Shown one piece after another: positions 1 through 64,000 of a stretch of 64,000 nucleotides of DNA. The notes below the pieces were generated by a model. The model worked only from the letters and a program-made list of their open reading frames with translations, was not told the DNA's origin and made no database searches. This DNA comes from Candidatus Heimdallarchaeota archaeon. GTDB taxonomy: Archaea > Asgardarchaeota > Heimdallarchaeia > JABLTI01. Location: positions 1-64,000 of the forward strand of contig JABCTZ010000045.1 in assembly GCA_018238155.1 (NCBI GenBank), given 5' to 3'. Within the stretch, counting starts at the first letter, position 1, and every line of letters starts with the position of its first letter. Both the position numbers and the translations under genes were made by a program.

Positions 1-263
1 CTGTAGGAATTATCACCAATAGAATAATTTGCATTCATGCCTGTATGTAAATTTCCAACAAAAACATCTACTGAAGTTCTTGGTTTGTAAAATAAACCAT
101 GAAACTTGAATCCTCTAATAGAAACTGAATTTTCGTCTATTTGGGCTGAAAAGTTTGACTTGATAACCCTATACTGTAAGGTATCTCCCTGTTCAAACAT
201 TGGGGCCAAAAATGTTGAAGAGGATAAAATCAACACTATTAATGGTACTAACATTTTATTCAT
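1..263 (-). CDS. Secreted/surface protein, 5' part (runs off window start)
   Basis: Own translation from ATG at 263: MNKMLVPLIVLILSSSTFLAPMFEQGDTLQYRVIKS..., open to position 1; signal-peptide-like N-terminus. Confidence 0.6.
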   Translation of the reverse strand, partial: MNKMLVPLIVLILSSSTFLAPMFEQGDTLQYRVIKSNFSAQIDENSVSIRGFKFHGLFYKPRTSVDVFVGNLHTGMNANYSIGDNSY

Positions 264-527
264 CAAAATCTCTACATCCATCTTCAATAGAAAATACAGC
301 AAAAAGTTCAATTTAAAGGTTTGTATTTTTTATGGCAAACTTTTTTGTATTATATAGGAAATAATTTCGAAGGTTTTAAATTTTATTCTGAGAAAAAACT
401 AATAGTAGAACTCTGAATTATCTTTTTTGTAAAAAACTCTTTTCTCTTTAAAGTAGTTCTTCGCGAAATAAGCTCTATTCAAGAATCTCGTCCACTAAAC
501 AAAGAATTAAAATAATTAAAAGAAAAG

Positions 528-610
528 TAGTTACTGGGGATGTATCCGAATAGAATCATTGTTAATCCCAATTACAATAGTTTTATTTTAGGATACTTCC
601 CCGCTAACTA
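528..610 (+). ncRNA. Putative 83-nt long-hairpin small RNA
   Basis: 528-566 pairs with 571-610 around a CCCA loop; four G-U pairs favour the + strand; contains a 19-nt exact copy of 2600-2618. Confidence 0.45.
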
Positions 611-622
611 AAACAGACACAA

Positions 623-913
623 TTATTGTTCTTGCTCTTCAAGCCAGGCTTCTTTATACACTCGACCGCCAATTGTCTTTTCTTTGTAAAATAAATGCTT
701 GTCCCAGAGAAGTTCTTGGATCTGGAGAAGCAATTTTAAATGGCGTTCAATTGTCTCACTACTAAGATAATCATCAAGCTCTTTAGAACCACTTGATAAC
801 CGACTAACAGACTGGGGTTGGTCAGTTAGAATCTTTAGCAAGATTGGAATTATTTCTTCAGAACTTCGTCGTGTGTCCTTAACCATTGCTTGTTGCTCCT
901 CTGGTGTTATCAT
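623..913 (-). CDS. Small winged-HTH-like protein
   Basis: 96 aa, helix-turn-helix-like core then KTIGGRVYK wing; GAGGTGA RBS upstream. Confidence 0.55.
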   Translation of the reverse strand: MITPEEQQAMVKDTRRSSEEIIPILLKILTDQPQSVSRLSSGSKELDDYLSSETIERHLKLLLQIQELLWDKHLFYKEKTIGGRVYKEAWLEEQEQ

Positions 914-1004
914 TTACTCATCACCTCTTAATAGTTTTGTTTTTCCTCAGAAAACCTCAGCTCGCCGAGTTTGAAATAAAAGGAAAAAAGGGCTCATTGG
1001 AGAG

Positions 1005-1586
1005 CTATTCTCTCTCCAAGATATGCAAGATTGTCGAGAACATTCGATGATAACTCAAGGAAACTTTGGTGCTGTGGTGATGGAATTCTCGCTCTGGAAT
1101 AGCCAATACTTCACCCGCACGCACTATTTTCTTTAGTTCACCAAGTGCTTCTTCTGCTTACTCTATACCTGTTGTCAGCGTTTCAAAGAGTCTGTCATCA
1201 GTTGCAACGAAGGTTTTAGCAGGTTGTTGTGTTTCTGGTTTCGTTTCTGTTGCAGGTTCAGGTTTCTCTTTTGCTGCTGTCTTTAGTAGTGGATTTCTGT
1301 ATTCCTTTGCTCTGAATTTCCCGGAAGTTTTCCTCTCACCAGAGACTACTTTTACAAAACCACTTCGGCATATGCTTGTATAGAGTAACCCTTTCCAATC
1401 GACTATTTTTCCCTTATAGTCAGTTATATATGCAGAACCGAAAGTAAGCATATCTCCTTTTTGGAAAGCTTCTTCTCCTTCCCAGTTTGAGAGTTTTTCA
1501 TTTACGATTTTGTAAATGACTCGGTCAGTATCAAGTGTAAATCCTAACTCTTTGATTGCTTCGACACTCTCAGGTGTAAGGCTCAT
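1005..1586 (-). pseudogene. Hypothetical protein interrupted by in-frame TAA at 1158-1160
   Basis: Frame continues past the stop as AEEALGELKKIVRAGEVLAIPERE...ILERE to TAG at 1005-1007. Confidence 0.5.
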
Positions 1587-1607
1587 CTGTCCTCTTGCAC
1601 TGGTAAC

Positions 1608-1718
1608 TTATTCGTTTTCATCTTTGAACAGATTAACCGTTTGAATGACTCCAACGATTTCATTTAAGAAGGGTTTAGAAATAGTGTTTCCTTTACCCTT
1701 GCTCTCTGCACCGCTCAT
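1608..1718 (-). CDS. 36-aa hypothetical peptide
   Basis: ATG overlaps the TGA of the upstream gene (ATGA); GGAGG RBS. Confidence 0.35.
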   Translation of the reverse strand: MSGAESKGKGNTISKPFLNEIVGVIQTVNLFKDENE

Positions 1719-2179
1719 TGAGCAATCCCTCCAACTACTTCTAAGGCTTCAATGAATGGACTTGAACCCATTTGAGCAAGAGAACCCTTCTGCTGATTTA
1801 GTAGGTCAATCAAAAAGTCTCGAGCAGCAAAACCAAGAGCATAACGTGAGCGTTTTCGGAAAAAATCTATCCGGCTATTATCGTAATTTCTGATCAAGAC
1901 AAAGTAATCCGTAGCATAAGGCTCGTGATTCTCTGTAACTTTGATATTAACATAATTGTGGCTTGCCTTCATAACCTCACAAGTAAAGGCTTTACCCTCT
2001 CGAGAGATATCTCCAAAAGTTCCCACTTTGAACTTTTCCCAGCTTGGCTCTAAAAGAGAAGAATCCCTCAAGGACTCCTTCTCAGCACAGCCCGAGCACA
2101 AGGTTACAATGATGTTATCGGTTTTATTTGATAGATGCAACATTGGCCTGTTACACCTATCACAAATTATCTGAGTCAT
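1715..2179 (-). CDS. Hypothetical protein with N-terminal Zn ribbon
   Basis: CDRC...CSGC motif; GGAGG RBS. Confidence 0.65.
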   Translation of the reverse strand: MTQIICDRCNRPMLHLSNKTDNIIVTLCSGCAEKESLRDSSLLEPSWEKFKVGTFGDISREGKAFTCEVMKASHNYVNIKVTENHEPYATDYFVLIRNYDNSRIDFFRKRSRYALGFAARDFLIDLLNQQKGSLAQMGSSPFIEALEVVGGIAQ

Positions 2180-2185
2180 TCTATC

Positions 2186-2606
2186 TCAATCCTCCAAAAC
2201 GAAATCGTCATTATAGTTCGGAGGATAGTTTGACAATGGCATTAATGACATGGAAAGTAATTTCAAAATAAGTGCTACCTTATGATAGCAAAGTCCCTCT
2301 GTTCCTTGTTTGCCATGTGGGCAATTACACTCGAAAAGCTCAGGGCGTTCTTCTTCCTTTCTTTCTATCGAAGATGCTTGCCTTCACAACGTATCTATTT
2401 CCTTGAGAACCCTTGACATTCACCCGGATAATTTTCTTATGAACTGACAAATGCGTTATCTTACGATAAGCGTTTACAAGTTCCTCTGCTCTCTCAATGC
2501 TCTTTTGAGAAGCTTCCACTTCCAACCACTTGGGAAGTGTCACCAACTTACTATTTTGAACGGTAACCGCCGTTCTTGCGGATTTGGATTCTTCGCTTCG
2601 AATCAT
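2186..2606 (-). pseudogene. SWIM zinc-finger protein, frameshifted
   Basis: VKGSQGNRYVV in frame 0; +1 frame continues ELFECNCPHGKQGTEGLCYHKVAL (CxC...CxH SWIM motif) to TGA at 2186. Confidence 0.75.
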
Positions 2607-2648
2607 TGTTAATCCCAAGAATATTATAGGAAAGAAGACTAAGAAATG

Positions 2649-2693
2649 TTTCGCTTATTAGCGAAAGTGCAGTCTATTAGCGAAAGGTTTATA
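2649..2693. promoter_or_regulatory. Divergent promoter/operator
   Basis: Palindrome TTTCGCT-tatt-AGCGAAA (2649-2666), direct repeat TATTAGCGAAAG (2656-2667, 2675-2686), BRE/TATA-like CGAAAGGTTTATA. Confidence 0.55.
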
Positions 2694-2728
2694 TTCGAAG
2701 GGTTACATACTATTTACTGGGATTAACT

Positions 2729-2872
2729 ATGATTCAAATAACAAATCAACCACAAGCAAAAGACGGAAGAACATTTTTCCTTGTAGCAACTCCAGGGTTT
2801 CTTTCAGAAATCTCTCAATCATTACAACAGAAAATGATTGATGTAGCGTTAAGTGAACTCACAGAGAAGTAA
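2729..2872 (+). CDS. 47-aa hypothetical peptide
   Basis: MIQITNQPQAKDGRTFFLVATPG...; lies about 35 nt downstream of a TATA box; start region mirrors that of the SWIM gene. Confidence 0.45.
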   Translation: MIQITNQPQAKDGRTFFLVATPGFLSEISQSLQQKMIDVALSELTEK

Positions 2873-3093
2873 ACGTGGGTTGTTTTTTGTCCAAAAGCTT
2901 CTGAGAGAAGAACAGAAGATGAAGGGCGAACAGTTGTCTATCCTATTTCATTGTTGGATAGAGAGAGCAAGACAAAAGTTTATGCTATCCTCGACGATTT
3001 CGGAACAACCGAAAATGTCGGATTATCATACGTGAAAACTCAATTTGTTCTCACCTTCCTATTACCTGAGGAATATTAAGAGGTGTTAAAAAA

Positions 3094-3378
3094 ATGCCTC
3101 GATTCCTTTTTTACTCTCGAGAGGGTCTAACTTATACTCCTTGCGTTCTAAATGAATACGAGGAATATGAGGGCGGTAACGAAGTTGAGAATTTACAGGT
3201 GATAGGTTTCGCTGATGGGGATACTCCTCAAGAAGCGTTCGATCACCTTTTATTTACGCATTCCTATCTTGAAGAATCAACATTCGACCAAATATTAGCT
3301 ATTGAACTAAAAGGGAAAGAATTCAAAAACTATGAATTCTCCTTAAACACTATTCGAGAACAACAAGAAGCATTGTGA
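3094..3378 (+). CDS. Hypothetical acidic protein
   Basis: 94-aa ORF with GAGGTG RBS. Confidence 0.6.
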   Translation: MPRFLFYSREGLTYTPCVLNEYEEYEGGNEVENLQVIGFADGDTPQEAFDHLLFTHSYLEESTFDQILAIELKGKEFKNYEFSLNTIREQQEAL

Positions 3379-3814
3379 GTTTTTCTCACACTCCTTCATT
3401 TTTCCAACTTCGGCAAAAAATAAAACTAACAAGACTAATCCCAACTTCCTCAGGTGGGCGAATCGAACATTGCGAGGGGCTTCACTGTTTTGCCTCTGGC
3501 ATAGGACAGTGCCTCGCATTGTTTGTGAGAGCACACAACTCTTAGGATTTCACAACTTTCCTTTCTGTTTACTTAAGTGGCCCAGTTTCTCTCAGAAGCC
3601 CACTGTGGCGAGGTCTCGAGGAGGTGGGAGCATCGCAATGCTCCGCTACGAGAGGGCGAGTCAGAAGTAAATAAAAATAAATAAACAAAAAAAACTTATT
3701 TACTAATCTAAGACGAACTTTGCTATCCATACCAATGACCACCGTCGAAAAACAGAGAACGGAAAAAAAAGGAAAGGGAAAAAAGAGAAAGAAAGAAAGA
3801 AAATTAAAACAAAA

Positions 3815-4219
3815 TTAAATCCCTTTACCAATAATAGACCAATTATCCTTGAAAGGCTCATAATCTTTAGTATTTAACCAATGGGATTTTTTACCCGCTT
3901 TATCATGTGTCACAATCTTAGACCTTAGTTCACCATCAATGCGGGTAATGAACAACTCAGGAACATCATAGACATAACGACAAATGATCAAAAACTCAGA
4001 GAGAGTGGTATCAGGATTGATACCAATAGGATTTTTCTTACTAAGACTTTTAACCTCAATGACAATCATGCGTTTGCCATCAACGGAATAGGCAAGAATA
4101 TCAGTGCCACGAGCATTGCGACTGGTAGGCATAACATTCCAACCGCGTTTAGACAATTCATAACAAACATAGAAAAGACCAGTATTACCAGTAATCTGGT
4201 TAGGAAATTTAGTAGACAT
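3815..4219 (-). CDS. PD-(D/E)XK endonuclease (Hjc/Mrr-like small nuclease)
   Basis: G..G...V.YEL..RGW.V...DILA...IEVKS motif. Confidence 0.75.
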   Translation of the reverse strand: MSTKFPNQITGNTGLFYVCYELSKRGWNVMPTSRNARGTDILAYSVDGKRMIVIEVKSLSKKNPIGINPDTTLSEFLIICRYVYDVPELFITRIDGELRSKIVTHDKAGKKSHWLNTKDYEPFKDNWSIIGKGI

Positions 4220-4356
4220 AACAAGTCATCAGTCAAAGGAAAGGTATTTGGTAAATATAAAAGTAATGAAAAGGGACTCGGGGAAAAAAACAAAACAAAA
4301 AAACTCGGCGAGTGGGCTTTTTAATACAAGCAAACAACTAAACAATGTGATTGCCT

Positions 4357-4582
4357 ATGGCTAAACGGTCAAAATTTCCATACTACAACGGTTCAAAGGA
4401 TAATAAAAGAAATAACGGGGATGATGGTATCAAAAGAACTCGCAGAATATGAAGCAGAAGTGCTACTGAGAATACTGACAAAACGCTCCTTGAAATTAAA
4501 AGTATATGCAGAGCAACACAAGAAAAAAATAATCAAAAAAGAGATGGCGCAACTTTTCGACCAAATAGAACCACCATACTAA
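4357..4582 (+). pseudogene. Histone-fold protein with 1-nt insertion
   Basis: MAKRSKFP then +1 frame TTTVQRIIKEITGMMVSKELAEYEAEVLLRILTKRSLKLKVYAEQHKKKIIKKE; aligns by eye with the HMf-type fold; 226 nt = 75 codons + 1. Confidence 0.6.
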
Positions 4583-5487
4583 ACGAAATTAAACGAAAAA
4601 ACTATTTTTAGCAGCTCAAACAGTTCGGTGATGATAGAAACCCATCTGCTCACGAAGATTAGAAAGGGCGGTGAAATGAACGACTTGGCTAAGACGAAGA
4701 TCAAGCTTGGGAAGAGTGGGATCAACCGTCGCACGAAGATTATAACTGCATATGGCTTGAAGGGGACAAGGACAACATAACGACCACGATCCTTTAGCTC
4801 CTTCTCAGCGGTCAATAATCTTTTAAGAAAGTCGCGCTCATCATACGCTTTGCTACCGGTGTAAACCTCGAACCACCAATAACTCGTTTTATCAAGATGC
4901 TCGACGCGAAGGCAGTTATCAACGACAAAGTCGCCACTGCCGTCCCAATGGGGGAGACGCCAAAGAGAATCAGCAGCATGGAAAAGGCTACCCTCCAAAC
5001 CTTCTCGAAGGGTGCGAAAACAGAGCTCGGCAAAAGAGTCGTGAGGGGGAAAGCGAGCGCGGAAATTGTGGGAAACTAACGGATAATGTTCGCGGGGAAA
5101 GCCAAACCAATAAGCGAAACGAGCACCCTTACGAGGGATGGGATAGGCACGGACAAGACCTAAACGAAAGACACGAAGAGAGCCACCAGCACCGGAAAAA
5201 AAAACGCGATCGGTATAGCACTCGCCGGTAGTCAAATGAATGCGAAGACTATCATTGCAAAAACGATCAAGAAGAGAGCCGAAATGACTGCGAAGAAGGA
5301 AGAGAAAATCAGCAACGGAGAAAAGAGGTTGAGGAGAGCCAAAAGGATTGGGAGTAAGAGCAGCCAAGAAACGACGCTCAGACTTGGACAAAAGATGGAA
5401 AGGCAAATGGTCAAAATTTTGTGTAGAATGAGTAGACCAACCGGAAGGAGCAACAGGGGGCTCGGAAGAGGAAACACGCTTGACCAA
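4579..5487 (-). pseudogene. Replication-relaxation (Replic_Relax)-like PD-(D/E)XK protein, probable C-terminal frameshift
   Basis: H...VDNCL...WWFEVYTGS...FLKRL resembles the Replic_Relax E-x-D-x-G-T-E region; after about 4750 the pyrimidine-ending codon pattern continues in another frame to TGA at 4616. Confidence 0.4.
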
Positions 5488-5799
5488 AGGAAAAAAACAT
5501 CAACAACAAAATATACAAAAGAAACTACTTAAACACCGACAAGTGGCTAAGAAAAAAAGGGAATAAGAAAGAAGGAAGAAAGAAAGAATTAGGAACGTAG
5601 GAAGGGAAGGACTTAGGAAGAGGTTTTCTCCTTAATTGGCTTCGATTCTTACTGGTAACCTCTCTTTGACTAATTTCCTAAAGAATTGCTTTTCAATTAT
5701 TGGTTTTTTAATATTTCTTGTTATTTGTTGATTGATTATTATTTATCTGATACTTCTGAGAGCATATAATAATATCCAAAATTACCAAAAGATGAGTAA

Positions 5800-6648
5800 T
5801 TAATCTGTTATAATGGATTTCTTTAATTCATTCAATACAGCTAATGTCGAAGTGTATGAAGAAATTTTTTTCTTTAGTTCTTTTTCAACTAGATATTTCT
5901 TTTCTATTGGTGAAAAATTGATTTTTGAATACTCTACTTCATAAAGAACTAAACCATCTGGTGAAACTGGACTTATACCACCTTTTGGTGCCTTCAATGT
6001 AGGTTCCAATGCCTCTTGTAGTTCACTAATTGGTTGAATATCTCTACCAATTTCAATAATCATTGAAACCATTTTTCTAACTTGTTTCCATAAGAAACTC
6101 TCTGAAGTAAATTCAAACATTAACAAATTATTTTTTTCGAGAAACTGAACTGAAGCAACTTCCAATGTTAAGATTGTTGATTTCGGCTTTCCACTTGGCA
6201 AATCATTTGTTCTTTTACAAAATTTCTCAAAATTATGCGTCCCAAGCAGGTAAGATAATCCCTTCTCCATTGTTGGTAAATTTTCTCTGGTATATGGTAT
6301 AAAATATCTATATGTACGCTTTTTGGCATGTCTTCGTGCATTAAAATCTCCATCGACTTTTGCTAACCCCCAAGCAAAAATTTCTTCTGGAAGGTAATGA
6401 TTCAGTTCATCCAAATGGATTTTTTGTTTTAGCGAATCAAATGCAATAACTTGACCTAATGCATGTACACCTGCATCTGTTCTCCCAGCAGCTGTATATC
6501 TTGCTTTGGGCAATTTATCTATAATACCTAATTTAGTTAAAGTGTAAAATATCTCTCCCTCAATAGTTTTTACACCTGATTTTTGTCTTTGAAAACCATG
6601 ATAGTTAGTACCAAGATAGGCAATCTTCACTGCGAATCTGTTAACCAT
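5800..6648 (-). CDS. truA: tRNA pseudouridine(38-40) synthase
   Basis: Y.G..YHGFQRQ, AGRTDAGVHALGQV, FLWKQVRKMV motifs. Confidence 0.95.
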   Translation of the reverse strand: MVNRFAVKIAYLGTNYHGFQRQKSGVKTIEGEIFYTLTKLGIIDKLPKARYTAAGRTDAGVHALGQVIAFDSLKQKIHLDELNHYLPEEIFAWGLAKVDGDFNARRHAKKRTYRYFIPYTRENLPTMEKGLSYLLGTHNFEKFCKRTNDLPSGKPKSTILTLEVASVQFLEKNNLLMFEFTSESFLWKQVRKMVSMIIEIGRDIQPISELQEALEPTLKAPKGGISPVSPDGLVLYEVEYSKINFSPIEKKYLVEKELKKKISSYTSTLAVLNELKKSIITD

Positions 6649-6721
6649 GTCACAACAAAACTCCTAGGTGTATTTTTAACTAATAACAAAAAACTTTTTC
6701 AAGATGAGATTAGTTACTTTT

Positions 6722-7354
6722 CTAAATTAAGGCATTAGCAAATTCTTCTTGTAAATCAGCTTCTATTTTTGTAGCCAAATCACGTCTAAATGCAGGAGGT
6801 ACAATACGTAGTGTAGTTATTAACATATCCAATATTTGATCTACGATATTTTTAATATCAAAAGGTCTTATTTCAACCAAACCTTGAACTATTGCTTCTT
6901 CTACAAAAACTTTCACAACTGAAGATATAACTGCAAAAGTTATTCCTTCTTTTTCAATATAATAAGGGAAATTTTTTCTATCTCGTAAAGTGAAAAAACC
7001 TTCTTGCTCTATAATAGAATTAATGTACCAATCTAAACTTGACTCATTTAAATCAAGCCTTTCAGAAAATTCTTTCTTTGAGCTATGATTTGGGTACGAT
7101 GCAGGAAGCCGATTAACTATATAGAGTGCTGCAGCGTTCAGAGTTTTTTGATCTCTCGGAAAACCTGCATTTGTAATGTACTTTGCCACAACTTTTAAGG
7201 CGAAAATTTTGTACGATTCTTTTACTGAATAATCACCAAAGAATTTGTAGGCATTTTTTAAGAATTGAACTGTCTCTTCTGGACTTGCTTGATCCCAAAT
7301 AAGGTCTGTTTTCCCAAATGATTCTGCATTCAAATTACTTACCCTTATTTCCAA
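6722..7354 (-). CDS. Hypothetical protein, possible cyclin/TFB-repeat-like helical fold
   Basis: LNAAALYIVNR...SKKEFSERLDLNESSL resembles the TFIIB repeat; start uncertain. Confidence 0.55.
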   Translation of the reverse strand: MEIRVSNLNAESFGKTDLIWDQASPEETVQFLKNAYKFFGDYSVKESYKIFALKVVAKYITNAGFPRDQKTLNAAALYIVNRLPASYPNHSSKKEFSERLDLNESSLDWYINSIIEQEGFFTLRDRKNFPYYIEKEGITFAVISSVVKVFVEEAIVQGLVEIRPFDIKNIVDQILDMLITTLRIVPPAFRRDLATKIEADLQEEFANALI

Positions 7355-7721
7355 TAGAGCGTTCCTTTTTTATCTTTTGTGGAGCTTGGAAGCAGTGGTA
7401 TTTCTAGTAGAAAAAAAGAATTTACAATAATTATCTTCGTCATCTTTTTGTATTAAGTTTCTTAGCTAGCTTTAAAGACCCAAAATGTAGGAGTGTGTAA
7501 TTTCACATCTCCAGCTGTTATTCTTGTTACAACGCCTAACTCGAGAAAATCTTGATCATATTCATTAATAATTGAAGTATCAATTACTAGATTATTAATT
7601 ACATTGGCATTTTTCTCAATGAAAATGCGATGTGTTTCATTGAGCATTTTGTGTTTTTTTTGTGTGCAAAGTAACTATTCCGTTATTTAGAATTTCATTC
7701 AAAGAGTTTATTTACAGTTTA

Positions 7722-9383
7722 TTAAATCAAATATCGTCCACATTTCACGCAATAATATTTGTTATATTGTCGTATGTATTTTGCATAGGCACCACAAATT
7801 GGACATTTATTTTTCTTTTCGATTGTTTTTGAACTCAAATGTTGACTGATTTGTGGGTCAGGTGATTTTGTTGCATCTTCAGTCATATCTTTCAATTCAG
7901 AAATCATAGCACTTGAGAGTTCAGTGCCAATTACACTATCATTAGTAGGAACATATTCATTTTCTTGAATTGGTACTAATGGTTCCTCTTCAATAATATC
8001 TACTAAATCGTTTTCTGGTAAATCAACAAGTTCTTCTAATTCATCTATTGTAGCAGGAGTGTTATCTTGAATTACAATTTCCTCTGTTTCTGAGTGAAGA
8101 GAAGGATTTTCATCAAATTCTAATAAACTCTCCAATACTTTTTGATCTTCGTTAAATTTAGATTCATCAAGAGGAACTTCTTTAATTTCTTCGATAATTT
8201 TTTCTTCAATGATTTCTTCAGTTATGTCTATTTCAACTTGATCAATAACGTTCTCATCATCTGTTACATTACTTTCATTAGGGTCATCAATTGAAGCTAA
8301 TACATCTAGATCCTCTCTTAATTCGTCTATAGAGTCTTCAATTTCCACTTTTGCTTCATCTATTTGTATTCCATTTATTTTCACATTTGTGATTTCTTCT
8401 TCCAAATCTCTTAATCTTGAAGTTAAACTATCTAGTTGAAAATTAATTGAATTTAATACTCGTTCAAGTTCAGGTGTAATAAGAGGTCCGACTTCTTCTT
8501 GTTCTACTTTTTTGCCTTTGATTGAATTCTTTGGAACAGTAATTACTCGTTCTCCATCATCAGTTTTTTCACGACCAATTATAACATCATTTGTTTCATT
8601 CAAAACAGACATTACTTCTTCGATTAGTTTTTCTGTTTCTTCTTCGTCATCCCTACTTACCATTACTGATTTCTTGATTATTTTTTCTTTTTCTGTATCA
8701 AACGCAGGAACAATCATCATTGGCTCAACTAATGGTTTTTCAGGTGTACGTGGTTTCCCTTCAATAGCTACTTCATCTTTCTGTTTTTCCGGAGCAATCT
8801 CAATTGCATCCTCTGAAGCTTTTACGGGTGTTATTCCTTCTCTTTCAAGTAAGCATTTAGCCATTAAATCAAAAGCAATGTCAATGTTTTCTCCAGTTAG
8901 CGCAGAAGTTTCTATATAAGCACATTGTAATCCTGAGCTTTCCTTGAGAGCTTTAGCTAGCTGCTCTCCAGTTTCCCTAGTTATTACCCTCTTCCCTTTC
9001 AAATCTATTTTATTTGCACAAACAATGAAGATTTCAATTGTTCCATTTGAATATCTTATTGCTTCGTCTACCCAATTTGATACACTATTAAGCGAATTGG
9101 GATTTGTCACATCAAATACTAGAAAACAAGCTGTTGCACCACCATAAAAACTTGAACGTATATATTTGTACTTGTCTTGCCCGGCTAAATCCCAAATTTG
9201 GAAAGAAGTCATGAGGTTTCCAATTCTCGCTTTATAAGAGGAGAAATCAGCACCAACTGTAGATATATATTCTTCTGCGAAGTGTTCACCCATTGCCCTT
9301 TTCCTAATTGTAGTTTTACCTACAAAAGAATCACCAGTAAGTACTATTTTCCAAAGGAAATCAGCTTGTTTCTTATTCATCAT
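7722..9383 (-). CDS. Rab-like small GTPase with long acidic/coiled-coil tail and C-terminal Zn ribbon
   Basis: GDSFVGKT, WDLAGQ, NKID, ETSA; RabF-like VGADF, FYGGA, LVFDVT; CPICG...YYCVKC at the C-terminus. Confidence 0.9.
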   Translation of the reverse strand: MMNKKQADFLWKIVLTGDSFVGKTTIRKRAMGEHFAEEYISTVGADFSSYKARIGNLMTSFQIWDLAGQDKYKYIRSSFYGGATACFLVFDVTNPNSLNSVSNWVDEAIRYSNGTIEIFIVCANKIDLKGKRVITRETGEQLAKALKESSGLQCAYIETSALTGENIDIAFDLMAKCLLEREGITPVKASEDAIEIAPEKQKDEVAIEGKPRTPEKPLVEPMMIVPAFDTEKEKIIKKSVMVSRDDEEETEKLIEEVMSVLNETNDVIIGREKTDDGERVITVPKNSIKGKKVEQEEVGPLITPELERVLNSINFQLDSLTSRLRDLEEEITNVKINGIQIDEAKVEIEDSIDELREDLDVLASIDDPNESNVTDDENVIDQVEIDITEEIIEEKIIEEIKEVPLDESKFNEDQKVLESLLEFDENPSLHSETEEIVIQDNTPATIDELEELVDLPENDLVDIIEEEPLVPIQENEYVPTNDSVIGTELSSAMISELKDMTEDATKSPDPQISQHLSSKTIEKKNKCPICGAYAKYIRQYNKYYCVKCGRYLI

Positions 9384-9767
9384 ATTTTTTGTTTCCCTTT
9401 ATTTATTTATAAATACCTTTTTACAGTAGTATTAAATTATTAATTCCTATGTTCTTTACTTTTTCGCTAAAATTATTTGATTTTATTGAAAAAACTATTT
9501 TGCCTAGCATAAAAGCGTATTTTTAGTTTAGCATTATTAACTATAACACATAGCTGGGGGCAATATCCAAATATTACCATCCCTTATTTTCAATAAATTC
9601 TTTCTTATTATATAGAGGACAATTTAAGTAAAATCCTATTCAAATGAACGCTGTTTACTAATTATAAATTTAAGGTAAGCACCCATTTCCTCGAAGGTTC
9701 TTTGGAGTCAACTCCAAAAGAATAGAAATAAGAACATAAACATAAAATATTGAGTGTGAATTGAAAG

Positions 9768-11243
9768 TTGGGTTATGATCCTAATAGACGATGCATGAAA
9801 TGCGGCAAAAGGAATGGTTTTCTATATTATTGTGAGGATTGTGGAGGCTCATTCTGCAACGATTGCATAATTTCTGAAAAAACTGAATGTACATTTTGTA
9901 ACGATTGTGCCCATATTAGTGTAGGAAGCAAATGTGAAAAGTGTGGAAAAACCAATCATTTAACTGCTGCTAAAAGATATTTAAGAAAATGTCCGAGTTG
10001 TACTTCTATAAAAATAAAAGACATCCCTAAAAAAATAGCCGGTCTCTCTTCGGAATATATTGAAGCGATCAATATCATTTACGGAGGTTTAGACATCATC
10101 CGTAATTATGCTAGCAGTTTTTCTGAAGTCGTCAGCCAAGCAAAATACCTTCGTCGTGAAAGATTTGGTCTTTATCCTAATATTGAGAATAATCTGATAC
10201 GTATTCAAGGTCAATTTTACGAAATTACTCAACGTGCTTTAGGACTCATCGATAAAGTATACAAGCAAATATTAAATGACGCACGTTTGCTCCGATTTAA
10301 TCATCAAGTAACTATTGATCAACTACCTAACATAGATCGTGTACTAAAAACAATCAAGTACAATACTCAAGGTTATGCTAACCTGATTAATGATTTTCTA
10401 AATGAAGCAAAAACAGAGCTTGCTGATGTGAAAGAACTCGTAAACGAATTAAGAAATTATATTACTTATTTCGATGAAGTTTCAGATAAATTTGAACCTG
10501 AAATGCTTGAATTGAAAATTGCTGCTATACCAAATGTAAAAGTAACACTTCCGGATAGTAGAAGGAAAAAAAGAGGTATAATTTTCTTAACAAATAAGCA
10601 TCTCTATTTTCTTCCAAGTTTCAAATTTATTTTCCGCTTCCAAGGAAAAGTAAGAGCAATCCCCATTTCAATGATACGAGAAGTTGAAACTAAAGAAAGA
10701 AAATTGTTTAGCTCTTACTTGATGATTAATAGTCCTGAAAGAAAAACAATGAAAATTCATTGTTCCAGAACAGAGTTGGACCATCTTAATTTTCTCTTTG
10801 GCATTCTTTTCAACGAAAATGAGGGATATATTATCTCCGATCCATATTTCATCGAAGAACTAAGAGCTACTCTAGATTACAGTGTTCTTCGAGAAAAAAT
10901 CGAGCGCCGTATTAAAGACTTGAAACAGATACCATTTACTCAAATCACACCGCCACAACAACAACAGAATATTTGGCGAAGAGGTCCTATTGTTAACGTT
11001 AACACAGAAAGCAGTGAAACAAAACAACTAAGAATTAAGCTTAGAGCAGCAAGAGATACTCTTAGTCAATTAGAGAAAGCTTTTGAAGATCGTAATATAA
11101 CACCAGAAATTTATTTCTCGCGTTTGGAAAAAACTCGCGAAAAAATAATTTCATTAGAAGAAAAATTGAAAGATATTATGCGAATGAATACTGGTTATCA
11201 ACAACAAAATAATTTTTCTGATTTTATAAGAAATGTAAGATAA
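9768..11243 (+). CDS. Multi-Zn-finger / coiled-coil / PH(GRAM)-like / steadiness-box-like protein
   Basis: Six CxxC pairs; GIIFLTNKHLYF...IPISMIREVE PH-like block; C-terminal AARDTLSQLEKAFEDRNITPEIYF. Confidence 0.7.
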   Translation: MGYDPNRRCMKCGKRNGFLYYCEDCGGSFCNDCIISEKTECTFCNDCAHISVGSKCEKCGKTNHLTAAKRYLRKCPSCTSIKIKDIPKKIAGLSSEYIEAINIIYGGLDIIRNYASSFSEVVSQAKYLRRERFGLYPNIENNLIRIQGQFYEITQRALGLIDKVYKQILNDARLLRFNHQVTIDQLPNIDRVLKTIKYNTQGYANLINDFLNEAKTELADVKELVNELRNYITYFDEVSDKFEPEMLELKIAAIPNVKVTLPDSRRKKRGIIFLTNKHLYFLPSFKFIFRFQGKVRAIPISMIREVETKERKLFSSYLMINSPERKTMKIHCSRTELDHLNFLFGILFNENEGYIISDPYFIEELRATLDYSVLREKIERRIKDLKQIPFTQITPPQQQQNIWRRGPIVNVNTESSETKQLRIKLRAARDTLSQLEKAFEDRNITPEIYFSRLEKTREKIISLEEKLKDIMRMNTGYQQQNNFSDFIRNVR

Positions 11244-11658
11244 TTCACTCAATTTGATCAAAAAATGATAAAGACAAAAATATTATACCAATCTAAGCTT
11301 TTGAAACCTTCCCTCTTTCCTTATTATTTCGGTTATTCAAAAAAATTAGAGCGCATAGTAGAATCAATAACGTATGGAACTACAAGTTTAGGAAGCCATT
11401 TATTCGCAATGTTGAATTTAGCTATTAATGATTCCTATAACAAAAGATTAAAAATCACCAAAAGAATTATCTCATTATCGGTAAGTAATAGAGAAGAACT
11501 CGATACTATTAATGATGTTGAGATGTATTCCATCACTGACCGGGATACCCCTTAACTCTGAGAGGACAATCACCTCAAAGACAAGAAGGCTTGAAGCATA
11601 GACATAGATGCAAAATATTAAAAAGATATTTGATGAATAAAACAATGAGGTCTTTACA

Positions 11659-12222
11659 TTGCGCAAGGATAGTCAAGGCAGAATTCACTTAAAAATTGTC
11701 TTCTACGGACCCTCCCTTAGTGGGAAAACAACTGGATTACGATGGCTCTACGACCAAGTAGAAGGACTAACGAAAGGCGGTTTTACATCTATTGCTGACC
11801 CCACTGGGAGAACACTCTATTTTGATTTCACACCCTTTTCTGCGTCTGGGAGAGTAATTTTGGATGCTTATACAGTTGCAGGGCAAGCAAGGCATAAAAG
11901 TCAAAGAAAAGTGATTTTAAGAGGAGTAGACGGCATAATTCTCATGCTTGATTCCACACCTGAAATGCAGAAATTCAATGAAGAATCGGTGGAGGAATTG
12001 CAAGAATACCTAGGAGATAGATTTGGTACAGAAGTACCTATTGTAATTTCTTTGAATAAACGAGATGTCCCTAATGCTTTATCTCGTCCTGAGATGCTTT
12101 CCGGATTAGGTTTAGAAGGTTACCCTGTTTATGAAACCATTGCAACAAAAGGCATTGGAGTTAAAAGAGCATTTCAATCTATAGCAAGAGAAATTCTCTT
12201 AAAGCAATTGTATGGAAAATAG
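11659..12222 (+). CDS. MglA-like small GTPase
   Basis: KIVFYGPSLSGKTT, GRTLYFDF, YTVAGQ, NKRD. Confidence 0.9.
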   Translation: MRKDSQGRIHLKIVFYGPSLSGKTTGLRWLYDQVEGLTKGGFTSIADPTGRTLYFDFTPFSASGRVILDAYTVAGQARHKSQRKVILRGVDGIILMLDSTPEMQKFNEESVEELQEYLGDRFGTEVPIVISLNKRDVPNALSRPEMLSGLGLEGYPVYETIATKGIGVKRAFQSIAREILLKQLYGK

Positions 12223-12325
12223 ATCATTTTTTCTCTTTTCCCTAATATTTTCTCATTTTTCATTAGTTTTTTCTTATTTTGTTAAGCAATAGCTAATAAT
12301 ACTTTCAGTAATTATTATCTATTAG

Positions 12326-12817
12326 GTGATGTTTTTGGTGGAACCTTTAATTTTAAAAGTAGGCGATAAAGCACCAGAATTTTGTTTATATGACAAAGAT
12401 GAAAATGAAATTTGCCTTAAGAATTTCGAAGGGAAATGGATTGTGCTTTATTTTTATCCAAAAGATAATACCAAAGCGTGTACAATTGAAGCAATTGACT
12501 TTACAGCACAGCTAAGTGAATTTTCTAAATTGGGAGCTATTATATTTGGCATTAGCCCTGATTCAACTACAAGTCACCAAAAATTCACTGATAAACACGA
12601 GTTAAAAATACAATTACTTAGTGATACAAAACACACAGTTCTTGAAAAATATGGAATATGGCAAGAAAAATCAATGTATGGTAGAACTTACTTTGGTGTT
12701 GTTAGGAGTACATTATTAATCAATCCTGAAGGAAAAATCGCTGAAGTTTGGGAAAAAGTTCGTGTAGCAAAACACGTTGAAAATGTGAAAAATAGATTAA
12801 TCGAGTTACAACAGTAA
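12326..12817 (+). CDS. bcp: Peroxiredoxin Bcp/PrxQ
   Basis: LYFYPKDNTKACTIEA motif. Confidence 0.92.
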   Translation: MMFLVEPLILKVGDKAPEFCLYDKDENEICLKNFEGKWIVLYFYPKDNTKACTIEAIDFTAQLSEFSKLGAIIFGISPDSTTSHQKFTDKHELKIQLLSDTKHTVLEKYGIWQEKSMYGRTYFGVVRSTLLINPEGKIAEVWEKVRVAKHVENVKNRLIELQQ

Positions 12818-12874
12818 ATTGTTATTTTGATCTCTATCATTTTTTCTTTTATTTATTTCTGAAGTTGATTAAAT

Positions 12875-14998
12875 ATGGCAAAAATACAGCAAGGTTCACA
12901 AAAGAATGAAAAATATAATCATTTAATTAATGAAAAAAGCCCGTACTTACTTCAACATGCAGATAATCCTGTTGATTGGTATCCTTGGGGCGAGGAAGCT
13001 TTTGAAAAGGCACGTAAGGAAGATAAACCAATATTTCTTTCCATAGGATATTCTACATGCCATTGGTGTCATGTAATGGCACATGAATCTTTTGAGGACC
13101 TTGAAGTTGCAAAATTAATGAATGAAACATTTATTTCAATCAAAGTTGATCGTGAAGAACGCCCCGAAATTGATAGCCTCTACATGTCTGTTTGTCAAAT
13201 GTTAACAGGAAGTGGTGGATGGCCATTAACAATTATTATGGATGCGGATAAGCGACCATTTACTGCAGGTACCTATTTTCCAAAACAAAGTCGATACGGT
13301 CGTATTGGTATGGTGGAATTAATACCTCGTATTCAAGATTTTTGGAAAAATCAGCGAGATTCACTCGAAGCTTCTGCAAAAGATGTTATTGAACAATTAC
13401 AGCGAATGGAATACACACCTAGTAGTGAATTTACTATTGATATATTAGATGAAGCTTTCAAAGAAGCTTCTATGCTTTTTGACGAAAAATTGGGTGGATT
13501 TAAGGGAGCACCAAAATTCCCTACACCACATAAATTGTTATTTCTTCTTCGATATTGGAGAAGAACAAACAACGAACGTGCGCTAATGATAGTAGAAGAA
13601 ACTCTTCAAGCAATGCGTAATGGAGGAATTTTTGACCATATAGGATTTGGTTTTCATCGTTATTCTACAGATTCTTCATGGTTATTGCAACATTTTGAAA
13701 AAATGCTCTATGATCAGGCGCTTTTAGCTCTTGCTTACATTGAAACATATCAAGCAACAAAAAACAAATATTATCAGAATGTTGCAGAAGAAATTTTTAC
13801 TTATGTTTTACGCGATATGACCTCCCCTCTTGGAGGCTTTTATTCTGCAGAAGATGCAGATAGTGAAGGAGAAGAAGGTAAATTTTACACTTGGTCTACA
13901 GATGAAATTAAAAATGTTCTAGATGAAGAAAATAGTAAGCTATTTCTTAAAGTGTATAATTTTGAAAGTGATGGTAATTTCTATGACCAAGCTACTCGAG
14001 AGAAAACTGGTACTAACATTCCCCATTTGAAAAATTCGATTGAAATTGTGGCCAAAGAACTTTCTATTCCTATTGATGAATTAAAAACACAATTAGAGAG
14101 AAATCGAAGTATGCTATTCTCAATTCGTTTGAATCGTGTTCATCCACACAAAGATGACAAAATTCTAACAGATTGGAACGGCTTAATGATAGCTGCTCTT
14201 GCATTAGCCGGGAGAGTTTTTGAAAAGAAAGAATATGTTATTGCCGCTCAGAATGCAGCAGATTTTATACTTGAGAATATGTTAACAAAAAACTATCGTT
14301 TAAACCACAGATTTAGGGATGGAGAAACTGCGATTCAAGGGATGATTGATGATTATGCTTTTCTTATTTGGGGGCTTTTAGAATTGTATCAGACAACATT
14401 TAATGTGAGATATCTTAAACAAGCTATCTCTCTCAATATATCATTACTGGAACATTTTTGGGATGAAAAAAATGGTGCTTTGTTCTTTACACCTAATGAT
14501 GGTGAACAACTCCTCATTCGTAAAAAAGAAATTTATGATGGAGCAATTCCTTCTGGGAATTCAGTTTCAATGTTGAATTTCATAAAAATCGCTAGAATTA
14601 CTGGTAATGTGGAATTAGATGAAAAAGTATTACAAATAAACAAAGCATTCTCAATAACAATTGAGCAATCCCTTATTGCACATACTATGTTTCTAAGTGC
14701 CTTGGAATACATTTATGGTTCTTCGTTTGAAGTTGTCATTGTTGGTAAATTTAATTCAGATAATACTAATGAAATGCTGAAAGCGATTCGCTCTCATTTC
14801 ATACCAAATATGATTGTCTTATTTTTACCGATGGATGAGAAATCTCCGGAGATCGCTAAAATAACAAATTTTGTTCACTTTAAAGAGAGCATCGATAATA
14901 AAGCAACAGCACATGTTTGTTTTAATCGTTTTTGCAAATTTCCCACAACGGAAATTAGTACAATGCTTAAATTTTTGAAAATCAATATTGAAAAGTGA
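12875..14998 (+). CDS. YyaL/SPATA20 thioredoxin-domain protein
   Basis: [34 protein letters not shown]. Confidence 0.93.
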
Positions 14999-15091
14999 GA
15001 TTTTAAGAAAAAGTAATTATACATAAGCACTTCAAATGGATTATAGATATTCTTAACAAATAATGTTTTAAATCGAAAAGTTGGGTTACAA

Positions 15092-16456
15092 ATGACAAAT
15101 ACTAAAAAAACTAGAGTCGCAGTTATTGGAATGGGATATGTTGGTATTCCTGCCGCAGCATTAATTGCCGATGTAGATGGATTTGAAGTGACGGGCATCC
15201 AAAGAAGATCTGAACGGTCTGGCTGGAAGATTGAAGCATTAAATAGAGGTGAGTGCCCAATTCTCAATGAACCTTTACTTCCTAAATTAATTCAACGAGT
15301 TATTCTTGAAAAGAAGAGCTTTCATATAACAGATAATACAGATCTCTTGAAAGAAATGGATTATATTTTAATTGATGTTCAAACTCCTACTGATAAGGAA
15401 ACAAATCAACCCATATATAGATCTCTTAGAGAGGTCTCTGCAACAGTCGGTCAAAAAATGAAAAAGGGTGCTGTAATTGTTGTTGAATCAACTGTTGCTC
15501 CTGGCACTACAGAATTTATTGTAAAACCTATACTTGAAGAGAATTCTGGAATGAAAGCAGGCGAAGATTTCTTTCTTGTTTTTGCTTACGAACGAGTAAT
15601 GGTTGGAAGATTAATTAACAATATTGTTAACTATCCAAGAATTATTGGTGGGCTGACTGAAAAATGCACCGAGAAGGGATTGTGGTTATATAAACACATT
15701 GTAAAGGAGAAGCTCATTCCAGTTTCAGCTACAACAGCTGAAGTAGCTAAAGTTGTTGAAAACACTTACAGAGATGTTCAAATTGCTTTTGCGAATGAAG
15801 TAGCACTTGCTTGTGAGTCTCTTAGTGTAAATTTCAATGATGTAAGAGAGTGTGTAAATAGTTTACCATTTAATTCTAATGCTTACAGAGATCTACATTT
15901 GCCAGGTGCAGGAGTAGGTGGCCATTGCTTGCCAAAAGACCCCTGGTTATTGAAATATGGAGTAGATACCTATGGTAATAAAAAAGTTCCATTTGATGTT
16001 ATTATCAAATCCAGGGAACGAAATGAAATGATGCCATCTCATATGATCAGCTTATCAAAAGAAGCTGCTGAAAAAGCAGGCATAGATTTCAAAAAATCAA
16101 AGATTGCTATATTGGGTGCTTCATTTATCGAAAATTCAGAGGATACAAGAAATTCTCCAACAGAAACAATAGTTAAAATCTTAGATAAAGAAAAAATTAC
16201 TTGGATGATCCATGATCCATTAGTGCGTCAAAGAGAATTTCCTTATACAATTTCAGATGACTTAGAGGAAGTCATTCAAGATGCAGATTTACTCTTAATT
16301 ATGGTTAAGCATAAAGAGTATTTTGATATCAAACCTGCGTGGCTGAAAGGAAAAATGAAAACAGCTATTGTAATTGATGGTCGAGATGTTCTTAATTTAG
16401 ATGACTTTCGCAAAGAAAAGTTCATCTTCTATGGCGTTGGAAAACCTAAAATATAG
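15092..16456 (+). CDS. Nucleotide-sugar dehydrogenase (WecC-like)
   Basis: GMGYVG, ESTVAPG, GVGGHCLPKDP. Confidence 0.9.
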   Translation: MTNTKKTRVAVIGMGYVGIPAAALIADVDGFEVTGIQRRSERSGWKIEALNRGECPILNEPLLPKLIQRVILEKKSFHITDNTDLLKEMDYILIDVQTPTDKETNQPIYRSLREVSATVGQKMKKGAVIVVESTVAPGTTEFIVKPILEENSGMKAGEDFFLVFAYERVMVGRLINNIVNYPRIIGGLTEKCTEKGLWLYKHIVKEKLIPVSATTAEVAKVVENTYRDVQIAFANEVALACESLSVNFNDVRECVNSLPFNSNAYRDLHLPGAGVGGHCLPKDPWLLKYGVDTYGNKKVPFDVIIKSRERNEMMPSHMISLSKEAAEKAGIDFKKSKIAILGASFIENSEDTRNSPTETIVKILDKEKITWMIHDPLVRQREFPYTISDDLEEVIQDADLLLIMVKHKEYFDIKPAWLKGKMKTAIVIDGRDVLNLDDFRKEKFIFYGVGKPKI

Positions 16457-16633
16457 ATAGTGTATTTCCAACCGTTTTTTTTTCCCTCAGAAGATTATTT
16501 GATTTCTTTATGGTTTCGAAATATTTTCAGATGATTTTTATTATAAATTAAACTGCTAACTTTTAGTAAAACTTCTGTTTTAATATAATTAGAGCAAATA
16601 ACAATTAGGTTACACAAAAGGAGGTAATTTTTA

Positions 16634-17059
16634 TTGTCTGAAAATGAAGACGTTTGTGAAATAGTATCTAAAATGAAGCTAACATTGACCACGGGTAAAA
16701 AGTGGGGAAGTTCAACTGATGATCCAATTAAATTAAATATTGGAGAGCATTCCTGGAATCTTGACCATCCATATTGTGATGATTTTGAAAAAGGTAAAAC
16801 TGATGTTTTTAATCTAGATATACCAGAAGGGTTAACCTCTGACTGTTTTCAATATTTCTGCTTTAGCAAAGAACATCCAATTGTGGGTGATAAATGGTTA
16901 TTAACTGGTGCTAAATTAGAAATCAATGATAGGGTAATCTATGATTCGGGTGAAATTGAAATTTGGTTTGAAGGTGAAAAAATCCATTGGTGCATTCCTG
17001 ACTTTAATTATGGCAAATGTCGAGGTAACGTCAGTCCAGATTTCAACGTTAAACATTAG
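16634..17059 (+). CDS. Stand-alone PLAT/LH2-like domain protein
   Basis: TG...TDD.I.L, DDFEKGKTDVF, W.L pattern typical of PLAT. Confidence 0.6.
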   Translation: MSENEDVCEIVSKMKLTLTTGKKWGSSTDDPIKLNIGEHSWNLDHPYCDDFEKGKTDVFNLDIPEGLTSDCFQYFCFSKEHPIVGDKWLLTGAKLEINDRVIYDSGEIEIWFEGEKIHWCIPDFNYGKCRGNVSPDFNVKH

Positions 17060-17300
17060 GTAGCTAATGTTACATTACCTTTTTTCTATCATTTATCATT
17101 GTCCATATAGTGTGATTATAATTACTTTCTCTCTCAAGTAAATAACTAATTATTGTCGTTCTTTTTCAGCTTAAGTTTGTAATTAAAATGGAGGAAATGT
17201 TTATATAGTTATAAAGAGAGATATACCACCAAGGTAGTCCTACTCTAATACTCATCAAGAGAGTATGACCAACTCCTTATAGCAGTACAAAGAAACACAA

Positions 17301-18296
17301 TTGGAGAATATTGAATTGTTGAAAGAAAAAACTCAAAGGGAAGAACAAGAAAAGAATTGCAAGATTTGTAGTTCAGAAACACTTATTGATGATAAATCAC
17401 GTGGAGAAAGGATTTGTACTTCATGTGGAGCAGTACAAGAAATAATTATAAGCTCTGGTCCTGAATGGAGAGCATTCACTAAAAGTGAACAGAATGCTCG
17501 TGAACGTGTTGGTGCTCCAGCATCAAACCTAAAAATCGATAAAGGGTTAAGAACACAAATAGGAGCAGGTTATAAAGATATCACTGGTAAAAGCTTAAGC
17601 CCATCAACCATCGCAAGAATGAATCGTTTAAGATGGTTAAATAGGAGAACGGGCAGATCTGAAGCTCGAAACTTACGCGATGCTATTTTTGAATTAAAAA
17701 GAATTGCAAGCCAATTAGGTATCTCTGATGATATTAACGAATCAGCTGCTATTTACTATCGAAGAGCATTAAAAGCAAAGCTAATTCGTGGTAGAAGTAT
17801 AGACTCAATGACGGCTTCAGCAATATATATTGCTTGTAGAACACATAACGTTCCAAAAACATTGAAAGATATCTGTACAATTGCTAAAGTTGACAAGAAA
17901 GAATTGGCTAGATGTGTTAGAGTATATATTGTTGAGCTTGGTATAAAGCCAACACCAATTGATCCAGCACAGTTAGTATCACGATTAGGAACAGAACTCA
18001 ATCTCACAATGCACACACAAAACAGAGCAATTGAGATTCTGAAAACTGTTAGACAATACAGATTAGATGTTGGAAAGAATCCAATGTCCATTGCTGCCGC
18101 AGTGTTATATATAGCAGGTATACAAACTGGTGAAAGAAGAACACAACAACAAGTTGCTTTTGCAGCAAAGACTACACCAGTCACTCTTCGTAATCGATTC
18201 AAAGAGTTAGTTGCAGTATTAAAAATTGGTCAAGTAACTGTCAAACGTGGTGCTGCCGCTACACCAGTATATGTTAGAGATCCTTATAAATTTTAG
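17301..18296 (+). CDS. tfb: Transcription initiation factor IIB
   Basis: N-terminal Zn ribbon, GPEWRAF, two cyclin repeats. Confidence 0.95.
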   Translation: MENIELLKEKTQREEQEKNCKICSSETLIDDKSRGERICTSCGAVQEIIISSGPEWRAFTKSEQNARERVGAPASNLKIDKGLRTQIGAGYKDITGKSLSPSTIARMNRLRWLNRRTGRSEARNLRDAIFELKRIASQLGISDDINESAAIYYRRALKAKLIRGRSIDSMTASAIYIACRTHNVPKTLKDICTIAKVDKKELARCVRVYIVELGIKPTPIDPAQLVSRLGTELNLTMHTQNRAIEILKTVRQYRLDVGKNPMSIAAAVLYIAGIQTGERRTQQQVAFAAKTTPVTLRNRFKELVAVLKIGQVTVKRGAAATPVYVRDPYKF

Positions 18297-18455
18297 AGGA
18301 CAGTAACCACCTCTAATTTTTTTTATCATAGACTTTTTCACATTATGGTGGCGAAAGTGAAAGATCACCTACTTTCGTCACATTCTAGTTATTTTTAATT
18401 CATTCATTGGGGTTCGTACACTGAAGAAAATAGCCTAAGAAACCATTTAGTAATA

Positions 18456-18692
18456 ATGGTCAATATTGCAATCAATGACTATTTAAGTGGAAAACTAATA
18501 CTTGATAATAACAAGTTTTTAATAGAAAGAATGAAAGTCTCAACAACGACAAGTGAAAAAGAAGAACTTGACACTGTTATGGATGCTGAGATGCACCTTT
18601 CCGTGACCATGAATAATGCTGACTTTGAGAGTGCAACCAACTCAATGAACAAGAAGGCTTGGAACATAGGCAAGGAAAAGACAATAAACTAA
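18456..18692 (+). CDS. Hypothetical protein
   Basis: 78-aa ORF abutting rfcS; no motif recognised. Confidence 0.3.
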   Translation: MVNIAINDYLSGKLILDNNKFLIERMKVSTTTSEKEELDTVMDAEMHLSVTMNNADFESATNSMNKKAWNIGKEKTIN

Positions 18693-19691
18693 TTGGATGG
18701 TTATATGCGCATGCTTTGGGCTGAAAAATATCGACCTCACTTACTTAAAGATATTGTTAATCAACAAGAAATTAAAAATCGTTTGAAAGGATTTATTGAT
18801 GCAAAAACAATGCCTCATTTACTTTTTGCTGGACCACCGGGGACAGGTAAGACCTCTACAGCATTAGTATTAATCAATGAATTACTTGGTGATTTCGATG
18901 TTTTTGGTCGTAAGGAAGACAGTCTTCGAACTAATGTTCCCTATCTCGAGTTAAATGCTAGTGACGAAAGAGGGATTAATATTGTCAGAGAACGCATAAA
19001 GAACTTTGCTCATTTAATGGCAATTAATGCCCCATTTAGAGTTATTGTTCTTGATGAAGCTGATTCAATGACTTCTGATGCTCAACATGCTCTTCGTCGT
19101 ACGATGGAAAAATATAGTTCTACTTGTCGTTTCATTCTAATTTGTAATTACAGTTCTAAAATCATTGAGCCCATTCAATCTCGTTGTGCTGTTTTTCGTT
19201 TTGCCCCACTTAGCCAGAAGGATGCCAAAAAGTATCTACAAAAAATTATCAAGACAGAGAAAATACCTATTACTCCTGAAGCAACCGATGCAGTCATTTA
19301 TGTTTCTGAAGGAGATCTTCGTCGAGCAACAAATATCCTACAATCGGCAGCAATTGCAGGAAAAGAAATATCTGAAGATGATATCTATAAGGCGACTGGT
19401 AAAGCCCAACCTCAAGAAATTCGTAAAATGATTAAATATGCAATTACCGGTGCGTTCAAGGAATCTCGAAAGCTTCTTCTTGAGTTGATAATCAAACAAG
19501 GTCTTTCTGCGCAAGATATTCTTAAACAAATCCATCGTGAAACTACAGTTATGACTGACATTGATGATAGAACTAAAGTTGAAATGATCAAGATGATTGG
19601 TGAAATCGATTTCCGCTTAACTGAAGGATCAAATCCTGAAATCCAATTATCGGCTCTTTTAGCTCATTTAGTTGGATTAAAATTGGAATAA
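18693..19691 (+). CDS. rfcS: Replication factor C small subunit
   Basis: WAEKYRP, GPPGTGKT, ELNASDERG, LDEAD, QSRC; no intein. Confidence 0.95.
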   Translation: MDGYMRMLWAEKYRPHLLKDIVNQQEIKNRLKGFIDAKTMPHLLFAGPPGTGKTSTALVLINELLGDFDVFGRKEDSLRTNVPYLELNASDERGINIVRERIKNFAHLMAINAPFRVIVLDEADSMTSDAQHALRRTMEKYSSTCRFILICNYSSKIIEPIQSRCAVFRFAPLSQKDAKKYLQKIIKTEKIPITPEATDAVIYVSEGDLRRATNILQSAAIAGKEISEDDIYKATGKAQPQEIRKMIKYAITGAFKESRKLLLELIIKQGLSAQDILKQIHRETTVMTDIDDRTKVEMIKMIGEIDFRLTEGSNPEIQLSALLAHLVGLKLE

Positions 19692-19719
19692 AAAAATAAG
19701 AGGAAATGATTTCTTGAAA

Positions 19720-21027
19720 TCATGTTCCTTCATTAAATCCTGTTAGATATTCTTTTTGTTCTTCTGTGAGTGGTTGTAGGATAATATTGTGTGATTCAAG
19801 GGCCATTCTTGCAACGTAATCATCTAATCCTGCTGGAACGTCAATTACTTTTATAGGTAATTTTTTTCCATTTTTCGCTAAAAATTCTAATGCAAGCGCT
19901 TGAATAGCAAATGAACCATCCATAATTTCTAATGGATGTCCTTGTCCTGCAGGTCTTGCGAGATTAACTAAACGCCCTTTTGATAGAAGATAAATGAGTT
20001 TCCCATCTTTCATCTGATATTCTTGACAATTCTCATTTATTTCCTTGACATTTGCTGCCATCTTCTCTAAACCGTTAATATCAATTTCTAAATCAAAATG
20101 TCCTGCGTTAGCTAGCATCGCACCATCTTTCATTTTTTTGATGTGTTTTGCATCAATGACCTTCTTATCACCTGTTACGGTAATAAAGAGATCACCAATT
20201 AGAGCGGCATCGTCCATACTCATTACTTCGAATCCTTCATACAAAGCTTCTAGTCCTTTGTGCCATCCTGACGGTTCAGATTCATCTGCATATGGCATCC
20301 TGTCTCCTGCTTCAACAACGATTGTTCTTGCACCCATACCTCGAGCTCTTATCGCTAAGCCTTTCCCACACCAACCATATCCAACAATAACAACATTTTT
20401 TCCAGCAATCAAACTGTTTGTAATTGACATGATGGCATTTAGTGCAGATTGACCTGTTCCGAATCTATTATCAAACAAATGTTTAGAATAAGCACCATTG
20501 GCATTTGTTATTGGAAATTTCAATGCGTTTTCTTTTTCCATCGCCTTTAATCGAATGATTCCAGTTGTAGTTTCTTCACTAGCTCCAATAACATGCTCAA
20601 TTAATTCTTGCCTTTTGAAGTGAATAATATTTATTAAATCAGCACCATCATCTATTAGCAGATTTGGTTTTGAGTCCAAAACGCTATTGAGATTTTGGTA
20701 ATATTCTTCTGTGTTTTGATTTGCCCATGCAAATACCTCAATACCGTCAAATTGAGTTAATGCTGCTGCAACACGATCATCTGTTGTTAGAGGGTTACAG
20801 CTTGCTACTCGAACAGTAGCTCCGCCTGCACGAAGAGTTCTAATCAACTGACCTGTTTTTTTCTCTAAATGTAATGCTAAACTAACTCGTAAATTTTTGA
20901 ATGGTAGTTCTTTCTCAAACCGTTTTCTAATAGCATTTAGGACAGGCATGTTTTTCTCTGCCCATTCAAGCTCTTTCATTCCTTCATCTATTAATGATAA
21001 ATCTTTTACTTTACTCAAAAGTATCAC
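19720..21027 (-). CDS. ahcY: Adenosylhomocysteinase
   Basis: SCNPLTT, EETTTG, FDNRFGTGQS, GYGWCGKG, GRLVNL. Confidence 0.95.
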   Translation of the reverse strand: MILLSKVKDLSLIDEGMKELEWAEKNMPVLNAIRKRFEKELPFKNLRVSLALHLEKKTGQLIRTLRAGGATVRVASCNPLTTDDRVAAALTQFDGIEVFAWANQNTEEYYQNLNSVLDSKPNLLIDDGADLINIIHFKRQELIEHVIGASEETTTGIIRLKAMEKENALKFPITNANGAYSKHLFDNRFGTGQSALNAIMSITNSLIAGKNVVIVGYGWCGKGLAIRARGMGARTIVVEAGDRMPYADESEPSGWHKGLEALYEGFEVMSMDDAALIGDLFITVTGDKKVIDAKHIKKMKDGAMLANAGHFDLEIDINGLEKMAANVKEINENCQEYQMKDGKLIYLLSKGRLVNLARPAGQGHPLEIMDGSFAIQALALEFLAKNGKKLPIKVIDVPAGLDDYVARMALESHNIILQPLTEEQKEYLTGFNEGT

Positions 21028-21180
21028 CTATTACAAAAAGAAATAATTAGTTAGTATATTAGTTTTTGGCGAACTTCACAATAAAAGGAATATAAGAAGA
21101 GGATGAGAGGGATTAGATAGATTAATCTCTCATCAAATTTTTTTATTTATCCAACCTATACATATTAGGGAGAAAAGTTT

Positions 21181-21333
21181 TTAGGATTCAGATCTTGACC
21201 AGAGTTCATCTCGAAGCAAATCTCGAATTGCTACCCGTATAATTTCACTTTTATTTGGATATTTCTTAGATTTCACTAGCTCTTCTAATCCATCAAGGAA
21301 CCCTTCTGGAACATGTACTGTTAGTAGTCTCAT
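21181..21333 (-). CDS. Ribbon-helix-helix regulator (CopG/CdrS-like), 50 aa, not in ORF track
   Basis: MRLLTVHVPEGFLDGLEELVKSKKYPNKSEIIRVAIRDLL; GAGGTG RBS. Confidence 0.85.
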   Translation of the reverse strand: MRLLTVHVPEGFLDGLEELVKSKKYPNKSEIIRVAIRDLLRDELWSRSES

Positions 21334-21489
21334 CAAATTTTTTTTACACCTCGGCAAGAGAGCACCATAGCAATCGATTATTCATTTCAAAAGACTCACC
21401 TGCTCTTTTGAGGAAATCGTTATGTATTCCCTAGGCATTCTCTAGATATTGCTTGAAGATATATCTCTATTAAAAAGAACAGTAGGTCT

Positions 21490-21511
21490 AGAGTACTACC
21501 AGAGTATTACC
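21490..21511. promoter_or_regulatory. Tandem 11-bp repeat, candidate RHH operator
   Basis: AGAGTACTACC-AGAGTATTACC immediately upstream of a minus-strand TATA-like TTTTAATA. Confidence 0.4.
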
Positions 21512-21546
21512 ATTTGAATTTCCTTTCAGAAAATATTTTGCGAGAA

Positions 21547-21876
21547 TCAAAAAGAATCTTTTGCTTGAAAGTATTCTTCAAGCTTAGATAGAATAGCTTC
21601 TTCATCCTTAGAAATCAAACCATCTTCTAAAGCTAATTTTCGAACATTTGCTATTAAACGATCTTTAAAACAATCAGTTTTTAATGCTTCTGTAATCCCA
21701 CCGTCATCCTCAATGCATTTAGCTACTTCTTTTTCAAAAGCCCTAATATCAATCTCAATTTGAGAGAGTAAAAGAGATTCTTCCGGAGAAATTACCTCGT
21801 CCTCCATTGCTTGTTTCATTACTGCATCGAATAAGCTACTAAGGAATGGTTTGAATAATTCTTTATAGGCCATCAT
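21547..21876 (-). CDS. Small acidic helical protein (TerB/EF-hand-like loops)
   Basis: Two D..IS.EE repeats. Confidence 0.65.
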   Translation of the reverse strand: MMAYKELFKPFLSSLFDAVMKQAMEDEVISPEESLLLSQIEIDIRAFEKEVAKCIEDDGGITEALKTDCFKDRLIANVRKLALEDGLISKDEEAILSKLEEYFQAKDSF

Positions 21877-21970
21877 CCAACAACTCTGTATTCCATTTAC
21901 TTTCTACTCTTTTGTATGTTTTGATTCAAGTTATAACTATTTTTGAAATTGCTATTACAAGTATTTTAAG

Positions 21971-22357
21971 CTATTTTTTCAAGGCAATTGCTTCAATCTC
22001 TACTCCAACGTCTTTTGGTAAACGAGCAACCTCAACAGCAGCTCTTGCTGGAGGATTATCTTTAAAGAATTCGGCATATTTTGCATTCATTTCACTAAAG
22101 GTATCCATATCCTTCAAGAAGACAGTGCATTTCACAACATCGTCCAATGTGGCTCCAGCTGCTTCAAGAACAGCTTTTACATTGATAAGTGATTGTTCAG
22201 TTTGGTCAGTGATCGTTCCTTCAATCATCTTACCGGTTTTAGAATTAAATGGAATCTGACCAGACACGAAAATTAGATTTCCAGCAATAGTACCTTGTGA
22301 ATATGGACCAATTGCTGCAGGTGCATTATCTGTTTTAATAATTACTTTATTAGTCAT
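21971..22357 (-). CDS. ridA: RidA family enamine/imine deaminase
   Basis: [26 protein letters not shown]...VEIEAIA. Confidence 0.93.
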
Positions 22358-22526
22358 GATGGTTCATCTCTACTTGCTACAATATAGTATTACATTAGTA
22401 TTTTTTTGCTGTTATTGCTGTTTGTTTTTCTTTTTGAATAAAGATTTTTGCCTCATTGACTATTAAAATTATAAAGGTTTAAAAGGGAAGTTAATCAAAC
22501 TCAATTATATTTGGTGAGTTATCAAT

Positions 22527-23309
22527 ATGGATATGTGGCTTATAGCAATAATTGTAATAGTGTGCATTTTATTATTTTTTCTTATCCTCTTTTTATTAGG
22601 AGGAATTAAGATTGCTTTGGAATATGAACGAATAGTTATTTTTCGTTTAGGAAGATATGTTCGAACTATCGGACCTGGTATGGTTTACATTACGCCATTC
22701 TTTGAAAAAGGTCGAAAAGTGGACATGCGAATAATTACACAAGATATCCCACGTCAAGAAGTAATGACTCGAGACAATATCCCTGTATTAGTTAATACAG
22801 TAGTTTACTTCAAAGTTGAAAATCCACAAGATGCAGTAATTAAAATAGAAAATTACGTGTATGCAGTCAGACAATACACACAAGCAGCATTAAGAGATAC
22901 TACTGGTACAATGGAATTAGATCAAGTACTAACTGAACGCGATAGGATTGCTGAAGATATTAGAGAAATTGTTGATAAAGAAACCAATGAATGGGGAATT
23001 GATATTAAAGCTATCAAAATCCAAGAACTCGAATTGCCTGCAGAAATGAAAAGAGCATTTGCTATGCAAGCGGAAGCCGAAAGAGAAAAACGAGCAATAA
23101 TCATTAAAGCAGAAGGTGAAATGATTGCTGCCGCAAAGTTCGCTGCCGCTGCAAAAGAAATGGCTACAGCACCAGGTTCTCTTCAATTAAGAACATTGCA
23201 GACAATAAGGGACATAGCTCAAGACCCTAGTGAAAAAATCATTATCTTTATGCCAAATGATCTAACTGATGTAGCTTCAAAAGTCATCAGAAGAGCTTCT
23301 AAGAAATAA
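22527..23309 (+). CDS. Stomatin/slipin SPFH protein
   Basis: N-terminal TM, EYERIVIFRLG, QAEAEREKRA, LQLRTLQT. Confidence 0.93.
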   Translation: MDMWLIAIIVIVCILLFFLILFLLGGIKIALEYERIVIFRLGRYVRTIGPGMVYITPFFEKGRKVDMRIITQDIPRQEVMTRDNIPVLVNTVVYFKVENPQDAVIKIENYVYAVRQYTQAALRDTTGTMELDQVLTERDRIAEDIREIVDKETNEWGIDIKAIKIQELELPAEMKRAFAMQAEAEREKRAIIIKAEGEMIAAAKFAAAAKEMATAPGSLQLRTLQTIRDIAQDPSEKIIIFMPNDLTDVASKVIRRASKK

Positions 23310-23323
23310 GAGAGGTGATTTGA

Positions 23324-23995
23324 TTGTCAATAGAACGCAATACAAGATATCTGCAATTTGCGTTTAATGGTTCAATGCAACAAGTACGAAGAGTACTTCC
23401 ATCCATACAATATGACCCAAGAATCATCATTGAAGCTGGAACTCCGTACATCAAGCAATTTGGTATGCCTGGTGTACGATTGATTAGAAGATTATGGAAA
23501 GGTATGGTTGTGGCAGATCTAAAGGTTACCGATGGGGCTATAGAAGAAGTGCAATTTGCAGCGAGAGCAGGAGCTAATGCCGTTACTGTAATGGGTTCTG
23601 CACCTACAGAAACATTGGACTTTTTCAATGAATATAGTGCAAAATTGGGTCTTTATTCAATGATAGATATGCTCGGTGTAGATAATCCTCTAAGAAAACT
23701 TTTGCCATTAAAGCATAAACCCAACTTTGTAGTTATACACAAAGGACGAGATGAAGAAACAAATAGACGAAGTATAATTCGTTACAAAGATATATCGAAA
23801 ATTCGATCAAAGTACGATGTCTTTATCTCAGTCGCTGGAGGATTAGATGTGGCAAATATACGAAAAGTATATTTCAATGGTGCAGATGTCACAATATTAA
23901 ACATTGTAACGAGTACAGCTCAGAATACTGGCGTGGTTGATACTACAAACTTTCGGCAATTAATTCCCAAATTATTATTAGAAGTAGGGAAATAA
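23324..23995 (+). CDS. Hexulose-6-phosphate synthase-like (HUMPS/OMPDC family)
   Basis: IEAGTP.IK, VADLK..DG, VAGGL. Confidence 0.8.
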   Translation: MSIERNTRYLQFAFNGSMQQVRRVLPSIQYDPRIIIEAGTPYIKQFGMPGVRLIRRLWKGMVVADLKVTDGAIEEVQFAARAGANAVTVMGSAPTETLDFFNEYSAKLGLYSMIDMLGVDNPLRKLLPLKHKPNFVVIHKGRDEETNRRSIIRYKDISKIRSKYDVFISVAGGLDVANIRKVYFNGADVTILNIVTSTAQNTGVVDTTNFRQLIPKLLLEVGK

Positions 23996-24058
23996 ATCAA
24001 CCTTGGGAAATCCTTCCCGAGATTTTTTCTAACCAATTTTTATAATTAGAAAAGTATT

Positions 24059-24166
24059 TGGTGACCGAGAAGGGATTTGAACCCTTGATCACTGCCATAT
24101 TGGCAGAAATGGACTCATCCATCCTTGTCCCCAAGGCAGAATCATACCAATCTAGACCACCCGGCC
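24059..24166 (-). tRNA. tRNA-Pro(GGG) with 31-nt intron at 37/38 (24098-24128)
   Basis: Cloverleaf; anticodon stem CTGCC/GGCAG with loop TT-GGG-G^T; canonical bulge-helix-bulge (TTGG/CCAA); encoded CCA. Confidence 0.93.
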
Positions 24167-24231
24167 ATTCTTAGTTGTTTTTTTTTACTTTAAAATTAAA
24201 AAGCTTTTCTCTTTTTTGATGTTGTTGGGTT

Positions 24232-24906
24232 TCATTGAATTAATTCTATATCAATCAATTTTTTACATTCTATTTGAGCATTTGCTAATAAAATGCTTAT
24301 TTTTTCCTTATTATCTTCGTTATGGTAAAATCCATAGTCGATTGTTTTCTTAATTAGTCTACTAAAATGAGAGTTGTTATTAATCAGTGGTAAAAATCTA
24401 TTCACATACCAATAAACGTAGTTTTGTAACTTTGGAAAACCGGGGTAAGAAATCATTGGTTTTTTATAAAATTCTTTTAACCATAAAAAGTTAGTTTTAG
24501 GATTATTTTTCAAAAGATGTTCATAGATAAACAAATCTAATCCAATTTCTCTTCCAAGATGTTTTTTTGCTGTATTGAAATAACGTCTTACTCCTTCATC
24601 CTTAATTATCTCAGGGCATAATGGATTATTATCTAAGAAAAATGGTCCTTCATGGATTAGTTCATCACATACTAAATGCAATTTCCATCCCAACACATAT
24701 GCCTTGCATCTTTGACTCTCTTTTTTGTAAAACAGTTTTGGTGGGTTTTTTTGATGATTGAAAATTTTTAATTTCGGAGAAAAAAGTTGGAAATATCCTG
24801 CATCCGGACTCCAACTTCCAACAATCATTGGTTTTATGATCTCTTCCAGAGACAATCCTTCTGGTAATATTTTCAATATTGAGAACATATGTGCAAGAAA
24901 GTACAT
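24232..24906 (-). CDS. Zn-dependent phospholipase C-like protein
   Basis: N-terminal H, GS..PD, GW..HL..D...H. Confidence 0.6.
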   Translation of the reverse strand: MYFLAHMFSILKILPEGLSLEEIIKPMIVGSWSPDAGYFQLFSPKLKIFNHQKNPPKLFYKKESQRCKAYVLGWKLHLVCDELIHEGPFFLDNNPLCPEIIKDEGVRRYFNTAKKHLGREIGLDLFIYEHLLKNNPKTNFLWLKEFYKKPMISYPGFPKLQNYVYWYVNRFLPLINNNSHFSRLIKKTIDYGFYHNEDNKEKISILLANAQIECKKLIDIELIQ

Positions 24907-25060
24907 GGCTCTACATCATTCTTTTTTGTGTATATCTTCGAGTACTACTCGGACATATATCTGTCTTTAATTTATCCTTGCTATTATTAGTGGTTGTTTA
25001 TTACAAAATTAGTAGTTTAAAAAGGTGTTTTGTAAAGTAATAGTAAAGGTGAACTAAGAC

Positions 25061-25330
25061 TTGTCCTTATTCAGTAAATCTAATTGTGAATATCCCCCTT
25101 CTGCAGAATCCTCCACCCTTCAAATAAAGGACCAAGATAATTGTCTTATTTGTAAGGTTATGCGCATTCGTCATGAAAAAGCCGACCTTGTTAAATGGAT
25201 TTTCTCTTCTGACAAGTCTACTTCTGAGAAGGCAGAACTTGCGTCTTCACTTACAGGCATTACCTTTGATAAGGAAATCATTGAATGCATTCAAGATCCT
25301 GATATCCAAAAATTTCTTTTTTCGAAGTAA
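25061..25330 (+). CDS. Hypothetical protein
   Basis: 89 aa, GGTGA RBS, CxxC. Confidence 0.55.
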   Translation: MSLFSKSNCEYPPSAESSTLQIKDQDNCLICKVMRIRHEKADLVKWIFSSDKSTSEKAELASSLTGITFDKEIIECIQDPDIQKFLFSK

Positions 25331-27424
25331 TCATACCTCATCTTCGAATGACTCCTCTATTTCTGCAGTTAATGATGGCTCCTCTTGAGTTGGTTTCTTT
25401 CGTTTCATTTGAGAGTATATTAACACCCAAGGAATGATTAACGCTACAATTGTACCTAAAATAGATAAGAATATCGCCCAAGGTGGTAAGCTAATTTTCC
25501 CAGTAAAATATAACGTTATAATGAAATTTCCTAGGGGGTATATTCCATCCAAATGAAGTAGAGTTGTATCATTTTCTGCTGTTGGGTTGAATATTTCAAG
25601 TTCATTATTGATGTTTTTCGATCTTGCTTCTAATCCGCTTAATAGTGTTAAATCAGAAAAATTCAATGTCCATGAATACAATTCCACTAAACCTAGTGCA
25701 TTTAATGCAAATTTCAAACTATAAAAATCGAGATTCAAATCATCAATATTGAATTGGAAATCTTCTAATGGAATTGAATAGAACTCTTCGACGTCTTCTG
25801 GTATTGTGATGGGAATAATAACTTCTTCATTATCCATAAACCAATCAAGAACAATTATCTCTCCATTATTGTTAATATTACCAGATACGGTTGCAGAGCC
25901 TGTTATATTGAACATTGGTGTCATTACAAATGATAGTGTATAGTTTAGAATTGTATCCTCCCATAATATTACCGAATTGAGATTTGAATTTGTAGTTAAA
26001 TTTCTTCCAATGAATGTTTTAAATGCAGAAACATTGAGATATTCAGGTATCCCTGCATCTGCTAATGATATTAAATCGGAAGATCCAATCGGAGTTATAA
26101 ATGACAAGCTTCCTCGAAACGCCGCCCAAAAAGTACTTGCTTCAGCAGTTAATTTGATTTTGATGTTGGTTTCATCTCCTGCATTCACGCTCTCTGGTGC
26201 TTCAATGGTGATGTTAATTGGTGATGTCAATCCTACATCCATTAATAAGCTTAGGTTTAGTCCTAAACTTTCATTTCCAAGTAATTGATTTATTTCGAAA
26301 GGTCCAATTGAATGATTGAAATTTAATGAGCCTCTATCAACAACTACATAATCATATGGTGTTGGATTTGGTTTAGCTACCCTCCATGTAAGAATTTCTA
26401 AGCCTTCAGCAAAATCAGCAGCAAAAATAAATTCATTATCAAGTACTAAACTAAATGTTTTGCCGATTTCACTATCAATAAATTGAGCAATTTCCTTTGG
26501 ATTAGTAGGATCTGAAATGTCTAGAATTTCTATACCCTCCATTTCGTCAGCAATATAAAGAAATCCGTTATCTAATTTAACATCCCAAGCTCTTCCAGGG
26601 CCCAAATCTTTATACTGACCAACTATTTTTGGTCTTTTTGGATTGGATATTTGGATGATTTGGATGCCGGTATCTCTTGTAGCCAAATAGGCATATTTTC
26701 CAGAGACCGTTATTCCAACAGCATCTGTTATTCCTTCGTCAATTTCAGCTACCTTCTTGGGATTTTCAATATCCTTTAAATTAACGATTTCTAACCCGGC
26801 ACTTATCCCAGCAGCAATATAAGCATAATTTTCTATAACAAAAACATCAAAAGGATGTCCATCATATTGAGAAATTTCAACTGGGTTTGTTAAATCTGAA
26901 ATATCCAAGATTTCAATGCCACTTGTTCTATCGACAGAATAAACAGTGCTATTATCAATGAAAAGACTCCAGACATTCCCTCCATCATCATATGCACCCA
27001 CTTCAACCATATTAGCTGGATCAGAAATGTCAACTATTTTGAAACCGGCTCTTCCATGAGCTAGAAAAGCATGATTGTCTTTAATTAATAAATCATATAC
27101 ACTTTCATCAGCATCTTGATAGGTTCCAAGAATAGAGATGTTAGTTTTATCTGTAATATTTACCGCAATTAGTCCTTGAATTTCATCTGCAAGAAAAGCA
27201 ATGTTATCTTGTACTGCTACACTCACAACAGCTGTTGCACTACAGAATTCACCAATCTCCTTCAAATTGTAAGAAAATATTTTTTCATCTTCGTCTACAA
27301 ATAACAGAGAATTTTCTATATTAATTGATGAATCCATTTTTGAAATTTGAGCCATTCTAATAAATGAGCTATTGAATAGAAGTATCATAATAAGTATTAC
27401 AAGAATTTTTCTTACGGTGTTCAT
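25331..27424 (-). CDS. LVIVD-repeat surface protein with C-terminal membrane anchor
   Basis: Signal peptide; repeated A.LA....G..I.DISDP.NP.E.G units; C-terminal TM plus basic tail. Confidence 0.88.
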   Translation of the reverse strand: MNTVRKILVILIMILLFNSSFIRMAQISKMDSSINIENSLLFVDEDEKIFSYNLKEIGEFCSATAVVSVAVQDNIAFLADEIQGLIAVNITDKTNISILGTYQDADESVYDLLIKDNHAFLAHGRAGFKIVDISDPANMVEVGAYDDGGNVWSLFIDNSTVYSVDRTSGIEILDISDLTNPVEISQYDGHPFDVFVIENYAYIAAGISAGLEIVNLKDIENPKKVAEIDEGITDAVGITVSGKYAYLATRDTGIQIIQISNPKRPKIVGQYKDLGPGRAWDVKLDNGFLYIADEMEGIEILDISDPTNPKEIAQFIDSEIGKTFSLVLDNEFIFAADFAEGLEILTWRVAKPNPTPYDYVVVDRGSLNFNHSIGPFEINQLLGNESLGLNLSLLMDVGLTSPINITIEAPESVNAGDETNIKIKLTAEASTFWAAFRGSLSFITPIGSSDLISLADAGIPEYLNVSAFKTFIGRNLTTNSNLNSVILWEDTILNYTLSFVMTPMFNITGSATVSGNINNNGEIIVLDWFMDNEEVIIPITIPEDVEEFYSIPLEDFQFNIDDLNLDFYSLKFALNALGLVELYSWTLNFSDLTLLSGLEARSKNINNELEIFNPTAENDTTLLHLDGIYPLGNFIITLYFTGKISLPPWAIFLSILGTIVALIIPWVLIYSQMKRKKPTQEEPSLTAEIEESFEDEV

Positions 27425-27576
27425 TTAGCATTACACCTCTAGGCTTTTCTAAATTTACTATTGCTTGTCTTCTCATTTTAATTTATGTATTCATTTTTCA
27501 TCATTCTTTCTCTGCTTTTTTATCATTTTTCAAGGCTTTAAATAGTCTAGTTAAAACTCTCTATTGAGAGTCGATT

Positions 27577-28338
27577 ATGTTGATGACATCATTCAATTTA
27601 TTCACATCCATTTCTTGGATAATTACAGGGTTTGTTTCTGCAATACTTAGTACTTTATTTTTAAGTAAAAATCCTAGAAAAAGGCTAAACCAATTATTCT
27701 CTATCGGATTTATCTTTTGGTCACTTTCAATGTTATTAAATGGGATAAATTTTGCAGTTGCTTATGAATCCCTCACAGCAGCAAATGTATTTAGAGATCT
27801 TAGTGTTATTCTTGGAATCTTCAGTGCATTCACGCTTTTTGCAGCAGCTATAGGAATTTATTATGGTCCCAACACAGTAAATTGGATTTTACTTATTATA
27901 TTAGCAGCTATTGCTGCCACTCTTTCAGGATTAGGTGCAGCAAATGATTGGGTTACTTTAGATGGTTTAGGTGGTTTCAAAACTACTGATAATCTTCTTG
28001 GCAAAATTTGCATTCAAATAGTAACAGCTATTTTTGTTATATCGGCAAATGTTTTCCTTTTCTTAACCTATCGTTCATCGGAGAATCCAAAAGCAAAACG
28101 AAGAGTAGGCTTTTTCGTTGTAGGTTATTCTACAATAATTATTGGTTTGTTAATGTATGTAATTGACACTTTTGTCAATATCTCACCATATGTATTTCCT
28201 ACTTTCGCTCAAATTGCTTGGGTCGCAGGACCAATCTTAATGCTTGTTGGCTTCTATGTCAAAACAGAAGCTGATACACCATCTCACCCCAAAGATGGTT
28301 TTCTAAAAAATGAGACACAGCCCCTCTCTTCTCAATAA
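27577..28338 (+). CDS. 7-TM membrane protein (HisKA_7TM-like sensor domain, stand-alone)
   Basis: About 7 hydrophobic helices; KNP...LNQLF motif. Confidence 0.7.
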   Translation: MLMTSFNLFTSISWIITGFVSAILSTLFLSKNPRKRLNQLFSIGFIFWSLSMLLNGINFAVAYESLTAANVFRDLSVILGIFSAFTLFAAAIGIYYGPNTVNWILLIILAAIAATLSGLGAANDWVTLDGLGGFKTTDNLLGKICIQIVTAIFVISANVFLFLTYRSSENPKAKRRVGFFVVGYSTIIIGLLMYVIDTFVNISPYVFPTFAQIAWVAGPILMLVGFYVKTEADTPSHPKDGFLKNETQPLSSQ

Positions 28339-28472
28339 GAGCAGAACATCAAAAGACCCTCTTTGAGACCTTATAAGCCCTATTGTAAGGTCTCTCCTTC
28401 TTATCTCTATGAAAATAGAAATAGCATTAGAGGATTGAATATCATTCTTTTTTTCTCGTAATAGCTATCTAT

Positions 28473-29327
28473 TTAGCTCATCAATATTTTAGTCGTTATG
28501 AATACAGCGTTTTCTGCATCTTTGCGTGAAGGACGGTAGTTCTCATGTTCGATTCTATTTAAGATCAAATTAACAAATTTGAAATCCTTTAGAGCTTCTA
28601 ATCCTTTAGCAACACCTTTGTCGATAAGCATGCCAAGTGTTAATTGTTCATCAAACAGACCCATTCTTACTCTTAATTCAGCTTCTACACTATGACCACA
28701 TTCTTTTATACATTCACGATGACTTCCTTCATCAAGTAACAATTCATATGTGGTTTTTGATGGAAGATCTACTTTCTCTTGAGGAGGAGTTTCTTTTGGT
28801 TTACTTGGTTTGGGGGGAGGAGGAGGTATAGTAACAGTTTTCTTTGGTTGATCATGAGAATCGGTTTCACCCCTCATCATTTTAGCAGTCATATCATCTT
28901 TTGGAGGAGGTACTGTTTTTTCTTTTGGAGGGGGTGGTGGTGAAGGAGCTTTATCTTTAGGCGGAGGAGGTAATGGGATATGCTTTTTTTTGGAAGGCGG
29001 TGGAGGAAGAGGAGGCTTATCTTTTGGAGAAGGCGGTCGACTACTTTTCTTTGGAGTGCTTGGTAGATCATTAGCTAAATCAACGTTAGTTGGAGGACCT
29101 GAAATAAGAAGTCTAATCTCTTTTGCGCGTTTAATATACTCCTTGGCCTTTACATAATAACTATCACGTATTTTTCGTGTTTTTTCCATAGCGATTAGCT
29201 GATTCAAGAGTTCAGCCGATTCCAAGAATAATTCAAAAGCAGTAGTGAAATTTCCACTTCTTTCAGCTCGTATTGCTTTATTAGCGGTTTTTTTAACACG
29301 ATCAAAAAGGTATTTTGTTTGGGACAT
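28473..29327 (-). CDS. MIT-domain protein with polyproline linker and C-terminal helical domain
   Basis: A.KAIRAERSGNF..AF.LF...AELL...Y.KRA matches the Vps4-type MIT pattern; multiple PPPP tracts. Confidence 0.8.
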   Translation of the reverse strand: MSQTKYLFDRVKKTANKAIRAERSGNFTTAFELFLESAELLNQLIAMEKTRKIRDSYYVKAKEYIKRAKEIRLLISGPPTNVDLANDLPSTPKKSSRPPSPKDKPPLPPPPSKKKHIPLPPPPKDKAPSPPPPPKEKTVPPPKDDMTAKMMRGETDSHDQPKKTVTIPPPPPKPSKPKETPPQEKVDLPSKTTYELLLDEGSHRECIKECGHSVEAELRVRMGLFDEQLTLGMLIDKGVAKGLEALKDFKFVNLILNRIEHENYRPSRKDAENAVFITTKILMS

Positions 29328-29562
29328 TATTTATTTCTCCTAGTAAGTTATAACTAACTAAATCTATTAATTTCATTATCTCATAATCAATAACAACATT
29401 TACTGATTTGAAGGTTTTTAATTAAATTACTACTTTTATAAGGTATTTTTACCTTTGCCACGAAAGAAAGCCACCTCCTTTAGGTGGTGGATGAATTTCG
29501 CTTGAAAATTCTTGCGATAATACAGATAATGACTATCATACTAAATACCATTGTGACTCCAG

Positions 29563-29694
29563 ATGGACTATCGAAGAGAAACTCACAAAGTATATTCATT
29601 ACATTATCACATTATTTTCGTAGTAAAATACCGCAAAAGAGTTTTCATCGAGGGGTCCAACTGTTGCCCTAAAATATGGACAAATAGGACATAG
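29563..29694 (+). pseudogene. tnpA: Truncated Y1 transposase TnpA (N-terminal ~31 codons)
   Basis: MDYRRETHKVYSLHYHIIFVVKYRKRVF is the classic TnpA N-terminus; breaks off at about 29655. Confidence 0.85.
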
Positions 29695-29713
29695 TAAAAT
29701 ATGTGAAAAAAAT

Positions 29714-31030
29714 TCAGTGAAACTTGTTGTATGGAACAATTTTCGGGAAATCTGTTGAATTGGGATCAAGGATCATAAAGCAGCGTTGATGATAAAGGGC
29801 ACCTTTACTGGTCCAGTGACCAAGACCATACACTCGATCACGCTCATTATAGAATCGAGTATGAAGGTGACCAAAAACAAGATGAGTTTCAGGAAGAATA
29901 TCAGGTAACCAAATCCTGCCTTTTTCGATCAATTTTCTTTTTGCTTGTTGAGCGGCAATTTCAGCACCCTTACTTTTAACAATGCTTGCATCTACACCAA
30001 CTTTGTTTCCATGAACAAATAATACTTGTTCAGAACCAACCTCTACTTCAGCATAATCTTGATGAAGGAAGTCTGTGAATTGCTCAAGATTACCATCATG
30101 GATAGAAGAGCTTCGAATAAACACTAGTTTAGACCAGAAGCCTTCTTTCATTGCCAGTTCTTTGAATTCACAGAAAGCTTGAAAGCTTTTCCCAGAAATA
30201 TTATCTAATAAATCACCATTAATGATAATAACATCTGCTTGCTTACTCTGTTGCTTAATTGTTTCAAAAAACTCTTCTTTATAGCAAAGCTTGTTTGTAA
30301 GATGAATATCTGAAAAGGCAATTATCTTGTTCTCTTTGAAATTCATCTGCTCTGGATTAATTTCTGATAACAATTCATCATTCATTTCTACCTCAGAAAT
30401 TTTTGCTAAATCATCAAATAACACTTTGAGTGATTCTTTCACACCTCCAGGAAACAAGCCAAGAATTTCGCCATAACAATTAATGCAACCATTTTTGCAA
30501 GAACAATCATTTAATCTTTTGAGCGTTTGAACAGCGACTTTTTGTAAATGAGTAAACAAATATTCAGAGTTGCCATTTGGATCACCTTTATCATAAACAG
30601 CTATTTGATTTGAGTTAATAGCCAAAGCAAATTCATTGCCAGGGATAGAAAGAACAGATTCGATCTCAACTTGAAGAACCTTGCCAAAATGCTCTAATAT
30701 TTTTTTTGTTTCAAGCTCTTTTGGTTTAACAATTTCGTTTTTCAAAGTAAAAATAATGCCATCAGACCGCTCAGTAATTGCTAACTCTTCTGATCTTTTA
30801 TGCGACAAATCTTGCAAGAAAAAGTCCTTCTTATCATTTTCACCAGCATTATCAAAAACAATCCTATCTGGATTAGAGTTGACAATTGCAGCTGGTGGCT
30901 GTTTAATTGACACATTGGAAAAACTAACAGCTAATAACTCTGTTCCTTTTGCTTTCTTGGAAAAAACACCAGAAGCTATCTGAGGGTCAAATAAGCGATT
31001 AGTTAAACCAAAAGAAGAACAAATACCAGT
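29714..31030 (-). pseudogene. 5'-truncated gene: DUF1998 (Hrq1/YprA helicase C-terminal Zn domain) fused to a calcineurin-like metallophosphoesterase
   Basis: VYD...G.S...CSCKNGCINC; SDIH, NGD, HD, VHG, GHLH; frame is open upstream of 30913 to the junction at about 31030. Confidence 0.7.
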
Positions 31031-31806
31031 CGAAAAATAGGATTGGTTTGATAGAGAAGTGGTTCTCGTAAGTGTTCATATTTTCGAGCGTTGATTGGTT
31101 GTCCATTGAGGAAATTAAAGAAGCGAACGATCCATTTGCATAAGATGTTCACATTCCAAGCATTAGCGTTTGACTGTTTGAACACCTCTATTTTTGAATC
31201 GAATTTTTTTTTCAGCAAGACAGCGAGGTTCTCTATGTGCTGTTTTGAAGCATCGATGATATTAATGAAATATTTCGCCAAGTGACCATCTCCCATGACC
31301 ACACCTGTAAGGTAAGCAAGGTCTTCAGAAAGAAAAAGTGGCAACCGGAAATTTTCACCTCGAGCAGATTGGAATTTAACAAACTCTTTTCCATTAAAAA
31401 ATTCTCGCCAATCGTCAAAAAGCCGGAAAATCGGAAAAGGTAATCGGTGCTGTTCTTCCAAATAATCGATGATCTTTTTTTGCCAATCTCTAATAAAGCG
31501 GTTATAATTTGAACCTTGAAAATAGTGATGCGTTTTTTCTGCTAAAGAAAGAGATTGTTTTCTAATTATTGTAATAATTTCTTCATCTAGGAGAATGTAA
31601 GGTAAAGACTGAAGAATACGTTCCCCCGTTACAAAATCCATCCGCCGAACCATGATGGAGTAAAGCAGGAATTTATCGTTAGTTGTGAAGATCTTCTCTC
31701 TTTGCTGGTCCTCTATAAGATCGTTTGCAGTAAACCAAGCGTTTTGTACTAATGGTTCAGCATCCACTAGTAAAGGATCCGTACGCCAATTGAGAAAGAC
31801 ACTCAT
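31003..31806 (-). pseudogene. 3'-truncated LAGLIDADG-family protein, paralog of 40047-41630
   Basis: Same N-terminal domain and LAYLTGVVMGDG; ends just before the second LAGLIDADG motif. Confidence 0.8.
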
Positions 31807-32002
31807 GAATAGATATTTCTCCTACAAGATAATAGTGACCACAGTTTTTAAATGCCTCTTTGTTTAGCTGTTCGAAAAGCTAAAAAATTAACTATTCTAT
31901 TAAGTAAAAGATAATACTTTCAGTCATCTCTCTAATAGACTATTTATATATCGAGCTAAACATACTAGTACGTAGAAAAGATCGCTACCAGGAGCATGTA
32001 AA

Positions 32003-33259
32003 ATGGAATTAAAGCGCGCATACAAGTTCAGACTCTATCCTGATGCGGAGCAAAGACAAGCTCTGCATAAGACATTTGGATGTTGCAGGTTGCTCTATAA
32101 TGTCATGCTTAATGAGCGAAAAGAAGTATATGAATGGCTAAAAGAGGATAAAGAAAGGTTGTACGCATACAAGTACAAGACCGAGAGGGAATACAAAGAA
32201 GAATATCCTTTCCTTCTAGAAGTGGATGCAAAAGCATTACAATCATCCACGTGGAACCTTCTGGTTGCTTATCAAAACTTCTACAGGGGTAAACGAACTG
32301 GTGAAAAGATCGGTCATCCAAAGTTCAAGTCTAAGAAGAGAAGCAAGGAGTCTTACACCACTCACAACATCAATAATAATATCAAAATTGACTTCGAAGA
32401 GAAAAAGATAAAGCTGCCCAAAATAAAGACCAGGATTGTTTATCGCGATAAACGAACCTTCGACGAGCAGATAAGACAAGTAACCGTCTCAAAAACCAAG
32501 AGCGGAGAATACTACGTCTCGATACTTGTCGAACAGGAAAGAGAAGTTAAAATAAAAACAGAGATAAAAGAAGAGAAAATACAAGCGTTCGACATGTCCT
32601 TCCTGAAATTCCTCGTGGCAACCGAGAACGAATATCAGAACCCGCGCTTCTATCGTAACGAGGAAAAGCGGTTGCAGAGACTACATCGACGCTTAAGTCG
32701 AAAAGAGAAGGGGTCAAAGAATCGCACAAAAGCACGAATAGATCTCGCACGGAAGTACCAGCAAATCAAAGATCGAAAGAAAGACTGGACGCATAAACTG
32801 ACTCATGAGCTATCGAAGGAATATGATGCGATTATTTTAGAGAACCTTAATATTGAAGGTATGAAGCAGTTCAATAAAGGGCATGCAAAGACCGTCACAC
32901 TTGATTTTTCTTGGGGACAGTTTGTCAGGGTACTACGATACAAAATGGCGCAACAAGGAAAGCATCTAGTGCTGGTCGATCGGTTCTTTCCCTCTTCAAA
33001 ATTATGCTCGAATTGTGATTGTAAGTATGATGATTTGAAGCTTAGTGAACGTAAGTGGACTTGTCAAGAATGCGGGGTCGAACACGACAGAGATCGAAAT
33101 GCTGCCAAGAACCTTCTAAAAGAAGGAATCACTATCTTACAGTCATTAGGAATAATGATAAAATCTACCAGCGGGACACGGAAAGTTACGCCTGTGGAGA
33201 TGATGTCAGACGCCACTCGTGGCGCAATCGTCGACGAAGCAGGAATCCACCCTCTTTAG
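32003..33259 (+). CDS. tnpB: RNA-guided endonuclease TnpB (IS605 group)
   Basis: RAYKFRLYP HTH, RuvC D (AFDM), E (ILENL), CxxC/CxxC, D (DRDRNAA). Confidence 0.95.
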   Translation: MELKRAYKFRLYPDAEQRQALHKTFGCCRLLYNVMLNERKEVYEWLKEDKERLYAYKYKTEREYKEEYPFLLEVDAKALQSSTWNLLVAYQNFYRGKRTGEKIGHPKFKSKKRSKESYTTHNINNNIKIDFEEKKIKLPKIKTRIVYRDKRTFDEQIRQVTVSKTKSGEYYVSILVEQEREVKIKTEIKEEKIQAFDMSFLKFLVATENEYQNPRFYRNEEKRLQRLHRRLSRKEKGSKNRTKARIDLARKYQQIKDRKKDWTHKLTHELSKEYDAIILENLNIEGMKQFNKGHAKTVTLDFSWGQFVRVLRYKMAQQGKHLVLVDRFFPSSKLCSNCDCKYDDLKLSERKWTCQECGVEHDRDRNAAKNLLKEGITILQSLGIMIKSTSGTRKVTPVEMMSDATRGAIVDEAGIHPL

Positions 33260-33358
33260 GGGGTGGTAGTTCAACTATATTTAGTATTACAATCAATTGC
33301 TATCTTTCAAAGAATTTAAATAGCTGATATCTTCATTTCGATTCATTGGTGTTTCATA

Positions 33359-33640
33359 ATGGCGCTTAGACAAAGTGTAAATAAACGCAAAGGCAAATGG
33401 GGCAGAACAAAGGAATTCGAATCCATTGAGCGTGCACTCATCATTGATGATGTCCTCAGAGATAAAATGCTCAAAGAAGTTCCTAAACAAAGAGTAATCA
33501 CACCCACATCAGTTTGCAAAAGATATCAAGTTAGAATGCATGTTGCAAACAGTATTATCAAAGAATTGATTTCTTCTGGTTCTATCGTTTTCCATGAAAA
33601 AACTGCCTATACTAACGTTTACAAGCCAGCTCAAGCATAA
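33359..33640 (+). CDS. rps25e: 30S ribosomal protein S25e
   Basis: KWG...KMLKEVPK.RVITP..V..RY...VA..I.EL...G.I. Confidence 0.85.
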   Translation: MALRQSVNKRKGKWGRTKEFESIERALIIDDVLRDKMLKEVPKQRVITPTSVCKRYQVRMHVANSIIKELISSGSIVFHEKTAYTNVYKPAQA

Positions 33641-33680
33641 TCTAAAATGTTTGACTGGATTATATCGTTATTTTTCTAAA

Positions 33681-34118
33681 TCATTTTAGAGTAATTTTAT
33701 CCGTAAAAATTACTTCTACATCTTTAAATTTTCCATTTTCTCTTAATAGGTATCCCTTTGGTTTAGTTGGTTCAGAAGTACTACTAATTAGCCATACACT
33801 CGGATTTACCTCCATGAATTTTTTATCAGTTCCAGAGGGATAAGGAGGAGCAGGATGTGTATGAAATATTCCAACTACTTCCAAATCACTTTCATCGATT
33901 TTAGTGTAGATTTCGAGTAAAACTAAAGGATCAACTGTAAAAGAAACAGTTGATTTGTCTATATTTTCGGGGGTAAAAACTTCCTCTGCTAGAGCTTGTC
34001 TTTCTTTGATCGTTCCAGCAATAATTGATACTGATTCGTATGGAGCAATATTTTTTGCATGTATAACCATTTTTTCGAATAGTTCTTCTGGAATAACAAT
34101 TCTATCAATATCAATCAT
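33681..34118 (-). CDS. JAB1/MPN (JAMM) metalloprotease
   Basis: E...FHTHP....PSGTD JAMM motif. Confidence 0.9.
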   Translation of the reverse strand: MIDIDRIVIPEELFEKMVIHAKNIAPYESVSIIAGTIKERQALAEEVFTPENIDKSTVSFTVDPLVLLEIYTKIDESDLEVVGIFHTHPAPPYPSGTDKKFMEVNPSVWLISSTSEPTKPKGYLLRENGKFKDVEVIFTDKITLK

Positions 34119-34133
34119 ACATTATATTGAAAT

Positions 34134-36656
34134 TCACTCCGTAATAAATTTTTTATGTATCTTCAAATAATCTTGTGTCTCTTTACTATCAAGTATTTGA
34201 TTACCGCCTTCGCATCGTATTGAGAAAATATGCTTTCCTTCTTTTTTTATAAAAACTGGAGTATCTGAAGGATTAATATTAATTATGCAAATATCTTTAC
34301 TCTCAATTTTTAGAAAAGATATATTGTAGAAGTCATTATACTGAGGACCAATGTAACTATTTATACAGTCTTTCAAATATAATCTAAAACCATCTCTATT
34401 CTGTTTTTTTTTCTCGGGAAAAGTTAAGTAATCAATTTCTAAACCACCTATTTCTCCAGAATCTTTTACTCCTATAATCAGTTGACCACCATCAGTATTC
34501 ATCATGGAACTAATCGTTTTAACTATTTTAAATTTCAATTCATTATTTATTTCTTTTTTATGTTTATTAAATCTCATATATTCTTTATATTCAAAGGTCT
34601 TTGTTTCACCAATACTGATTCTGTGTTTTATTTCATCTAAATCGTCTTTATGCGCTCGATCTAAATCTATACCTACATCTTTTTCGGATCGATTAAGATA
34701 CCATAATCTTGCTAATAATCTATATTCAGTTATTTGATCAGTTTCAAGATGACCTAATAAAAATAACTTTTCTAACTCTTTTGCAGCTCTACTATTAACG
34801 CCATTAATTCTAGAAAGAGAAAGAGCAATCCAGAATTTTATATAATCATCTTCAATTGAATTCAAAATATTCTGAAGGAAAAATATCGTATCTGAACCAC
34901 CTATTTTGCCTAAAGCGTAAATCGCTTTTGCGCTAATCCTTTTATCATTACTTTTCTCTGAAATTTCAGTTAAATAAGGTACTATTTTTTCTGCTTTATT
35001 TCCAAGTAACTCTATTACGTGTATTATTTCCCATAATTTATTGGAATCCTTAATTGATAGAAGTTTAATGAGTGCAGATATGCCCTTGTCTCCATTTATT
35101 GTTGAAATAGCATATGTTGCTGTTCTAAATATATCATCATCTCTTTTAACAATTTCAAATAAAAATGGTATTACACTTTCGTCACCTATTTGTCCTAATG
35201 AATTAATAGCCTCATCTCGAATTATCTTTTGTGTATCATTTTGCATTGCTCTAACTAGAGAAGGTATAGATTCCACAAATTCTAAAGTTCCTAAAGCTCG
35301 TGCAGCATCGAATCTTACCCAAGAATTAGAATCGTTCAACAAAGCTTCGCATAGAGCATCCATTACATCAATTTTTTTTACATAACTGAACTTTTGAGTT
35401 ATTATTCTTCTATTTTCAAAATCTGAGTCATTTTTTAATAGATTAACAAGTGTTTCTGTTAGATTCTTGTTTTCAAATATAGATAAATCATCATTAAAAT
35501 TATTTAGTATTTCTTTTCGTTCTTTTACTTTTGTTTTATTTTGTAGAATACCTATTATTTTATCAGTTTTGCCTGATTGTAATGCTTCTAAATCTGATAA
35601 CTTATTATCATCTGCAATTGGGTCAAATTCTTCCTCAAATGATACCCATTGATTAGCTGTTAATTCACCATCACTATGCATTTCCCAATAGATACTAAAG
35701 CTAATTTCTCTTTCTCCAGTTTCTGCTAACAAACAAACTAAATCAAATTTTATTAAATCATTTTTTGGATCTTTTATTGCTTCGATTAAGATTTTTTGGA
35801 CTTTTTTACTATTTTCACAGACATTTTGGAAAATTCTCGCAGCATCCTTTCTAATTTTAATATTATCTTCTCTCTTTATTATCTCTAGGAGATCTTCTTT
35901 GCCACTTGAGATTTCGCCAATTTCTAATAGAGATTTGTACGCTTGCTTTCGAACCTTTGAGCTTCTATCTAATTGCTTAACTAAAATTAAAACGATGATT
36001 ACTTCTTTATTACCAAGAATTTTACCAAAGAATTTAGCTACCAATAATCTAATTCTGTAATCATTGCAATTTCTTATTGTTTCAACTAAATCATCAAATT
36101 CTTTATCTTCTATTTGATTGAAAACTGAAAAAAGTGTAGCATCAATATCTTCATCAGATAATAGTTGAAGATTATTACTCATTTTTATTAATATTTTAAT
36201 TAAGGAAAATAAATTATCTTCGGAGATTTTGTGATAATATAACATTAGTTCTAATGCTTCTAAAATTGCAACTAGAGCTATATCTGCTTTTTCCTTTTTA
36301 AGTGATTCAATTAAGAAAGGGAAAATATCCCTTGGAAGAATATGAAATCTTCCAATACACCAAAATGCTACAGATCTTATTCGGGGTATGTTGTGATCTC
36401 TACTGATTTTGATAAGAGCAGGTAATGCCTCAAGAGCCTTCATTTTCCCCAATAAGTATCCTGCTTGCCAACTTTTATCGTAATCTTTACTATTAGCTAC
36501 GATTTCAATTAAATCTTGAATAGGTTTATCTGAATAACCAATCAATTTAAGTAGATTAGGTGATTCCCACCAAAGATTATCCACTCTCAGATATTTAATT
36601 TGATTAATTGATTTTCTAAATTCATTTTCATTTAATTCCACTCTAATTACATCCAT
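34134..36656 (-). CDS. HEAT-repeat protein with C-terminal Schlafen/AlbA_2 domain
   Basis: Many VR..AA.ALG HEAT units; C-terminal GETKTFEYK...ISSMMNTDGGQLIIGVKD. Confidence 0.85.
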   Translation of the reverse strand: MDVIRVELNENEFRKSINQIKYLRVDNLWWESPNLLKLIGYSDKPIQDLIEIVANSKDYDKSWQAGYLLGKMKALEALPALIKISRDHNIPRIRSVAFWCIGRFHILPRDIFPFLIESLKKEKADIALVAILEALELMLYYHKISEDNLFSLIKILIKMSNNLQLLSDEDIDATLFSVFNQIEDKEFDDLVETIRNCNDYRIRLLVAKFFGKILGNKEVIIVLILVKQLDRSSKVRKQAYKSLLEIGEISSGKEDLLEIIKREDNIKIRKDAARIFQNVCENSKKVQKILIEAIKDPKNDLIKFDLVCLLAETGEREISFSIYWEMHSDGELTANQWVSFEEEFDPIADDNKLSDLEALQSGKTDKIIGILQNKTKVKERKEILNNFNDDLSIFENKNLTETLVNLLKNDSDFENRRIITQKFSYVKKIDVMDALCEALLNDSNSWVRFDAARALGTLEFVESIPSLVRAMQNDTQKIIRDEAINSLGQIGDESVIPFLFEIVKRDDDIFRTATYAISTINGDKGISALIKLLSIKDSNKLWEIIHVIELLGNKAEKIVPYLTEISEKSNDKRISAKAIYALGKIGGSDTIFFLQNILNSIEDDYIKFWIALSLSRINGVNSRAAKELEKLFLLGHLETDQITEYRLLARLWYLNRSEKDVGIDLDRAHKDDLDEIKHRISIGETKTFEYKEYMRFNKHKKEINNELKFKIVKTISSMMNTDGGQLIIGVKDSGEIGGLEIDYLTFPEKKKQNRDGFRLYLKDCINSYIGPQYNDFYNISFLKIESKDICIININPSDTPVFIKKEGKHIFSIRCEGGNQILDSKETQDYLKIHKKFITE

Positions 36657-36775
36657 TTCCTAATTCAAATTGAATAATAAGTTATAATATTAGCTTTTGA
36701 TATATGTAAATCTCATCCTAAAAGCTTTTCAAGCATACTAAAAAGACTTCTCCAATTTTCTAATGATCCTTGTAA

Positions 36776-37294
36776 CTATTGTGTGTCATCATTCGGAAGA
36801 ATAATTAAATCTTGAAAATCAGTGATTCGCATATTTTTATCCAGCTCCATCTGTTGCTTTTCAGCTTTCTTTTCTTCCTGTATATCCTCTTCTGTTGGAA
36901 ATATCTTCCACCAAAGTTTCTTAATTTGTTTAGGAATGACTATAACAGTAATACCAAATAAAATACCACAAACAAGAAAATATCCAAAAATATTAGAAAT
37001 ATATTTCCAATCTTCGCGTAATAGATTTCCCCATTGAGAAATATCCTCACTATTAACAAATAACCGTAATAATTGACCTGAAAATACCACATAAAGTAAT
37101 GATACAAATGCACCTAATGTAAAAATAAATAGCACAACTAATAGGAGATAACCAATCTTCTTTATGGTATTCGTAAACCATATTTTGGTATTATATAAGA
37201 GAAAAAGAAATAATACATAATTTCTTCTTTGTCTTAGTTTTAGATCTCTCTTAATTAGAAATTCATTAAATTCCCTATTGTTCAATAATGTCAT
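36776..37294 (-). CDS. Hypothetical membrane protein
   Basis: 2-3 hydrophobic segments; GGTGT RBS. Confidence 0.6.
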   Translation of the reverse strand: MTLLNNREFNEFLIKRDLKLRQRRNYVLFLFLLYNTKIWFTNTIKKIGYLLLVVLFIFTLGAFVSLLYVVFSGQLLRLFVNSEDISQWGNLLREDWKYISNIFGYFLVCGILFGITVIVIPKQIKKLWWKIFPTEEDIQEEKKAEKQQMELDKNMRITDFQDLIILPNDDTQ

Positions 37295-37444
37295 AATTAC
37301 ACCTATATAAACAATGGAAAACCTGAGTATAAAAGGCGTTTTATGGCAAAATTTGTAATCAAAAATTACAACAAAAAATGCGATTATATTATAAAAGAAT
37401 ATTCAATTCAGCAAATTGAATTATTAAAGAGCTGATTCTATTAG

Positions 37445-37471
37445 AAAAAAGTTATCCCTAGAAGGGATAAC
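37445..37471 (-). terminator. Hairpin + U-tract terminator
   Basis: GTTATCCCT/AGGGATAAC stem followed by T6 on the minus strand, 20 nt after the 41-aa ORF. Confidence 0.6.
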
Positions 37472-37491
37472 GAAATTTTGAAGATAAAAGA

Positions 37492-37617
37492 TCATTCATC
37501 TTCTTCATCTTCAGGATTAAGTTGTCTGCTGTGATTGTCAATATCATCCTTATAAGCAGAATTGTTGGGATTTTTCACGTTAGATCTTTGATCATTTCGA
37601 GATTGTCTTTTAGACAT
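37492..37617 (-). CDS. 41-aa Asn/Asp-rich peptide, not in ORF track
   Basis: MSKRQSRNDQRSNVKNPNNSAYKDDIDNHSRQLNPEDEEDE; GAGGTGA RBS; own terminator. Confidence 0.7.
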   Translation of the reverse strand: MSKRQSRNDQRSNVKNPNNSAYKDDIDNHSRQLNPEDEEDE

Positions 37618-37880
37618 TATGATTTTCACCTCTTTTTATTTTATTAAAAAGAAACAATAAACCACATGCTTCAAGAGTTTGTCTTTATAAGGAAACAGTT
37701 TTTGTATATATGTTTACACCTTTTCTTGAGCAAACATTACTATGAAGCACTTGAAATTCACCATTTCAAGGCAAGTAATCTAATAATTACTCAATACAAA
37801 AACGTTCAACCAACATTAAAAACCTTTACAAATTCACTTCATGACTTCAACTTTATTTTGTTAATGGCTTGCTCTTTTTT

Positions 37881-38030
37881 CTATTTTCGAATGACCATTG
37901 AGCCATTTTCCAAGGTAATAATTAATGTATCACCTTTTTCAATATTCAATTCTTCGGCAATTTCAAGTGGAATGTTAATCATCAGACTATTATTATTATC
38001 CTGAACTTTTCGCTTAAATTTTATCGGCAA
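37881..38030 (-). CDS. AbrB/MazE/SpoVT DNA-binding protein, not in ORF track
   Basis: RKVQ..NNSLMINIPLEIAEELNIEKGD.L; TTG start after GGTGA. Confidence 0.85.
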   Translation of the reverse strand: MPIKFKRKVQDNNNSLMINIPLEIAEELNIEKGDTLIITLENGSMVIRK

Positions 38031-38106
38031 TATCATTCACCAATATAAAATATGATAATGGAAGCATTTAAATATTATTATTACCAATTGGTTATATGGT
38101 GGTAAA

Positions 38107-39705
38107 ATGTCTTCATATTTCAAAAATTATTATTTCAAAATAACTCTCCCAAAAAGCAAAGAAGAATACTTGGGCAATTTCAAAGATTTAATAGAGACAG
38201 CAACAAGTCAATCACTGGAGAGACTCTGGTCGGAAGAATGGATAATACAGTTAGGAACAACTACGGTAAAAGCACATTCCATTGTTACTGCAGGACGTAT
38301 AAACATTGAACAAGAAGGGGAAAAAATATATCTCCCCTCTTGAGTGCGAATGGGAATAGCAGAACGTATTGGTAGAATTCTAAGAAGTCAATATAAGAGA
38401 ATGAGATGTTTCAATGATTGTTTGAAAATCATAGAAATTGTGGGAGTGAATGAAAGCGAAAGCAAACTCATTAAATTAATGAACCAGACCTTTAAAGGGT
38501 CCAAGAATAAACCATATTATAAGAAAGTGCTACTACTACAAAACATCCGATTGATTAAAAATTGGCAACAAAAAATTAGTGTTGATTTTCATATGTTATC
38601 TTACTGTAACTTAGTGAAACCAATAATTAAAAATTTTGTTTTTCCTTATAGTCCAGATAACTACCGAGAATTAGATTATGTTATTAAACATACCAGTATT
38701 TGGTTTAAAATCAGACTACCAATAACAACCAATTCCAGAAGCATTAATGATTGGGAGTGGATAGAAGGACAAATTCCTATACCTGAAAAACTACAAGAAA
38801 AAATTGATGAAAGCACAAACCAACACCCAAAGAAACCAAGAATGATAATAAAAACACTCAAGGGAGGAAAGGAATATTTCTTTTTCAGTTTCCCTTGGGA
38901 TTTTAAAAGGAAAATAATGGAACGTAAAGAACGAGCTCGCGCTCTTGCTGTCGATCTCGGTTTGAAGAAAATTGCTACCGCAGTAGTTTGCGAAAAGGAC
39001 AAGCAATTATCAAAACCAATCTTCCTCAAGGTTACTTCAAAACAATATCAACATATTGAACGATTATACAAACGCCTTCAGGGGATATCTTTACAAATGA
39101 AAAGAAAACTTGGAGATCATCGAAGACTGCAAGAAGAACAAGCAAGAATTTATAGAAAACTTTCTCGAATAAAACATCAGATTGTACAAACAACTGCTGT
39201 AATTCTCATTGACAAAGCGAAGCAATGGAATTGTAATGAAATCATTCTTGAGGATTTGCGAACTTTCAGTCCTAAGAAGGGATTAAAGAAATGGTCACGA
39301 CGATTAAATGAATGGTTATATGGACAAATTACTCAAATATTAGAGTATAAAACAAAGGAAGAAGGAATTAAACTACTAAAGGTTGCTCCTTGGGGAACAT
39401 CTAATCATTGCTCAAGATGTACTAACACTCAAGGTTTGAAAGTGATAAATCCAACTAATCTCACACCAAAAAAAAGTGGGAGATGGTTCTATTGTCCAAA
39501 TTGTGGATTCAACGTTGATAGAGATTACAATGCAGCTTTGAATATTTTCCGTGCAAAATTCATCAATTATCGGAAAATAAAAAGTCTTAAAGACACCAGC
39601 CCTATCCCCTATACGGAGATAGGAATCCCTTCGCCCAACTGTTCTTGGCGAAGGTCCAGAAATGACCTAACAACTACTCAAGTGGTGTTAGTGACTGGGG
39701 GGTAA
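38107..39705 (+). pseudogene. tnpB: Large TnpB/Cas12f-like nuclease split by an in-frame TGA (38341-38343)
   Basis: 78-aa and 453-aa ORFs are in one frame (YLPS*VRMGIAE); RuvC VDLG, LEDL, CxxC/CxxC, DRDYNAA. Confidence 0.85.
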
Positions 39706-39800
39706 AGAAAATTCTTAACCTAAATGAAAAGAACGGTTAGGTTTAGGACCTTGCGTTTTAAAAAGAGTTGCAATAAAAAACAAATTTGGACAATAGGTGA
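39595..39800 (+). ncRNA. Putative omega/re-RNA overlapping the 3' end of the large tnpB (ends approximate)
   Basis: Consecutive hairpins CCTATC/GATAGG, CCTTCGCC/GGCGAAGG, CTAACA/TGTTAG at the position expected for a TnpB guide scaffold. Confidence 0.5.
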
Positions 39801-39857
39801 TTTTTTATACCATAGTAAGCATTTATAAAATCTAAGTGAAAAAATTCTCTTAGTTCT

Positions 39858-39945
39858 GCGGGGATAGCCCAGCACGGTCAAAGGCGCAGGATTTAGGCTC
39901 CTGTCTCGTAGGAGTACGCGCGTTCAAATCGCGTTCCCCGCACCA
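39858..39945 (+). tRNA. tRNA-Leu(TAG)
   Basis: GCGGGGA/TCCCCGC acceptor, CAGGA-TT-TAG-GC-TCCTG anticodon arm, long variable arm, CCA. Confidence 0.95.
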
Positions 39946-40046
39946 ATCACACTATTTTCTTTTATTTATTGTTTCTTTCATTCATTGTTTTAAACTAAGA
40001 TGACTTTAAGAAAGAAAAAATGTACTATTATTACAGGAGAAATTAG

Positions 40047-41630
40047 ATGCCTGCATTCTTACGTTGGGATTCAGATCCATTACTACTCGATCCAACACCA
40101 CTAAAGCAAAATACTTGGATAACAGCAAATAGATTACTAGCGCAAGAACAACAAGAAAAATTTCTTACTGCATCAAAATATCTCTTTTTGTATCCTATTT
40201 TGATCCGCAAAATTGATTTTATTTCTGGGGAGCGCATTTTACAATCCTTTCCATATATCGTACTAGATCAAGAGTGGGCATTAAGAATTAGAAAACAATC
40301 ACTTGCTCTTGCAGAGAATTCTCACTACTATTTTATGGGTTCCAATATTTCTAAATCTGTTCGTGGTTGGCAACAGAGAATCATTTCTTACTTGGATGAA
40401 CAACAGCGACTTCCCTTTCCGCTGTTCCGGTTGGTTCCATCCTTTGAGGATTTTTTTCAAAGGAAACTAGCAGTACAATTCCAATCTGCTCGCGGAAAAA
40501 ACTATTCCATTCCAACAACTCTTACTAAGCAATTAGCTTATTTGTGTGGAGTTGTTAATGGTGATGGTCATCTCCACCGACATTGGCTCAGAGTTGTAGA
40601 TGAAACGAAAGAACATATTGAGTTGATTTCTGATTTATTTGAAGAATTATTTAGTGATTCAGGTGAGATTTTTCTTACTGGCAATGCTTGGAATGTCGAA
40701 TTACGTTCTTCTTCTGCTGTTCGATTATTTAATTTCCTTACGGACCAGACGATTCAGGGAGCAAAATATGATTCACTTAGAGAACCGTTTGTATTTCAAA
40801 AACTGGGTGAACCATATCGAAGTTTTTATTGGAGAGGTGTAATGGATGCAGATGGTTCCTTTAAGCAACACATTTCATTTGGTAGTGCAAGTGAAAAATA
40901 TGTAAAAGATTTTAACGACTATCTGCATTCTATTGGTATTCAATCTAAACAGGGAAAAATAGGTACAACAGCTTTTAATCTCACTATACCGGCACTTTAT
41001 CGTTTGCAGTTTATCAAACGAATTGGGGTAAATAATCCAAAAAAAAGAGAAGATATGTTGCAATTATTTTCAAAAATTCGATGCAAATTTAAGGGATTAA
41101 ATCAAAGAAAATTGCTCGAAGGATTGTATTTCAACTTTCTTGAAATCCCTGCTCTTAATGTAAGAGGACTTGCTATTCGAATCAAACAATTAAGAGGGGA
41201 GAAGACAATAAAAGAACGCAGTCAAGAACTTAGTATTGCAACAAATCAGTATCAAGCCTATGAAAAAGCAACTCGAGCAATTCCGATTAGAACAGTACAA
41301 AGGTTATTTCTGAAATCTCCAAAAGACCTAATGAATCTCTTATCAAAACAAACTAGTCTTTTGTATCAAATAGCATCTTCACAATCAATCAAACTACCAA
41401 TACAAGTTACAAGTAGTATAATTGAATTATTGAGCTTATTTGAGCCAACTTCGAATTATGTTAAAATTCTTCTTGAATTACCTCAAATTCAACAATATGT
41501 AAATGAAATATTTGGATTACCACTAATAAACAATCGACTAAACAGTAGATTACTAGTTACTTTTTGTAGAACTTTTGGATTGTATGAAAAACCAAGTGTA
41601 TCAGAAATTGATATTGAACCTTTTTGCTAA
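40047..41630 (+). CDS. LAGLIDADG endonuclease-like protein with unknown N-terminal domain and XRE-HTH
   Basis: LAYLCGVVNGDG and WRGVMDADG motifs; IKQLRGEKTIKE..QEL.I....YQAYEK..R.IP HTH. Confidence 0.85.
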   Translation: MPAFLRWDSDPLLLDPTPLKQNTWITANRLLAQEQQEKFLTASKYLFLYPILIRKIDFISGERILQSFPYIVLDQEWALRIRKQSLALAENSHYYFMGSNISKSVRGWQQRIISYLDEQQRLPFPLFRLVPSFEDFFQRKLAVQFQSARGKNYSIPTTLTKQLAYLCGVVNGDGHLHRHWLRVVDETKEHIELISDLFEELFSDSGEIFLTGNAWNVELRSSSAVRLFNFLTDQTIQGAKYDSLREPFVFQKLGEPYRSFYWRGVMDADGSFKQHISFGSASEKYVKDFNDYLHSIGIQSKQGKIGTTAFNLTIPALYRLQFIKRIGVNNPKKREDMLQLFSKIRCKFKGLNQRKLLEGLYFNFLEIPALNVRGLAIRIKQLRGEKTIKERSQELSIATNQYQAYEKATRAIPIRTVQRLFLKSPKDLMNLLSKQTSLLYQIASSQSIKLPIQVTSSIIELLSLFEPTSNYVKILLELPQIQQYVNEIFGLPLINNRLNSRLLVTFCRTFGLYEKPSVSEIDIEPFC

Positions 41631-41835
41631 AAAGTTCTAAATAAATATAAAACTCTATCACACAAATCTTACAAAGTATATGAGGGACGTATTTCCACAG
41701 CATTTTTATCATTTAGAACGGTTTAGATGTGTTTTTCTTGATTTTAAAGCAGTGTATATTTTTCGAAAGTCCAAAAATTTATCCTTTCCTGTTCAGAAGG
41801 TGAGAAAGTCCGATTTTTTTCCATTGAAAAAAGAG

Positions 41836-42605
41836 TTATATTTCAGAAAGCCCAGCAATTTTCTGCTTTTTTATGTTAATTCTTTGGCAAATTTCTCTAT
41901 ACAAGCAATCTGTAGTGAATATATCACACAATCTTCTTTCTTTTTTATTGATTGACAGATTAACATGTCTTTTCGTATTTTATTCAAATATATCTCAAAG
42001 GCTTGAATGTTTTCAGAAGTTACTTCTGCTTTCTGGAATTGTCCTGTGAAATAATAGTAAACACCAATTTCTGTTACTTTTTTAATATTGATTAAATCCT
42101 GGTGTGGTAGTATATTAGAAATCAAAACGGTATAGAATAATAGTTCTTCTTCATCAAATTCCCCAGGATATGGTTTGTATTCAACTATTCGACAATTTCC
42201 TTGATCATCTAATTGATCTATTCTATCTATTTGTCCTCTATACTTTGTATTCTTTAGAAAAAATTCTACAGCTACTGGTTCCCAAAAAGTCTTTTGTTGT
42301 TTATATCTTTTTATTTCGCTGTCTATGAATTGTTTCTTCCACTGTTCATTCTTATCTGATTGTCCCAATAGAGGATAGAGATTATTTTGTATATCTTCGC
42401 CAAATTTCTGAAAGAATTTTTGCAACCAATGATGTCGTTCTATACCCTCTGCTAAATTTGATTCATAATCAGAATAATCCTTTCTTACACTTTTTTCTGT
42501 TTGTTTATTTAATTCTTTTAACAGATAGAATTTGAAAGGGCATTTTATGTATGCAATAAATTCCGTCTTACTTAGATTAGAACTTCTCTTGAGCAATTTC
42601 TTCAC
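41836..42605 (-). pseudogene. Cas4-like PD-(D/E)XK nuclease with a 2-nt insertion near the C-terminus
   Basis: S......Y..CP, G...H, E, GQIDRID, VEYK; removing TG at 41925-41930 restores C-DIFTTD-C-LYREI-C. Confidence 0.8.
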
Positions 42606-42671
42606 TAATTCTCGTTGTGAATTTTCTTTTTAAAGTTCAAAATAAGTCATTTAGCTCTTTTTAAGCATTTT

Positions 42672-43364
42672 TTGTCATTAGAATATATGACACTACTAGA
42701 AAAACACAAGGAGTTTGGTAATGATATGATTAAATTGACTAATGTAGAACAATCTATTGTTTATTTCTTTTTATGGCGAATCATCAATTTAGAAGATGAT
42801 TGGTTTGAAGGAGGAATTAAGAATCTAGCACAAAAACTAGGCCGGCATGAGAAATCCATTGCAAATTCAATTAAATCCTTAGAATCAAAGAAAATGATTG
42901 CTACCTCAAAAATCAAAAATAGAGTTTGCTTAAAACTCTCACTTTCTGATGATGAACTTTATTCTAGATTAGCATTCATTAGTGATACTTTTTGCGCTCC
43001 TATATCCATCCAAGACTTGAAAGAGGATCTTGAGAATGAAAACAAGCGATTAGAAGAAGAAATAAAAAAATATGATAAATTGCTATCAATCCAAAAAGAA
43101 GAGGACAGGATAATTGAATCTGTTGCTAAACAAATATCCAGAAAGGATATTGAAGAATTAGCTAATCGAATTGTTGTTACTAGGACTTATGCTAATATTA
43201 ACAAAACTCTTGATGAAATTATTCGAGAGGAATTAGAGAATTTTCGAGCTAAGATGTTTTCGAAGTATGGAAATATCGATGTTAATAAACCTCCAGAAAC
43301 CAAATTGGATGGTTCTTTAATTTACGATAATTTTTGGTTGAAAGATAAAGAGGGAGTATCATAA
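42672..43364 (+). CDS. wHTH + coiled-coil protein
   Basis: IKNLAQKLGRHEKSIANSIKSLESKKMI HTH, followed by heptad repeats. Confidence 0.75.
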   Translation: MSLEYMTLLEKHKEFGNDMIKLTNVEQSIVYFFLWRIINLEDDWFEGGIKNLAQKLGRHEKSIANSIKSLESKKMIATSKIKNRVCLKLSLSDDELYSRLAFISDTFCAPISIQDLKEDLENENKRLEEEIKKYDKLLSIQKEEDRIIESVAKQISRKDIEELANRIVVTRTYANINKTLDEIIREELENFRAKMFSKYGNIDVNKPPETKLDGSLIYDNFWLKDKEGVS

Positions 43365-43378
43365 AGGTATTTTGAGGT

Positions 43379-45262
43379 TTGAGATTGGAAAATAAAATAC
43401 AAAAAGAGATTTTGAATTATATTACTAAGCAATCAAATAATAATCCTGTAACGATCAAACAATTGGATGAATATTTAGGATATTCTAACAGTCTTGTTCA
43501 CAGACATACCAAAATTCTAGAGAGGGCAGGAGTAATAGAAGGAAAACGAGTTGTACAAACAAAGGGCGGAGTTACCCTTTACAAGTTACCAGTTAAAGTA
43601 TGGCCTGATTATCTTGGAAGGAAATGTTTTGATTGTCATAATAAGAGTGCGATTAATACTTGCACTTTTCACGAGGAACTAGCAGAATTTGGAATAATTG
43701 ATGAACTGAACAGAGTTGGAGTGAAATTAACAAAAAATACTTTTGCTTGTAGTGATTTCATTGTCAAGAAAACCCATTGGAAACGAACTAAACTAGATGA
43801 CTTCTTAGATAAGTGTAGAGTTATTACACAGACTAAAATTGGATTTGAGATCAGTTATCATTGTCCGTATTGTAATGCTGAATTTGTATCATTAGGTAAT
43901 GGATTTATTGCAAAATTTGGGAGTTCAGTTTTACGTTGTAATCAATGTGAATCCTTTTACAAGATTCTTTTTGATACTAAACGAGAAGTGTTTATTGTTC
44001 ATTATAATAAAGAAAAAGGAATAGAGTACAAAAGGAATTTTGTTAATAAAACCAGGCTTGAAGAACCTGAGAAACTATACTCAAGTGATAGCTATGGTAT
44101 TGTTATTCATGATTTTTCTGACTGTGAATTTAATTTCAGAACAAGAACTTTGGCAGTTACTAATTGGATTGGAAAACTAGATGAATTGAAGTATATTGTT
44201 GCAAAAAAAGAACAGGATTATAAAGAGTTACAAGTATTACTTGAAACAAAAGGTTTCAATGAAATTAATTTGATATTAGGAGCAGATAAATTAGTTAGTC
44301 CACCTCCAACCAAACAACAAGTAGGCATGCTTAGATTATTACGAGTAATGATGATTATTAACAAAGAATTTTGTATTGCTATGTTAATAAGCAGGATAAC
44401 TGTGATTGAAAAAATACATTTTCTATTCAGAAGACAAAAAGAAGTACTGGTAAGAAGAGCTGTTACTAGAATTGAAGAAATAATAAAGGAAGTAGAAAAC
44501 AAAACATGGTTAATACCAAAAGAGTGGAATAATTATGAGATGAGAGCAGGTAAGGAGATGTGGAGAGTTATTGGTAACTATTTAAAGTCAATTGATGTAT
44601 TCTTTCCAGGAAGAGTAGATAGTAGATTGGTGAATGATCCCTCTATTCCTCATAGAGTATATTTTGCCTTTTCAGCGATTGATTCATTGATAAATGGTAC
44701 GTATAGCAAAAGTGGAGAATTTGTTAAAGAGTATTGTTCTGAGATTGGATTTTGTTGGGATGGGTTGCCAGGTATCTGCCATGGGAAAACTTCTGGTGGA
44801 GTTTTTGGATTGCATTTAGATTTGAGAGAGCAAGAAAAAATTCTAGTGTTACCTTATTTACTAGCTGCAATACTAGAGAAAAGAATAGATATCAAAGATG
44901 TTCAATATTTACGAGGGAGAAAGAGAGAAAAGATTTACTATGTTCGACCTGAATCAGAATTGGATGAACAATTAATGAAAATAGTAGAAGAAACGTTAAC
45001 TGGATACCTCAACGATAGAATTTGTAAAACGGTTATTAGAGACTATTACTTGCACTCCAAGCAATGGTTAAATGATCTAATTAGAAAAAGTAATTTTCAT
45101 GAAGTAGAACATCATGGAGTTGATTATCAACCATGGGCTATAATAAATGAGCGTGTATGGGAAATGATGGGAGGTAAAGAAAGAGAAAAATTAATTTGTA
45201 AAATACAACAAGAGCATGTGAAAATGGAGTTCAAACCACTTACTGTAATACAAATAAACTAG
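43379..45262 (+). CDS. Cas1 homologue fused to N-terminal wHTH and Zn-finger domains
   Basis: YEMRAGKEMW...FPGR, AIDSLINGTY, GICHG, LHLDLREQ correspond to Cas1 EG.AA..YW..F..R, N.LLN.GY, GF.H, L..DL.E. Confidence 0.75.
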   Translation: MRLENKIQKEILNYITKQSNNNPVTIKQLDEYLGYSNSLVHRHTKILERAGVIEGKRVVQTKGGVTLYKLPVKVWPDYLGRKCFDCHNKSAINTCTFHEELAEFGIIDELNRVGVKLTKNTFACSDFIVKKTHWKRTKLDDFLDKCRVITQTKIGFEISYHCPYCNAEFVSLGNGFIAKFGSSVLRCNQCESFYKILFDTKREVFIVHYNKEKGIEYKRNFVNKTRLEEPEKLYSSDSYGIVIHDFSDCEFNFRTRTLAVTNWIGKLDELKYIVAKKEQDYKELQVLLETKGFNEINLILGADKLVSPPPTKQQVGMLRLLRVMMIINKEFCIAMLISRITVIEKIHFLFRRQKEVLVRRAVTRIEEIIKEVENKTWLIPKEWNNYEMRAGKEMWRVIGNYLKSIDVFFPGRVDSRLVNDPSIPHRVYFAFSAIDSLINGTYSKSGEFVKEYCSEIGFCWDGLPGICHGKTSGGVFGLHLDLREQEKILVLPYLLAAILEKRIDIKDVQYLRGRKREKIYYVRPESELDEQLMKIVEETLTGYLNDRICKTVIRDYYLHSKQWLNDLIRKSNFHEVEHHGVDYQPWAIINERVWEMMGGKEREKLICKIQQEHVKMEFKPLTVIQIN

Positions 45263-45272
45263 GAAGGAAAGG

Positions 45273-45875
45273 ATGGATGAAATTGTGCCACTAATAGAGG
45301 AATTACAAAAACTTACAGATTTATCAAAAGATTGCTTAGAAGAACTATTAGTTGAACAAATCAAAAGAATTGTGGAAGAGGATACTGAAATAATTTATCA
45401 AATAATATATTTATTTGTAACAGAAAAAATAGATCTAGGATATTCTAAGGAGTACTCGTTATCAGAACTCCAGGAGAAATTACCTTGGAAAAAGAGTCGA
45501 CTGATAGAGAAATTACAAAAAATAGTGGAAGAAGGTGTACTTGTACACAAAAAAAGAAAATACAAACTAAAAAAAGAGAATGAGCTAGTAAAGAGAAAAT
45601 GGAACTATTATAATGAAACAGGATTTCAAGAAAAAGAGAAGAATCGTGAAATATGGAAATTGATACTAAGGAAAAAGGAATTGGAAAAGGCATGTAATGA
45701 GAAATTGAAAATAGAGGATAAAACAAGATTTAGGGAATTAAAAGTGAACGAGGAAAAGATATATAGAAAAGAGATAATTGACGAGATAAAATCTTTCTTT
45801 AATGCAAAACAACCAACATTAGAATTTCTAGAAAAAAACATAATAAGAACAATGGGTTATAAGAAAAATAATTAG
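45273..45875 (+). CDS. wHTH-domain protein
   Basis: SLSELQEKLPWKKSRLIEKLQKIVEEGVL....KYKL. Confidence 0.7.
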   Translation: MDEIVPLIEELQKLTDLSKDCLEELLVEQIKRIVEEDTEIIYQIIYLFVTEKIDLGYSKEYSLSELQEKLPWKKSRLIEKLQKIVEEGVLVHKKRKYKLKKENELVKRKWNYYNETGFQEKEKNREIWKLILRKKELEKACNEKLKIEDKTRFRELKVNEEKIYRKEIIDEIKSFFNAKQPTLEFLEKNIIRTMGYKKNN

Positions 45876-46064
45876 AAAGAGAAAATTCTGCTTCAAACAA
45901 CAACTCGCAATAAACTCTAAAACACCTATATCCAGAAGGGTGATGGGGGGGAAAAAGAAGGAAAAAATCACAATAAGTATATATAAAATTCACTCTTAAA
46001 AATACAGCAGATAATCAAATCTCTTAAATAATATACAAGAGCTGTAAGTGTCAAGGGATAGAAA

Positions 46065-47243
46065 ATGGATGACTTATTAGAAAAGGAATTAAAAAGGCCT
46101 TCTTTAATTAAAAATCCAAGAATCTTAGATTTAAAATATCTACCAAAGAAACTTCTCCATAGAGAAGACGAACAAAGAATGTTAATCAAATATTTCAAAC
46201 CAATTATTGAAAATTCTGGTAAGTATTCTCAAAATGTAACAATTGTTGGTCCTGTAGGAACTGGAAAAACAGCTATTGCTCTTAAATTTGGTGAAATGAT
46301 TAAAGTATATTCAACACAAAAAAGTATTAACTTAGAATATGTTCATGTAAATTGTCGTAGAGCTCGATCAAGTTTTCTTACTATACTTGAGATTGCGAGA
46401 AAATTTAATCCGAATATACCAGTCAAAGAATTTAAGCCAGATGAAATTATTAACATGCTTGTCAATTTACTTAACCAAAGGAATTCTTTTTTGATTATTA
46501 CATTAGATGAAATTGATTTTATCATTCAGAAGGAAGGTTCAGATTTTCTTTATGATTTGACCAGGCTTACTGATGATGAACTGGATGAGAAGGAACGTAT
46601 ATCTCTTATTACAATAGCTCGTGAAAGTGAATTTAGAAAATTATTGGATGATAGTACTCTTAGCACTTTGAGACAAAATATAATTTCATTGGTACCGTAT
46701 AATGAAGATCAATTGAGAGATATAGTAAAAGATAGAGCGAATGAAGCTTTTTATGGAGACGCGGTTTCAGCAGAAGCTATTGATTTAATTTCAGATATAA
46801 CTTCAAAAAAAGGAGATGCTAGATTTGCTATTGAATTGTTGGAACGTGCTGGTATGTATGCGGATCACAAACAGTCATTAAAAGTTTTACCAGAACATGT
46901 AAGACATGCAAATACATTAGTTCATCCTATAATTAGACAAGAAATTGTTACAGATTTAACAAAGAAACAACAAATTATTCTATTAGCTACTGCAAAACAA
47001 CTTCTGTCAACTAATAAAGCATATGTGACTTTAGCTGATGTAAAAACTGTTTACAAAGAACTGTGTAAGGATTATAAGCTGCCAATAAGTGAACATGCAC
47101 AAATATTAGAATATCTACAACATTTAGAGTATTGCAATTTGATTGCAATAAAATATAGTAAAAAGAAAAAGCAACAGACCTTGATTAGTTTGTTGGATGT
47201 TTCAGCTGAAATAATTAAGAAAACAATTATGGAACAATTATAA
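46065..47243 (+). CDS. cdc6: Orc1/Cdc6 replication initiator
   Basis: YLP..L.HRE, GPVGTGKT, VNC, LDEID, GDAR.AI, C-terminal wHTH. Confidence 0.93.
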   Translation: MDDLLEKELKRPSLIKNPRILDLKYLPKKLLHREDEQRMLIKYFKPIIENSGKYSQNVTIVGPVGTGKTAIALKFGEMIKVYSTQKSINLEYVHVNCRRARSSFLTILEIARKFNPNIPVKEFKPDEIINMLVNLLNQRNSFLIITLDEIDFIIQKEGSDFLYDLTRLTDDELDEKERISLITIARESEFRKLLDDSTLSTLRQNIISLVPYNEDQLRDIVKDRANEAFYGDAVSAEAIDLISDITSKKGDARFAIELLERAGMYADHKQSLKVLPEHVRHANTLVHPIIRQEIVTDLTKKQQIILLATAKQLLSTNKAYVTLADVKTVYKELCKDYKLPISEHAQILEYLQHLEYCNLIAIKYSKKKKQQTLISLLDVSAEIIKKTIMEQL

Positions 47244-47303
47244 AAAACTGCAAATGACGTAAATGCAATTAAAATTAAAGATGAAGATACGACTGAAGAT
47301 AAA

Positions 47304-47846
47304 TTGGTGAAAGATGTAAAAAAACTTCTAAAAATGTCATTTGAAGGAAATTTCTTTGACGTTAAAAGTGCATATGATAAAACAAATAGAGCAGAAATGA
47401 CCAAAGATATAATCGCTTTAGTAAATTCATCAGAAGAAAACAATAATACAGCATATGCAATAATTGGTATTGTAGAAAAAAATCAAAAATTCGTTTCGGT
47501 AGAAAATGTGGAGAAAATAGATATCATAGAACAAAAGATTGTGCATTGTATAATACATAATACTAATCGAAAAATAAATCTACAAATAAGAAAAATAAGA
47601 ATCTATGAACTCTATCAATGGCAACAAAATAACGAAATTACAGATGAGATAGTTTTTACTGAAGAGCAGAAAAAACTGGAAAGCAAAGAGCAAATATTAG
47701 TAATACAATTAAAGAGAGAGCCAAGAGTGGTTTATGAATTGGCAAAGAAAACAGGACCATATGAAAAAGGGAGATCATGGAAAAGAATTGGGTCACATAC
47801 AGATGAATTAACACAAGATGATAGAGAAAAGCTAATGAAAATTTAA
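47304..47846 (+). CDS. Schlafen/AlbA_2 domain protein (possibly 5'-truncated)
   Basis: EGNFFDVK...KDIIALVNS...IIGIVE...RIGSHT. Confidence 0.7.
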   Translation: MVKDVKKLLKMSFEGNFFDVKSAYDKTNRAEMTKDIIALVNSSEENNNTAYAIIGIVEKNQKFVSVENVEKIDIIEQKIVHCIIHNTNRKINLQIRKIRIYELYQWQQNNEITDEIVFTEEQKKLESKEQILVIQLKREPRVVYELAKKTGPYEKGRSWKRIGSHTDELTQDDREKLMKI

Positions 47847-47923
47847 ATCAATAAAGGATTAATTCTAAGAGACTTGAAATCAGAAAGAAATGGTAATATT
47901 CTGATCGTAATTAAGATATCTTT

Positions 47924-47965
47924 TCTCGTAGGAGTTCACGTGTTCGAATCGCGTCCCCCGCACCA
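47924..47965 (+). repeat. 3' fragment of a tRNA-Leu (att-like repeat)
   Basis: TCTCGTAGGAGTTCACGTGTTCGAATCGCGTCCCCCGCACCA; 5 mismatches to 39904-39945. Confidence 0.9.
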
Positions 47966-48056
47966 GTTCTTGATGTCTATAATAAGATATTAATAATCTA
48001 TTGAAAACTAGGTTAGTGTAATATTAATAACTATTGATTTCACGAAGTGAACTACT

Positions 48057-48734
48057 TTGGGTAAAACTATTTTACAAACTACTGATTTGGTCAAAATTTT
48101 CGCTGAAGGAACCCCATTAGAAGTTCACGCTTTGCGTGGTGTTAATCTAGAAATAGAGCAAGGAGAAATTGTAGCTATAATGGGTCCATCTGGTTGTGGA
48201 AAAACTACTTTGTTAAACATGATTGGTGGTTTAGATAAACCCACCTCAGGTACAGTAAGCATCAATTATCAAGAAATCACAAATTATACTGATAAAGATA
48301 TCACCGATTTTAGAAAGGAAAATCTTAGTTTTATTTTCCAATTCTTCAATCTTTTTGAAGTCTTAACCGCAGTTGAGAATGTTTCTTTACCCCTTCTCCT
48401 TAAAGGAGAACCAACCACGGTAGCTCAAGAAAAAGCCAAAGTCATTTTGCGAGAGGTAGGAATTGGTAGTCGATTGTATAATCTTCCTAACGAAATGTCT
48501 GGTGGTCAGCGTCAAAGGGTAGCTATTGCTCGTTCATTAATTACCAACCCTAAAATTGTTCTTGCAGATGAACCTACTGGTGACTTGTCCAGTGTAATCG
48601 CTAAAGATATTATGAAATTGTTTAGAAGGTTAAATGAGGATCTTGGTCAAACATTTGTTCTAGTTACTCATTCTGAATTAATCGGTTCTCTTTGTGATAG
48701 AATCATTAAGATGCATGATGGATTAATTATTTAA
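48057..48734 (+). CDS. ABC ATPase, LolD/MacB-like
   Basis: GPSGCGKT, MSGGQRQR, LADEPTG, VTH. Confidence 0.93.
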   Translation: MGKTILQTTDLVKIFAEGTPLEVHALRGVNLEIEQGEIVAIMGPSGCGKTTLLNMIGGLDKPTSGTVSINYQEITNYTDKDITDFRKENLSFIFQFFNLFEVLTAVENVSLPLLLKGEPTTVAQEKAKVILREVGIGSRLYNLPNEMSGGQRQRVAIARSLITNPKIVLADEPTGDLSSVIAKDIMKLFRRLNEDLGQTFVLVTHSELIGSLCDRIIKMHDGLII

Positions 48735-48813
48735 TGTATGAACAGATCTTTTTTCTTTCAAAACATTCTGAAAATGAGAAACAGTTTTAAGTTTTAACTT
48801 TTAAGTAGTAGGT

Positions 48814-50304
48814 ATGTCAGATATTGAAAAAGGTTCTGAAGAAGCAGAACTCGAATTGGAATTTGCTCCAAAAGATGATACTATCGAAATTGAATCAAAA
48901 ACATCTTTTTGGAATGTTTTCAAATGGTCAATGTATGATTTAGCAAATACTATTTATTCGATGGTCATTGTTTCACTTATTATTAATCAGTATATTCTAA
49001 TAATTGGACAAGTCGAATATGGATTATCTTACACTCAATCAGATGCTATTTTTAACATTGTTTCAGCTGTCATGCAAATTATTGTAGCTATTGGTATGCC
49101 TATTATGGGTGCCTTGTCAGATAATGCTGGAAAAAGAAAACCATTTATAATTGTTTTAACTGGAGTGATTTTGCTTTTTGCAAGTCTACTAGGTATTTAT
49201 CACAGTTTAGCTTTGGTATTGGTATTTTATGTAATAGCTAATATCGCTTATCAGTGGAGCTTAGCATTCTATGATTCTATGTTAGCATTTATAGCCAATC
49301 CTAAAGATGTAGGGAAGGTTGGTGGATTTGGTGTTGCTTTTGGATATTTTGGAACTTTAATTGGTATGGGCGTCATGTTAGTTTTACAAGATGTATTGAA
49401 GTGGGGTGCCCCTGTTAGTAGTGCTGATACAATTGGTGAGCTATCGTACGGGTATTATGGCAATCCTTGGACTCCTGTAATTACCATGGCATTATTTGCT
49501 GTGTGTGCTATACCATTCCTTTTTGTTAAAGAAAAACAAAAACCTGGAAAGATGGCTTCTGCTATTGTTCTTGCAAAACAATCCCTCAAACAAGTTGGAC
49601 AAACATTCAAAGAAATTAGAAAACATAAAGAGATGTTCAAGTTCATCATTGGCTATTTCTTAGTTGTAGATGTTGCCAATATTATTGTAGTAAAGATGTT
49701 TCTTATAGTTAGAGATGGTCTATTAATGGATCAAACTTTTAGTATGATTTTCATCATCATATCGACTGTTTCTGCTGTAGTATTTACTTACTTTATTGGC
49801 ATGATTGCTGATAAATATGGAGGAAAAAAAGCCTTCTTTGTTGTAGGTGGTCTTTGGGCAATCGCAATCATTCTTGGTGTCATACTAATATTCTGGGCTG
49901 CTCCAATAACTGTTGGTCCCAATTTCGCATTCATTGTAGTTCTACTCATGGGTATTGTTGCAGGACCTGCACTTGGTGGTACATGGGTTGCACAAAGAGC
50001 AATGGTAGTTGAATTAGCTCCTAAAGAGAAATTTGGAGAGTATTTTGGTTTTTCAAAACTAAGTGGCAAACTTTCTGCTTCCTTAGGACCATTAGTATGG
50101 ACTGGAATCTTTGTTCTCTATGAAGTATTAGCTACACTATTCTTTGGTGAGCATAATTACAATCTCTACAAAGCTTATGGATATGCAATGCTTACTGTAG
50201 GAATTATTATGGGTGTTGGATTGATAATAATTAGTTTTGTCAAACCAGAACGTAAACTGATTATTGAAGGACAATCACTCGAAGAAAGTGAACCTGCGGA
50301 ATAA
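48814..50304 (+). CDS. MFS transporter (Atg22/UMF1-like)
   Basis: W.MYDLAN, GALSD..G.RK, about 12 TMs. Confidence 0.88.
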   Translation: MSDIEKGSEEAELELEFAPKDDTIEIESKTSFWNVFKWSMYDLANTIYSMVIVSLIINQYILIIGQVEYGLSYTQSDAIFNIVSAVMQIIVAIGMPIMGALSDNAGKRKPFIIVLTGVILLFASLLGIYHSLALVLVFYVIANIAYQWSLAFYDSMLAFIANPKDVGKVGGFGVAFGYFGTLIGMGVMLVLQDVLKWGAPVSSADTIGELSYGYYGNPWTPVITMALFAVCAIPFLFVKEKQKPGKMASAIVLAKQSLKQVGQTFKEIRKHKEMFKFIIGYFLVVDVANIIVVKMFLIVRDGLLMDQTFSMIFIIISTVSAVVFTYFIGMIADKYGGKKAFFVVGGLWAIAIILGVILIFWAAPITVGPNFAFIVVLLMGIVAGPALGGTWVAQRAMVVELAPKEKFGEYFGFSKLSGKLSASLGPLVWTGIFVLYEVLATLFFGEHNYNLYKAYGYAMLTVGIIMGVGLIIISFVKPERKLIIEGQSLEESEPAE

Positions 50305-50409
50305 ACCGATATTTATGAAATTTCCTTAGGGAAATTTCCATTCTCATTTTTTCTAAGAGAAAGATTTTTACTTGTTTTAATTAAAATACAATAAAGGTGT
50401 ACAAAGGAA

Positions 50410-50649
50410 ATGTCAGAGAACAAATTGGTTGCAAAAGGACCTGTGATTGATCGTATTAAAGAAGAAACAAATGGTTTGAATATTACCAATGAAATCAAAG
50501 AACAGATTATTGATTATTTTGAATCTCTTTTATCCCAAGAGATTAAAAAAATGTCTTCCTTAGCTGTTGATGTTACTGGATTACAAGGAAAAAGAACAAT
50601 TCAAGAAAAGGATTGGATATTTATTCGAAAAATACTTGAAAATAAATAA
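50410..50649 (+). CDS. Divergent archaeal histone-fold protein
   Basis: Three helices ending GKRTIQEKD (cf. GRKTI..ED). Confidence 0.7.
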   Translation: MSENKLVAKGPVIDRIKEETNGLNITNEIKEQIIDYFESLLSQEIKKMSSLAVDVTGLQGKRTIQEKDWIFIRKILENK

Positions 50650-50670
50650 TTATATAATGTTTTGTGAAAT

Positions 50671-50991
50671 TTATTCCATTACTCTAGTTTCAACTTCTCT
50701 ACTCTTCTTGATATCGAAACGTCCGCCTCTAAGTGAAGAAACCTGATCAATCAGGTTAGAGAGAGTTTCAGATAATCGTTTATCTGTAGCATTTTCAAAA
50801 ATAGCATTTAAAATATCTAAATATGATACTAAATCTTCATATGTTTTTGAATTGAGAAATTTTCCCCGAATCTCAATCAAATCTCTCAATAAATCTTTTT
50901 GATTAAACCTAGCGACAACTATAGCTCTATCCAAATGATCGACTAAAGAATATTTGTCAGTTATGAATAACCATTGGATTTCGGTTGCCAT
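50671..50991 (-). CDS. Hypothetical protein
   Basis: 106-aa helical ORF. Confidence 0.6.
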   Translation of the reverse strand: MATEIQWLFITDKYSLVDHLDRAIVVARFNQKDLLRDLIEIRGKFLNSKTYEDLVSYLDILNAIFENATDKRLSETLSNLIDQVSSLRGGRFDIKKSREVETRVME

Positions 50992-51115
50992 TTTTCTTAG
51001 CTCTTTATGATCGGTTTAATTCTTACATATGTATAGTGCATATTCTTAATTAAATCTAGTCATTTGACAAAAAATAAATAGTTTTTTAGAAATTAGTCCT
51101 TTGATTGTCTATGAA

Positions 51116-51703
51116 TTATCTTTTCTTCTTTTTTAATTTAACAACATCTCCAAGTGTTGCTGATTTTGCTGAAGAGCTAGTATAAATTGGTGCACTTGCT
51201 TCTTCTCGCAAAGATAGATTCAATTTTCGTTCAATTTTCACTATTAAATTGAGTGGGGGATTAAATTCACTTTTCTCTATTTTTTGCAAGAGAGACATTT
51301 TTTCATTAATCATTTGAGCAAAATCCTCTAAAGAGAGATTTTTTGCTTTTCGCGCATTTTTTATTACTGTCCCATAGTCTTCTACAAGTACTTTATCAGA
51401 ATCCAATGAGTCTCGGTATCTTCTTCGCCTAGTTGTTGGTTGTTGTTGAGTTCCTGTTTTTACGTTTACGTGAGAAACACTAGGTCCCTTTCCACCAGGA
51501 TTGCTTTTTACAAAGGTTACTGCGGTTTCCTCGGAATCATCTATTGTTCCTTGAGATCTACTTGATACCTTTGTTCCAAATTTAGAACATTCTCGACACA
51601 AGAGCATCCTTACATTATCAACTTTCGATTCAACTAAATCGGGTCCAACGAATGACCCACACATTTCGCAGCTCATGTTATGCTTCATCCTTTTTTGCTT
51701 CAA
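51116..51703 (-). CDS. Archaeal multiprotein bridging factor aMBF1
   Basis: CEMCG...C..C Zn ribbon + XRE HTH + TLGDVV; true start is probably MSCEMCG. Confidence 0.9.
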   Translation of the reverse strand: MKQKRMKHNMSCEMCGSFVGPDLVESKVDNVRMLLCRECSKFGTKVSSRSQGTIDDSEETAVTFVKSNPGGKGPSVSHVNVKTGTQQQPTTRRRRYRDSLDSDKVLVEDYGTVIKNARKAKNLSLEDFAQMINEKMSLLQKIEKSEFNPPLNLIVKIERKLNLSLREEASAPIYTSSSAKSATLGDVVKLKKKKR

Positions 51704-51772
51704 GCAAGTTTATTTTGTATAGATATTTTGTTTTTATTTATTAAAACTAATGTAGTACCGCTTTAATGTTTT

Positions 51773-53641
51773 TTATTCATCAATTTTTAATTTTGACATA
51801 TTAATTTCTTCTAATATCTCCCCATCTTCTATCATTAAAATTCGATCTGCTTGGGTTGCAACTTGTTTATTGTGAGTTACTAATAGAATAGTGGTTCCTT
51901 TTTCCTTATTTATTTTTCTTAAATAGCCAGTAATTTGTTGTCCAGTTACTGAATCTAAATCACCTGTTAATTGATCTGCTACTATTAGTGATGGGTCATT
52001 GATTAATGCTCGAGCAATTGCAACCCTTTGTTGTTGTCCTCCTGAAAGTTTATCGGGGTACTGGTTTGCAAATCTTTCTAATTCCACAATCTTCAAAATT
52101 TCAAGGGCTTTTTTTCTTGCTTCTACAACAGGTATTTTTGCCATTTCTGCAGGCATAGATACATTCTCTAAAGCTGTCAAATCAGCAAATAATTGATAGA
52201 ATTGAAATACCAGACCAATTTCGTCCCTTCTAAATTCTGTTAGTTCATTATCATCCATAGTTGCGATATTTTTTCCGTTTAGATATACTGTTCCTTTATC
52301 GGGTGAATCTAATCCTGTTAGAATATTTACTAATGTTGTTTTTCCCGCTCCTGAAGGACCCATTATAGCCAAAAATTCTCCAGGAATTACTTCAAAGCTC
52401 ACACCACGCAAAGCATATACACGTGATTTTAGCAATCTGTATGTTTTATATACATCTTCTACAACAAGTACTGCTTCTGTTTCTATTGTTGTTTTTACTG
52501 TAACATCAAGCGTTTGAACAACTTTTCCTTTTCTTATCGTAAAATAGGAAATATCATAAAAGAATTCACTCCAAATTCTTAGTAGTTCCATTTGCGTAAA
52601 GAGTTTCAATATTATCTGTTCTATTTTCTTTGAAACGCTAGAAGTCTCATCATAATTATCAAGTAACTCAATTTTTCTTATGTTTTCAAACCATAGCTGA
52701 ATTGCTTCATTAGATTTATCTGTTAAACGCAGAATTTCAAGAATTTTTTCCTTTTGTGAATTTTCGGTTATTATTATTTCTAGATTACTATCTTCCATTT
52801 CTTTTACTTCTGAAACTATTGCATCTTCAGCGCTGTTTTGTCTAGCTAATTGTCTTCTTATATCATGTATATTATCAACAATCTCAAATGATTTCCCTTT
52901 CAGCAGGTCCAATGCTTCTTCAAAATTCTTTGACTTGCTATTACATTTACACAAGTTTTTATTCATATCATTTAGAAGTGTATTAAATTCATTGAAAAAT
53001 ACTTTTGATTTCTTAGTATATTGTTTTGTAAAATTAAATAATATCATCTCATCAAGCAACTGAACAATATTCTTTTCTGAGTGAATTTCAAATTGAATGT
53101 CACTCATTTCAACGAATGATGTTTTACAACCAGAATGATCTAAAAGATAAATTGTTGATTTTTTTATTATATCAAAATAGTTCTTTGTCCAATTACCTAT
53201 TAGTGAATAAACATTTTCTGAGAATTCGGCTTTCTCTACTTCAATTAGAGCAAGTTTACTGCTTAATATATTAATTGACTCTTTCAGCTCTCGATTTTTT
53301 TTGATATTCCTTGAAAATCGATTCACTAAATTTAATAGGTATTCATTATAGTGAGCATCTATTCTTGTTCGTATTTCATTTAGTGTTTTTCTTGCAATTT
53401 CTTCAATTGTTCTTGAAGCAATATTTGAATTCTTTCCAGAACACAAATCAGTATTAAATCTTGCATTTACCAAAAGAAAAGAAGTCAATTCTTCAAAATG
53501 AAAATCTAGTGGTTGAAATGTTTTCAATGCTTTTATAACAGATTTTTTGAATTGTTCGGTTTCTTTTATTGCTATTGGGTTAACAAAATAGATTGACCAT
53601 AAATTCATATAGGATTTCAATTTTTCTTTTTGTTGATGCAC
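51773..53641 (-). CDS. ABC ATPase with long N-terminal helical extension
   Basis: C-terminal GPSGAGKT, LSGGQQQR, IVADQ (Walker B E->Q), VTH. Confidence 0.85.
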   Translation of the reverse strand: MHQQKEKLKSYMNLWSIYFVNPIAIKETEQFKKSVIKALKTFQPLDFHFEELTSFLLVNARFNTDLCSGKNSNIASRTIEEIARKTLNEIRTRIDAHYNEYLLNLVNRFSRNIKKNRELKESINILSSKLALIEVEKAEFSENVYSLIGNWTKNYFDIIKKSTIYLLDHSGCKTSFVEMSDIQFEIHSEKNIVQLLDEMILFNFTKQYTKKSKVFFNEFNTLLNDMNKNLCKCNSKSKNFEEALDLLKGKSFEIVDNIHDIRRQLARQNSAEDAIVSEVKEMEDSNLEIIITENSQKEKILEILRLTDKSNEAIQLWFENIRKIELLDNYDETSSVSKKIEQIILKLFTQMELLRIWSEFFYDISYFTIRKGKVVQTLDVTVKTTIETEAVLVVEDVYKTYRLLKSRVYALRGVSFEVIPGEFLAIMGPSGAGKTTLVNILTGLDSPDKGTVYLNGKNIATMDDNELTEFRRDEIGLVFQFYQLFADLTALENVSMPAEMAKIPVVEARKKALEILKIVELERFANQYPDKLSGGQQQRVAIARALINDPSLIVADQLTGDLDSVTGQQITGYLRKINKEKGTTILLVTHNKQVATQADRILMIEDGEILEEINMSKLKIDE

Positions 53642-53896
53642 TTTTTTCCACCAGAAGTTGAACTTAATTCTATTATTAAATAGTTTGTAGCTTTACTCTT
53701 ATATTTTTCTTCATATCTATTCTTCAAAAGAATAGTGCTAAATGTTTTTTTAGCGACAAAATTACAACGGTATTATTTTTAGATTTTCTTTATAAAATTT
53801 TGACCATTCCACAATTGGATTCAATAATTCTTCTTCTGAAAAGATTTCTTTTAGCAAAAGAATAAAAAATTATTTGAACACATTGTTACTGAATAT

Positions 53897-55279
53897 ATGA
53901 TGGTTTACATGGCTACTATGGATTTCGATATCATAATCAAAAATGCCCAAGTTATTACAATGAATACAAATATGGATTTCTATAATAAAGGATTCATTAT
54001 AATAAAAAACTCAAAAATTATTGATCTTGGATCAATGGAGAAGTTTCATTCAGCATATGACAATAAAATTGATTGCAAAGAAGAAATCGATGCCCAAAAC
54101 AATATTATTATTCCGGGTTTCATCAATTCGCATGGTCATTTTGCTATGACTCTTTTTAGAGGCATTGCAGACGATTTACCTTTGAAAGAATGGTTAAATA
54201 GCTACATTTGGCCAATTGAAGCTAATCTTCAAGGAAATGATTGTTATATTGGAACAAAACTAGCTGCGATTGAAATGATACAAGGTGGTACAACATCTGC
54301 TTGTGATATGTATTTTAATGAACCAAAAACATTGGAAGCTTTAGAAGAAATTGGTTTTCGAGGGGTTTTAGGACACGGAATGCTTGATTTTGGTTCTGAG
54401 GAAAAAAGATTTCAAGAAATTTCTGAAACGAAAAAATTGATTGATATAATAAATGAAAAAGCAAAGTTATGTACACCAATCATTTCGCCTCATGCTCCTA
54501 ATACTTGTTCTAAGGAAATATTACTTGCAGCCAAAAAACTCTCTGATGAACATCAGCTACCACTTCAGATTCATCTTGCTGAGACTAAAAATGAATTTGA
54601 TGAAATAAAAGCTAAATACAACGTTACTCCAACAAAATTCCTAGACGATTTAGAATTTCTTTGTGAACAATTAGTAGTAGCTCATAGTATCTGGTTGAAA
54701 AAGAAGGATTATCAATTATTAGCAAAAAATGGTGTCAAAGTATCCCACAATCCAACAAGCAATTTAAAATTAGGATCTGGGATTCTTGATTATCGCTCCT
54801 ACAAAGAAAACAAAATTACTTTATCTCTTGGCACAGATGGTGCTTCTAGCAATAATAACTTGAGCATGATACAAGAATTAAGGTTAGCAAGTTTAATTCA
54901 CAAAGGAGTAAATACTAATCCTGAAATTCTTCCTGCCTCTGAATCCTTGAAAATGGCTACGATAAATGGAGCTACAGCATTAGGATTAGCTCACGATATA
55001 GGGTCTCTTGAAAAAAATAAGAAAGCAGATTTAGCAATTATTGATATAAAATCATCTAACCTCTGGCCCCCACATAATCCATATTCCCTCATTGCTTATG
55101 CAGCAAGTGATTGCAATGTTGTAACAACAGTTGTGAATGGTCAAATTTTAATGAAAAACAGACAATTTCTAACTGTAGATGTTCAAGAGGTTTTGAATGA
55201 AGCACGGGAAGCAATCATACAATTAATCGATAAATCAAAACTTAGCCAATTCAGTGAGAAATTGACATATCTCAAATAA
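53897..55279 (+). CDS. MtaD/DadD-like amidohydrolase (MTA/SAH deaminase)
   Basis: PGFINSHGH, IHLAET, AHS, HNPTSN, GTDG. Confidence 0.88.
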   Translation: MMVYMATMDFDIIIKNAQVITMNTNMDFYNKGFIIIKNSKIIDLGSMEKFHSAYDNKIDCKEEIDAQNNIIIPGFINSHGHFAMTLFRGIADDLPLKEWLNSYIWPIEANLQGNDCYIGTKLAAIEMIQGGTTSACDMYFNEPKTLEALEEIGFRGVLGHGMLDFGSEEKRFQEISETKKLIDIINEKAKLCTPIISPHAPNTCSKEILLAAKKLSDEHQLPLQIHLAETKNEFDEIKAKYNVTPTKFLDDLEFLCEQLVVAHSIWLKKKDYQLLAKNGVKVSHNPTSNLKLGSGILDYRSYKENKITLSLGTDGASSNNNLSMIQELRLASLIHKGVNTNPEILPASESLKMATINGATALGLAHDIGSLEKNKKADLAIIDIKSSNLWPPHNPYSLIAYAASDCNVVTTVVNGQILMKNRQFLTVDVQEVLNEAREAIIQLIDKSKLSQFSEKLTYLK

Positions 55280-55444
55280 ATGATAAATCGACTTTTCATT
55301 TTGCAGATAAGCACAATTTAAAATATGGATATGTATTTTATTTTATTAAATAAATAAAAGTAGTTTATTAATCTCCGAGTGAATGCTTAAATGCCACTTA
55401 TATCACACTTGCGACGTTTAGTACTATTTGGTGGATTATAACAC

Positions 55445-56056
55445 ATGAGCGATGAAGAAAGAATATACAAACAGCTTGAAAATATCTCATCCACAATAAT
55501 CAAAGCACTTGAAGGTCTCGAGAAAGAATTAGAAGATTATATTCAAGTTACAGATTCACGTTTTCTTAAATTAGAAGATAAAGTCAATAGATTAGAAGCA
55601 TTAGCAAATGCCTCTAGCAGAGGATTAGTTAAGACAATAGAAGACTCTACTGATAAGAAAGAAATTTCTGAATTATCTCATATTGTTCCTAAAAGAAGTA
55701 GTTCTATCCCTCAACCAACAACTTCTCATGTTTCACAAGTTGAATCGCTTAAAGAACACTCATCTCAACCTAAGATATCTACTCCGGTGCCTATCCCTAC
55801 ACAATCACCAATTATTGCTCCTGTTGAAACACCCGCTTTTTCAAAGGTACCCGAAGTACCAATTCCCCCTTCTTTCAAACCCACATTAGAAAAGGAACCT
55901 GTTAAAGAGGAAATTACAGTTCCCCAACCAAAGAAGTCAGAATCATCTCTTCCAAATAATTCTATTGCTGAAAAATTAGAAGAAAAGAAGAAGGAAGAAA
56001 CAGATCAAGATAAGGATGATTTGATGTCTGCATTAAAGATGATCGATTCACTTTAG
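55445..56056 (+). CDS. Coiled-coil + Pro/Ser-rich protein
   Basis: N-terminal heptads, disordered P/S/T linker, C-terminal amphipathic helix. Confidence 0.7.
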   Translation: MSDEERIYKQLENISSTIIKALEGLEKELEDYIQVTDSRFLKLEDKVNRLEALANASSRGLVKTIEDSTDKKEISELSHIVPKRSSSIPQPTTSHVSQVESLKEHSSQPKISTPVPIPTQSPIIAPVETPAFSKVPEVPIPPSFKPTLEKEPVKEEITVPQPKKSESSLPNNSIAEKLEEKKKEETDQDKDDLMSALKMIDSL

Positions 56057-56057
56057 C

Positions 56058-58937
56058 CTAAGCTAGTTCAAACTCAACTAATTCACTTTCCTTTTCTCTT
56101 GAGTCTTTTACTTCGATTGGTGAAATTGTAGTTTCTCCCCTCATTTTATTTATTAGATAAGTTTTATCAGCTATTCTTTCAAAGTCAGGGTCATGTGTTA
56201 CAACAAACATTTGACCAACTAATCTATTCTTTTCGAGAACAGAAACAAGTTCTCCTCTTCTGCGTTCATCAAGGAAGATTGTTGGTTCATCAAGAATAAG
56301 TGTATCAAGTGAAGAGAATTCCTTAGCAAAAGCTAATCTTAGTGTCAAAGCGATGACTATAGTTTCTCCCCCACTCAAAACTGAAATATCCTCAATATTT
56401 CCCAATCGTATAATATTAAGTGAATAATCATCATTTACAATTATGCTCTGAATATCACTTTCTGGAGCAATTGATTGTAAAATCTCAGTTGCAGTATTGC
56501 TTATTCTTTCAATATAATTGGGTAGTAATCTATTTGGTAATTCCCGCATTAAGCTTCTTAAAATCGATACTATTTTCTTCTTCTTATTCTCTTGATTGGT
56601 CTTTTCATCCAGCTTAGCTAACTGATTCGTTTTCTCTTGTAAGTCTTTTTTCTGTTTCTCTAATGGTGGAATTATCTCTTCTTTCAATGTTAAAATCGAT
56701 GTTTTATATGTAACAATTTTATCTCTCATTTTTTTCCAATTTTCTTCAATTTCCTCTCTATCTTTAAACCCATCAAGCAATTCAATTGTAGCTAATTTCG
56801 AAATCGTTTCTTTTAAGTTTACACTATCTTTATGCTGTGATTTAATTTTTCCGATCAGAACTTTCATAATAGAAACTACTTCGTTCAATTCATCTTCTAA
56901 ATGACTTAATTGAGAAATTTCCATTGTTTTCTCACTTAGATTCTTAGAAGTATATTTGATTTTTAATTGAGAGATTTTTACTTTCAATTCCTTTGCTTCT
57001 TTAAGCTCATCTTTGATTTGACCTGAGATTTTAATGAATCTTGGAATAGATTTCTTGGTAGAATTAATGTAACTAATTCTTTCTTCTAAATGGCTTATCA
57101 TTTCTTCTAATTCATTTGCTTTTTCTTGAGAAAATTTCTCTTTCAATTTTTTAATGCTATCTTCCAATTTCTCACATTTGTCCTCTAATACATCCTTTTC
57201 TTTTTCTAAGTCTAGAAGAGCATCAAAAGTTTGTGAGGTTTTCTCATATATTCTACGTTTCTCTCTCAAATCCATTTCTTTTTTCTTTGAATCGTTAAGT
57301 GAGCTAGTAATTCCCACTAATTTTTGTTTTACTTCTTTCTTTTCTTTACAAAACTGAGATTTTTCTTCAGTTAATTCAGCGCAAAGTTTAGTAAGAGTTT
57401 CAACAGATAGGTTCTGCTTGCAGGTCGGACAAGTTTCTTCACCTTGTAATTTATTTAAATGATTTAGATCTTCTTTTATTCTATTGATATTCATCTCAAG
57501 CAAAGATTTCTTGTTTTTATGTTGAGAAGTGATTTCATCTAATTCTATGATTTCTTTTTCTAAATTTCCTATTTGTACATTAAATTCAATCTTTGAATAT
57601 TCTTGGAGTGTATTTTTCCAATCATCACCAGCTTCTTTTGATAGAAAGAGACGGTTTTTAACAATTCTTGACTGATATCTACTCGCTGATTCCTCCTGAG
57701 CTTTCCATTTTGTATCGTTCACAGAAATTTTATTTAGCAATTCATTACTCTTCTTCATTTCTTTCTTATGAATTTGTAATTCCTGTTTAGAATCCTCAAT
57801 GATATTAGGTATTTTTTCTTGCCATTTAGAAACATTTAATCCCAATTCAGATATCTCATCTGAAATTTCTTTAACATCTTTATTCAATTGTTGTTGCTTT
57901 TCATTTGTCGAATGAAGAAGCGTTGCTAAATTTCTCTCGAGATGCTTTATTGTCTCGAGATTAACAGATAACTCCTTCTCTTCATTTCGTGTTTTATCTA
58001 AAGATAACTTGGTTTTTTCTAAATTATTTTCATTTGAATTCAAGAATTTATTAAATGAAGATAATGTTATCTTGAGTGACTCAGTATTGGTCTTTGTACT
58101 CAATCGTATCATATTTGAATTGATTTCCGTTTCTAGCGAATTAATTTCCTCTTCAATAGATCCTTTTATCCCTTCTAACGTTCTATATTCTTCTACTGCA
58201 CTACCAATTTCATTATACATGTGGTCTAAATCTTTGTAAGTTTTATTCAAATCAATTAGTTGAAATTTCTCGTTTTTTAGTTGTTTCTTCTTCTCAGTAA
58301 TTTGAGCTTCAATGGAAGGGAGTGATTTTACGTCTTCTCGTAAGTCCTCAGATCGTCCTTGTAGGATAGTAATTTGTGTATTGATAATTTTATCAACTTT
58401 TGAAAGGTTTTGCCACGCTTTTTCATATCGGTCAATTTGAAAAAGTCGATCAAAAAGCTTTTTTCTCTCCGATTCCTTTGATGTCACAATTTTTCCTATT
58501 TCACCTTGGGAAGCATAAACTGCACTTATGAATGTTGTAGCATCAATATCAAGTATTTCTTCAATTTTAGCTCTTACAGCATTTCTTCCCTCTGCAATAG
58601 TTTCATTAATTGTTTCGTTTTGAAGTACTTGTGATTGAGTTGCTCTATCTATATCCTTTCTCGTAATTTCATCTACTAAACGATAGTCCTCACCATTAAC
58701 TGAAAATCTAGTTATTATTCTACCTTGTCTCTCACCATATCGAATCATATCAACCAATCGTCTACCAGGAACTGTTTCACCAAAAATAGATAGGAAAATA
58801 CTCTCAAGAATAGTACTTTTTCCTGCACCATTTTCCCCTAGTAGAACATTATTGCCTAAAGAGAAAATAATTTCTTCTGAAACGTAGGTCTTGATATTTT
58901 CAAGATTTATTTTTGTAATCTGGAATTTTTTCATCAT
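56058..58937 (-). CDS. rad50: Rad50 ATPase
   Basis: GENGAGKS, CPTC zinc hook, LSGGE, LDEPT, VTH. Confidence 0.95.
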   Translation of the reverse strand: MMKKFQITKINLENIKTYVSEEIIFSLGNNVLLGENGAGKSTILESIFLSIFGETVPGRRLVDMIRYGERQGRIITRFSVNGEDYRLVDEITRKDIDRATQSQVLQNETINETIAEGRNAVRAKIEEILDIDATTFISAVYASQGEIGKIVTSKESERKKLFDRLFQIDRYEKAWQNLSKVDKIINTQITILQGRSEDLREDVKSLPSIEAQITEKKKQLKNEKFQLIDLNKTYKDLDHMYNEIGSAVEEYRTLEGIKGSIEEEINSLETEINSNMIRLSTKTNTESLKITLSSFNKFLNSNENNLEKTKLSLDKTRNEEKELSVNLETIKHLERNLATLLHSTNEKQQQLNKDVKEISDEISELGLNVSKWQEKIPNIIEDSKQELQIHKKEMKKSNELLNKISVNDTKWKAQEESASRYQSRIVKNRLFLSKEAGDDWKNTLQEYSKIEFNVQIGNLEKEIIELDEITSQHKNKKSLLEMNINRIKEDLNHLNKLQGEETCPTCKQNLSVETLTKLCAELTEEKSQFCKEKKEVKQKLVGITSSLNDSKKKEMDLREKRRIYEKTSQTFDALLDLEKEKDVLEDKCEKLEDSIKKLKEKFSQEKANELEEMISHLEERISYINSTKKSIPRFIKISGQIKDELKEAKELKVKISQLKIKYTSKNLSEKTMEISQLSHLEDELNEVVSIMKVLIGKIKSQHKDSVNLKETISKLATIELLDGFKDREEIEENWKKMRDKIVTYKTSILTLKEEIIPPLEKQKKDLQEKTNQLAKLDEKTNQENKKKKIVSILRSLMRELPNRLLPNYIERISNTATEILQSIAPESDIQSIIVNDDYSLNIIRLGNIEDISVLSGGETIVIALTLRLAFAKEFSSLDTLILDEPTIFLDERRRGELVSVLEKNRLVGQMFVVTHDPDFERIADKTYLINKMRGETTISPIEVKDSREKESELVEFELA

Positions 58938-60373
58938 TTCTCCCCCTCAGCTATAAATTTAGATAATGCAGATTGTTTTGTATTCTTTTTCGTTGATAGT
59001 GCTGCTTTTGGTTCTTTAATTTCAACTCGTTCTTTTATATGCTTATTTTCAGCAATTTCTTTAGTTGGTTTCAAATTTGCTTTTTTGATATTTTTTGTTT
59101 TTTCTGGTTTAGCATTTTCTTTATGTTTAAATTCATTAACGATTATTTTTGTAGAAACATCACCAATTAAATCGTAAATTGCCAGAATTTCATCTGCTTT
59201 TTCTGAAGAAATGGATTTTTGTCCTAAGATTTTAACAGTTTCATTTGCTAATTCGATCCAACTATTTACTGATTTCTTTTTTAAGCTATATGAAGTTCCA
59301 AGGATTTCAGCCAATGCTGCATCAGAGGTTAAACCATGTACTGCAGATGGTAATTCCTTATGAGTAAAATTCTGAGTAATTATTATATATAGTGCTTCTG
59401 AATTTTTATTTGAAGGCAAATCTATTAAATTAATTAACTTTTTTTTACCCAAAGCAATTCTTCCGGAAAAATCATATCGAATGATAGCTCCTTTTTTATC
59501 ATGTTTTTTCATGAAGGCATTTGCTTTTGAATGAATTTCTTCTATTGGTGTATTATCCTCAAATTCTAATTTGAAACGACCTTTAGGTCTAACAGCAAAT
59601 TCCTTTCGATCAACTTTTGATAACCACTCGTTATTTTCAAAATTAATATTTATACTATAATAGCCAGATTTTTGGAAGTAGCCATCTAGTTCAGGCTTTC
59701 CCCAATCATTCAGACTCGTTTGCTCTGTTGATCCAGGACAATAAAGGTTATTTTCTTTGTCACTCCATGGTTTATGATAATGACCCAGAGCAATATAATT
59801 AAACCCAATACTAGCCAACTCATAACCCGTCATGTCATATACATTGTCATTCACTTGTCCTTGAACATAACCGTGTAGAGCTAATATATTGAATTTGTTT
59901 TTATTTAGTGGATTATTCCTAAGCACTTCCTCAACAACGAGTCCAGTTGATTTTCCATATTCACCAATTCCTGTAATGGTAATATTCTCATTTACTTCAA
60001 TTGTTTCATCTTTTATGTATATTAGATAACCTAAGTCCTCTAAGAGGTTAAGAATAGTTCCTCCAAATCTTTGGGATTGCGCTTTTGATGCATCGTGATT
60101 TCCACGTATAACATAGAATGGTATTTTTTCTTTTTTTAATTTCGAAAGAATTTTTACTGCTTGACATAATGCACCTGGGTTTGGTTTGAAATTGTGAAAT
60201 AAATCACCACAATGTATCACAAATAACGGTTTTTCTTCAATGATTAAATTTACACAATCATTTGCTGCTATAAAGAAATCTTGCCAACGCTCTTTTTTCT
60301 GGTATTGAAAGTAATCTAAGTGCCAATCTGCAGTATGGCAAAACTTTACTTTCTCAGTATTTTTGGAATTAAT
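58934..60373 (-). CDS. mre11: Mre11 nuclease (extended upstream of the ORF-track start; probable ATT start)
   Basis: Frame extends to include motif I HTADWH; also GDLF, GNHD, LGHYH; no ATG/GTG/TTG in frame between the upstream stop and motif I. Confidence 0.88.
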   Translation of the reverse strand: MNSKNTEKVKFCHTADWHLDYFQYQKKERWQDFFIAANDCVNLIIEEKPLFVIHCGDLFHNFKPNPGALCQAVKILSKLKKEKIPFYVIRGNHDASKAQSQRFGGTILNLLEDLGYLIYIKDETIEVNENITITGIGEYGKSTGLVVEEVLRNNPLNKNKFNILALHGYVQGQVNDNVYDMTGYELASIGFNYIALGHYHKPWSDKENNLYCPGSTEQTSLNDWGKPELDGYFQKSGYYSININFENNEWLSKVDRKEFAVRPKGRFKLEFEDNTPIEEIHSKANAFMKKHDKKGAIIRYDFSGRIALGKKKLINLIDLPSNKNSEALYIIITQNFTHKELPSAVHGLTSDAALAEILGTSYSLKKKSVNSWIELANETVKILGQKSISSEKADEILAIYDLIGDVSTKIIVNEFKHKENAKPEKTKNIKKANLKPTKEIAENKHIKERVEIKEPKAALSTKKNTKQSALSKFIAEGEK

Positions 60374-60441
60374 TCTTCCTTCACCTACATTGATTCATTA
60401 TTCATCATCTAATGATGACTCTTTGTTTAAGTTCTCCACTG

Positions 60442-62091
60442 TTAATCTAGCTCAAAATCATCATCATAGTTTTGAGGTTTAGTTGATGTGTTCTTTTGGT
60501 TTTTTATCGCGCTTTTCCATGATTCTGTAATAGGTACGCCTTTACCTCCGAGTTTACCTTCAAACTTTGCGATTTTTACAAGAGCTGGAATTGGTAAACT
60601 TGGTCCAACAACAACTGCTTCTCCTACATTGAGTGATGGTAAATCATTCAGTAGATCATCACTTAAACTCTCACTCGAGCGTAAAATTTGTTGCTGATCA
60701 TAAGGGTTAACAATTCTTAGAATAATTTGGGTATTACATTGTGATAAAACATCACTATCGAGTCTTCCAGGTCTTTGAGAGATTAATCCTAATCCCACAC
60801 CAAATTTTCTCCCTTCTGCCCCAATTTGCTTCAAAGCTTGTGAAGATCGCCCTGACTGTGGTATGAAATTATGTGCTTCCTCAATTACCATTAGTACTGC
60901 ACATGGTAATTTTGATTTTGTATCTTCATTTCTTGCTTTTGCTCTTCCGGCAGTAAATATTTTCCTGGCTAGTAAATCTACTATTGTTTGTTGAGTTCTA
61001 GTTCCAAGACCTGAAAGTGTGATAATACTAATTTGATTTGGTTTTACTAATGAAGGTCCACTTGAATTATAAATCGGTAATTCTGAACTCTTAGTTAAGA
61101 CATCTTTTGCTGGAGCTAAATCTATTCTTGAGAATAAACCGTATTTGGAGTTCTCGAGTCGATTTGCTTCTTTTTTCTTCTCCCCCTCTCGCAAATCTTT
61201 AATAATAGCATCTATTTTTTCCTTTAAATCATCTAAATCCCAATCACGATTACTTTGTTGTAATTGCCAATAAGCTCTACTAAATAGATCCCTTTGAATG
61301 GTTGCTTTCTCAGGGATCTCTAAAAGAGATAGTAATTCATTATGTCTAAAGTTTCTTAGTTTGAAAGCTATTCTTTGTCTACCTACAGTTCGTTTTGCAG
61401 AAAAGACAACCACATCACCAATAATTTTTTTATTCTTAGCAAATGGAACGTAATCCTCGTGAGGATCAACAATTACTATAGATCCACCTAATTCATTGAC
61501 TATTCTCGAGACAATAATTGCTACACTGTAAGATTTACCAGCGCCGGTAATAGCTAAAACGGCAAAGTGTTTTGATACCAATTCATCAATATTCAATTTA
61601 ACTGGTACATCAGGATGAGATCGAAGATTTCCAACAGTGATGTGTCCATTACCAAATATTTTAGCTAGAATTTCACGAGGTGCACGATAAATTTTTGCAC
61701 CTGGATAAGGTGGAAAGCGTGGAGAGATAATTCTATTATTTTTTTCTTCTAAAAAACCAAGAATTCTTGCAGTGGCCCCCAAGCGTTCACCATCTTCAAG
61801 TCTTCCCAATAGAAGGAGTTTATCAATAGATTCTGGCGATTTGATAAGACTTTCAATCAGATTCTCGTTTGAGAGAGCAATTTTTGATATCATTGCAATA
61901 ACTGGTTGAGGAATAATTTCTTTTGGATAATCAATAACTACAAATTCACCCATTTCAAGAGGTGCGCTTCGAGCGATTTTAGGATCTACCACAAGAGTAA
62001 CCTCACTTGGAGTTGATACACCAACAATAGTGGCTACGGGTTTGTTATTATTCCCTCGAGATGAATTTAGTTTAGACACTTTAGTAAACAC
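60442..62091 (-). CDS. herA: HerA helicase/translocase
   Basis: HAS barrel, HFAVLAITGAGKS, EEAH, EGRKFG, SQRP, SQCNT. Confidence 0.93.
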   Translation of the reverse strand: MFTKVSKLNSSRGNNNKPVATIVGVSTPSEVTLVVDPKIARSAPLEMGEFVVIDYPKEIIPQPVIAMISKIALSNENLIESLIKSPESIDKLLLLGRLEDGERLGATARILGFLEEKNNRIISPRFPPYPGAKIYRAPREILAKIFGNGHITVGNLRSHPDVPVKLNIDELVSKHFAVLAITGAGKSYSVAIIVSRIVNELGGSIVIVDPHEDYVPFAKNKKIIGDVVVFSAKRTVGRQRIAFKLRNFRHNELLSLLEIPEKATIQRDLFSRAYWQLQQSNRDWDLDDLKEKIDAIIKDLREGEKKKEANRLENSKYGLFSRIDLAPAKDVLTKSSELPIYNSSGPSLVKPNQISIITLSGLGTRTQQTIVDLLARKIFTAGRAKARNEDTKSKLPCAVLMVIEEAHNFIPQSGRSSQALKQIGAEGRKFGVGLGLISQRPGRLDSDVLSQCNTQIILRIVNPYDQQQILRSSESLSDDLLNDLPSLNVGEAVVVGPSLPIPALVKIAKFEGKLGGKGVPITESWKSAIKNQKNTSTKPQNYDDDFELD

Positions 62092-62158
62092 TCTCTTCTA
62101 TTCTAAATGATGGCAGTACATATGTTCTAATAATCTTTTGTAATATCAATGGTTCTAT

Positions 62159-62440
62159 TTACATGAATGAATATCCAGCCAATATTCCGCTGCCAGATAT
62201 TAATGAAAGACTGATTAGAACAATTCCTTTGACAACGGTTTTTTTCCCACCACGTTCATCCCAACCTGTTGCCCATTGAATTGCTCCAACTATTGCTAAA
62301 ATAACACCAATAGCAAAACAAATAGCTATCAAAAAAGCAATAGCATTGCTAAAAATTGTTTGAAAGTGATTTGGAATGTCTTCTAAGCTTTCCATTAGGT
62401 TATTTACTTCTACATAATATTTGGGAGCTTGAGAGAACAT
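62159..62440 (-). CDS. Small two-TM membrane protein
   Basis: Two hydrophobic helices linked by GWDERGGKK. Confidence 0.6.
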   Translation of the reverse strand: MFSQAPKYYVEVNNLMESLEDIPNHFQTIFSNAIAFLIAICFAIGVILAIVGAIQWATGWDERGGKKTVVKGIVLISLSLISGSGILAGYSFM

Positions 62441-62499
62441 ATCTTATCAAAAATAAGTAGATATTAGGAAATAAAAACACCTAAGTTTTCATTTGAAAC

Positions 62500-63630
62500 C
62501 TATAATCCATTTTTTACAAATGCACCTAATAGAACTAACGCAACAGTAGTAATTACAATTATTACACTCGTTGATGTAACTAATTGCCAATTTTTCATTT
62601 TTTCTGCTTTTGAAGTATGAATAATATAAAATGTATAAATCCAAACGACATACTGTATTAAAAATACCCAATATAGAGAATTAAATCCTACAAATGCTAA
62701 GAAGATACTTTTGTAAATATCAAAATTCTTGACATATGAGATTATAATAATAGTAATCCAAACTACAACAATTACTATAGTAATACAAATACGAATTATT
62801 GAATTTGCAGAATCTAATGGGAAAGGTAAAGAGAGTAATGCAAATAATAGACCTAAATCTTGATCTCGAGTAACATGAACACCTAATACACCTTGAATAT
62901 ACAAAAGAGGATCATTAAGAAATGGTATACTAAAGAGTGTAATTGTTACAAATAAAACAACAATTTTAGTAAAAAGGTTGGAGAAATTGCGTTCATGAAC
63001 ATCATTTTTTAGAAAGAATGGTACAAGAATTAGTGCTATTGGCTTAGTTAAAATAGCCAATGAAAGAAAGATTCCTTCGAAGAAATAAATTTTTTCTTCA
63101 TTAAAAATACAAGCTAGCAAAATGAAAACAAACATTAGTGAATCAAATTTCCCATGCATTGCTCCAGTCATAAGTACCATTGGTGTAAGAAACCAAACAG
63201 CTATTGGTATTTTCAGTCGCCAAACATTATTCACTCTTTTTTGAAGTATGATGTATAATAGAGCTATCACTTGTAAATCAAATAAAAGTATAAGACCCTT
63301 TGTTATTCCAAAAAACCAAGTTTCAGGAAAGATTATGAGAATTAATGAACTGACGTACATCCACAGGGGAAAATAAGCATAAAAGTGTTTTATGCCTTCT
63401 ACTTGAAAACTTTCTAAAGTAGTTTGATAAGGATTTTCACCATTCAAGAACAATTTTGCTGCAGCCTTCCAGACAAAAATATCTGTGGAAGTAAAATTCC
63501 AAAGTAAAATTCTAGCAATTATTCCTGCGAGAATGATAATACCAAATACTATCCATGAGGAATTATTTGGAGAGAAAAACTCTCTAATCTTTGGAAATTT
63601 TGATTCTGTAATCAATCGTTCTTCGTACAT
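62500..63630 (-). CDS. GT-C glycosyltransferase (GT87/PIG-M-like)
   Basis: D..V...A....L.G.NPY, YAYFP, GKFD, K.I; polytopic. Confidence 0.8.
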   Translation of the reverse strand: MYEERLITESKFPKIREFFSPNNSSWIVFGIIILAGIIARILLWNFTSTDIFVWKAAAKLFLNGENPYQTTLESFQVEGIKHFYAYFPLWMYVSSLILIIFPETWFFGITKGLILLFDLQVIALLYIILQKRVNNVWRLKIPIAVWFLTPMVLMTGAMHGKFDSLMFVFILLACIFNEEKIYFFEGIFLSLAILTKPIALILVPFFLKNDVHERNFSNLFTKIVVLFVTITLFSIPFLNDPLLYIQGVLGVHVTRDQDLGLLFALLSLPFPLDSANSIIRICITIVIVVVWITIIIISYVKNFDIYKSIFLAFVGFNSLYWVFLIQYVVWIYTFYIIHTSKAEKMKNWQLVTSTSVIIVITTVALVLLGAFVKNGL

Positions 63631-63776
63631 TGTATTTACCCGCGATAAAGTAAAATTGAGAGTATTTTAACTACTATAAATCCACACTTTTGTTTGTTAA
63701 AACATAAATTTAAGAAATTTTCCATGAAAAAATGAAAAGATGAAAGTAAAATTCAGTGTAATAATGAACTTTCTTT

Positions 63777-64000
63777 CTAGAGTGTTTTTTCTACCTCTTT
63801 CTGATATCGTTCTGATTTATCGCCGAATTTTCTCTCTGTTTTTGATATTAATCTTTGAATATTTTCTCTATGGCTCCATATAATGAATAATCCTGCTACA
63901 AATCCACTTACAGTTAATGGAATACATGTTATTAAATCCAATCCCATTATAAAATAGGTTTCAAGAAAGATGAAAATTGCAGATAAAGGCATTGTGATAA
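63777..64000 (-). CDS. plsY: PlsY-like glycerol-3-phosphate acyltransferase, 3' part
   Basis: C-terminal HRENIQRL...E.KF motif after TM helices; 5' end lies outside the window. Confidence 0.7.
   Translation of the reverse strand, partial: ITMPLSAIFIFLETYFIMGLDLITCIPLTVSGFVAGLFIIWSHRENIQRLISKTERKFGDKSERYQKEVEKTL

Follow-up and report, generated by a model that had tools for sequence, protein, structure and literature searches.

Casposons (families 1-4) carry a casposase that is a homologue of Cas1, and those of family 2 are flanked by a target-site duplication of 14-15 bp. According to the summary given in a citing review (PMC8730458), Cas1 genes that are Asgard-specific, extremely diverged and located outside CRISPR loci were described, along with ARAMP loci, by Makarova et al. 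(2020, CRISPR J 3:156), and some of these divergent homologues are called in that review "possibly associated with novel MGE". A homing-endonuclease homologue was proposed as the site-specific integration factor of HeimM2, an element of Ca. Heimdallarchaeum (Wu et al. 2022, PMC8813620). The window analyzed here, a stretch of 64,000 nucleotides from a Candidatus Heimdallarchaeota archaeon, contains a tRNA-Leu block that, judged from its sequence, may be a putative kind of Cas1-driven mobile element. An initial annotation placed the block between tRNA-Leu(TAG) and a copy of a tRNA-Leu 3' end, and both borders were recovered, the tRNA by ARAGORN and Rfam and the repeat by blastn as 42 nt at 88% identity (47 nt at 85% for 39899-39945 against 47919-47965). 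On a mosaic island in the tRNA-Leu(TAG) gene, this 8-kb block forms the right-hand portion (Table 1).

Table 1. Features of the tRNA-Leu(TAG) island, in window coordinates
Feature	Coordinates	Strand	Evidence or remark
Second block missing from the G001 empty site	34157..39857		HEAT-AlbA_2 840-aa gene, small ORFs, TnpB
TnpB (Cas12f-like), 152 nt upstream of tRNA	38107..39705	+	
tRNA-Leu(TAG), intact	39858..39945	+	ARAGORN; Rfam 50.2 bits
Direct repeat, proximal copy (tRNA variable arm, T-arm, acceptor strand, CCA)	39899..39945	+	
Left trailer, T-rich, 100 nt, from tRNA to first cassette gene	39946..40046	+	kept in G009
LAGLIDADG endonuclease-like protein, double-motif, free-standing, 527 aa	40047..41630	+	
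Cas4/RecB-like PD-(D/E)XK nuclease, 244 aa, divergently transcribed	41871..42605	-	PDDEXK_1, 7e-13
230-aa protein, weak CasR/Csa3/TrmB-type HTH at residues 47-86, coiled-coil tail	42672..43364	+	
Cas1-like protein, 627 aa	43379..45262	+	
200-aa protein, wHTH-like N-terminal half and charged coiled coil; last cassette gene	45273..45875	+	
Cargo segment with orc1/cdc6 and AlbA_2/Schlafen-like gene	45880..47918	+	missing from closest relative L053
Orc1/Cdc6	46065..47243	+	TIGR02928, 273.5 bits vs cut-off 181
AlbA_2/Schlafen-like gene	47304..47846	+	language-model features, 0.94
Direct repeat, distal copy (ancestral host tRNA-Leu 3' fragment)	47919..47965	+	

The tRNA is the sole Leu-TAG gene found in the genome, and the pairing of its end with the distal repeat is no chance match. 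The distal copy adjoins the conserved ancestral downstream flank (ABC/MFS) without a break; compared with the tRNA 3' end at the empty site of the congener G001, it shows 2 differences in 41 positions. Such empty sites, proposed initially as a check on the block, were found in five congeneric genomes (G001, G002, G003, G004 and G011) in the arrangement JAB-tRNA-Leu-ABC-MFS, and the block is therefore an insertion; a distal tRNA 3'-end repeat and an empty site in relatives, by which integrative elements with tyrosine or serine recombinases are recognized, are both present. The same tRNA-Leu site is occupied in G000 (the window genome), G009, G010, G005 and L056. Relative to G001, the inserted DNA runs from 34157 to 47923 and is not confined to 39946-47965, and its two parts (34157-39857 and 39946-47923) form a 13.8-kb mosaic insert surrounding the tRNA. 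The extent annotated initially, 39904-47965, thus stands as a repeat-bounded block but not as the full insert, and the upstream TnpB had gone unnoted. In the window this TnpB is broken by an in-frame TGA at 38341-38343; in G009 it is an uninterrupted 532-aa ORF.

The window tRNA-Leu(TAG) departs in both halves from the type ancestral to the genus, with an A7:T66 pair and changes in the stem and loop of the anticodon. T66 occurs in the intact tRNA of G000, G009 and G010 and not in the distal fragments, and the intact tRNA-Val at C13 is wholly unlike the distal fragments there in both acceptor strands. Based on these variants, a tRNA segment borne by the element or co-converted with it fits better than duplication by a staggered Cas1 cut. 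Terminal repeats had been proposed earlier as a check, and no inverted repeat pairing the two island ends was found. These ends without terminal inverted repeats and the non-identity of the repeat copies (85-88% here) are observations that speak against integration by Cas1.

The gene content first listed for the block (Cas1-like, divergent Cas4-like, two wHTH, cdc6, LAGLIDADG-HTH and AlbA) was confirmed in full. The core cassette, 39946-45879, encodes a LAGLIDADG nuclease, a Cas4-like nuclease, a wHTH protein, a wHTH-Zn-ribbon-Cas1 protein and a further wHTH protein. The LAGLIDADG protein has a pseudo-dimeric core (residues 160-345) with two LAGLIDADG motifs and catalytic acidic residues, of which D173 and D269 are invariant across the family, followed by an XRE-type HTH at about 374-436. 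The Cas4-like protein matches Pfam PDDEXK_1 and not the Cas4 model; the family alignment displays the D...D/ExK motifs and, in six homologues, an N-terminal Cys motif and three C-terminal Cys (1+3), and the window copy has an aberrant C-terminus, off the family consensus after C226. In the Cas1-like protein, a wHTH (1-74) and a Cys-rich Zn-ribbon region (75-236) precede both Cas1 domains (237-627), and the catalytic residues of Cas1 have their aligned counterparts in E387, H468, D481 and E484. Its identity to Cas1 in structural alignments is 11-14%, and the Pfam Cas1 model leaves it unmatched. The Cas1 fold that was to be verified is present with its active-site residues intact; the protein is a very divergent Cas1 and the sole integrase-like gene product of the cassette. 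The wHTH of the last protein was called by inspection of the family alignment, all of its Pfam matches being below threshold.

The Cas1-like superfamily was found in one genus only, in which it is multicopy and patchy, with 0-14 matches per genome. The five genes keep their order in C43, C13, L001-L006 and L053-L058. Recurring tRNA anchoring, another check proposed for the block, was observed in 12 of the 16 loci of the 627-aa type, where a tRNA or tRNA 3' fragment lies within about 100 nt of a cassette end; the other four have a tRNA at neither end. The tRNAs of the anchored loci have no fewer than three identities (Leu-TAG, Val-GAC and Ala-GGC), and two more tRNA-like genes there are uncalled; in loci other than that of the window, the stop codon of the last cassette gene lies 1-61 nt from a tRNA 3' end. 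The metagenomic relative L053, whose cassette shares 74.8% nucleotide identity with window 40186-45879, has its tRNA-Leu fragment 3-9 nt past the last cassette stop codon, which leaves no room for another integrase on that side. The C43 element, 10.2 kb long, is bounded on one side by an intact tRNA-Ala and on the other by 31 nt that repeat the 3' end of this tRNA with 30/31 matches, and the tRNA-end repeat measures 32 nt in G010. Elsewhere in the C13 tRNA array lie leftover cassette 3' ends that share 93-94% identity with the copies at C13 and C43 and point to past moves; paralogous cassettes within the genome share about 67% DNA identity and thus give no sign of very recent transposition. 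The LAGLIDADG end of the cassette faces the tRNA at the Leu site, and the opposite end does so at the Val and Ala sites. This variable orientation, the low identity among paralogous cassettes, the tRNA-less loci and the aberrant Cas4-like C-terminus are further observations that count against Cas1 integration.

No tyrosine or serine recombinase was found among the ORFs of the window island, in the C43 element or in the 25-kb G009 island at the same site. A split integrase gene was not found at the island borders either. Recombinase matches in the whole genome amount to three for PF00589, none of them near these islands, and zero for PF00239 and PF16795. Furthermore, Pfam and NCBIfam detected no polymerase domain, hence no family B DNA polymerase, in any island ORF, and Cas2 had no match in the scanned island ORFs, which include the only free-standing small ORF (91 aa) and exclude two ORFs of 93-94 aa antisense inside cassette genes. 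Tandem Repeats Finder returned nothing array-like in the whole window, and Rfam matched nothing in it but the tRNA. PolB, Cas2 and a CRISPR array are also absent from the G009 island, so the absences first reported hold in both islands. The sole canonical Cas1 of the genome is on contig C15.

Based on these findings, the cassette is best read, at somewhat short of an even chance, as a self-mobilizing element directed to tRNA gene 3' ends, with Cas1 as its integrase. We infer that the Cas1-like protein would join the element to the tRNA 3' region, so that 30-47 bp of the tRNA end would be repeated on the opposite side, while the LAGLIDADG enzyme might cut empty or donor sites site-specifically. 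The Cas4-like nuclease would trim DNA ends, and the wHTH proteins may bind the element ends or act in regulation.

A plasmid- or virus-like integrated replicon, using its own Orc1/Cdc6 after Cas1-mediated excision, or a casposon that lost PolB, is a far less probable origin. It draws on an intact orc1/cdc6 within the repeat-bounded block, where the AAA+ domain, the lid (Cdc6_lid, 8e-22) and the C-terminal winged helix (Cdc6_C, 1.9e-12) are all found, on a G-rich upstream box that faintly recalls an origin recognition box, and on the 89% identity kept by the G009 island copy. Yet repeated origin boxes were not found at cdc6, nor were PolB or terminal inverted repeats in the island. The linkage of cdc6 to the cassette is confined to one chromosomal site, in G000 and G009, outside the segment exchanged between them; the gene is missing from every other cassette locus examined, including L053 at the same tRNA, and, as a paralogue, is 68-69% identical to the core orc1/cdc6, a gene that lies at a distance of 32 kb and is present in eight congeners. 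The idea of Orc1/Cdc6 as the element's own replicator is accordingly not supported. The product of the neighboring AlbA_2-like gene has no Pfam match, and in G009 the two genes are fused as one 595-aa ORF. Since the L053 cassette passes directly into the tRNA-Leu fragment, both are extra cargo, that is, passengers gained at the Leu locus and not a replication module.

A more serious competitor, though still rather unlikely, is a CRISPR-less Cas1-Cas4 system for defense or DNA capture with the LAGLIDADG protein as effector or accessory, carried as cargo in islands inserted by other means, either an integrase that acts in trans and escaped recognition or an exchange of alleles through homologous recombination. 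It would account for the 6-kb island of G005, which has an equal repeat structure (35 nt) at the same tRNA-Leu site without a Cas1-like or LAGLIDADG gene, so that integration there cannot need a copy encoded in cis, and for G009, where the cassette was exchanged for another Cas1-like variant within a conserved island frame. The neighbors are typical of defense islands (type I restriction-modification in the G009 island, toxin-antitoxin near L001, L002 and L055, a TIR-domain gene near L058), and the wHTH domains of the cassette are similar to those of Csa3/CasR-type CRISPR regulators. However, the PADLOC defense models leave all but these HTH domains unmatched, no candidate integrase was found nearby, and it is the cassette, not other cargo, that directly adjoins the tRNA in 12 of 16 loci and stands as the last item before the tRNA fragment in L053. 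Homing by the LAGLIDADG enzyme, which would cut unoccupied tRNA sites for the Cas4-like nuclease to resect, homologous recombination then copying in the cassette and co-converting the adjacent tRNA, is improbable as the main process; the Cas1-like protein would then serve otherwise, such as in a first ectopic insertion or in regulation. The double core with both catalytic Asp invariant, the recombination breakpoint within the G009 LAGLIDADG gene, the whole-tRNA replacement beside the cassette (window A7:T66 and anticodon stem-loop; C13 tRNA-Val) that looks like co-conversion, and the proposal made for HeimM2 all agree with homing. But homing by itself explains neither the direct repeats of tRNA ends nor moves from one tRNA gene to another, the Cas1-like gene matches the LAGLIDADG gene in conservation and encodes an intact active site, and the cleavage specificity of the LAGLIDADG enzyme is a presumed one.

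Beyond the self-mobilizing cassette, it is conceivable, but hardly likely, that the Cas1-like enzyme inserts kilobases of DNA at tRNA genes by the staggered chemistry of spacer acquisition, duplicating a 30-47-bp tRNA end like a CRISPR repeat, and does so also in trans on cargo-only cassettes. Action in trans would be exemplified by the G005 island and, in the window genome, by the arrays of multiple repeats at tRNA-Ala and tRNA-Val. If true, these loci would form a natural array for gene capture driven by Cas1, intermediate in function to casposons, integrons and CRISPR arrays, with Cas4 and wHTH partners that prefigure the adaptation complex.

Compared with known systems, the cassette shares a Cas1-family integrase-like protein with casposons, and "casposon-like" holds loosely for a Cas1-bearing insert. 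Casposon identity was rejected, since family B polymerase and terminal inverted repeats were not found; the repeat is 30-47 nt and imperfect, and the Cas1 has an N-terminal wHTH and Zn-ribbon and is accompanied by a LAGLIDADG nuclease, a Cas4-like nuclease and two wHTH proteins. The CRISPR adaptation module (Cas1-Cas2-Cas4) is resembled in the Cas1 fold, the catalytic E/H/D/E, the adjacent Cas4-like PD-(D/E)XK nuclease of a four-Cys family and a putatively duplicated target segment of CRISPR-repeat length, whereas the cassette lacks Cas2, an array and effector genes, and its inserts are kilobases long. As in elements with tyrosine integrases of the SSV and pTN3 types, integration is at a tRNA 3' end with a displaced 3' fragment at the far end, accretion occurs in tandem at one tRNA, and extra cdc6 copies are carried as cargo; unlike them, the island carries neither a tyrosine recombinase nor, at its borders, a split integrase gene. 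The LAGLIDADG protein shares the single-chain double-motif core of free-standing homing endonucleases, closest to archaeal intein and intron enzymes, but lies outside any intron or intein, bears additional domains (N-terminal and HTH), and has a Cas1-like gene as its partner in every case. With HeimM2, the locus has in common a mobile island of the Heimdall group adjoining a tRNA gene. As the citing review describes them, the divergent Asgard Cas1 homologues are likewise Asgard-specific, strongly diverged and outside CRISPR loci (PMC8730458). In conclusion, the present analysis contributes the empty sites, the minimal element of five genes, the exchange of the cassette and the assignment of cdc6 to cargo.

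The block lies, as the initial annotation had described, between tRNA-Leu(TAG), the single tRNA found in the region by ARAGORN and Rfam, and a copy of its 3' end. The 3'-terminal 47 nt of the tRNA are repeated at the distal border with 85% identity, and seven ORFs of at least 180 aa are located between the two copies. The annotated lack of a CRISPR array, cas2, PolB or recombinase was borne out as well, with no tandem array in the entire window and no matches to Cas2, PolB or recombinase families among the island ORFs; PADLOC and NCBIfam searches of the island proteins gave HTH and Orc1 matches and nothing else. Empty sites, which the annotation had suggested looking for in relatives, exist in five congeneric genomes (G001, G002, G003, G004 and G011), in which JAB, tRNA-Leu, ABC ATPase and MFS genes follow one another uninterrupted. 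The window matches G001 at 90% from 47924 onward, and its distal fragment differs from the G001 tRNA 3' end at 2 of 41 positions, so this fragment is the old host tRNA end. The block is almost certainly an acquired insert.

Features of the tRNA-Leu island, its surroundings and related loci (positions in the window unless a contig or locus is named; G000 is the genome of the window)
Feature	Position	Strand	Length (aa)	Remark
Further insert	29455-33274			extra relative to both G001 and G009
HEAT-AlbA_2 protein	34134-36656	-	840	five HEAT repeats, C-terminal Schlafen/AlbA_2; in block missing from empty site
Segment upstream of tRNA	34157-39857			extra relative to G001
tnpB	38107-39705			in-frame TGA at 38341-38343
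tRNA-Leu(TAG)	39858-39945
Five-gene cassette	39946-45879
LAGLIDADG protein	40047-41630	+	527	between repeat copies
Divergent PD-(D/E)XK nuclease			244	between repeat copies; diverged C-terminus at 41871-41960
Weak-HTH protein			230	between repeat copies
Protein with N-terminal wHTH (Cas1-like)	43379-45262	+	627	between repeat copies
wHTH-like protein	45273-45875	+	200	between repeat copies
Segment with cdc6	45880-47918
G-rich box	45930-45965			one copy
Orc1/Cdc6				between repeat copies
AlbA_2-resembling protein	47304-47846	+	180	between repeat copies
tRNA-Leu 3'-end repeat	47919-47965
Source of 39-nt duplication in G009	48005-48043
TnpB-like gene	G000 C11:32783-33220			then co-oriented tRNA-Arg(TCG) at 33337
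TnpB-like gene	G000 C11:126127-126663			then co-oriented tRNA-Arg(GCG) at 126890
LAGLIDADG-gene fragment	G000 C11:124533-125270			near second TnpB-like gene
Intact tRNA-Val(GAC)	G000 C13:164894-165002
tRNA-Val fragments	G000 C13:175536, 176107, 179127
Cargo next to tRNA-Pro(TGG)	G000 C39:9026-14962
tRNA-Pro 3' fragment, 32 nt	G000 C39:21545			12.8 kb off
Orc1/Cdc6 + AlbA_2-like ORF	L045 (G009:C63) 5897-7684		595
3.5-kb insert	L045 (G009:C63) ~7851-11501
tRNA-Leu island cargo	L050 (G005:C53) 2480-8322

Relative to G001, extra DNA is also found directly upstream of the tRNA, in a segment holding the HEAT-AlbA_2 and TnpB genes, and in a further insert. Both halves of the intact tRNA-Leu depart from the genus type, with an A7:T66 pair and a changed anticodon stem and loop, and no tRNA-Leu 5' fragment was found at the left border of the larger window insert. 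In the congener G009, a 5' remnant of the old tRNA, 37 nt long, is retained in its ancestral position. The arrangement of TnpB, tRNA and the LAGLIDADG start seen in the window reappears about 7 kb beyond this remnant. The Cas1-like gene that follows is another variant, encoding a 1378-aa fusion, and is accompanied by a helicase-phosphoesterase and a type I restriction system; the island ends as in the window with cdc6, AlbA_2 and the tRNA fragment. G010 has JAB, a hybrid tRNA (G7, T66) and LAGLIDADG in this order with a distal fragment of 32 nt. The cargo island of G005 measures 6 kb, has a fragment of 35 nt and contains neither a Cas1-like nor a LAGLIDADG gene. The G005 cargo is 72% identical to the segment of G000 that adjoins tRNA-Pro(TGG); therefore the two species have the same cargo at different tRNA genes. 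The additional 3.5-kb insert of G009, located between the tRNA fragment and the ABC gene, encodes a dCTP deaminase and an unknown 469-aa gene and is flanked by a 39-nt duplication.

Pfam recognizes the wHTH and not Cas1 in the window copy of the 627-aa protein, searches against PDB sequences with the single sequence and with a profile return wHTH matches only, and a profile comparison of its family with the Cas1 of the same genome gives a sensible alignment that is not significant (E 0.52). Two family members pass the Pfam Cas_Cas1 cut-off. The family counts 27 members in 5.8 billion clustered proteins and 19 in 1.8 billion representatives, and all named ones are Heimdallarchaeota. With 24 homologues as input, an AlphaFold model of pLDDT 82 and pTM 0.79 was obtained, and in the structure check that had been proposed for this gene, Foldseek returned only Cas1 chains at the top of its list. 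It is this fold search alone, made on the predicted structure, that settled the question of a Cas1. The protein is composed of the wHTH (residues 1-74), a region with invariant cysteines (75-236) and both Cas1 domains (237-627). H468, D481 and E484 are invariant in the family, position 387 is E or D throughout, and in the alignment with the canonical Cas1 of G000 these positions fall on its E, H and D/E residues.

Among the partners, the 527-aa protein contains a pair of LAGLIDADG motifs, whose catalytic Asp residues are invariant, and, downstream of this core, an XRE-type HTH. The family of the 244-aa nuclease shows Cas4-like features, namely an N-terminal Cys motif, D...D/ExK motifs and three C-terminal Cys; because the window copy, which diverges at its C-terminus, has an 11-residue gap and misses two alignable C-terminal cysteines kept by six homologues, it may be impaired. 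The 200-aa protein is wHTH-like with a coiled coil, and its predicted complex with the Cas1-like protein scored 0.40 (best of three controls 0.00), which is weak support. Of 80 solved complexes 58 reach the score mark, and of 110 mismatched pairs 2 do; at 0.60 or below, this holds for only seven of the 80 and for both mismatches. At least 80% of the contacts agree between runs, and the partner pLDDT is at least 61. The likeness of the 180-aa protein to AlbA_2/Schlafen domains comes from language-model features only, and BLASTP gave no match between it and the AlbA_2 domain of the 840-aa protein encoded upstream.

In G000, the five genes recur in unchanged order on contigs C43 and C13, as they do on a dozen public contigs. 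Contigs C42, C17 (two) and C19 carry Cas1-like paralogues that are more distant, and near each of these lies a LAGLIDADG gene. Of 10 congeners, 8 were found to have the Cas1-like superfamily, against 0 of 30 genomes from other genera of the class, with 0 to 14 matches per genome. The tRNA anchoring sought at homologous loci is recurrent: on C13 and at loci L001, L002, L004 and L055, the final stop codon of the cassette is 1-23 nt away from the tRNA-Val(GAC) 3' end; on C43 it is 61 nt away from tRNA-Ala(GGC), and at loci L057 and L058 11-22 nt away from other tRNA-like genes. The distal border of the C43 element is a tRNA-Ala fragment of 31 nt (30/31 identical), and no recombinase was found in the element. 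In the closest relative, the metagenomic locus L053, whose Cas1-like protein is 77% identical to that of the window, the cassette runs directly into a tRNA-Leu 3' fragment; the sequence past it is probably the ABC-upstream flank of the congeners, because the motif ATTCTAATA is common to both. Furthermore, cassette-end remnants along the C13 array, 93-94% identical to the present C13 and C43 copies, show repeated arrival of cassettes. The five-gene cassette is rather likely to be the mobile unit.

Judged from L053, where the cassette directly meets the tRNA fragment, the segment with cdc6 is an addition in the window. The island cdc6 is confined to G000 and G009 and is 68-69% identical to a core cdc6, located 32 kb downstream and carried by eight congeners; no match to the core paralogue was shown in G009. 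This narrow distribution and the missing segment in L053 speak against the earlier reading, in which the element may be replicated by its own Orc1/Cdc6 and which is now very improbable. No repeated origin-box-like elements were found around the island cdc6. The G-rich box found about 100 nt upstream of it, CCAGAAGGG...GGGGGGG, bears a faint resemblance to origin recognition boxes that have a G-string. In G009, Orc1/Cdc6 and the AlbA_2-like protein form one ORF, which is split by a stop in the window.

As for the integrase, the G000 genome has three PF00589 matches, all away from the islands, and no match to serine recombinases or PF16795. A split SSV-type integrase at the borders was rejected, the border ORFs being the LAGLIDADG and AlbA_2-like genes, neither of which overlaps the repeat. 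The Cas1-like protein, with its catalytic residues conserved, is the only DNA-joining candidate recurring at the cassette tRNA junctions, and the two cassette orientations relative to the tRNA fit better with transposon-like insertion. Simple staggered-cut duplication is opposed by the non-identity of the repeat copies, by the element-linked variants in the cassette-adjacent tRNA, and by C13, where the entire tRNA-Val is unlike the distal fragments, which are of the L002 and L004 type. These observations suggest instead that the tRNA beside the cassette is element-borne or co-converted, as by site-specific recombination or LAGLIDADG homing. Integration of the cassette by Cas1 is tentatively put at slightly less than an even chance. 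On C13, the intact tRNA-Val(GAC) differs from three fragments in the T-arm and both acceptor strands, which agree with the tRNA-Val found in L002 and L004; the intact gene therefore looks like a replacement brought with the element. A conserved post-CCA "trailer" motif was dropped as an element-specific signal; its presence, with at most one mismatch, after 10 of 32 tRNA genes points to a general T-rich terminator feature.

The interrupted tnpB of the window has an uninterrupted 532-aa orthologue in G009. Since 152 nt separate the end of the gene from tRNA-Leu, any omega-RNA with its guide region would reach or enter the tRNA. TnpB-like genes also directly precede tRNA-Arg genes, in the same orientation, at two places on C11. 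The further insert of the window contains the C-terminal 399 aa of a helicase-MZB-phosphoesterase (72% identical to that of C17), together with a second TnpB and a LAGLIDADG-gene fragment of 267 aa, and resembles a wrecked cassette of the Cas1-fusion type that has lost its Cas1 gene.

Elements linked to tRNA genes in Heimdallarchaeum were described with a homing-endonuclease homologue proposed for site-specific integration and with Cas1 unmentioned (Wu et al. 2022, PMC8813620). A review (PMC8730458) cites Makarova et al. 2020 on highly diverged Asgard Cas1 homologues, some of them possibly linked to novel MGE. Among the papers searched, none joins Asgard, Cas1 and LAGLIDADG. The substrates are defined by the empty sites of five relatives, both junctions in the window and a minimal five-gene version, and therefore the role of the divergent Asgard Cas1 proteins is directly testable in vitro. 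The cassette may explain how tRNA-linked islands of the Heimdall genus are built without conventional integrases, and it bears on the pre-CRISPR joining of Cas1 and Cas4. Cas1 is known as an integrase from no more than two settings, the uptake of CRISPR spacers and the transposition of casposons. If integrated by Cas1, the cassette would represent a third, as a compact PolB-less and array-less element that targets tRNA ends and in which Cas1 is partnered by a Cas4-like nuclease and a homing-type endonuclease.

Follow-up and report, generated by a model that had tools for sequence, protein, structure and literature searches.

What a Cas1-like protein does beside a tRNA gene, in the company of a homing endonuclease, is the question raised by the locus described here. 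Cas1 is the single enzyme common to CRISPR adaptation and casposons, and the locus may bear on how it acquired target specificity. The locus lies in the window, the whole 64,000-nucleotide stretch of Candidatus Heimdallarchaeota archaeon DNA that was analysed (contig JABCTZ010000045.1). It gives a very distant Cas1 branch a testable setting, with a protein architecture and active site, partner genes, a candidate binding array and a tRNA-Leu target, and both occupied and empty tRNA-Leu alleles are available in sister species.

Architecture and kinship of the Cas1-like protein

The protein, P0001, and its parts are located in the window as follows.

43379–45262, + strand: Cas1-like protein P0001, 627 aa, an intact frame of 627 codons with TTG as its start codon
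43379–43594, + strand: winged helix-turn-helix (wHTH), residues 1–72 (Pfam HTH_24, E 8.9e-6, and VIA, Z ~11)
43625–43750, + strand: zinc module 1, residues 83–124, with C83, C86, C95 and C124 invariant
43862–43948, + strand: zinc ribbon 2, residues 162–190, with C162, C165, C187 and C190 invariant and a weak Pfam match to Zn_ribbon_PaaD at residues 159–191
44090–44278, + strand: Cas1 N-terminal beta domain, residues ~238–300; the VIA alignments to 4n06_A, 7cr6_C and 4xtk_D begin at model residues 238–240
44285–45259, + strand: Cas1 catalytic alpha-helical domain, residues ~303–627 (VIA Z 17–19, rmsd ~3.1; hhalign mapping; superfamily invariance)
44537–44539, 44780–44782, 44819–44821 and 44828–44830, + strand: codons of the catalytic residues E387, H468, D481 and E484, respectively

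From the N-terminus to the C-terminus, the protein is laid out as a wHTH, a Cys4 zinc module, a zinc ribbon, the Cas1 beta domain and the Cas1 catalytic domain. A preliminary description, made from the letters alone, had read the gene as a Cas1 with an N-terminal wHTH, two zinc-binding modules and an apparently intact E-H-D/E triad, and this is borne out by Pfam, alignment, fold and profile evidence. The motifs that it listed are all in place, namely YEMRAGKEMW (E387, nt 44537), AIDSLINGTY (D435, N439), GICHG (H468, nt 44780), LDLREQ (D481, E484), CFDC (C83, C86) and CPYC...CNQC (C162, C165, C187, C190). The HTH_24 match spans residues 5–54, and VIA aligned the wHTH with solved ArsR/MarR-type wHTH proteins at an rmsd of 1.3–2.5 (Z ~11). 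Zinc-ligand conservation was read from an alignment of 24 homologues, in several of which H98 is replaced by Y or N, while C124 is invariant. Zinc module 1 is therefore a Cys4 module with C124 as the fourth ligand, and not the CFDC...C..H module of the first reading. A protein atlas search with the zinc region (residues 73–236) returned only matches below 0.9, to unnamed clusters.

The AF2 model of the protein has a pLDDT of 82 and a pTM of 0.79, and every one of its best 50 Foldseek matches is a Cas1 or a casposase, 4n06 among them with an E-value of 1.8e-7. With VIA, model residues 240–624 aligned to 4n06_A over 274 residues with a Z of 19.1, and the casposase 6opm_B gave a Z of 18.8 and an rmsd of 3.1. 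The alignment by hhalign to 23 canonical Heimdall Cas1 sequences reached a probability of 79.7 (E 1.5e-5) and matched the catalytic columns E, H, D and E of Cas1 to E387, H468, D481 and E484, in that order; the catalytic residues of E. coli Cas1 are E141, H208, D218 and D221. Only fold and profile-profile methods detect the Cas1 relationship of the family. HMMER profiles of the whole family and of its Cas1-like part, compared with PDB sequences, found no Cas1 and only wHTH proteins or noise, and NCBIfam gave no match above noise. P0001 also stayed below the Pfam Cas1 (PF01867) cut-off of 22.3 bits, as its C-terminal part scored 12.3 bits (E 0.096), so that Cas1 membership rests on fold, profile-profile alignment and transitive matches. 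The relatives above this cut-off are P0021 (25.6 bits), P0027 (32.1 bits) and the superfamily member P0192 (31.5 bits). A separate canonical Cas1 of the same genome, at C15, scores 251.6 bits with Pfam.

The residues E387, H468, D481 and E484 are invariant or E/D-substituted in the family and superfamily alignments, and together with R412, R416 and N439 they are near-invariant in 28 superfamily members, including forms of 800–1600 aa. As the overall identity across the Cas1-like superfamily is only ~20–30%, this conservation goes well beyond chance. The loop around H468 (residues 462–480) is of low confidence in the AF2 model. Structure prediction and an active-site comparison, which the preliminary description had named as its check, led by fold and profile to Cas1 and to no unrelated fold, with the motifs aligned to the active site. 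These results show that the protein is a real, extremely diverged member of the Cas1 family. It is predicted from sequence and model to be a catalytically competent integrase of the Asgard 'aCas1' kind, a reading to which we give roughly even odds when it is taken jointly with the DNA-joining role proposed below.

The cassette, its partner genes and its distribution

The Cas1-like gene forms the core of a conserved cassette, in which a LAGLIDADG homing endonuclease (LHE) is followed by GAAAGTCCGA iterons and a Cas4-like nuclease, and then by the Cas1-like protein between two wHTH proteins. Its other members in the window are the following.

40047–41630, + strand: LHE, 527 aa, with an unknown N-terminal domain, GDG at 172–174, DADG at 267–270 and an XRE-type HTH
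41760–41870, + strand: three iterons, GAAAGTCCAA, GAAAGTCCGA and GAAAGCCCAG, starting at 41766, 41805 and 41847 with a spacing of 39–42 nt
41836–42605, − strand: Cas4-like PD-(D/E)XK nuclease (called ORF 41871–42605; Pfam PDDEXK_1, E 7e-13)
42672–43364, + strand: HTH230, a 230-aa wHTH and coiled-coil protein
45273–45875, + strand: P200, a 200-aa wHTH and coiled-coil protein, starting 10 nt past the stop codon of the Cas1-like gene

The AF2 model of the LHE (pLDDT 91) matched the folds of PI-PfuI (Z 22.3) and I-DmoI (Z 19) with VIA, its PDB profile match was 1dq3 (E 1.7e-8), and both of its LAGLIDADG catalytic motifs are invariant columns. The LHE and Cas4-like genes converge with their 3′ ends on the iterons, whose motif, position and orientation are the same at C43, C13, L097 and L098. 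The alignment of the Cas4-like family shows C22 and three C-terminal Cys residues, and D127 with E-x-K144. In the window the Cas4-like gene is frameshifted by a 2-bp insertion in a TGTGTG run, with loss of the conserved C-terminal Cys motif (three-frame translation); the C43 copy of the Cas1-like gene, at 10740–12623 of C43, has an intact Cas4-like partner. No catalytic signature was found in P200 or HTH230.

Three copies of the Cas1-like gene, 57–58% identical and all full length, are present in this genome (G000), each in the same five-gene cassette, and they abut tRNA-Leu(TAG), tRNA-Ala(GGC) and tRNA-Val(GAC). The L098 cassette adjoins tRNA-Val, and the loci with a readable flank show tRNA abutment in 4/4 cases; at L097, L099 and L105 the stretch from TnpB to LHE contains no tRNA. 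Relatives with as little as 34% identity still have the cassette, and in other subfamilies it takes a rearranged form. All eight Cas1-like genes in G000 (8/8) are located 2.4–8 kb from an LHE gene, and every full-length LHE gene is paired with a Cas1-like gene, the LHE copies away from an intact cassette being mostly pseudogenes. Within the superfamily, P0164 is a fusion of PD-(D/E)XK and Cas1-like parts.

The neighbours include no Cas2 and likewise no Cas5, Cas7 or effector genes. No CRISPR spacer-repeat array was found in 37000–52000, and the sequence between the iterons is conserved, not variable as in spacer arrays. PADLOC matched HTH parts only.

The island at tRNA-Leu and its joints

In the window, the cassette stands in an island at a tRNA-Leu gene, the further parts of which are listed here.

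34157–39857, no strand given: HEAT/AlbA_2 protein, small ORFs and TnpB (38344–39705), upstream of the tRNA and missing from G088, G087 and G089
39858–39945, + strand: complete tRNA-Leu(TAG), 98% identical to the G086 copy vs 89% to the G088 host type
46065–47846, + strand: Orc1/Cdc6 (46065–47243) and a Schlafen-type 180-aa ORF (47304–47846), island cargo outside the conserved cassette
47919–47965, + strand: partial tRNA-Leu 3′ end of 47 nt (tRNA positions 42–88), 40/47 identical to 39899–39945, the right edge of the inserted DNA

The site is empty in the sister species G088, G087 and G089, where the tRNA-Leu runs directly into the right flank, so that 34157–47918 of the window is inserted DNA. 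The tRNA-Leu of the island differs from the host type in the anticodon stem (34:42 is A:T instead of G:C) and in the 7:66 pair. An island at the same tRNA-Leu in G086 contains an LHE and a 1378-aa Cas1-like protein; we had considered it as an LHE island without a Cas1-like gene and rejected this, since the 1378-aa protein is Cas1-like. The Orc1/Cdc6 and Schlafen-type cargo is common to G086, where it forms one 595-aa protein. Because the homology between G000 and G086 stops inside the LHE gene and restarts 45 nt after P200, the cassette must have been exchanged as a unit. The frameshift in the Cas4-like gene and the split of the Cdc6–Schlafen gene indicate that the island may be decaying, and on account of the frameshift the window copy may be immobile now.

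The joints look unlike known Cas1 chemistry, because in G086 the break in the host tRNA-Leu falls at position 34, within the anticodon loop, and at C13 the distal tRNA pieces and the neighbouring complete gene belong to different tRNA-Val alleles. At C43, pieces of the tRNA 3′ end form tandem arrays, and no host tRNA 5′ piece was found beside the C43 and C13 elements. A simple Campbell-type insertion (39946–47965) between the two tRNA 3′ copies was rejected; with the G086 tRNA split at 34 and the upstream block absent from G088, one attP × attB event cannot explain the whole structure. Terminal inverted repeats (TIRs) were found neither for the window island nor for the outer ends of the G086 island nor for the C43 element, the best end-to-end alignments being equal to the shuffle mean under any boundary model. 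There is no 14–15-bp target site duplication (TSD) either. The repeat at the flank matches the 3′ part of the tRNA over 47 nt, imperfectly (40/47), and stops at CCA, beyond which the sequences differ. In the window island, C43 and C13 elements, Pfam matched no Tyr or Ser recombinase, and among their sizeable ORFs it found no DNA polymerase, PolB included. The two genome-wide PF00589 matches are both on other contigs.

Proposed role of the Cas1-like protein and comparison with known systems

We propose, with a probability of about 0.5, that the Cas1-like protein carries out the DNA joining for a mobile cassette of LHE, Cas4-like nuclease and Cas1-like protein, by which tRNA-gene islands are built and remodelled. 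In the model that we propose for this process, the homing endonuclease would choose and cut the tRNA-gene target, the Cas4-like nuclease would trim the DNA ends, and the E-H-D-E site of the Cas1-like protein would join 3′-OH ends to the target in the manner of Cas1 and the casposases. The wHTH and zinc modules of the protein itself, with HTH230 and P200, may hold it on specific DNA, with the iterons as the foremost candidates for the sites bound; as a source of site specificity, the homing endonuclease is more obvious than the N-terminal modules. Known casposases target tRNA 3′ ends and require an HTH domain (PMC6977970), and a role as transposase has been suggested for aCas1 (PMC10691335). 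Should the enzyme integrate DNA, it would show a Cas1 integrase working without PolB, TIRs, Cas2 and leader, and it might serve as a compact tool for site-specific insertion. Otherwise the strict pairing of endonuclease and Cas1 still calls for an explanation. It is conceivable, though we hold it rather doubtful, that LHE, Cas4-like and Cas1-like proteins form a third Cas1-based insertion machine beside casposons and CRISPR adaptation, in which the LHE breaks the tRNA gene at a specific site, the Cas1 relative, held on iteron DNA by its wHTH and zinc modules and by the two wHTH partners, joins the cassette into the break, and the element brings a replacement tRNA or tRNA part that resists its own endonuclease. 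Such a natural 'meganuclease plus integrase' system would at the same time be a living example of a Cas1 with an outside specificity factor, as later with Cas2 and leader.

An intact LHE, with its invariant catalytic motifs and a fold like those of I-DmoI and PI-PfuI, could drive homing by itself. In that case the island might move through classical homing driven by the LHE alone, with a double-strand break in the unoccupied tRNA allele repaired from the occupied one. The Cas1-like/Cas4-like pair would then have another job within the element, be it the capture or exchange of cassettes, excision or the formation of circles, or the repair of ends. The anticodon-loop split of the host tRNA-Leu in G086 agrees with such homing, and the complete island tRNA-Leu, with its altered 34:42 and 7:66 pairs, looks like a cleavage-immune replacement allele. 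The lack of TIRs and short TSDs also fits, and most LHE copies without a neighbouring intact cassette are pseudogenes, as is expected of homing genes. For HeimM2, Wu et al. inferred that a homing endonuclease had been co-opted to integrate the element at a specific site (PMC8813620). We nevertheless consider homing by the LHE alone fairly unlikely, since it leaves unexplained why no full-length LHE occurs without a Cas1-like partner gene, and one of conserved active site, why pieces of the tRNA 3′ end are arrayed in tandem at C43, and how one cassette comes to lie beside three different tRNAs.

The neighbours of the cassette, which are NERD, NACHT, MmeI-type R-M, Cdc6–Schlafen, HEAT–AlbA_2 and AbrB/MazE proteins, recall a defence island, and several paralogues occur per genome. 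Non-adaptive CRISPR derivatives, ARAMP among them, also contain Asgard Cas1 homologues (PMC8730458). The cassette might be cargo of a defence island and no mobility module, as a CRISPR-derived or defence-type system without an array, whose Cas1-like and Cas4-like proteins would act on foreign or damaged DNA. However, the long recognition site of a homing endonuclease makes it a poor defence effector, the cassette directly abuts the tRNA end in all four readable loci, PADLOC recognised HTH parts only, and Cas5, Cas7 and effector genes are absent from the neighbourhood; we regard a defence role as decidedly unlikely. A DNA-binding regulator or relic, in which the Cas1 scaffold is kept without catalysis, is very improbable in our view, although a non-catalytic relic state has reportedly been inferred for Cas1-solo group 1 of Methanomicrobiales. 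The large N-terminal wHTH and zinc DNA-binding region, the low-confidence model of loop 462–480 around H468 and the decay of neighbouring island genes would suit a relic. In contrast to Cas1-solo group 1, which is without the full catalytic set (PMC4046053), the present family and superfamily keep the four catalytic residues with R412, R416 and N439, and the three paralogues are all full length.

The proposed joining enzyme shares several features with the family 2 casposases (Methanosarcina mazei, Aciduliprofundum boonei; 6opm), namely the Cas1 fold (Z 18.8, rmsd 3.1 over 241 residues), the catalytic residues (E162, H232 and E247 in M. mazei) and the 3′ ends of tRNA genes, tRNA-Leu included, as sites, the cassette abutting tRNA-Leu, tRNA-Ala and, twice, tRNA-Val. 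Family 2 casposons are likewise without Cas2 and a CRISPR array. The family 2 HTH is C-terminal and essential for integration, whereas the HTH and zinc modules of the window protein are N-terminal, and the sequence identity is ~13%. The window cassette also differs in having no PolB, TIRs or 14–15-bp TSD and in having a homing endonuclease and a Cas4-like nuclease. In the family 3 casposase NitAL212-C1 from Nitrosomonas sp. AL212, a zinc-binding domain (ZBD) is located N-terminal to Cas1 and an HTH is present (PMC4046053); this protein is, however, bacterial, with a single ZBD and a C-terminal HTH, and comes from a PolB-encoding casposon with TIRs. The preliminary description had set the N-terminal position of the extra modules against the C-terminal HTH domains of characterised casposases. 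The architecture itself stands, but the N-terminal ZBD of NitAL212-C1 makes it less unusual than was implied.

HeimM2 and other Ca. Heimdallarchaeum tRNA-site elements are similarly small tRNA-gene islands with a homing-endonuclease homologue proposed for site-specific integration, but the paper on them mentions Cas1 0 times (PMC8813620). CRISPR Cas1 from A. fulgidus (4n06) has the same two-domain fold (Z 19.1) and active site as the window protein. A tie to a Cas4-type Fe-S nuclease is common to CRISPR Cas1–Cas4 (type I-C Cas4-Cas1-Cas2, 8d3l) and to the present superfamily, with its natural fusion P0164. Unlike CRISPR Cas1, the window protein is without Cas2, array and leader and has 235 extra N-terminal residues.

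Asgard Cas1 homologues ('aCas1') were reportedly described by Makarova et al. in 2020 (CRISPR J 3:156). They are found in the company of Cas4-like and other nucleases and have been proposed as the transposase of unknown mobile elements (PMC8730458, PMC10691335). The window protein resembles them as an extremely diverged Asgard Cas1 outside CRISPR arrays, with distinct Cas4-like and other nucleases. A transposase role for Asgard aCas1 is thus an existing proposal, to which the window protein adds new anatomical detail. As is often the case for aCas1, TnpB adjoins the locus, here in the window, L097, L099, L105 and G086.

Cas1 identity and N-terminal modules

The open reading frame of P0001, the Cas1-like protein of the window (43379-45262, + strand), runs through 627 codons with no interruption, and all motifs listed for it in the preliminary description were found in place, including E387, H468, L-D481-L-R-E484-Q and both Cys motifs.

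Motifs of P0001
C83-x2-C86: zinc module 1
C162-x2-C165...C187-x2-C190: zinc ribbon
E387: nt 44537
H468: nt 44780
L-D481-L-R-E484-Q: motif with D481 and E484

Pfam matches were an HTH_24 winged helix at residues 5-54 (E 8.9e-6) and a weak zinc ribbon at residues 159-191, and residues 1-72 of the AF2 model gave a separate Z of about 11 to wHTH proteins in VIA-align. In a 24-sequence alignment of the family, both Cys quartets, W383, N384, P410-G411-R412, R416, D435, H468, D481 and E484 were among the invariant columns. C124 was conserved and H98 variable, and we therefore read the first zinc module as Cys4; the Cys ligands previously proposed for this module hold, and its His ligand (H98) gives way to C124.

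The full-length protein had no Cas1 match in Pfam and its C-terminal part alone reached E 0.096, under the threshold, which two relatives passed (P0021, 25.6 bits; P0027, 32.1 bits). The AF2 model, based on the family alignment, was confident (pLDDT 82.4, pTM 0.79), with a disordered loop at residues 462-480 surrounding H468. The top 50 Foldseek matches in the PDB were Cas1 or casposase chains only (4n06 at E 1.8e-7), and VIA-align gave Z 19.1 between residues 240-624 and A. fulgidus Cas1, and Z 18.8 (rmsd 3.1 A) against the M. mazei casposase. When the Cas1-like part was compared by hhalign with an alignment of 23 canonical Cas1 sequences, all from the archaeal class of the source organism (probability 79.7, E 1.5e-5, 201 columns), E387, R412, H468, D481 and E484 fell on the E, R, H, D and E columns of Cas1. 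The catalytic columns are E141, H208, D218 and D221 in E. coli Cas1 (PMC4046053), with E162, H232 and E247 as casposase counterparts (PMC6977970).

Among 5.8 billion proteins, a word-indexed search picked out 27 relatives, all of about 620-645 aa; those with a named source all came from Heimdallarchaeota MAGs. Searched exhaustively with HMMER, a set of 1.84 billion cluster representatives yielded only 57 relatives, among them 660-700-aa forms, 800-1600-aa proteins with the catalytic domain, a fusion of PD-(D/E)XK and Cas1-like parts (P0164) and short forms, one of which (P0192) passes Pfam Cas1. Across 28 of these 57, E387, R412, R416, N439, G465, H468, D481 and E484 are almost invariant. Structure matches, hhalign pairing and superfamily conservation together confirm P0001 as a Cas1 relative with catalytic residues; on the two points at which the earlier Cas1 reading had been exposed, the motifs aligned with the Cas1 active site and no unrelated fold was matched.

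At another locus (L104, G082:C16, 7933-11868), a 1311-aa protein adjoins two genes for LAGLIDADG homing endonucleases (LHE), and the likeness seen to the 627-aa family covers only the wHTH and zinc part at the N-terminus (residues 23-204).

The cassette and its homing endonuclease

Three full-length copies of the P0001 family, at 57-58% identity, are encoded in the source genome (46 contigs, 4.08 Mb), on the window contig (C6) and on contigs C43 and C13; a separate canonical Cas1 lies on C15 (251.6 bits). A five-gene unit is common to the three copies.

Genes of the cassette (window coordinates in brackets)
527-562-aa protein, LHE (40047-41630, +)
PD-(D/E)XK nuclease, divergently oriented
HTH protein, roughly 200-230 aa (42672-43364, +)
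Cas1-like gene (43379-45262, +)
Protein of roughly 190-200 aa, P200 (45273-45875, +)

Sister species have the cassette too, and it is found around 34-48%-identical relatives from other metagenomes. Its genes are rearranged around members of two other subfamilies (662-717 aa and roughly 665 aa) and around an 843-aa form that comes from a different family of the same phylum. The 527-aa protein is a LAGLIDADG homing endonuclease of the two-motif type (AF2 pLDDT 91; Z 22.3 to PI-PfuI and 19 to I-DmoI; E 1.7e-8 in a profile search against the PDB) with invariant GDG and DADG motifs and an XRE-type HTH. The nuclease bears a Cas4 signature (D...ExK, with one Cys at the N-terminal end and three at the C-terminal end). 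In the window copy of the Cas4-like gene, a TGTGTG run contains a 2-bp insertion (region 41836-41960, - strand), and the C-terminal Cys motif is lost; the conserved CDIFTTDCLYREICQRI C-terminus, missing from the called ORF, is in the +2 frame. The frameshift marks a pseudogene or comes from an error in the assembly. The two small proteins are of winged-helix and coiled-coil type, and neither has a recombinase signature.

In C43, C13 and L098, the LHE is preceded by genes for a NERD-domain protein (roughly 700 aa) and a HEAT-repeat protein (roughly 225 aa), so that in this subtype seven genes are conserved together. The LHE and Cas4-like genes converge, and between their 3' ends are 2-4 direct repeats of TTCGAAAGTCCGA at 39-42 nt spacing, with place and orientation kept in five of six loci. 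Repeats and intervening sequence are conserved position by position, though the proteins at these loci are just 47-58% identical, and the arrays may serve as iterons bound by a protein, as an origin or as a site of recombination.

NERD and HEAT genes and TTCGAAAGTCCGA arrays
Window: array 41760-41870
L032 (C43): NERD and HEAT 4352-7183; array about 9056-9120
L058 (C13): NERD and HEAT 14171-16985; array about 12014-12145
L097: array 5078-5214
L098: NERD and HEAT 3600-6428; array about 8445-8500

TnpB repeatedly adjoins the LHE side of the cassette directly (window 38344-39705, L097, L099, L105, and contig C63 of genome G086); the interval holds tRNA-Leu in the window and G086, and no tRNA at the other three loci.

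A superfamily profile search raised the Cas1-like genes of the source genome to eight, all eight within 2.4-8 kb of an LHE-family gene; no full-length LHE lacks a Cas1-like partner, and solo LHEs are fragments. The G086 island encodes a 1378-aa Cas1-like protein directly after its LHE (hhalign 99.9%, E 2.8e-31), and from this and the pairing in the source genome we infer an obligate partnership. The same protein rules out the G086 island as an LHE island lacking Cas1. The five further Cas1-like genes belong to other subfamilies (C17:167692-168507, C19:25049-26014, C17:11130-12131, C42:37325-38329, C11:85694-86671), lie in ORFs of 501, 704, 710, 1228 and 1395 aa, and each adjoins an LHE-family gene, several of which have in-frame stops.

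Insertions at tRNA-Leu

The 3' part of the window tRNA-Leu(TAG) (39899-39945) recurs as a 47-nt repeat at 47919-47965 (identity 40/47). In three sister species (G088, G087, G089) the window sequence after 47965 lies directly 3' of tRNA-Leu, and since they join this gene straight to the right flank, the DNA between the copies is an insertion. Likewise missing from them are 34157-39857, upstream of the tRNA, and a second block, 29455-33274. The latter contains a truncated LHE of 267 aa (31003-31806) and an ORF of 399 aa (29714-30913), both like genes of the G086 element with LHE and giant Cas1-like protein, and the block is probably the decayed remnant of such an element.

The order TnpB-tRNA-Leu-LHE is common to G086 and the window. 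In G086 the host-type tRNA-Leu survives only as a 5' piece (positions 1-34), which lies 6.8 kb upstream and ends at position 34, where the anticodon loop is cut. Relative to the host type, the complete tRNA-Leu inside the window's inserted DNA has compensatory changes in its anticodon stem (34:42) and in its acceptor stem (7:66).

tRNA-Leu(TAG) alleles compared
Window: 39858-39945
G088: C303:4709-4796
G086: C63:28623-28659

The 5' piece and the compensatory changes indicate that the host tRNA gene became split and that a substitute is supplied, possibly as an endonuclease-immune allele. The island may be a single element that carries the tRNA, or two elements with a rebuilt tRNA between them. 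No boundary model tried gave terminal inverted repeats. Homology between the source genome and G086 stops within the LHE gene (window 40573) and restarts 45 nt past the P200 stop (45920), which means that the LHE-to-P200 unit is exchanged as a block. At G090:C22:17342-17478, tRNA-Leu 5' (positions 1-38) and 3' (positions 42-88) parts are separated by 52 nt, probably as an intron-containing paralogue.

Proposed role and other tRNA sites

The three elements of the source genome encode no tyrosine or serine recombinase, PolB, or transposase other than TnpB, and the only two PF00589 matches in this genome lie outside them. The Cas1-like protein is the sole cassette protein with a DNA-joining fold. 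In the mechanism that we propose, at about even odds (roughly 0.5), the LHE would select and cut the target and the Cas1-like protein would join cassette DNA into it. Homing by the LHE only, with the Cas1-like protein in another role, has to be set beside the strict pairing of the two genes; we consider it unlikely. A defence or other role seems slightly less probable again, and a relic Cas1-like protein, beside the near-invariant catalytic residues, is very improbable. The earlier interpretation of P0001 as a sequence-specific integrase that its N-terminal modules could guide is partly supported.

Family 2 casposases have tRNA 3' ends as their insertion sites and require a C-terminal HTH (PMC6977970), an N-terminal zinc-binding domain is known from a family 3 casposase (PMC4046053), and Wu et al. 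described tRNA-site elements with a co-opted homing endonuclease in Heimdallarchaeum, with Cas1 unmentioned (PMC8813620). Asgard Cas1 homologues (aCas1) have been suggested to act as transposases (PMC10691335). The general idea behind a Cas1-like integrase is already in print; what this locus adds is the strict coupling to an LHE, the iteron array, the exchange of the cassette as a block, and a tRNA-Leu site seen both empty and occupied. With these features the system is open to experiment.

The C43 and C13 copies adjoin intron-containing tRNA-Ala(GGC) and tRNA-Val(GAC). At C43 the tRNA 3' pieces form a tandem array, and at C13 the distal pieces derive from another tRNA-Val allele than the adjacent full gene. 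Many copies of the tRNA-Ala 3' end, of 35-40 nt, are dispersed through the source genome, which suggests numerous past insertions at tRNA ends.

Copies of the tRNA-Ala 3' end
C36: 813-846, 3921-3959
C21: 866-905
C11: 65379-65417, 69362-69399
C43: 124-160, 3016-3050
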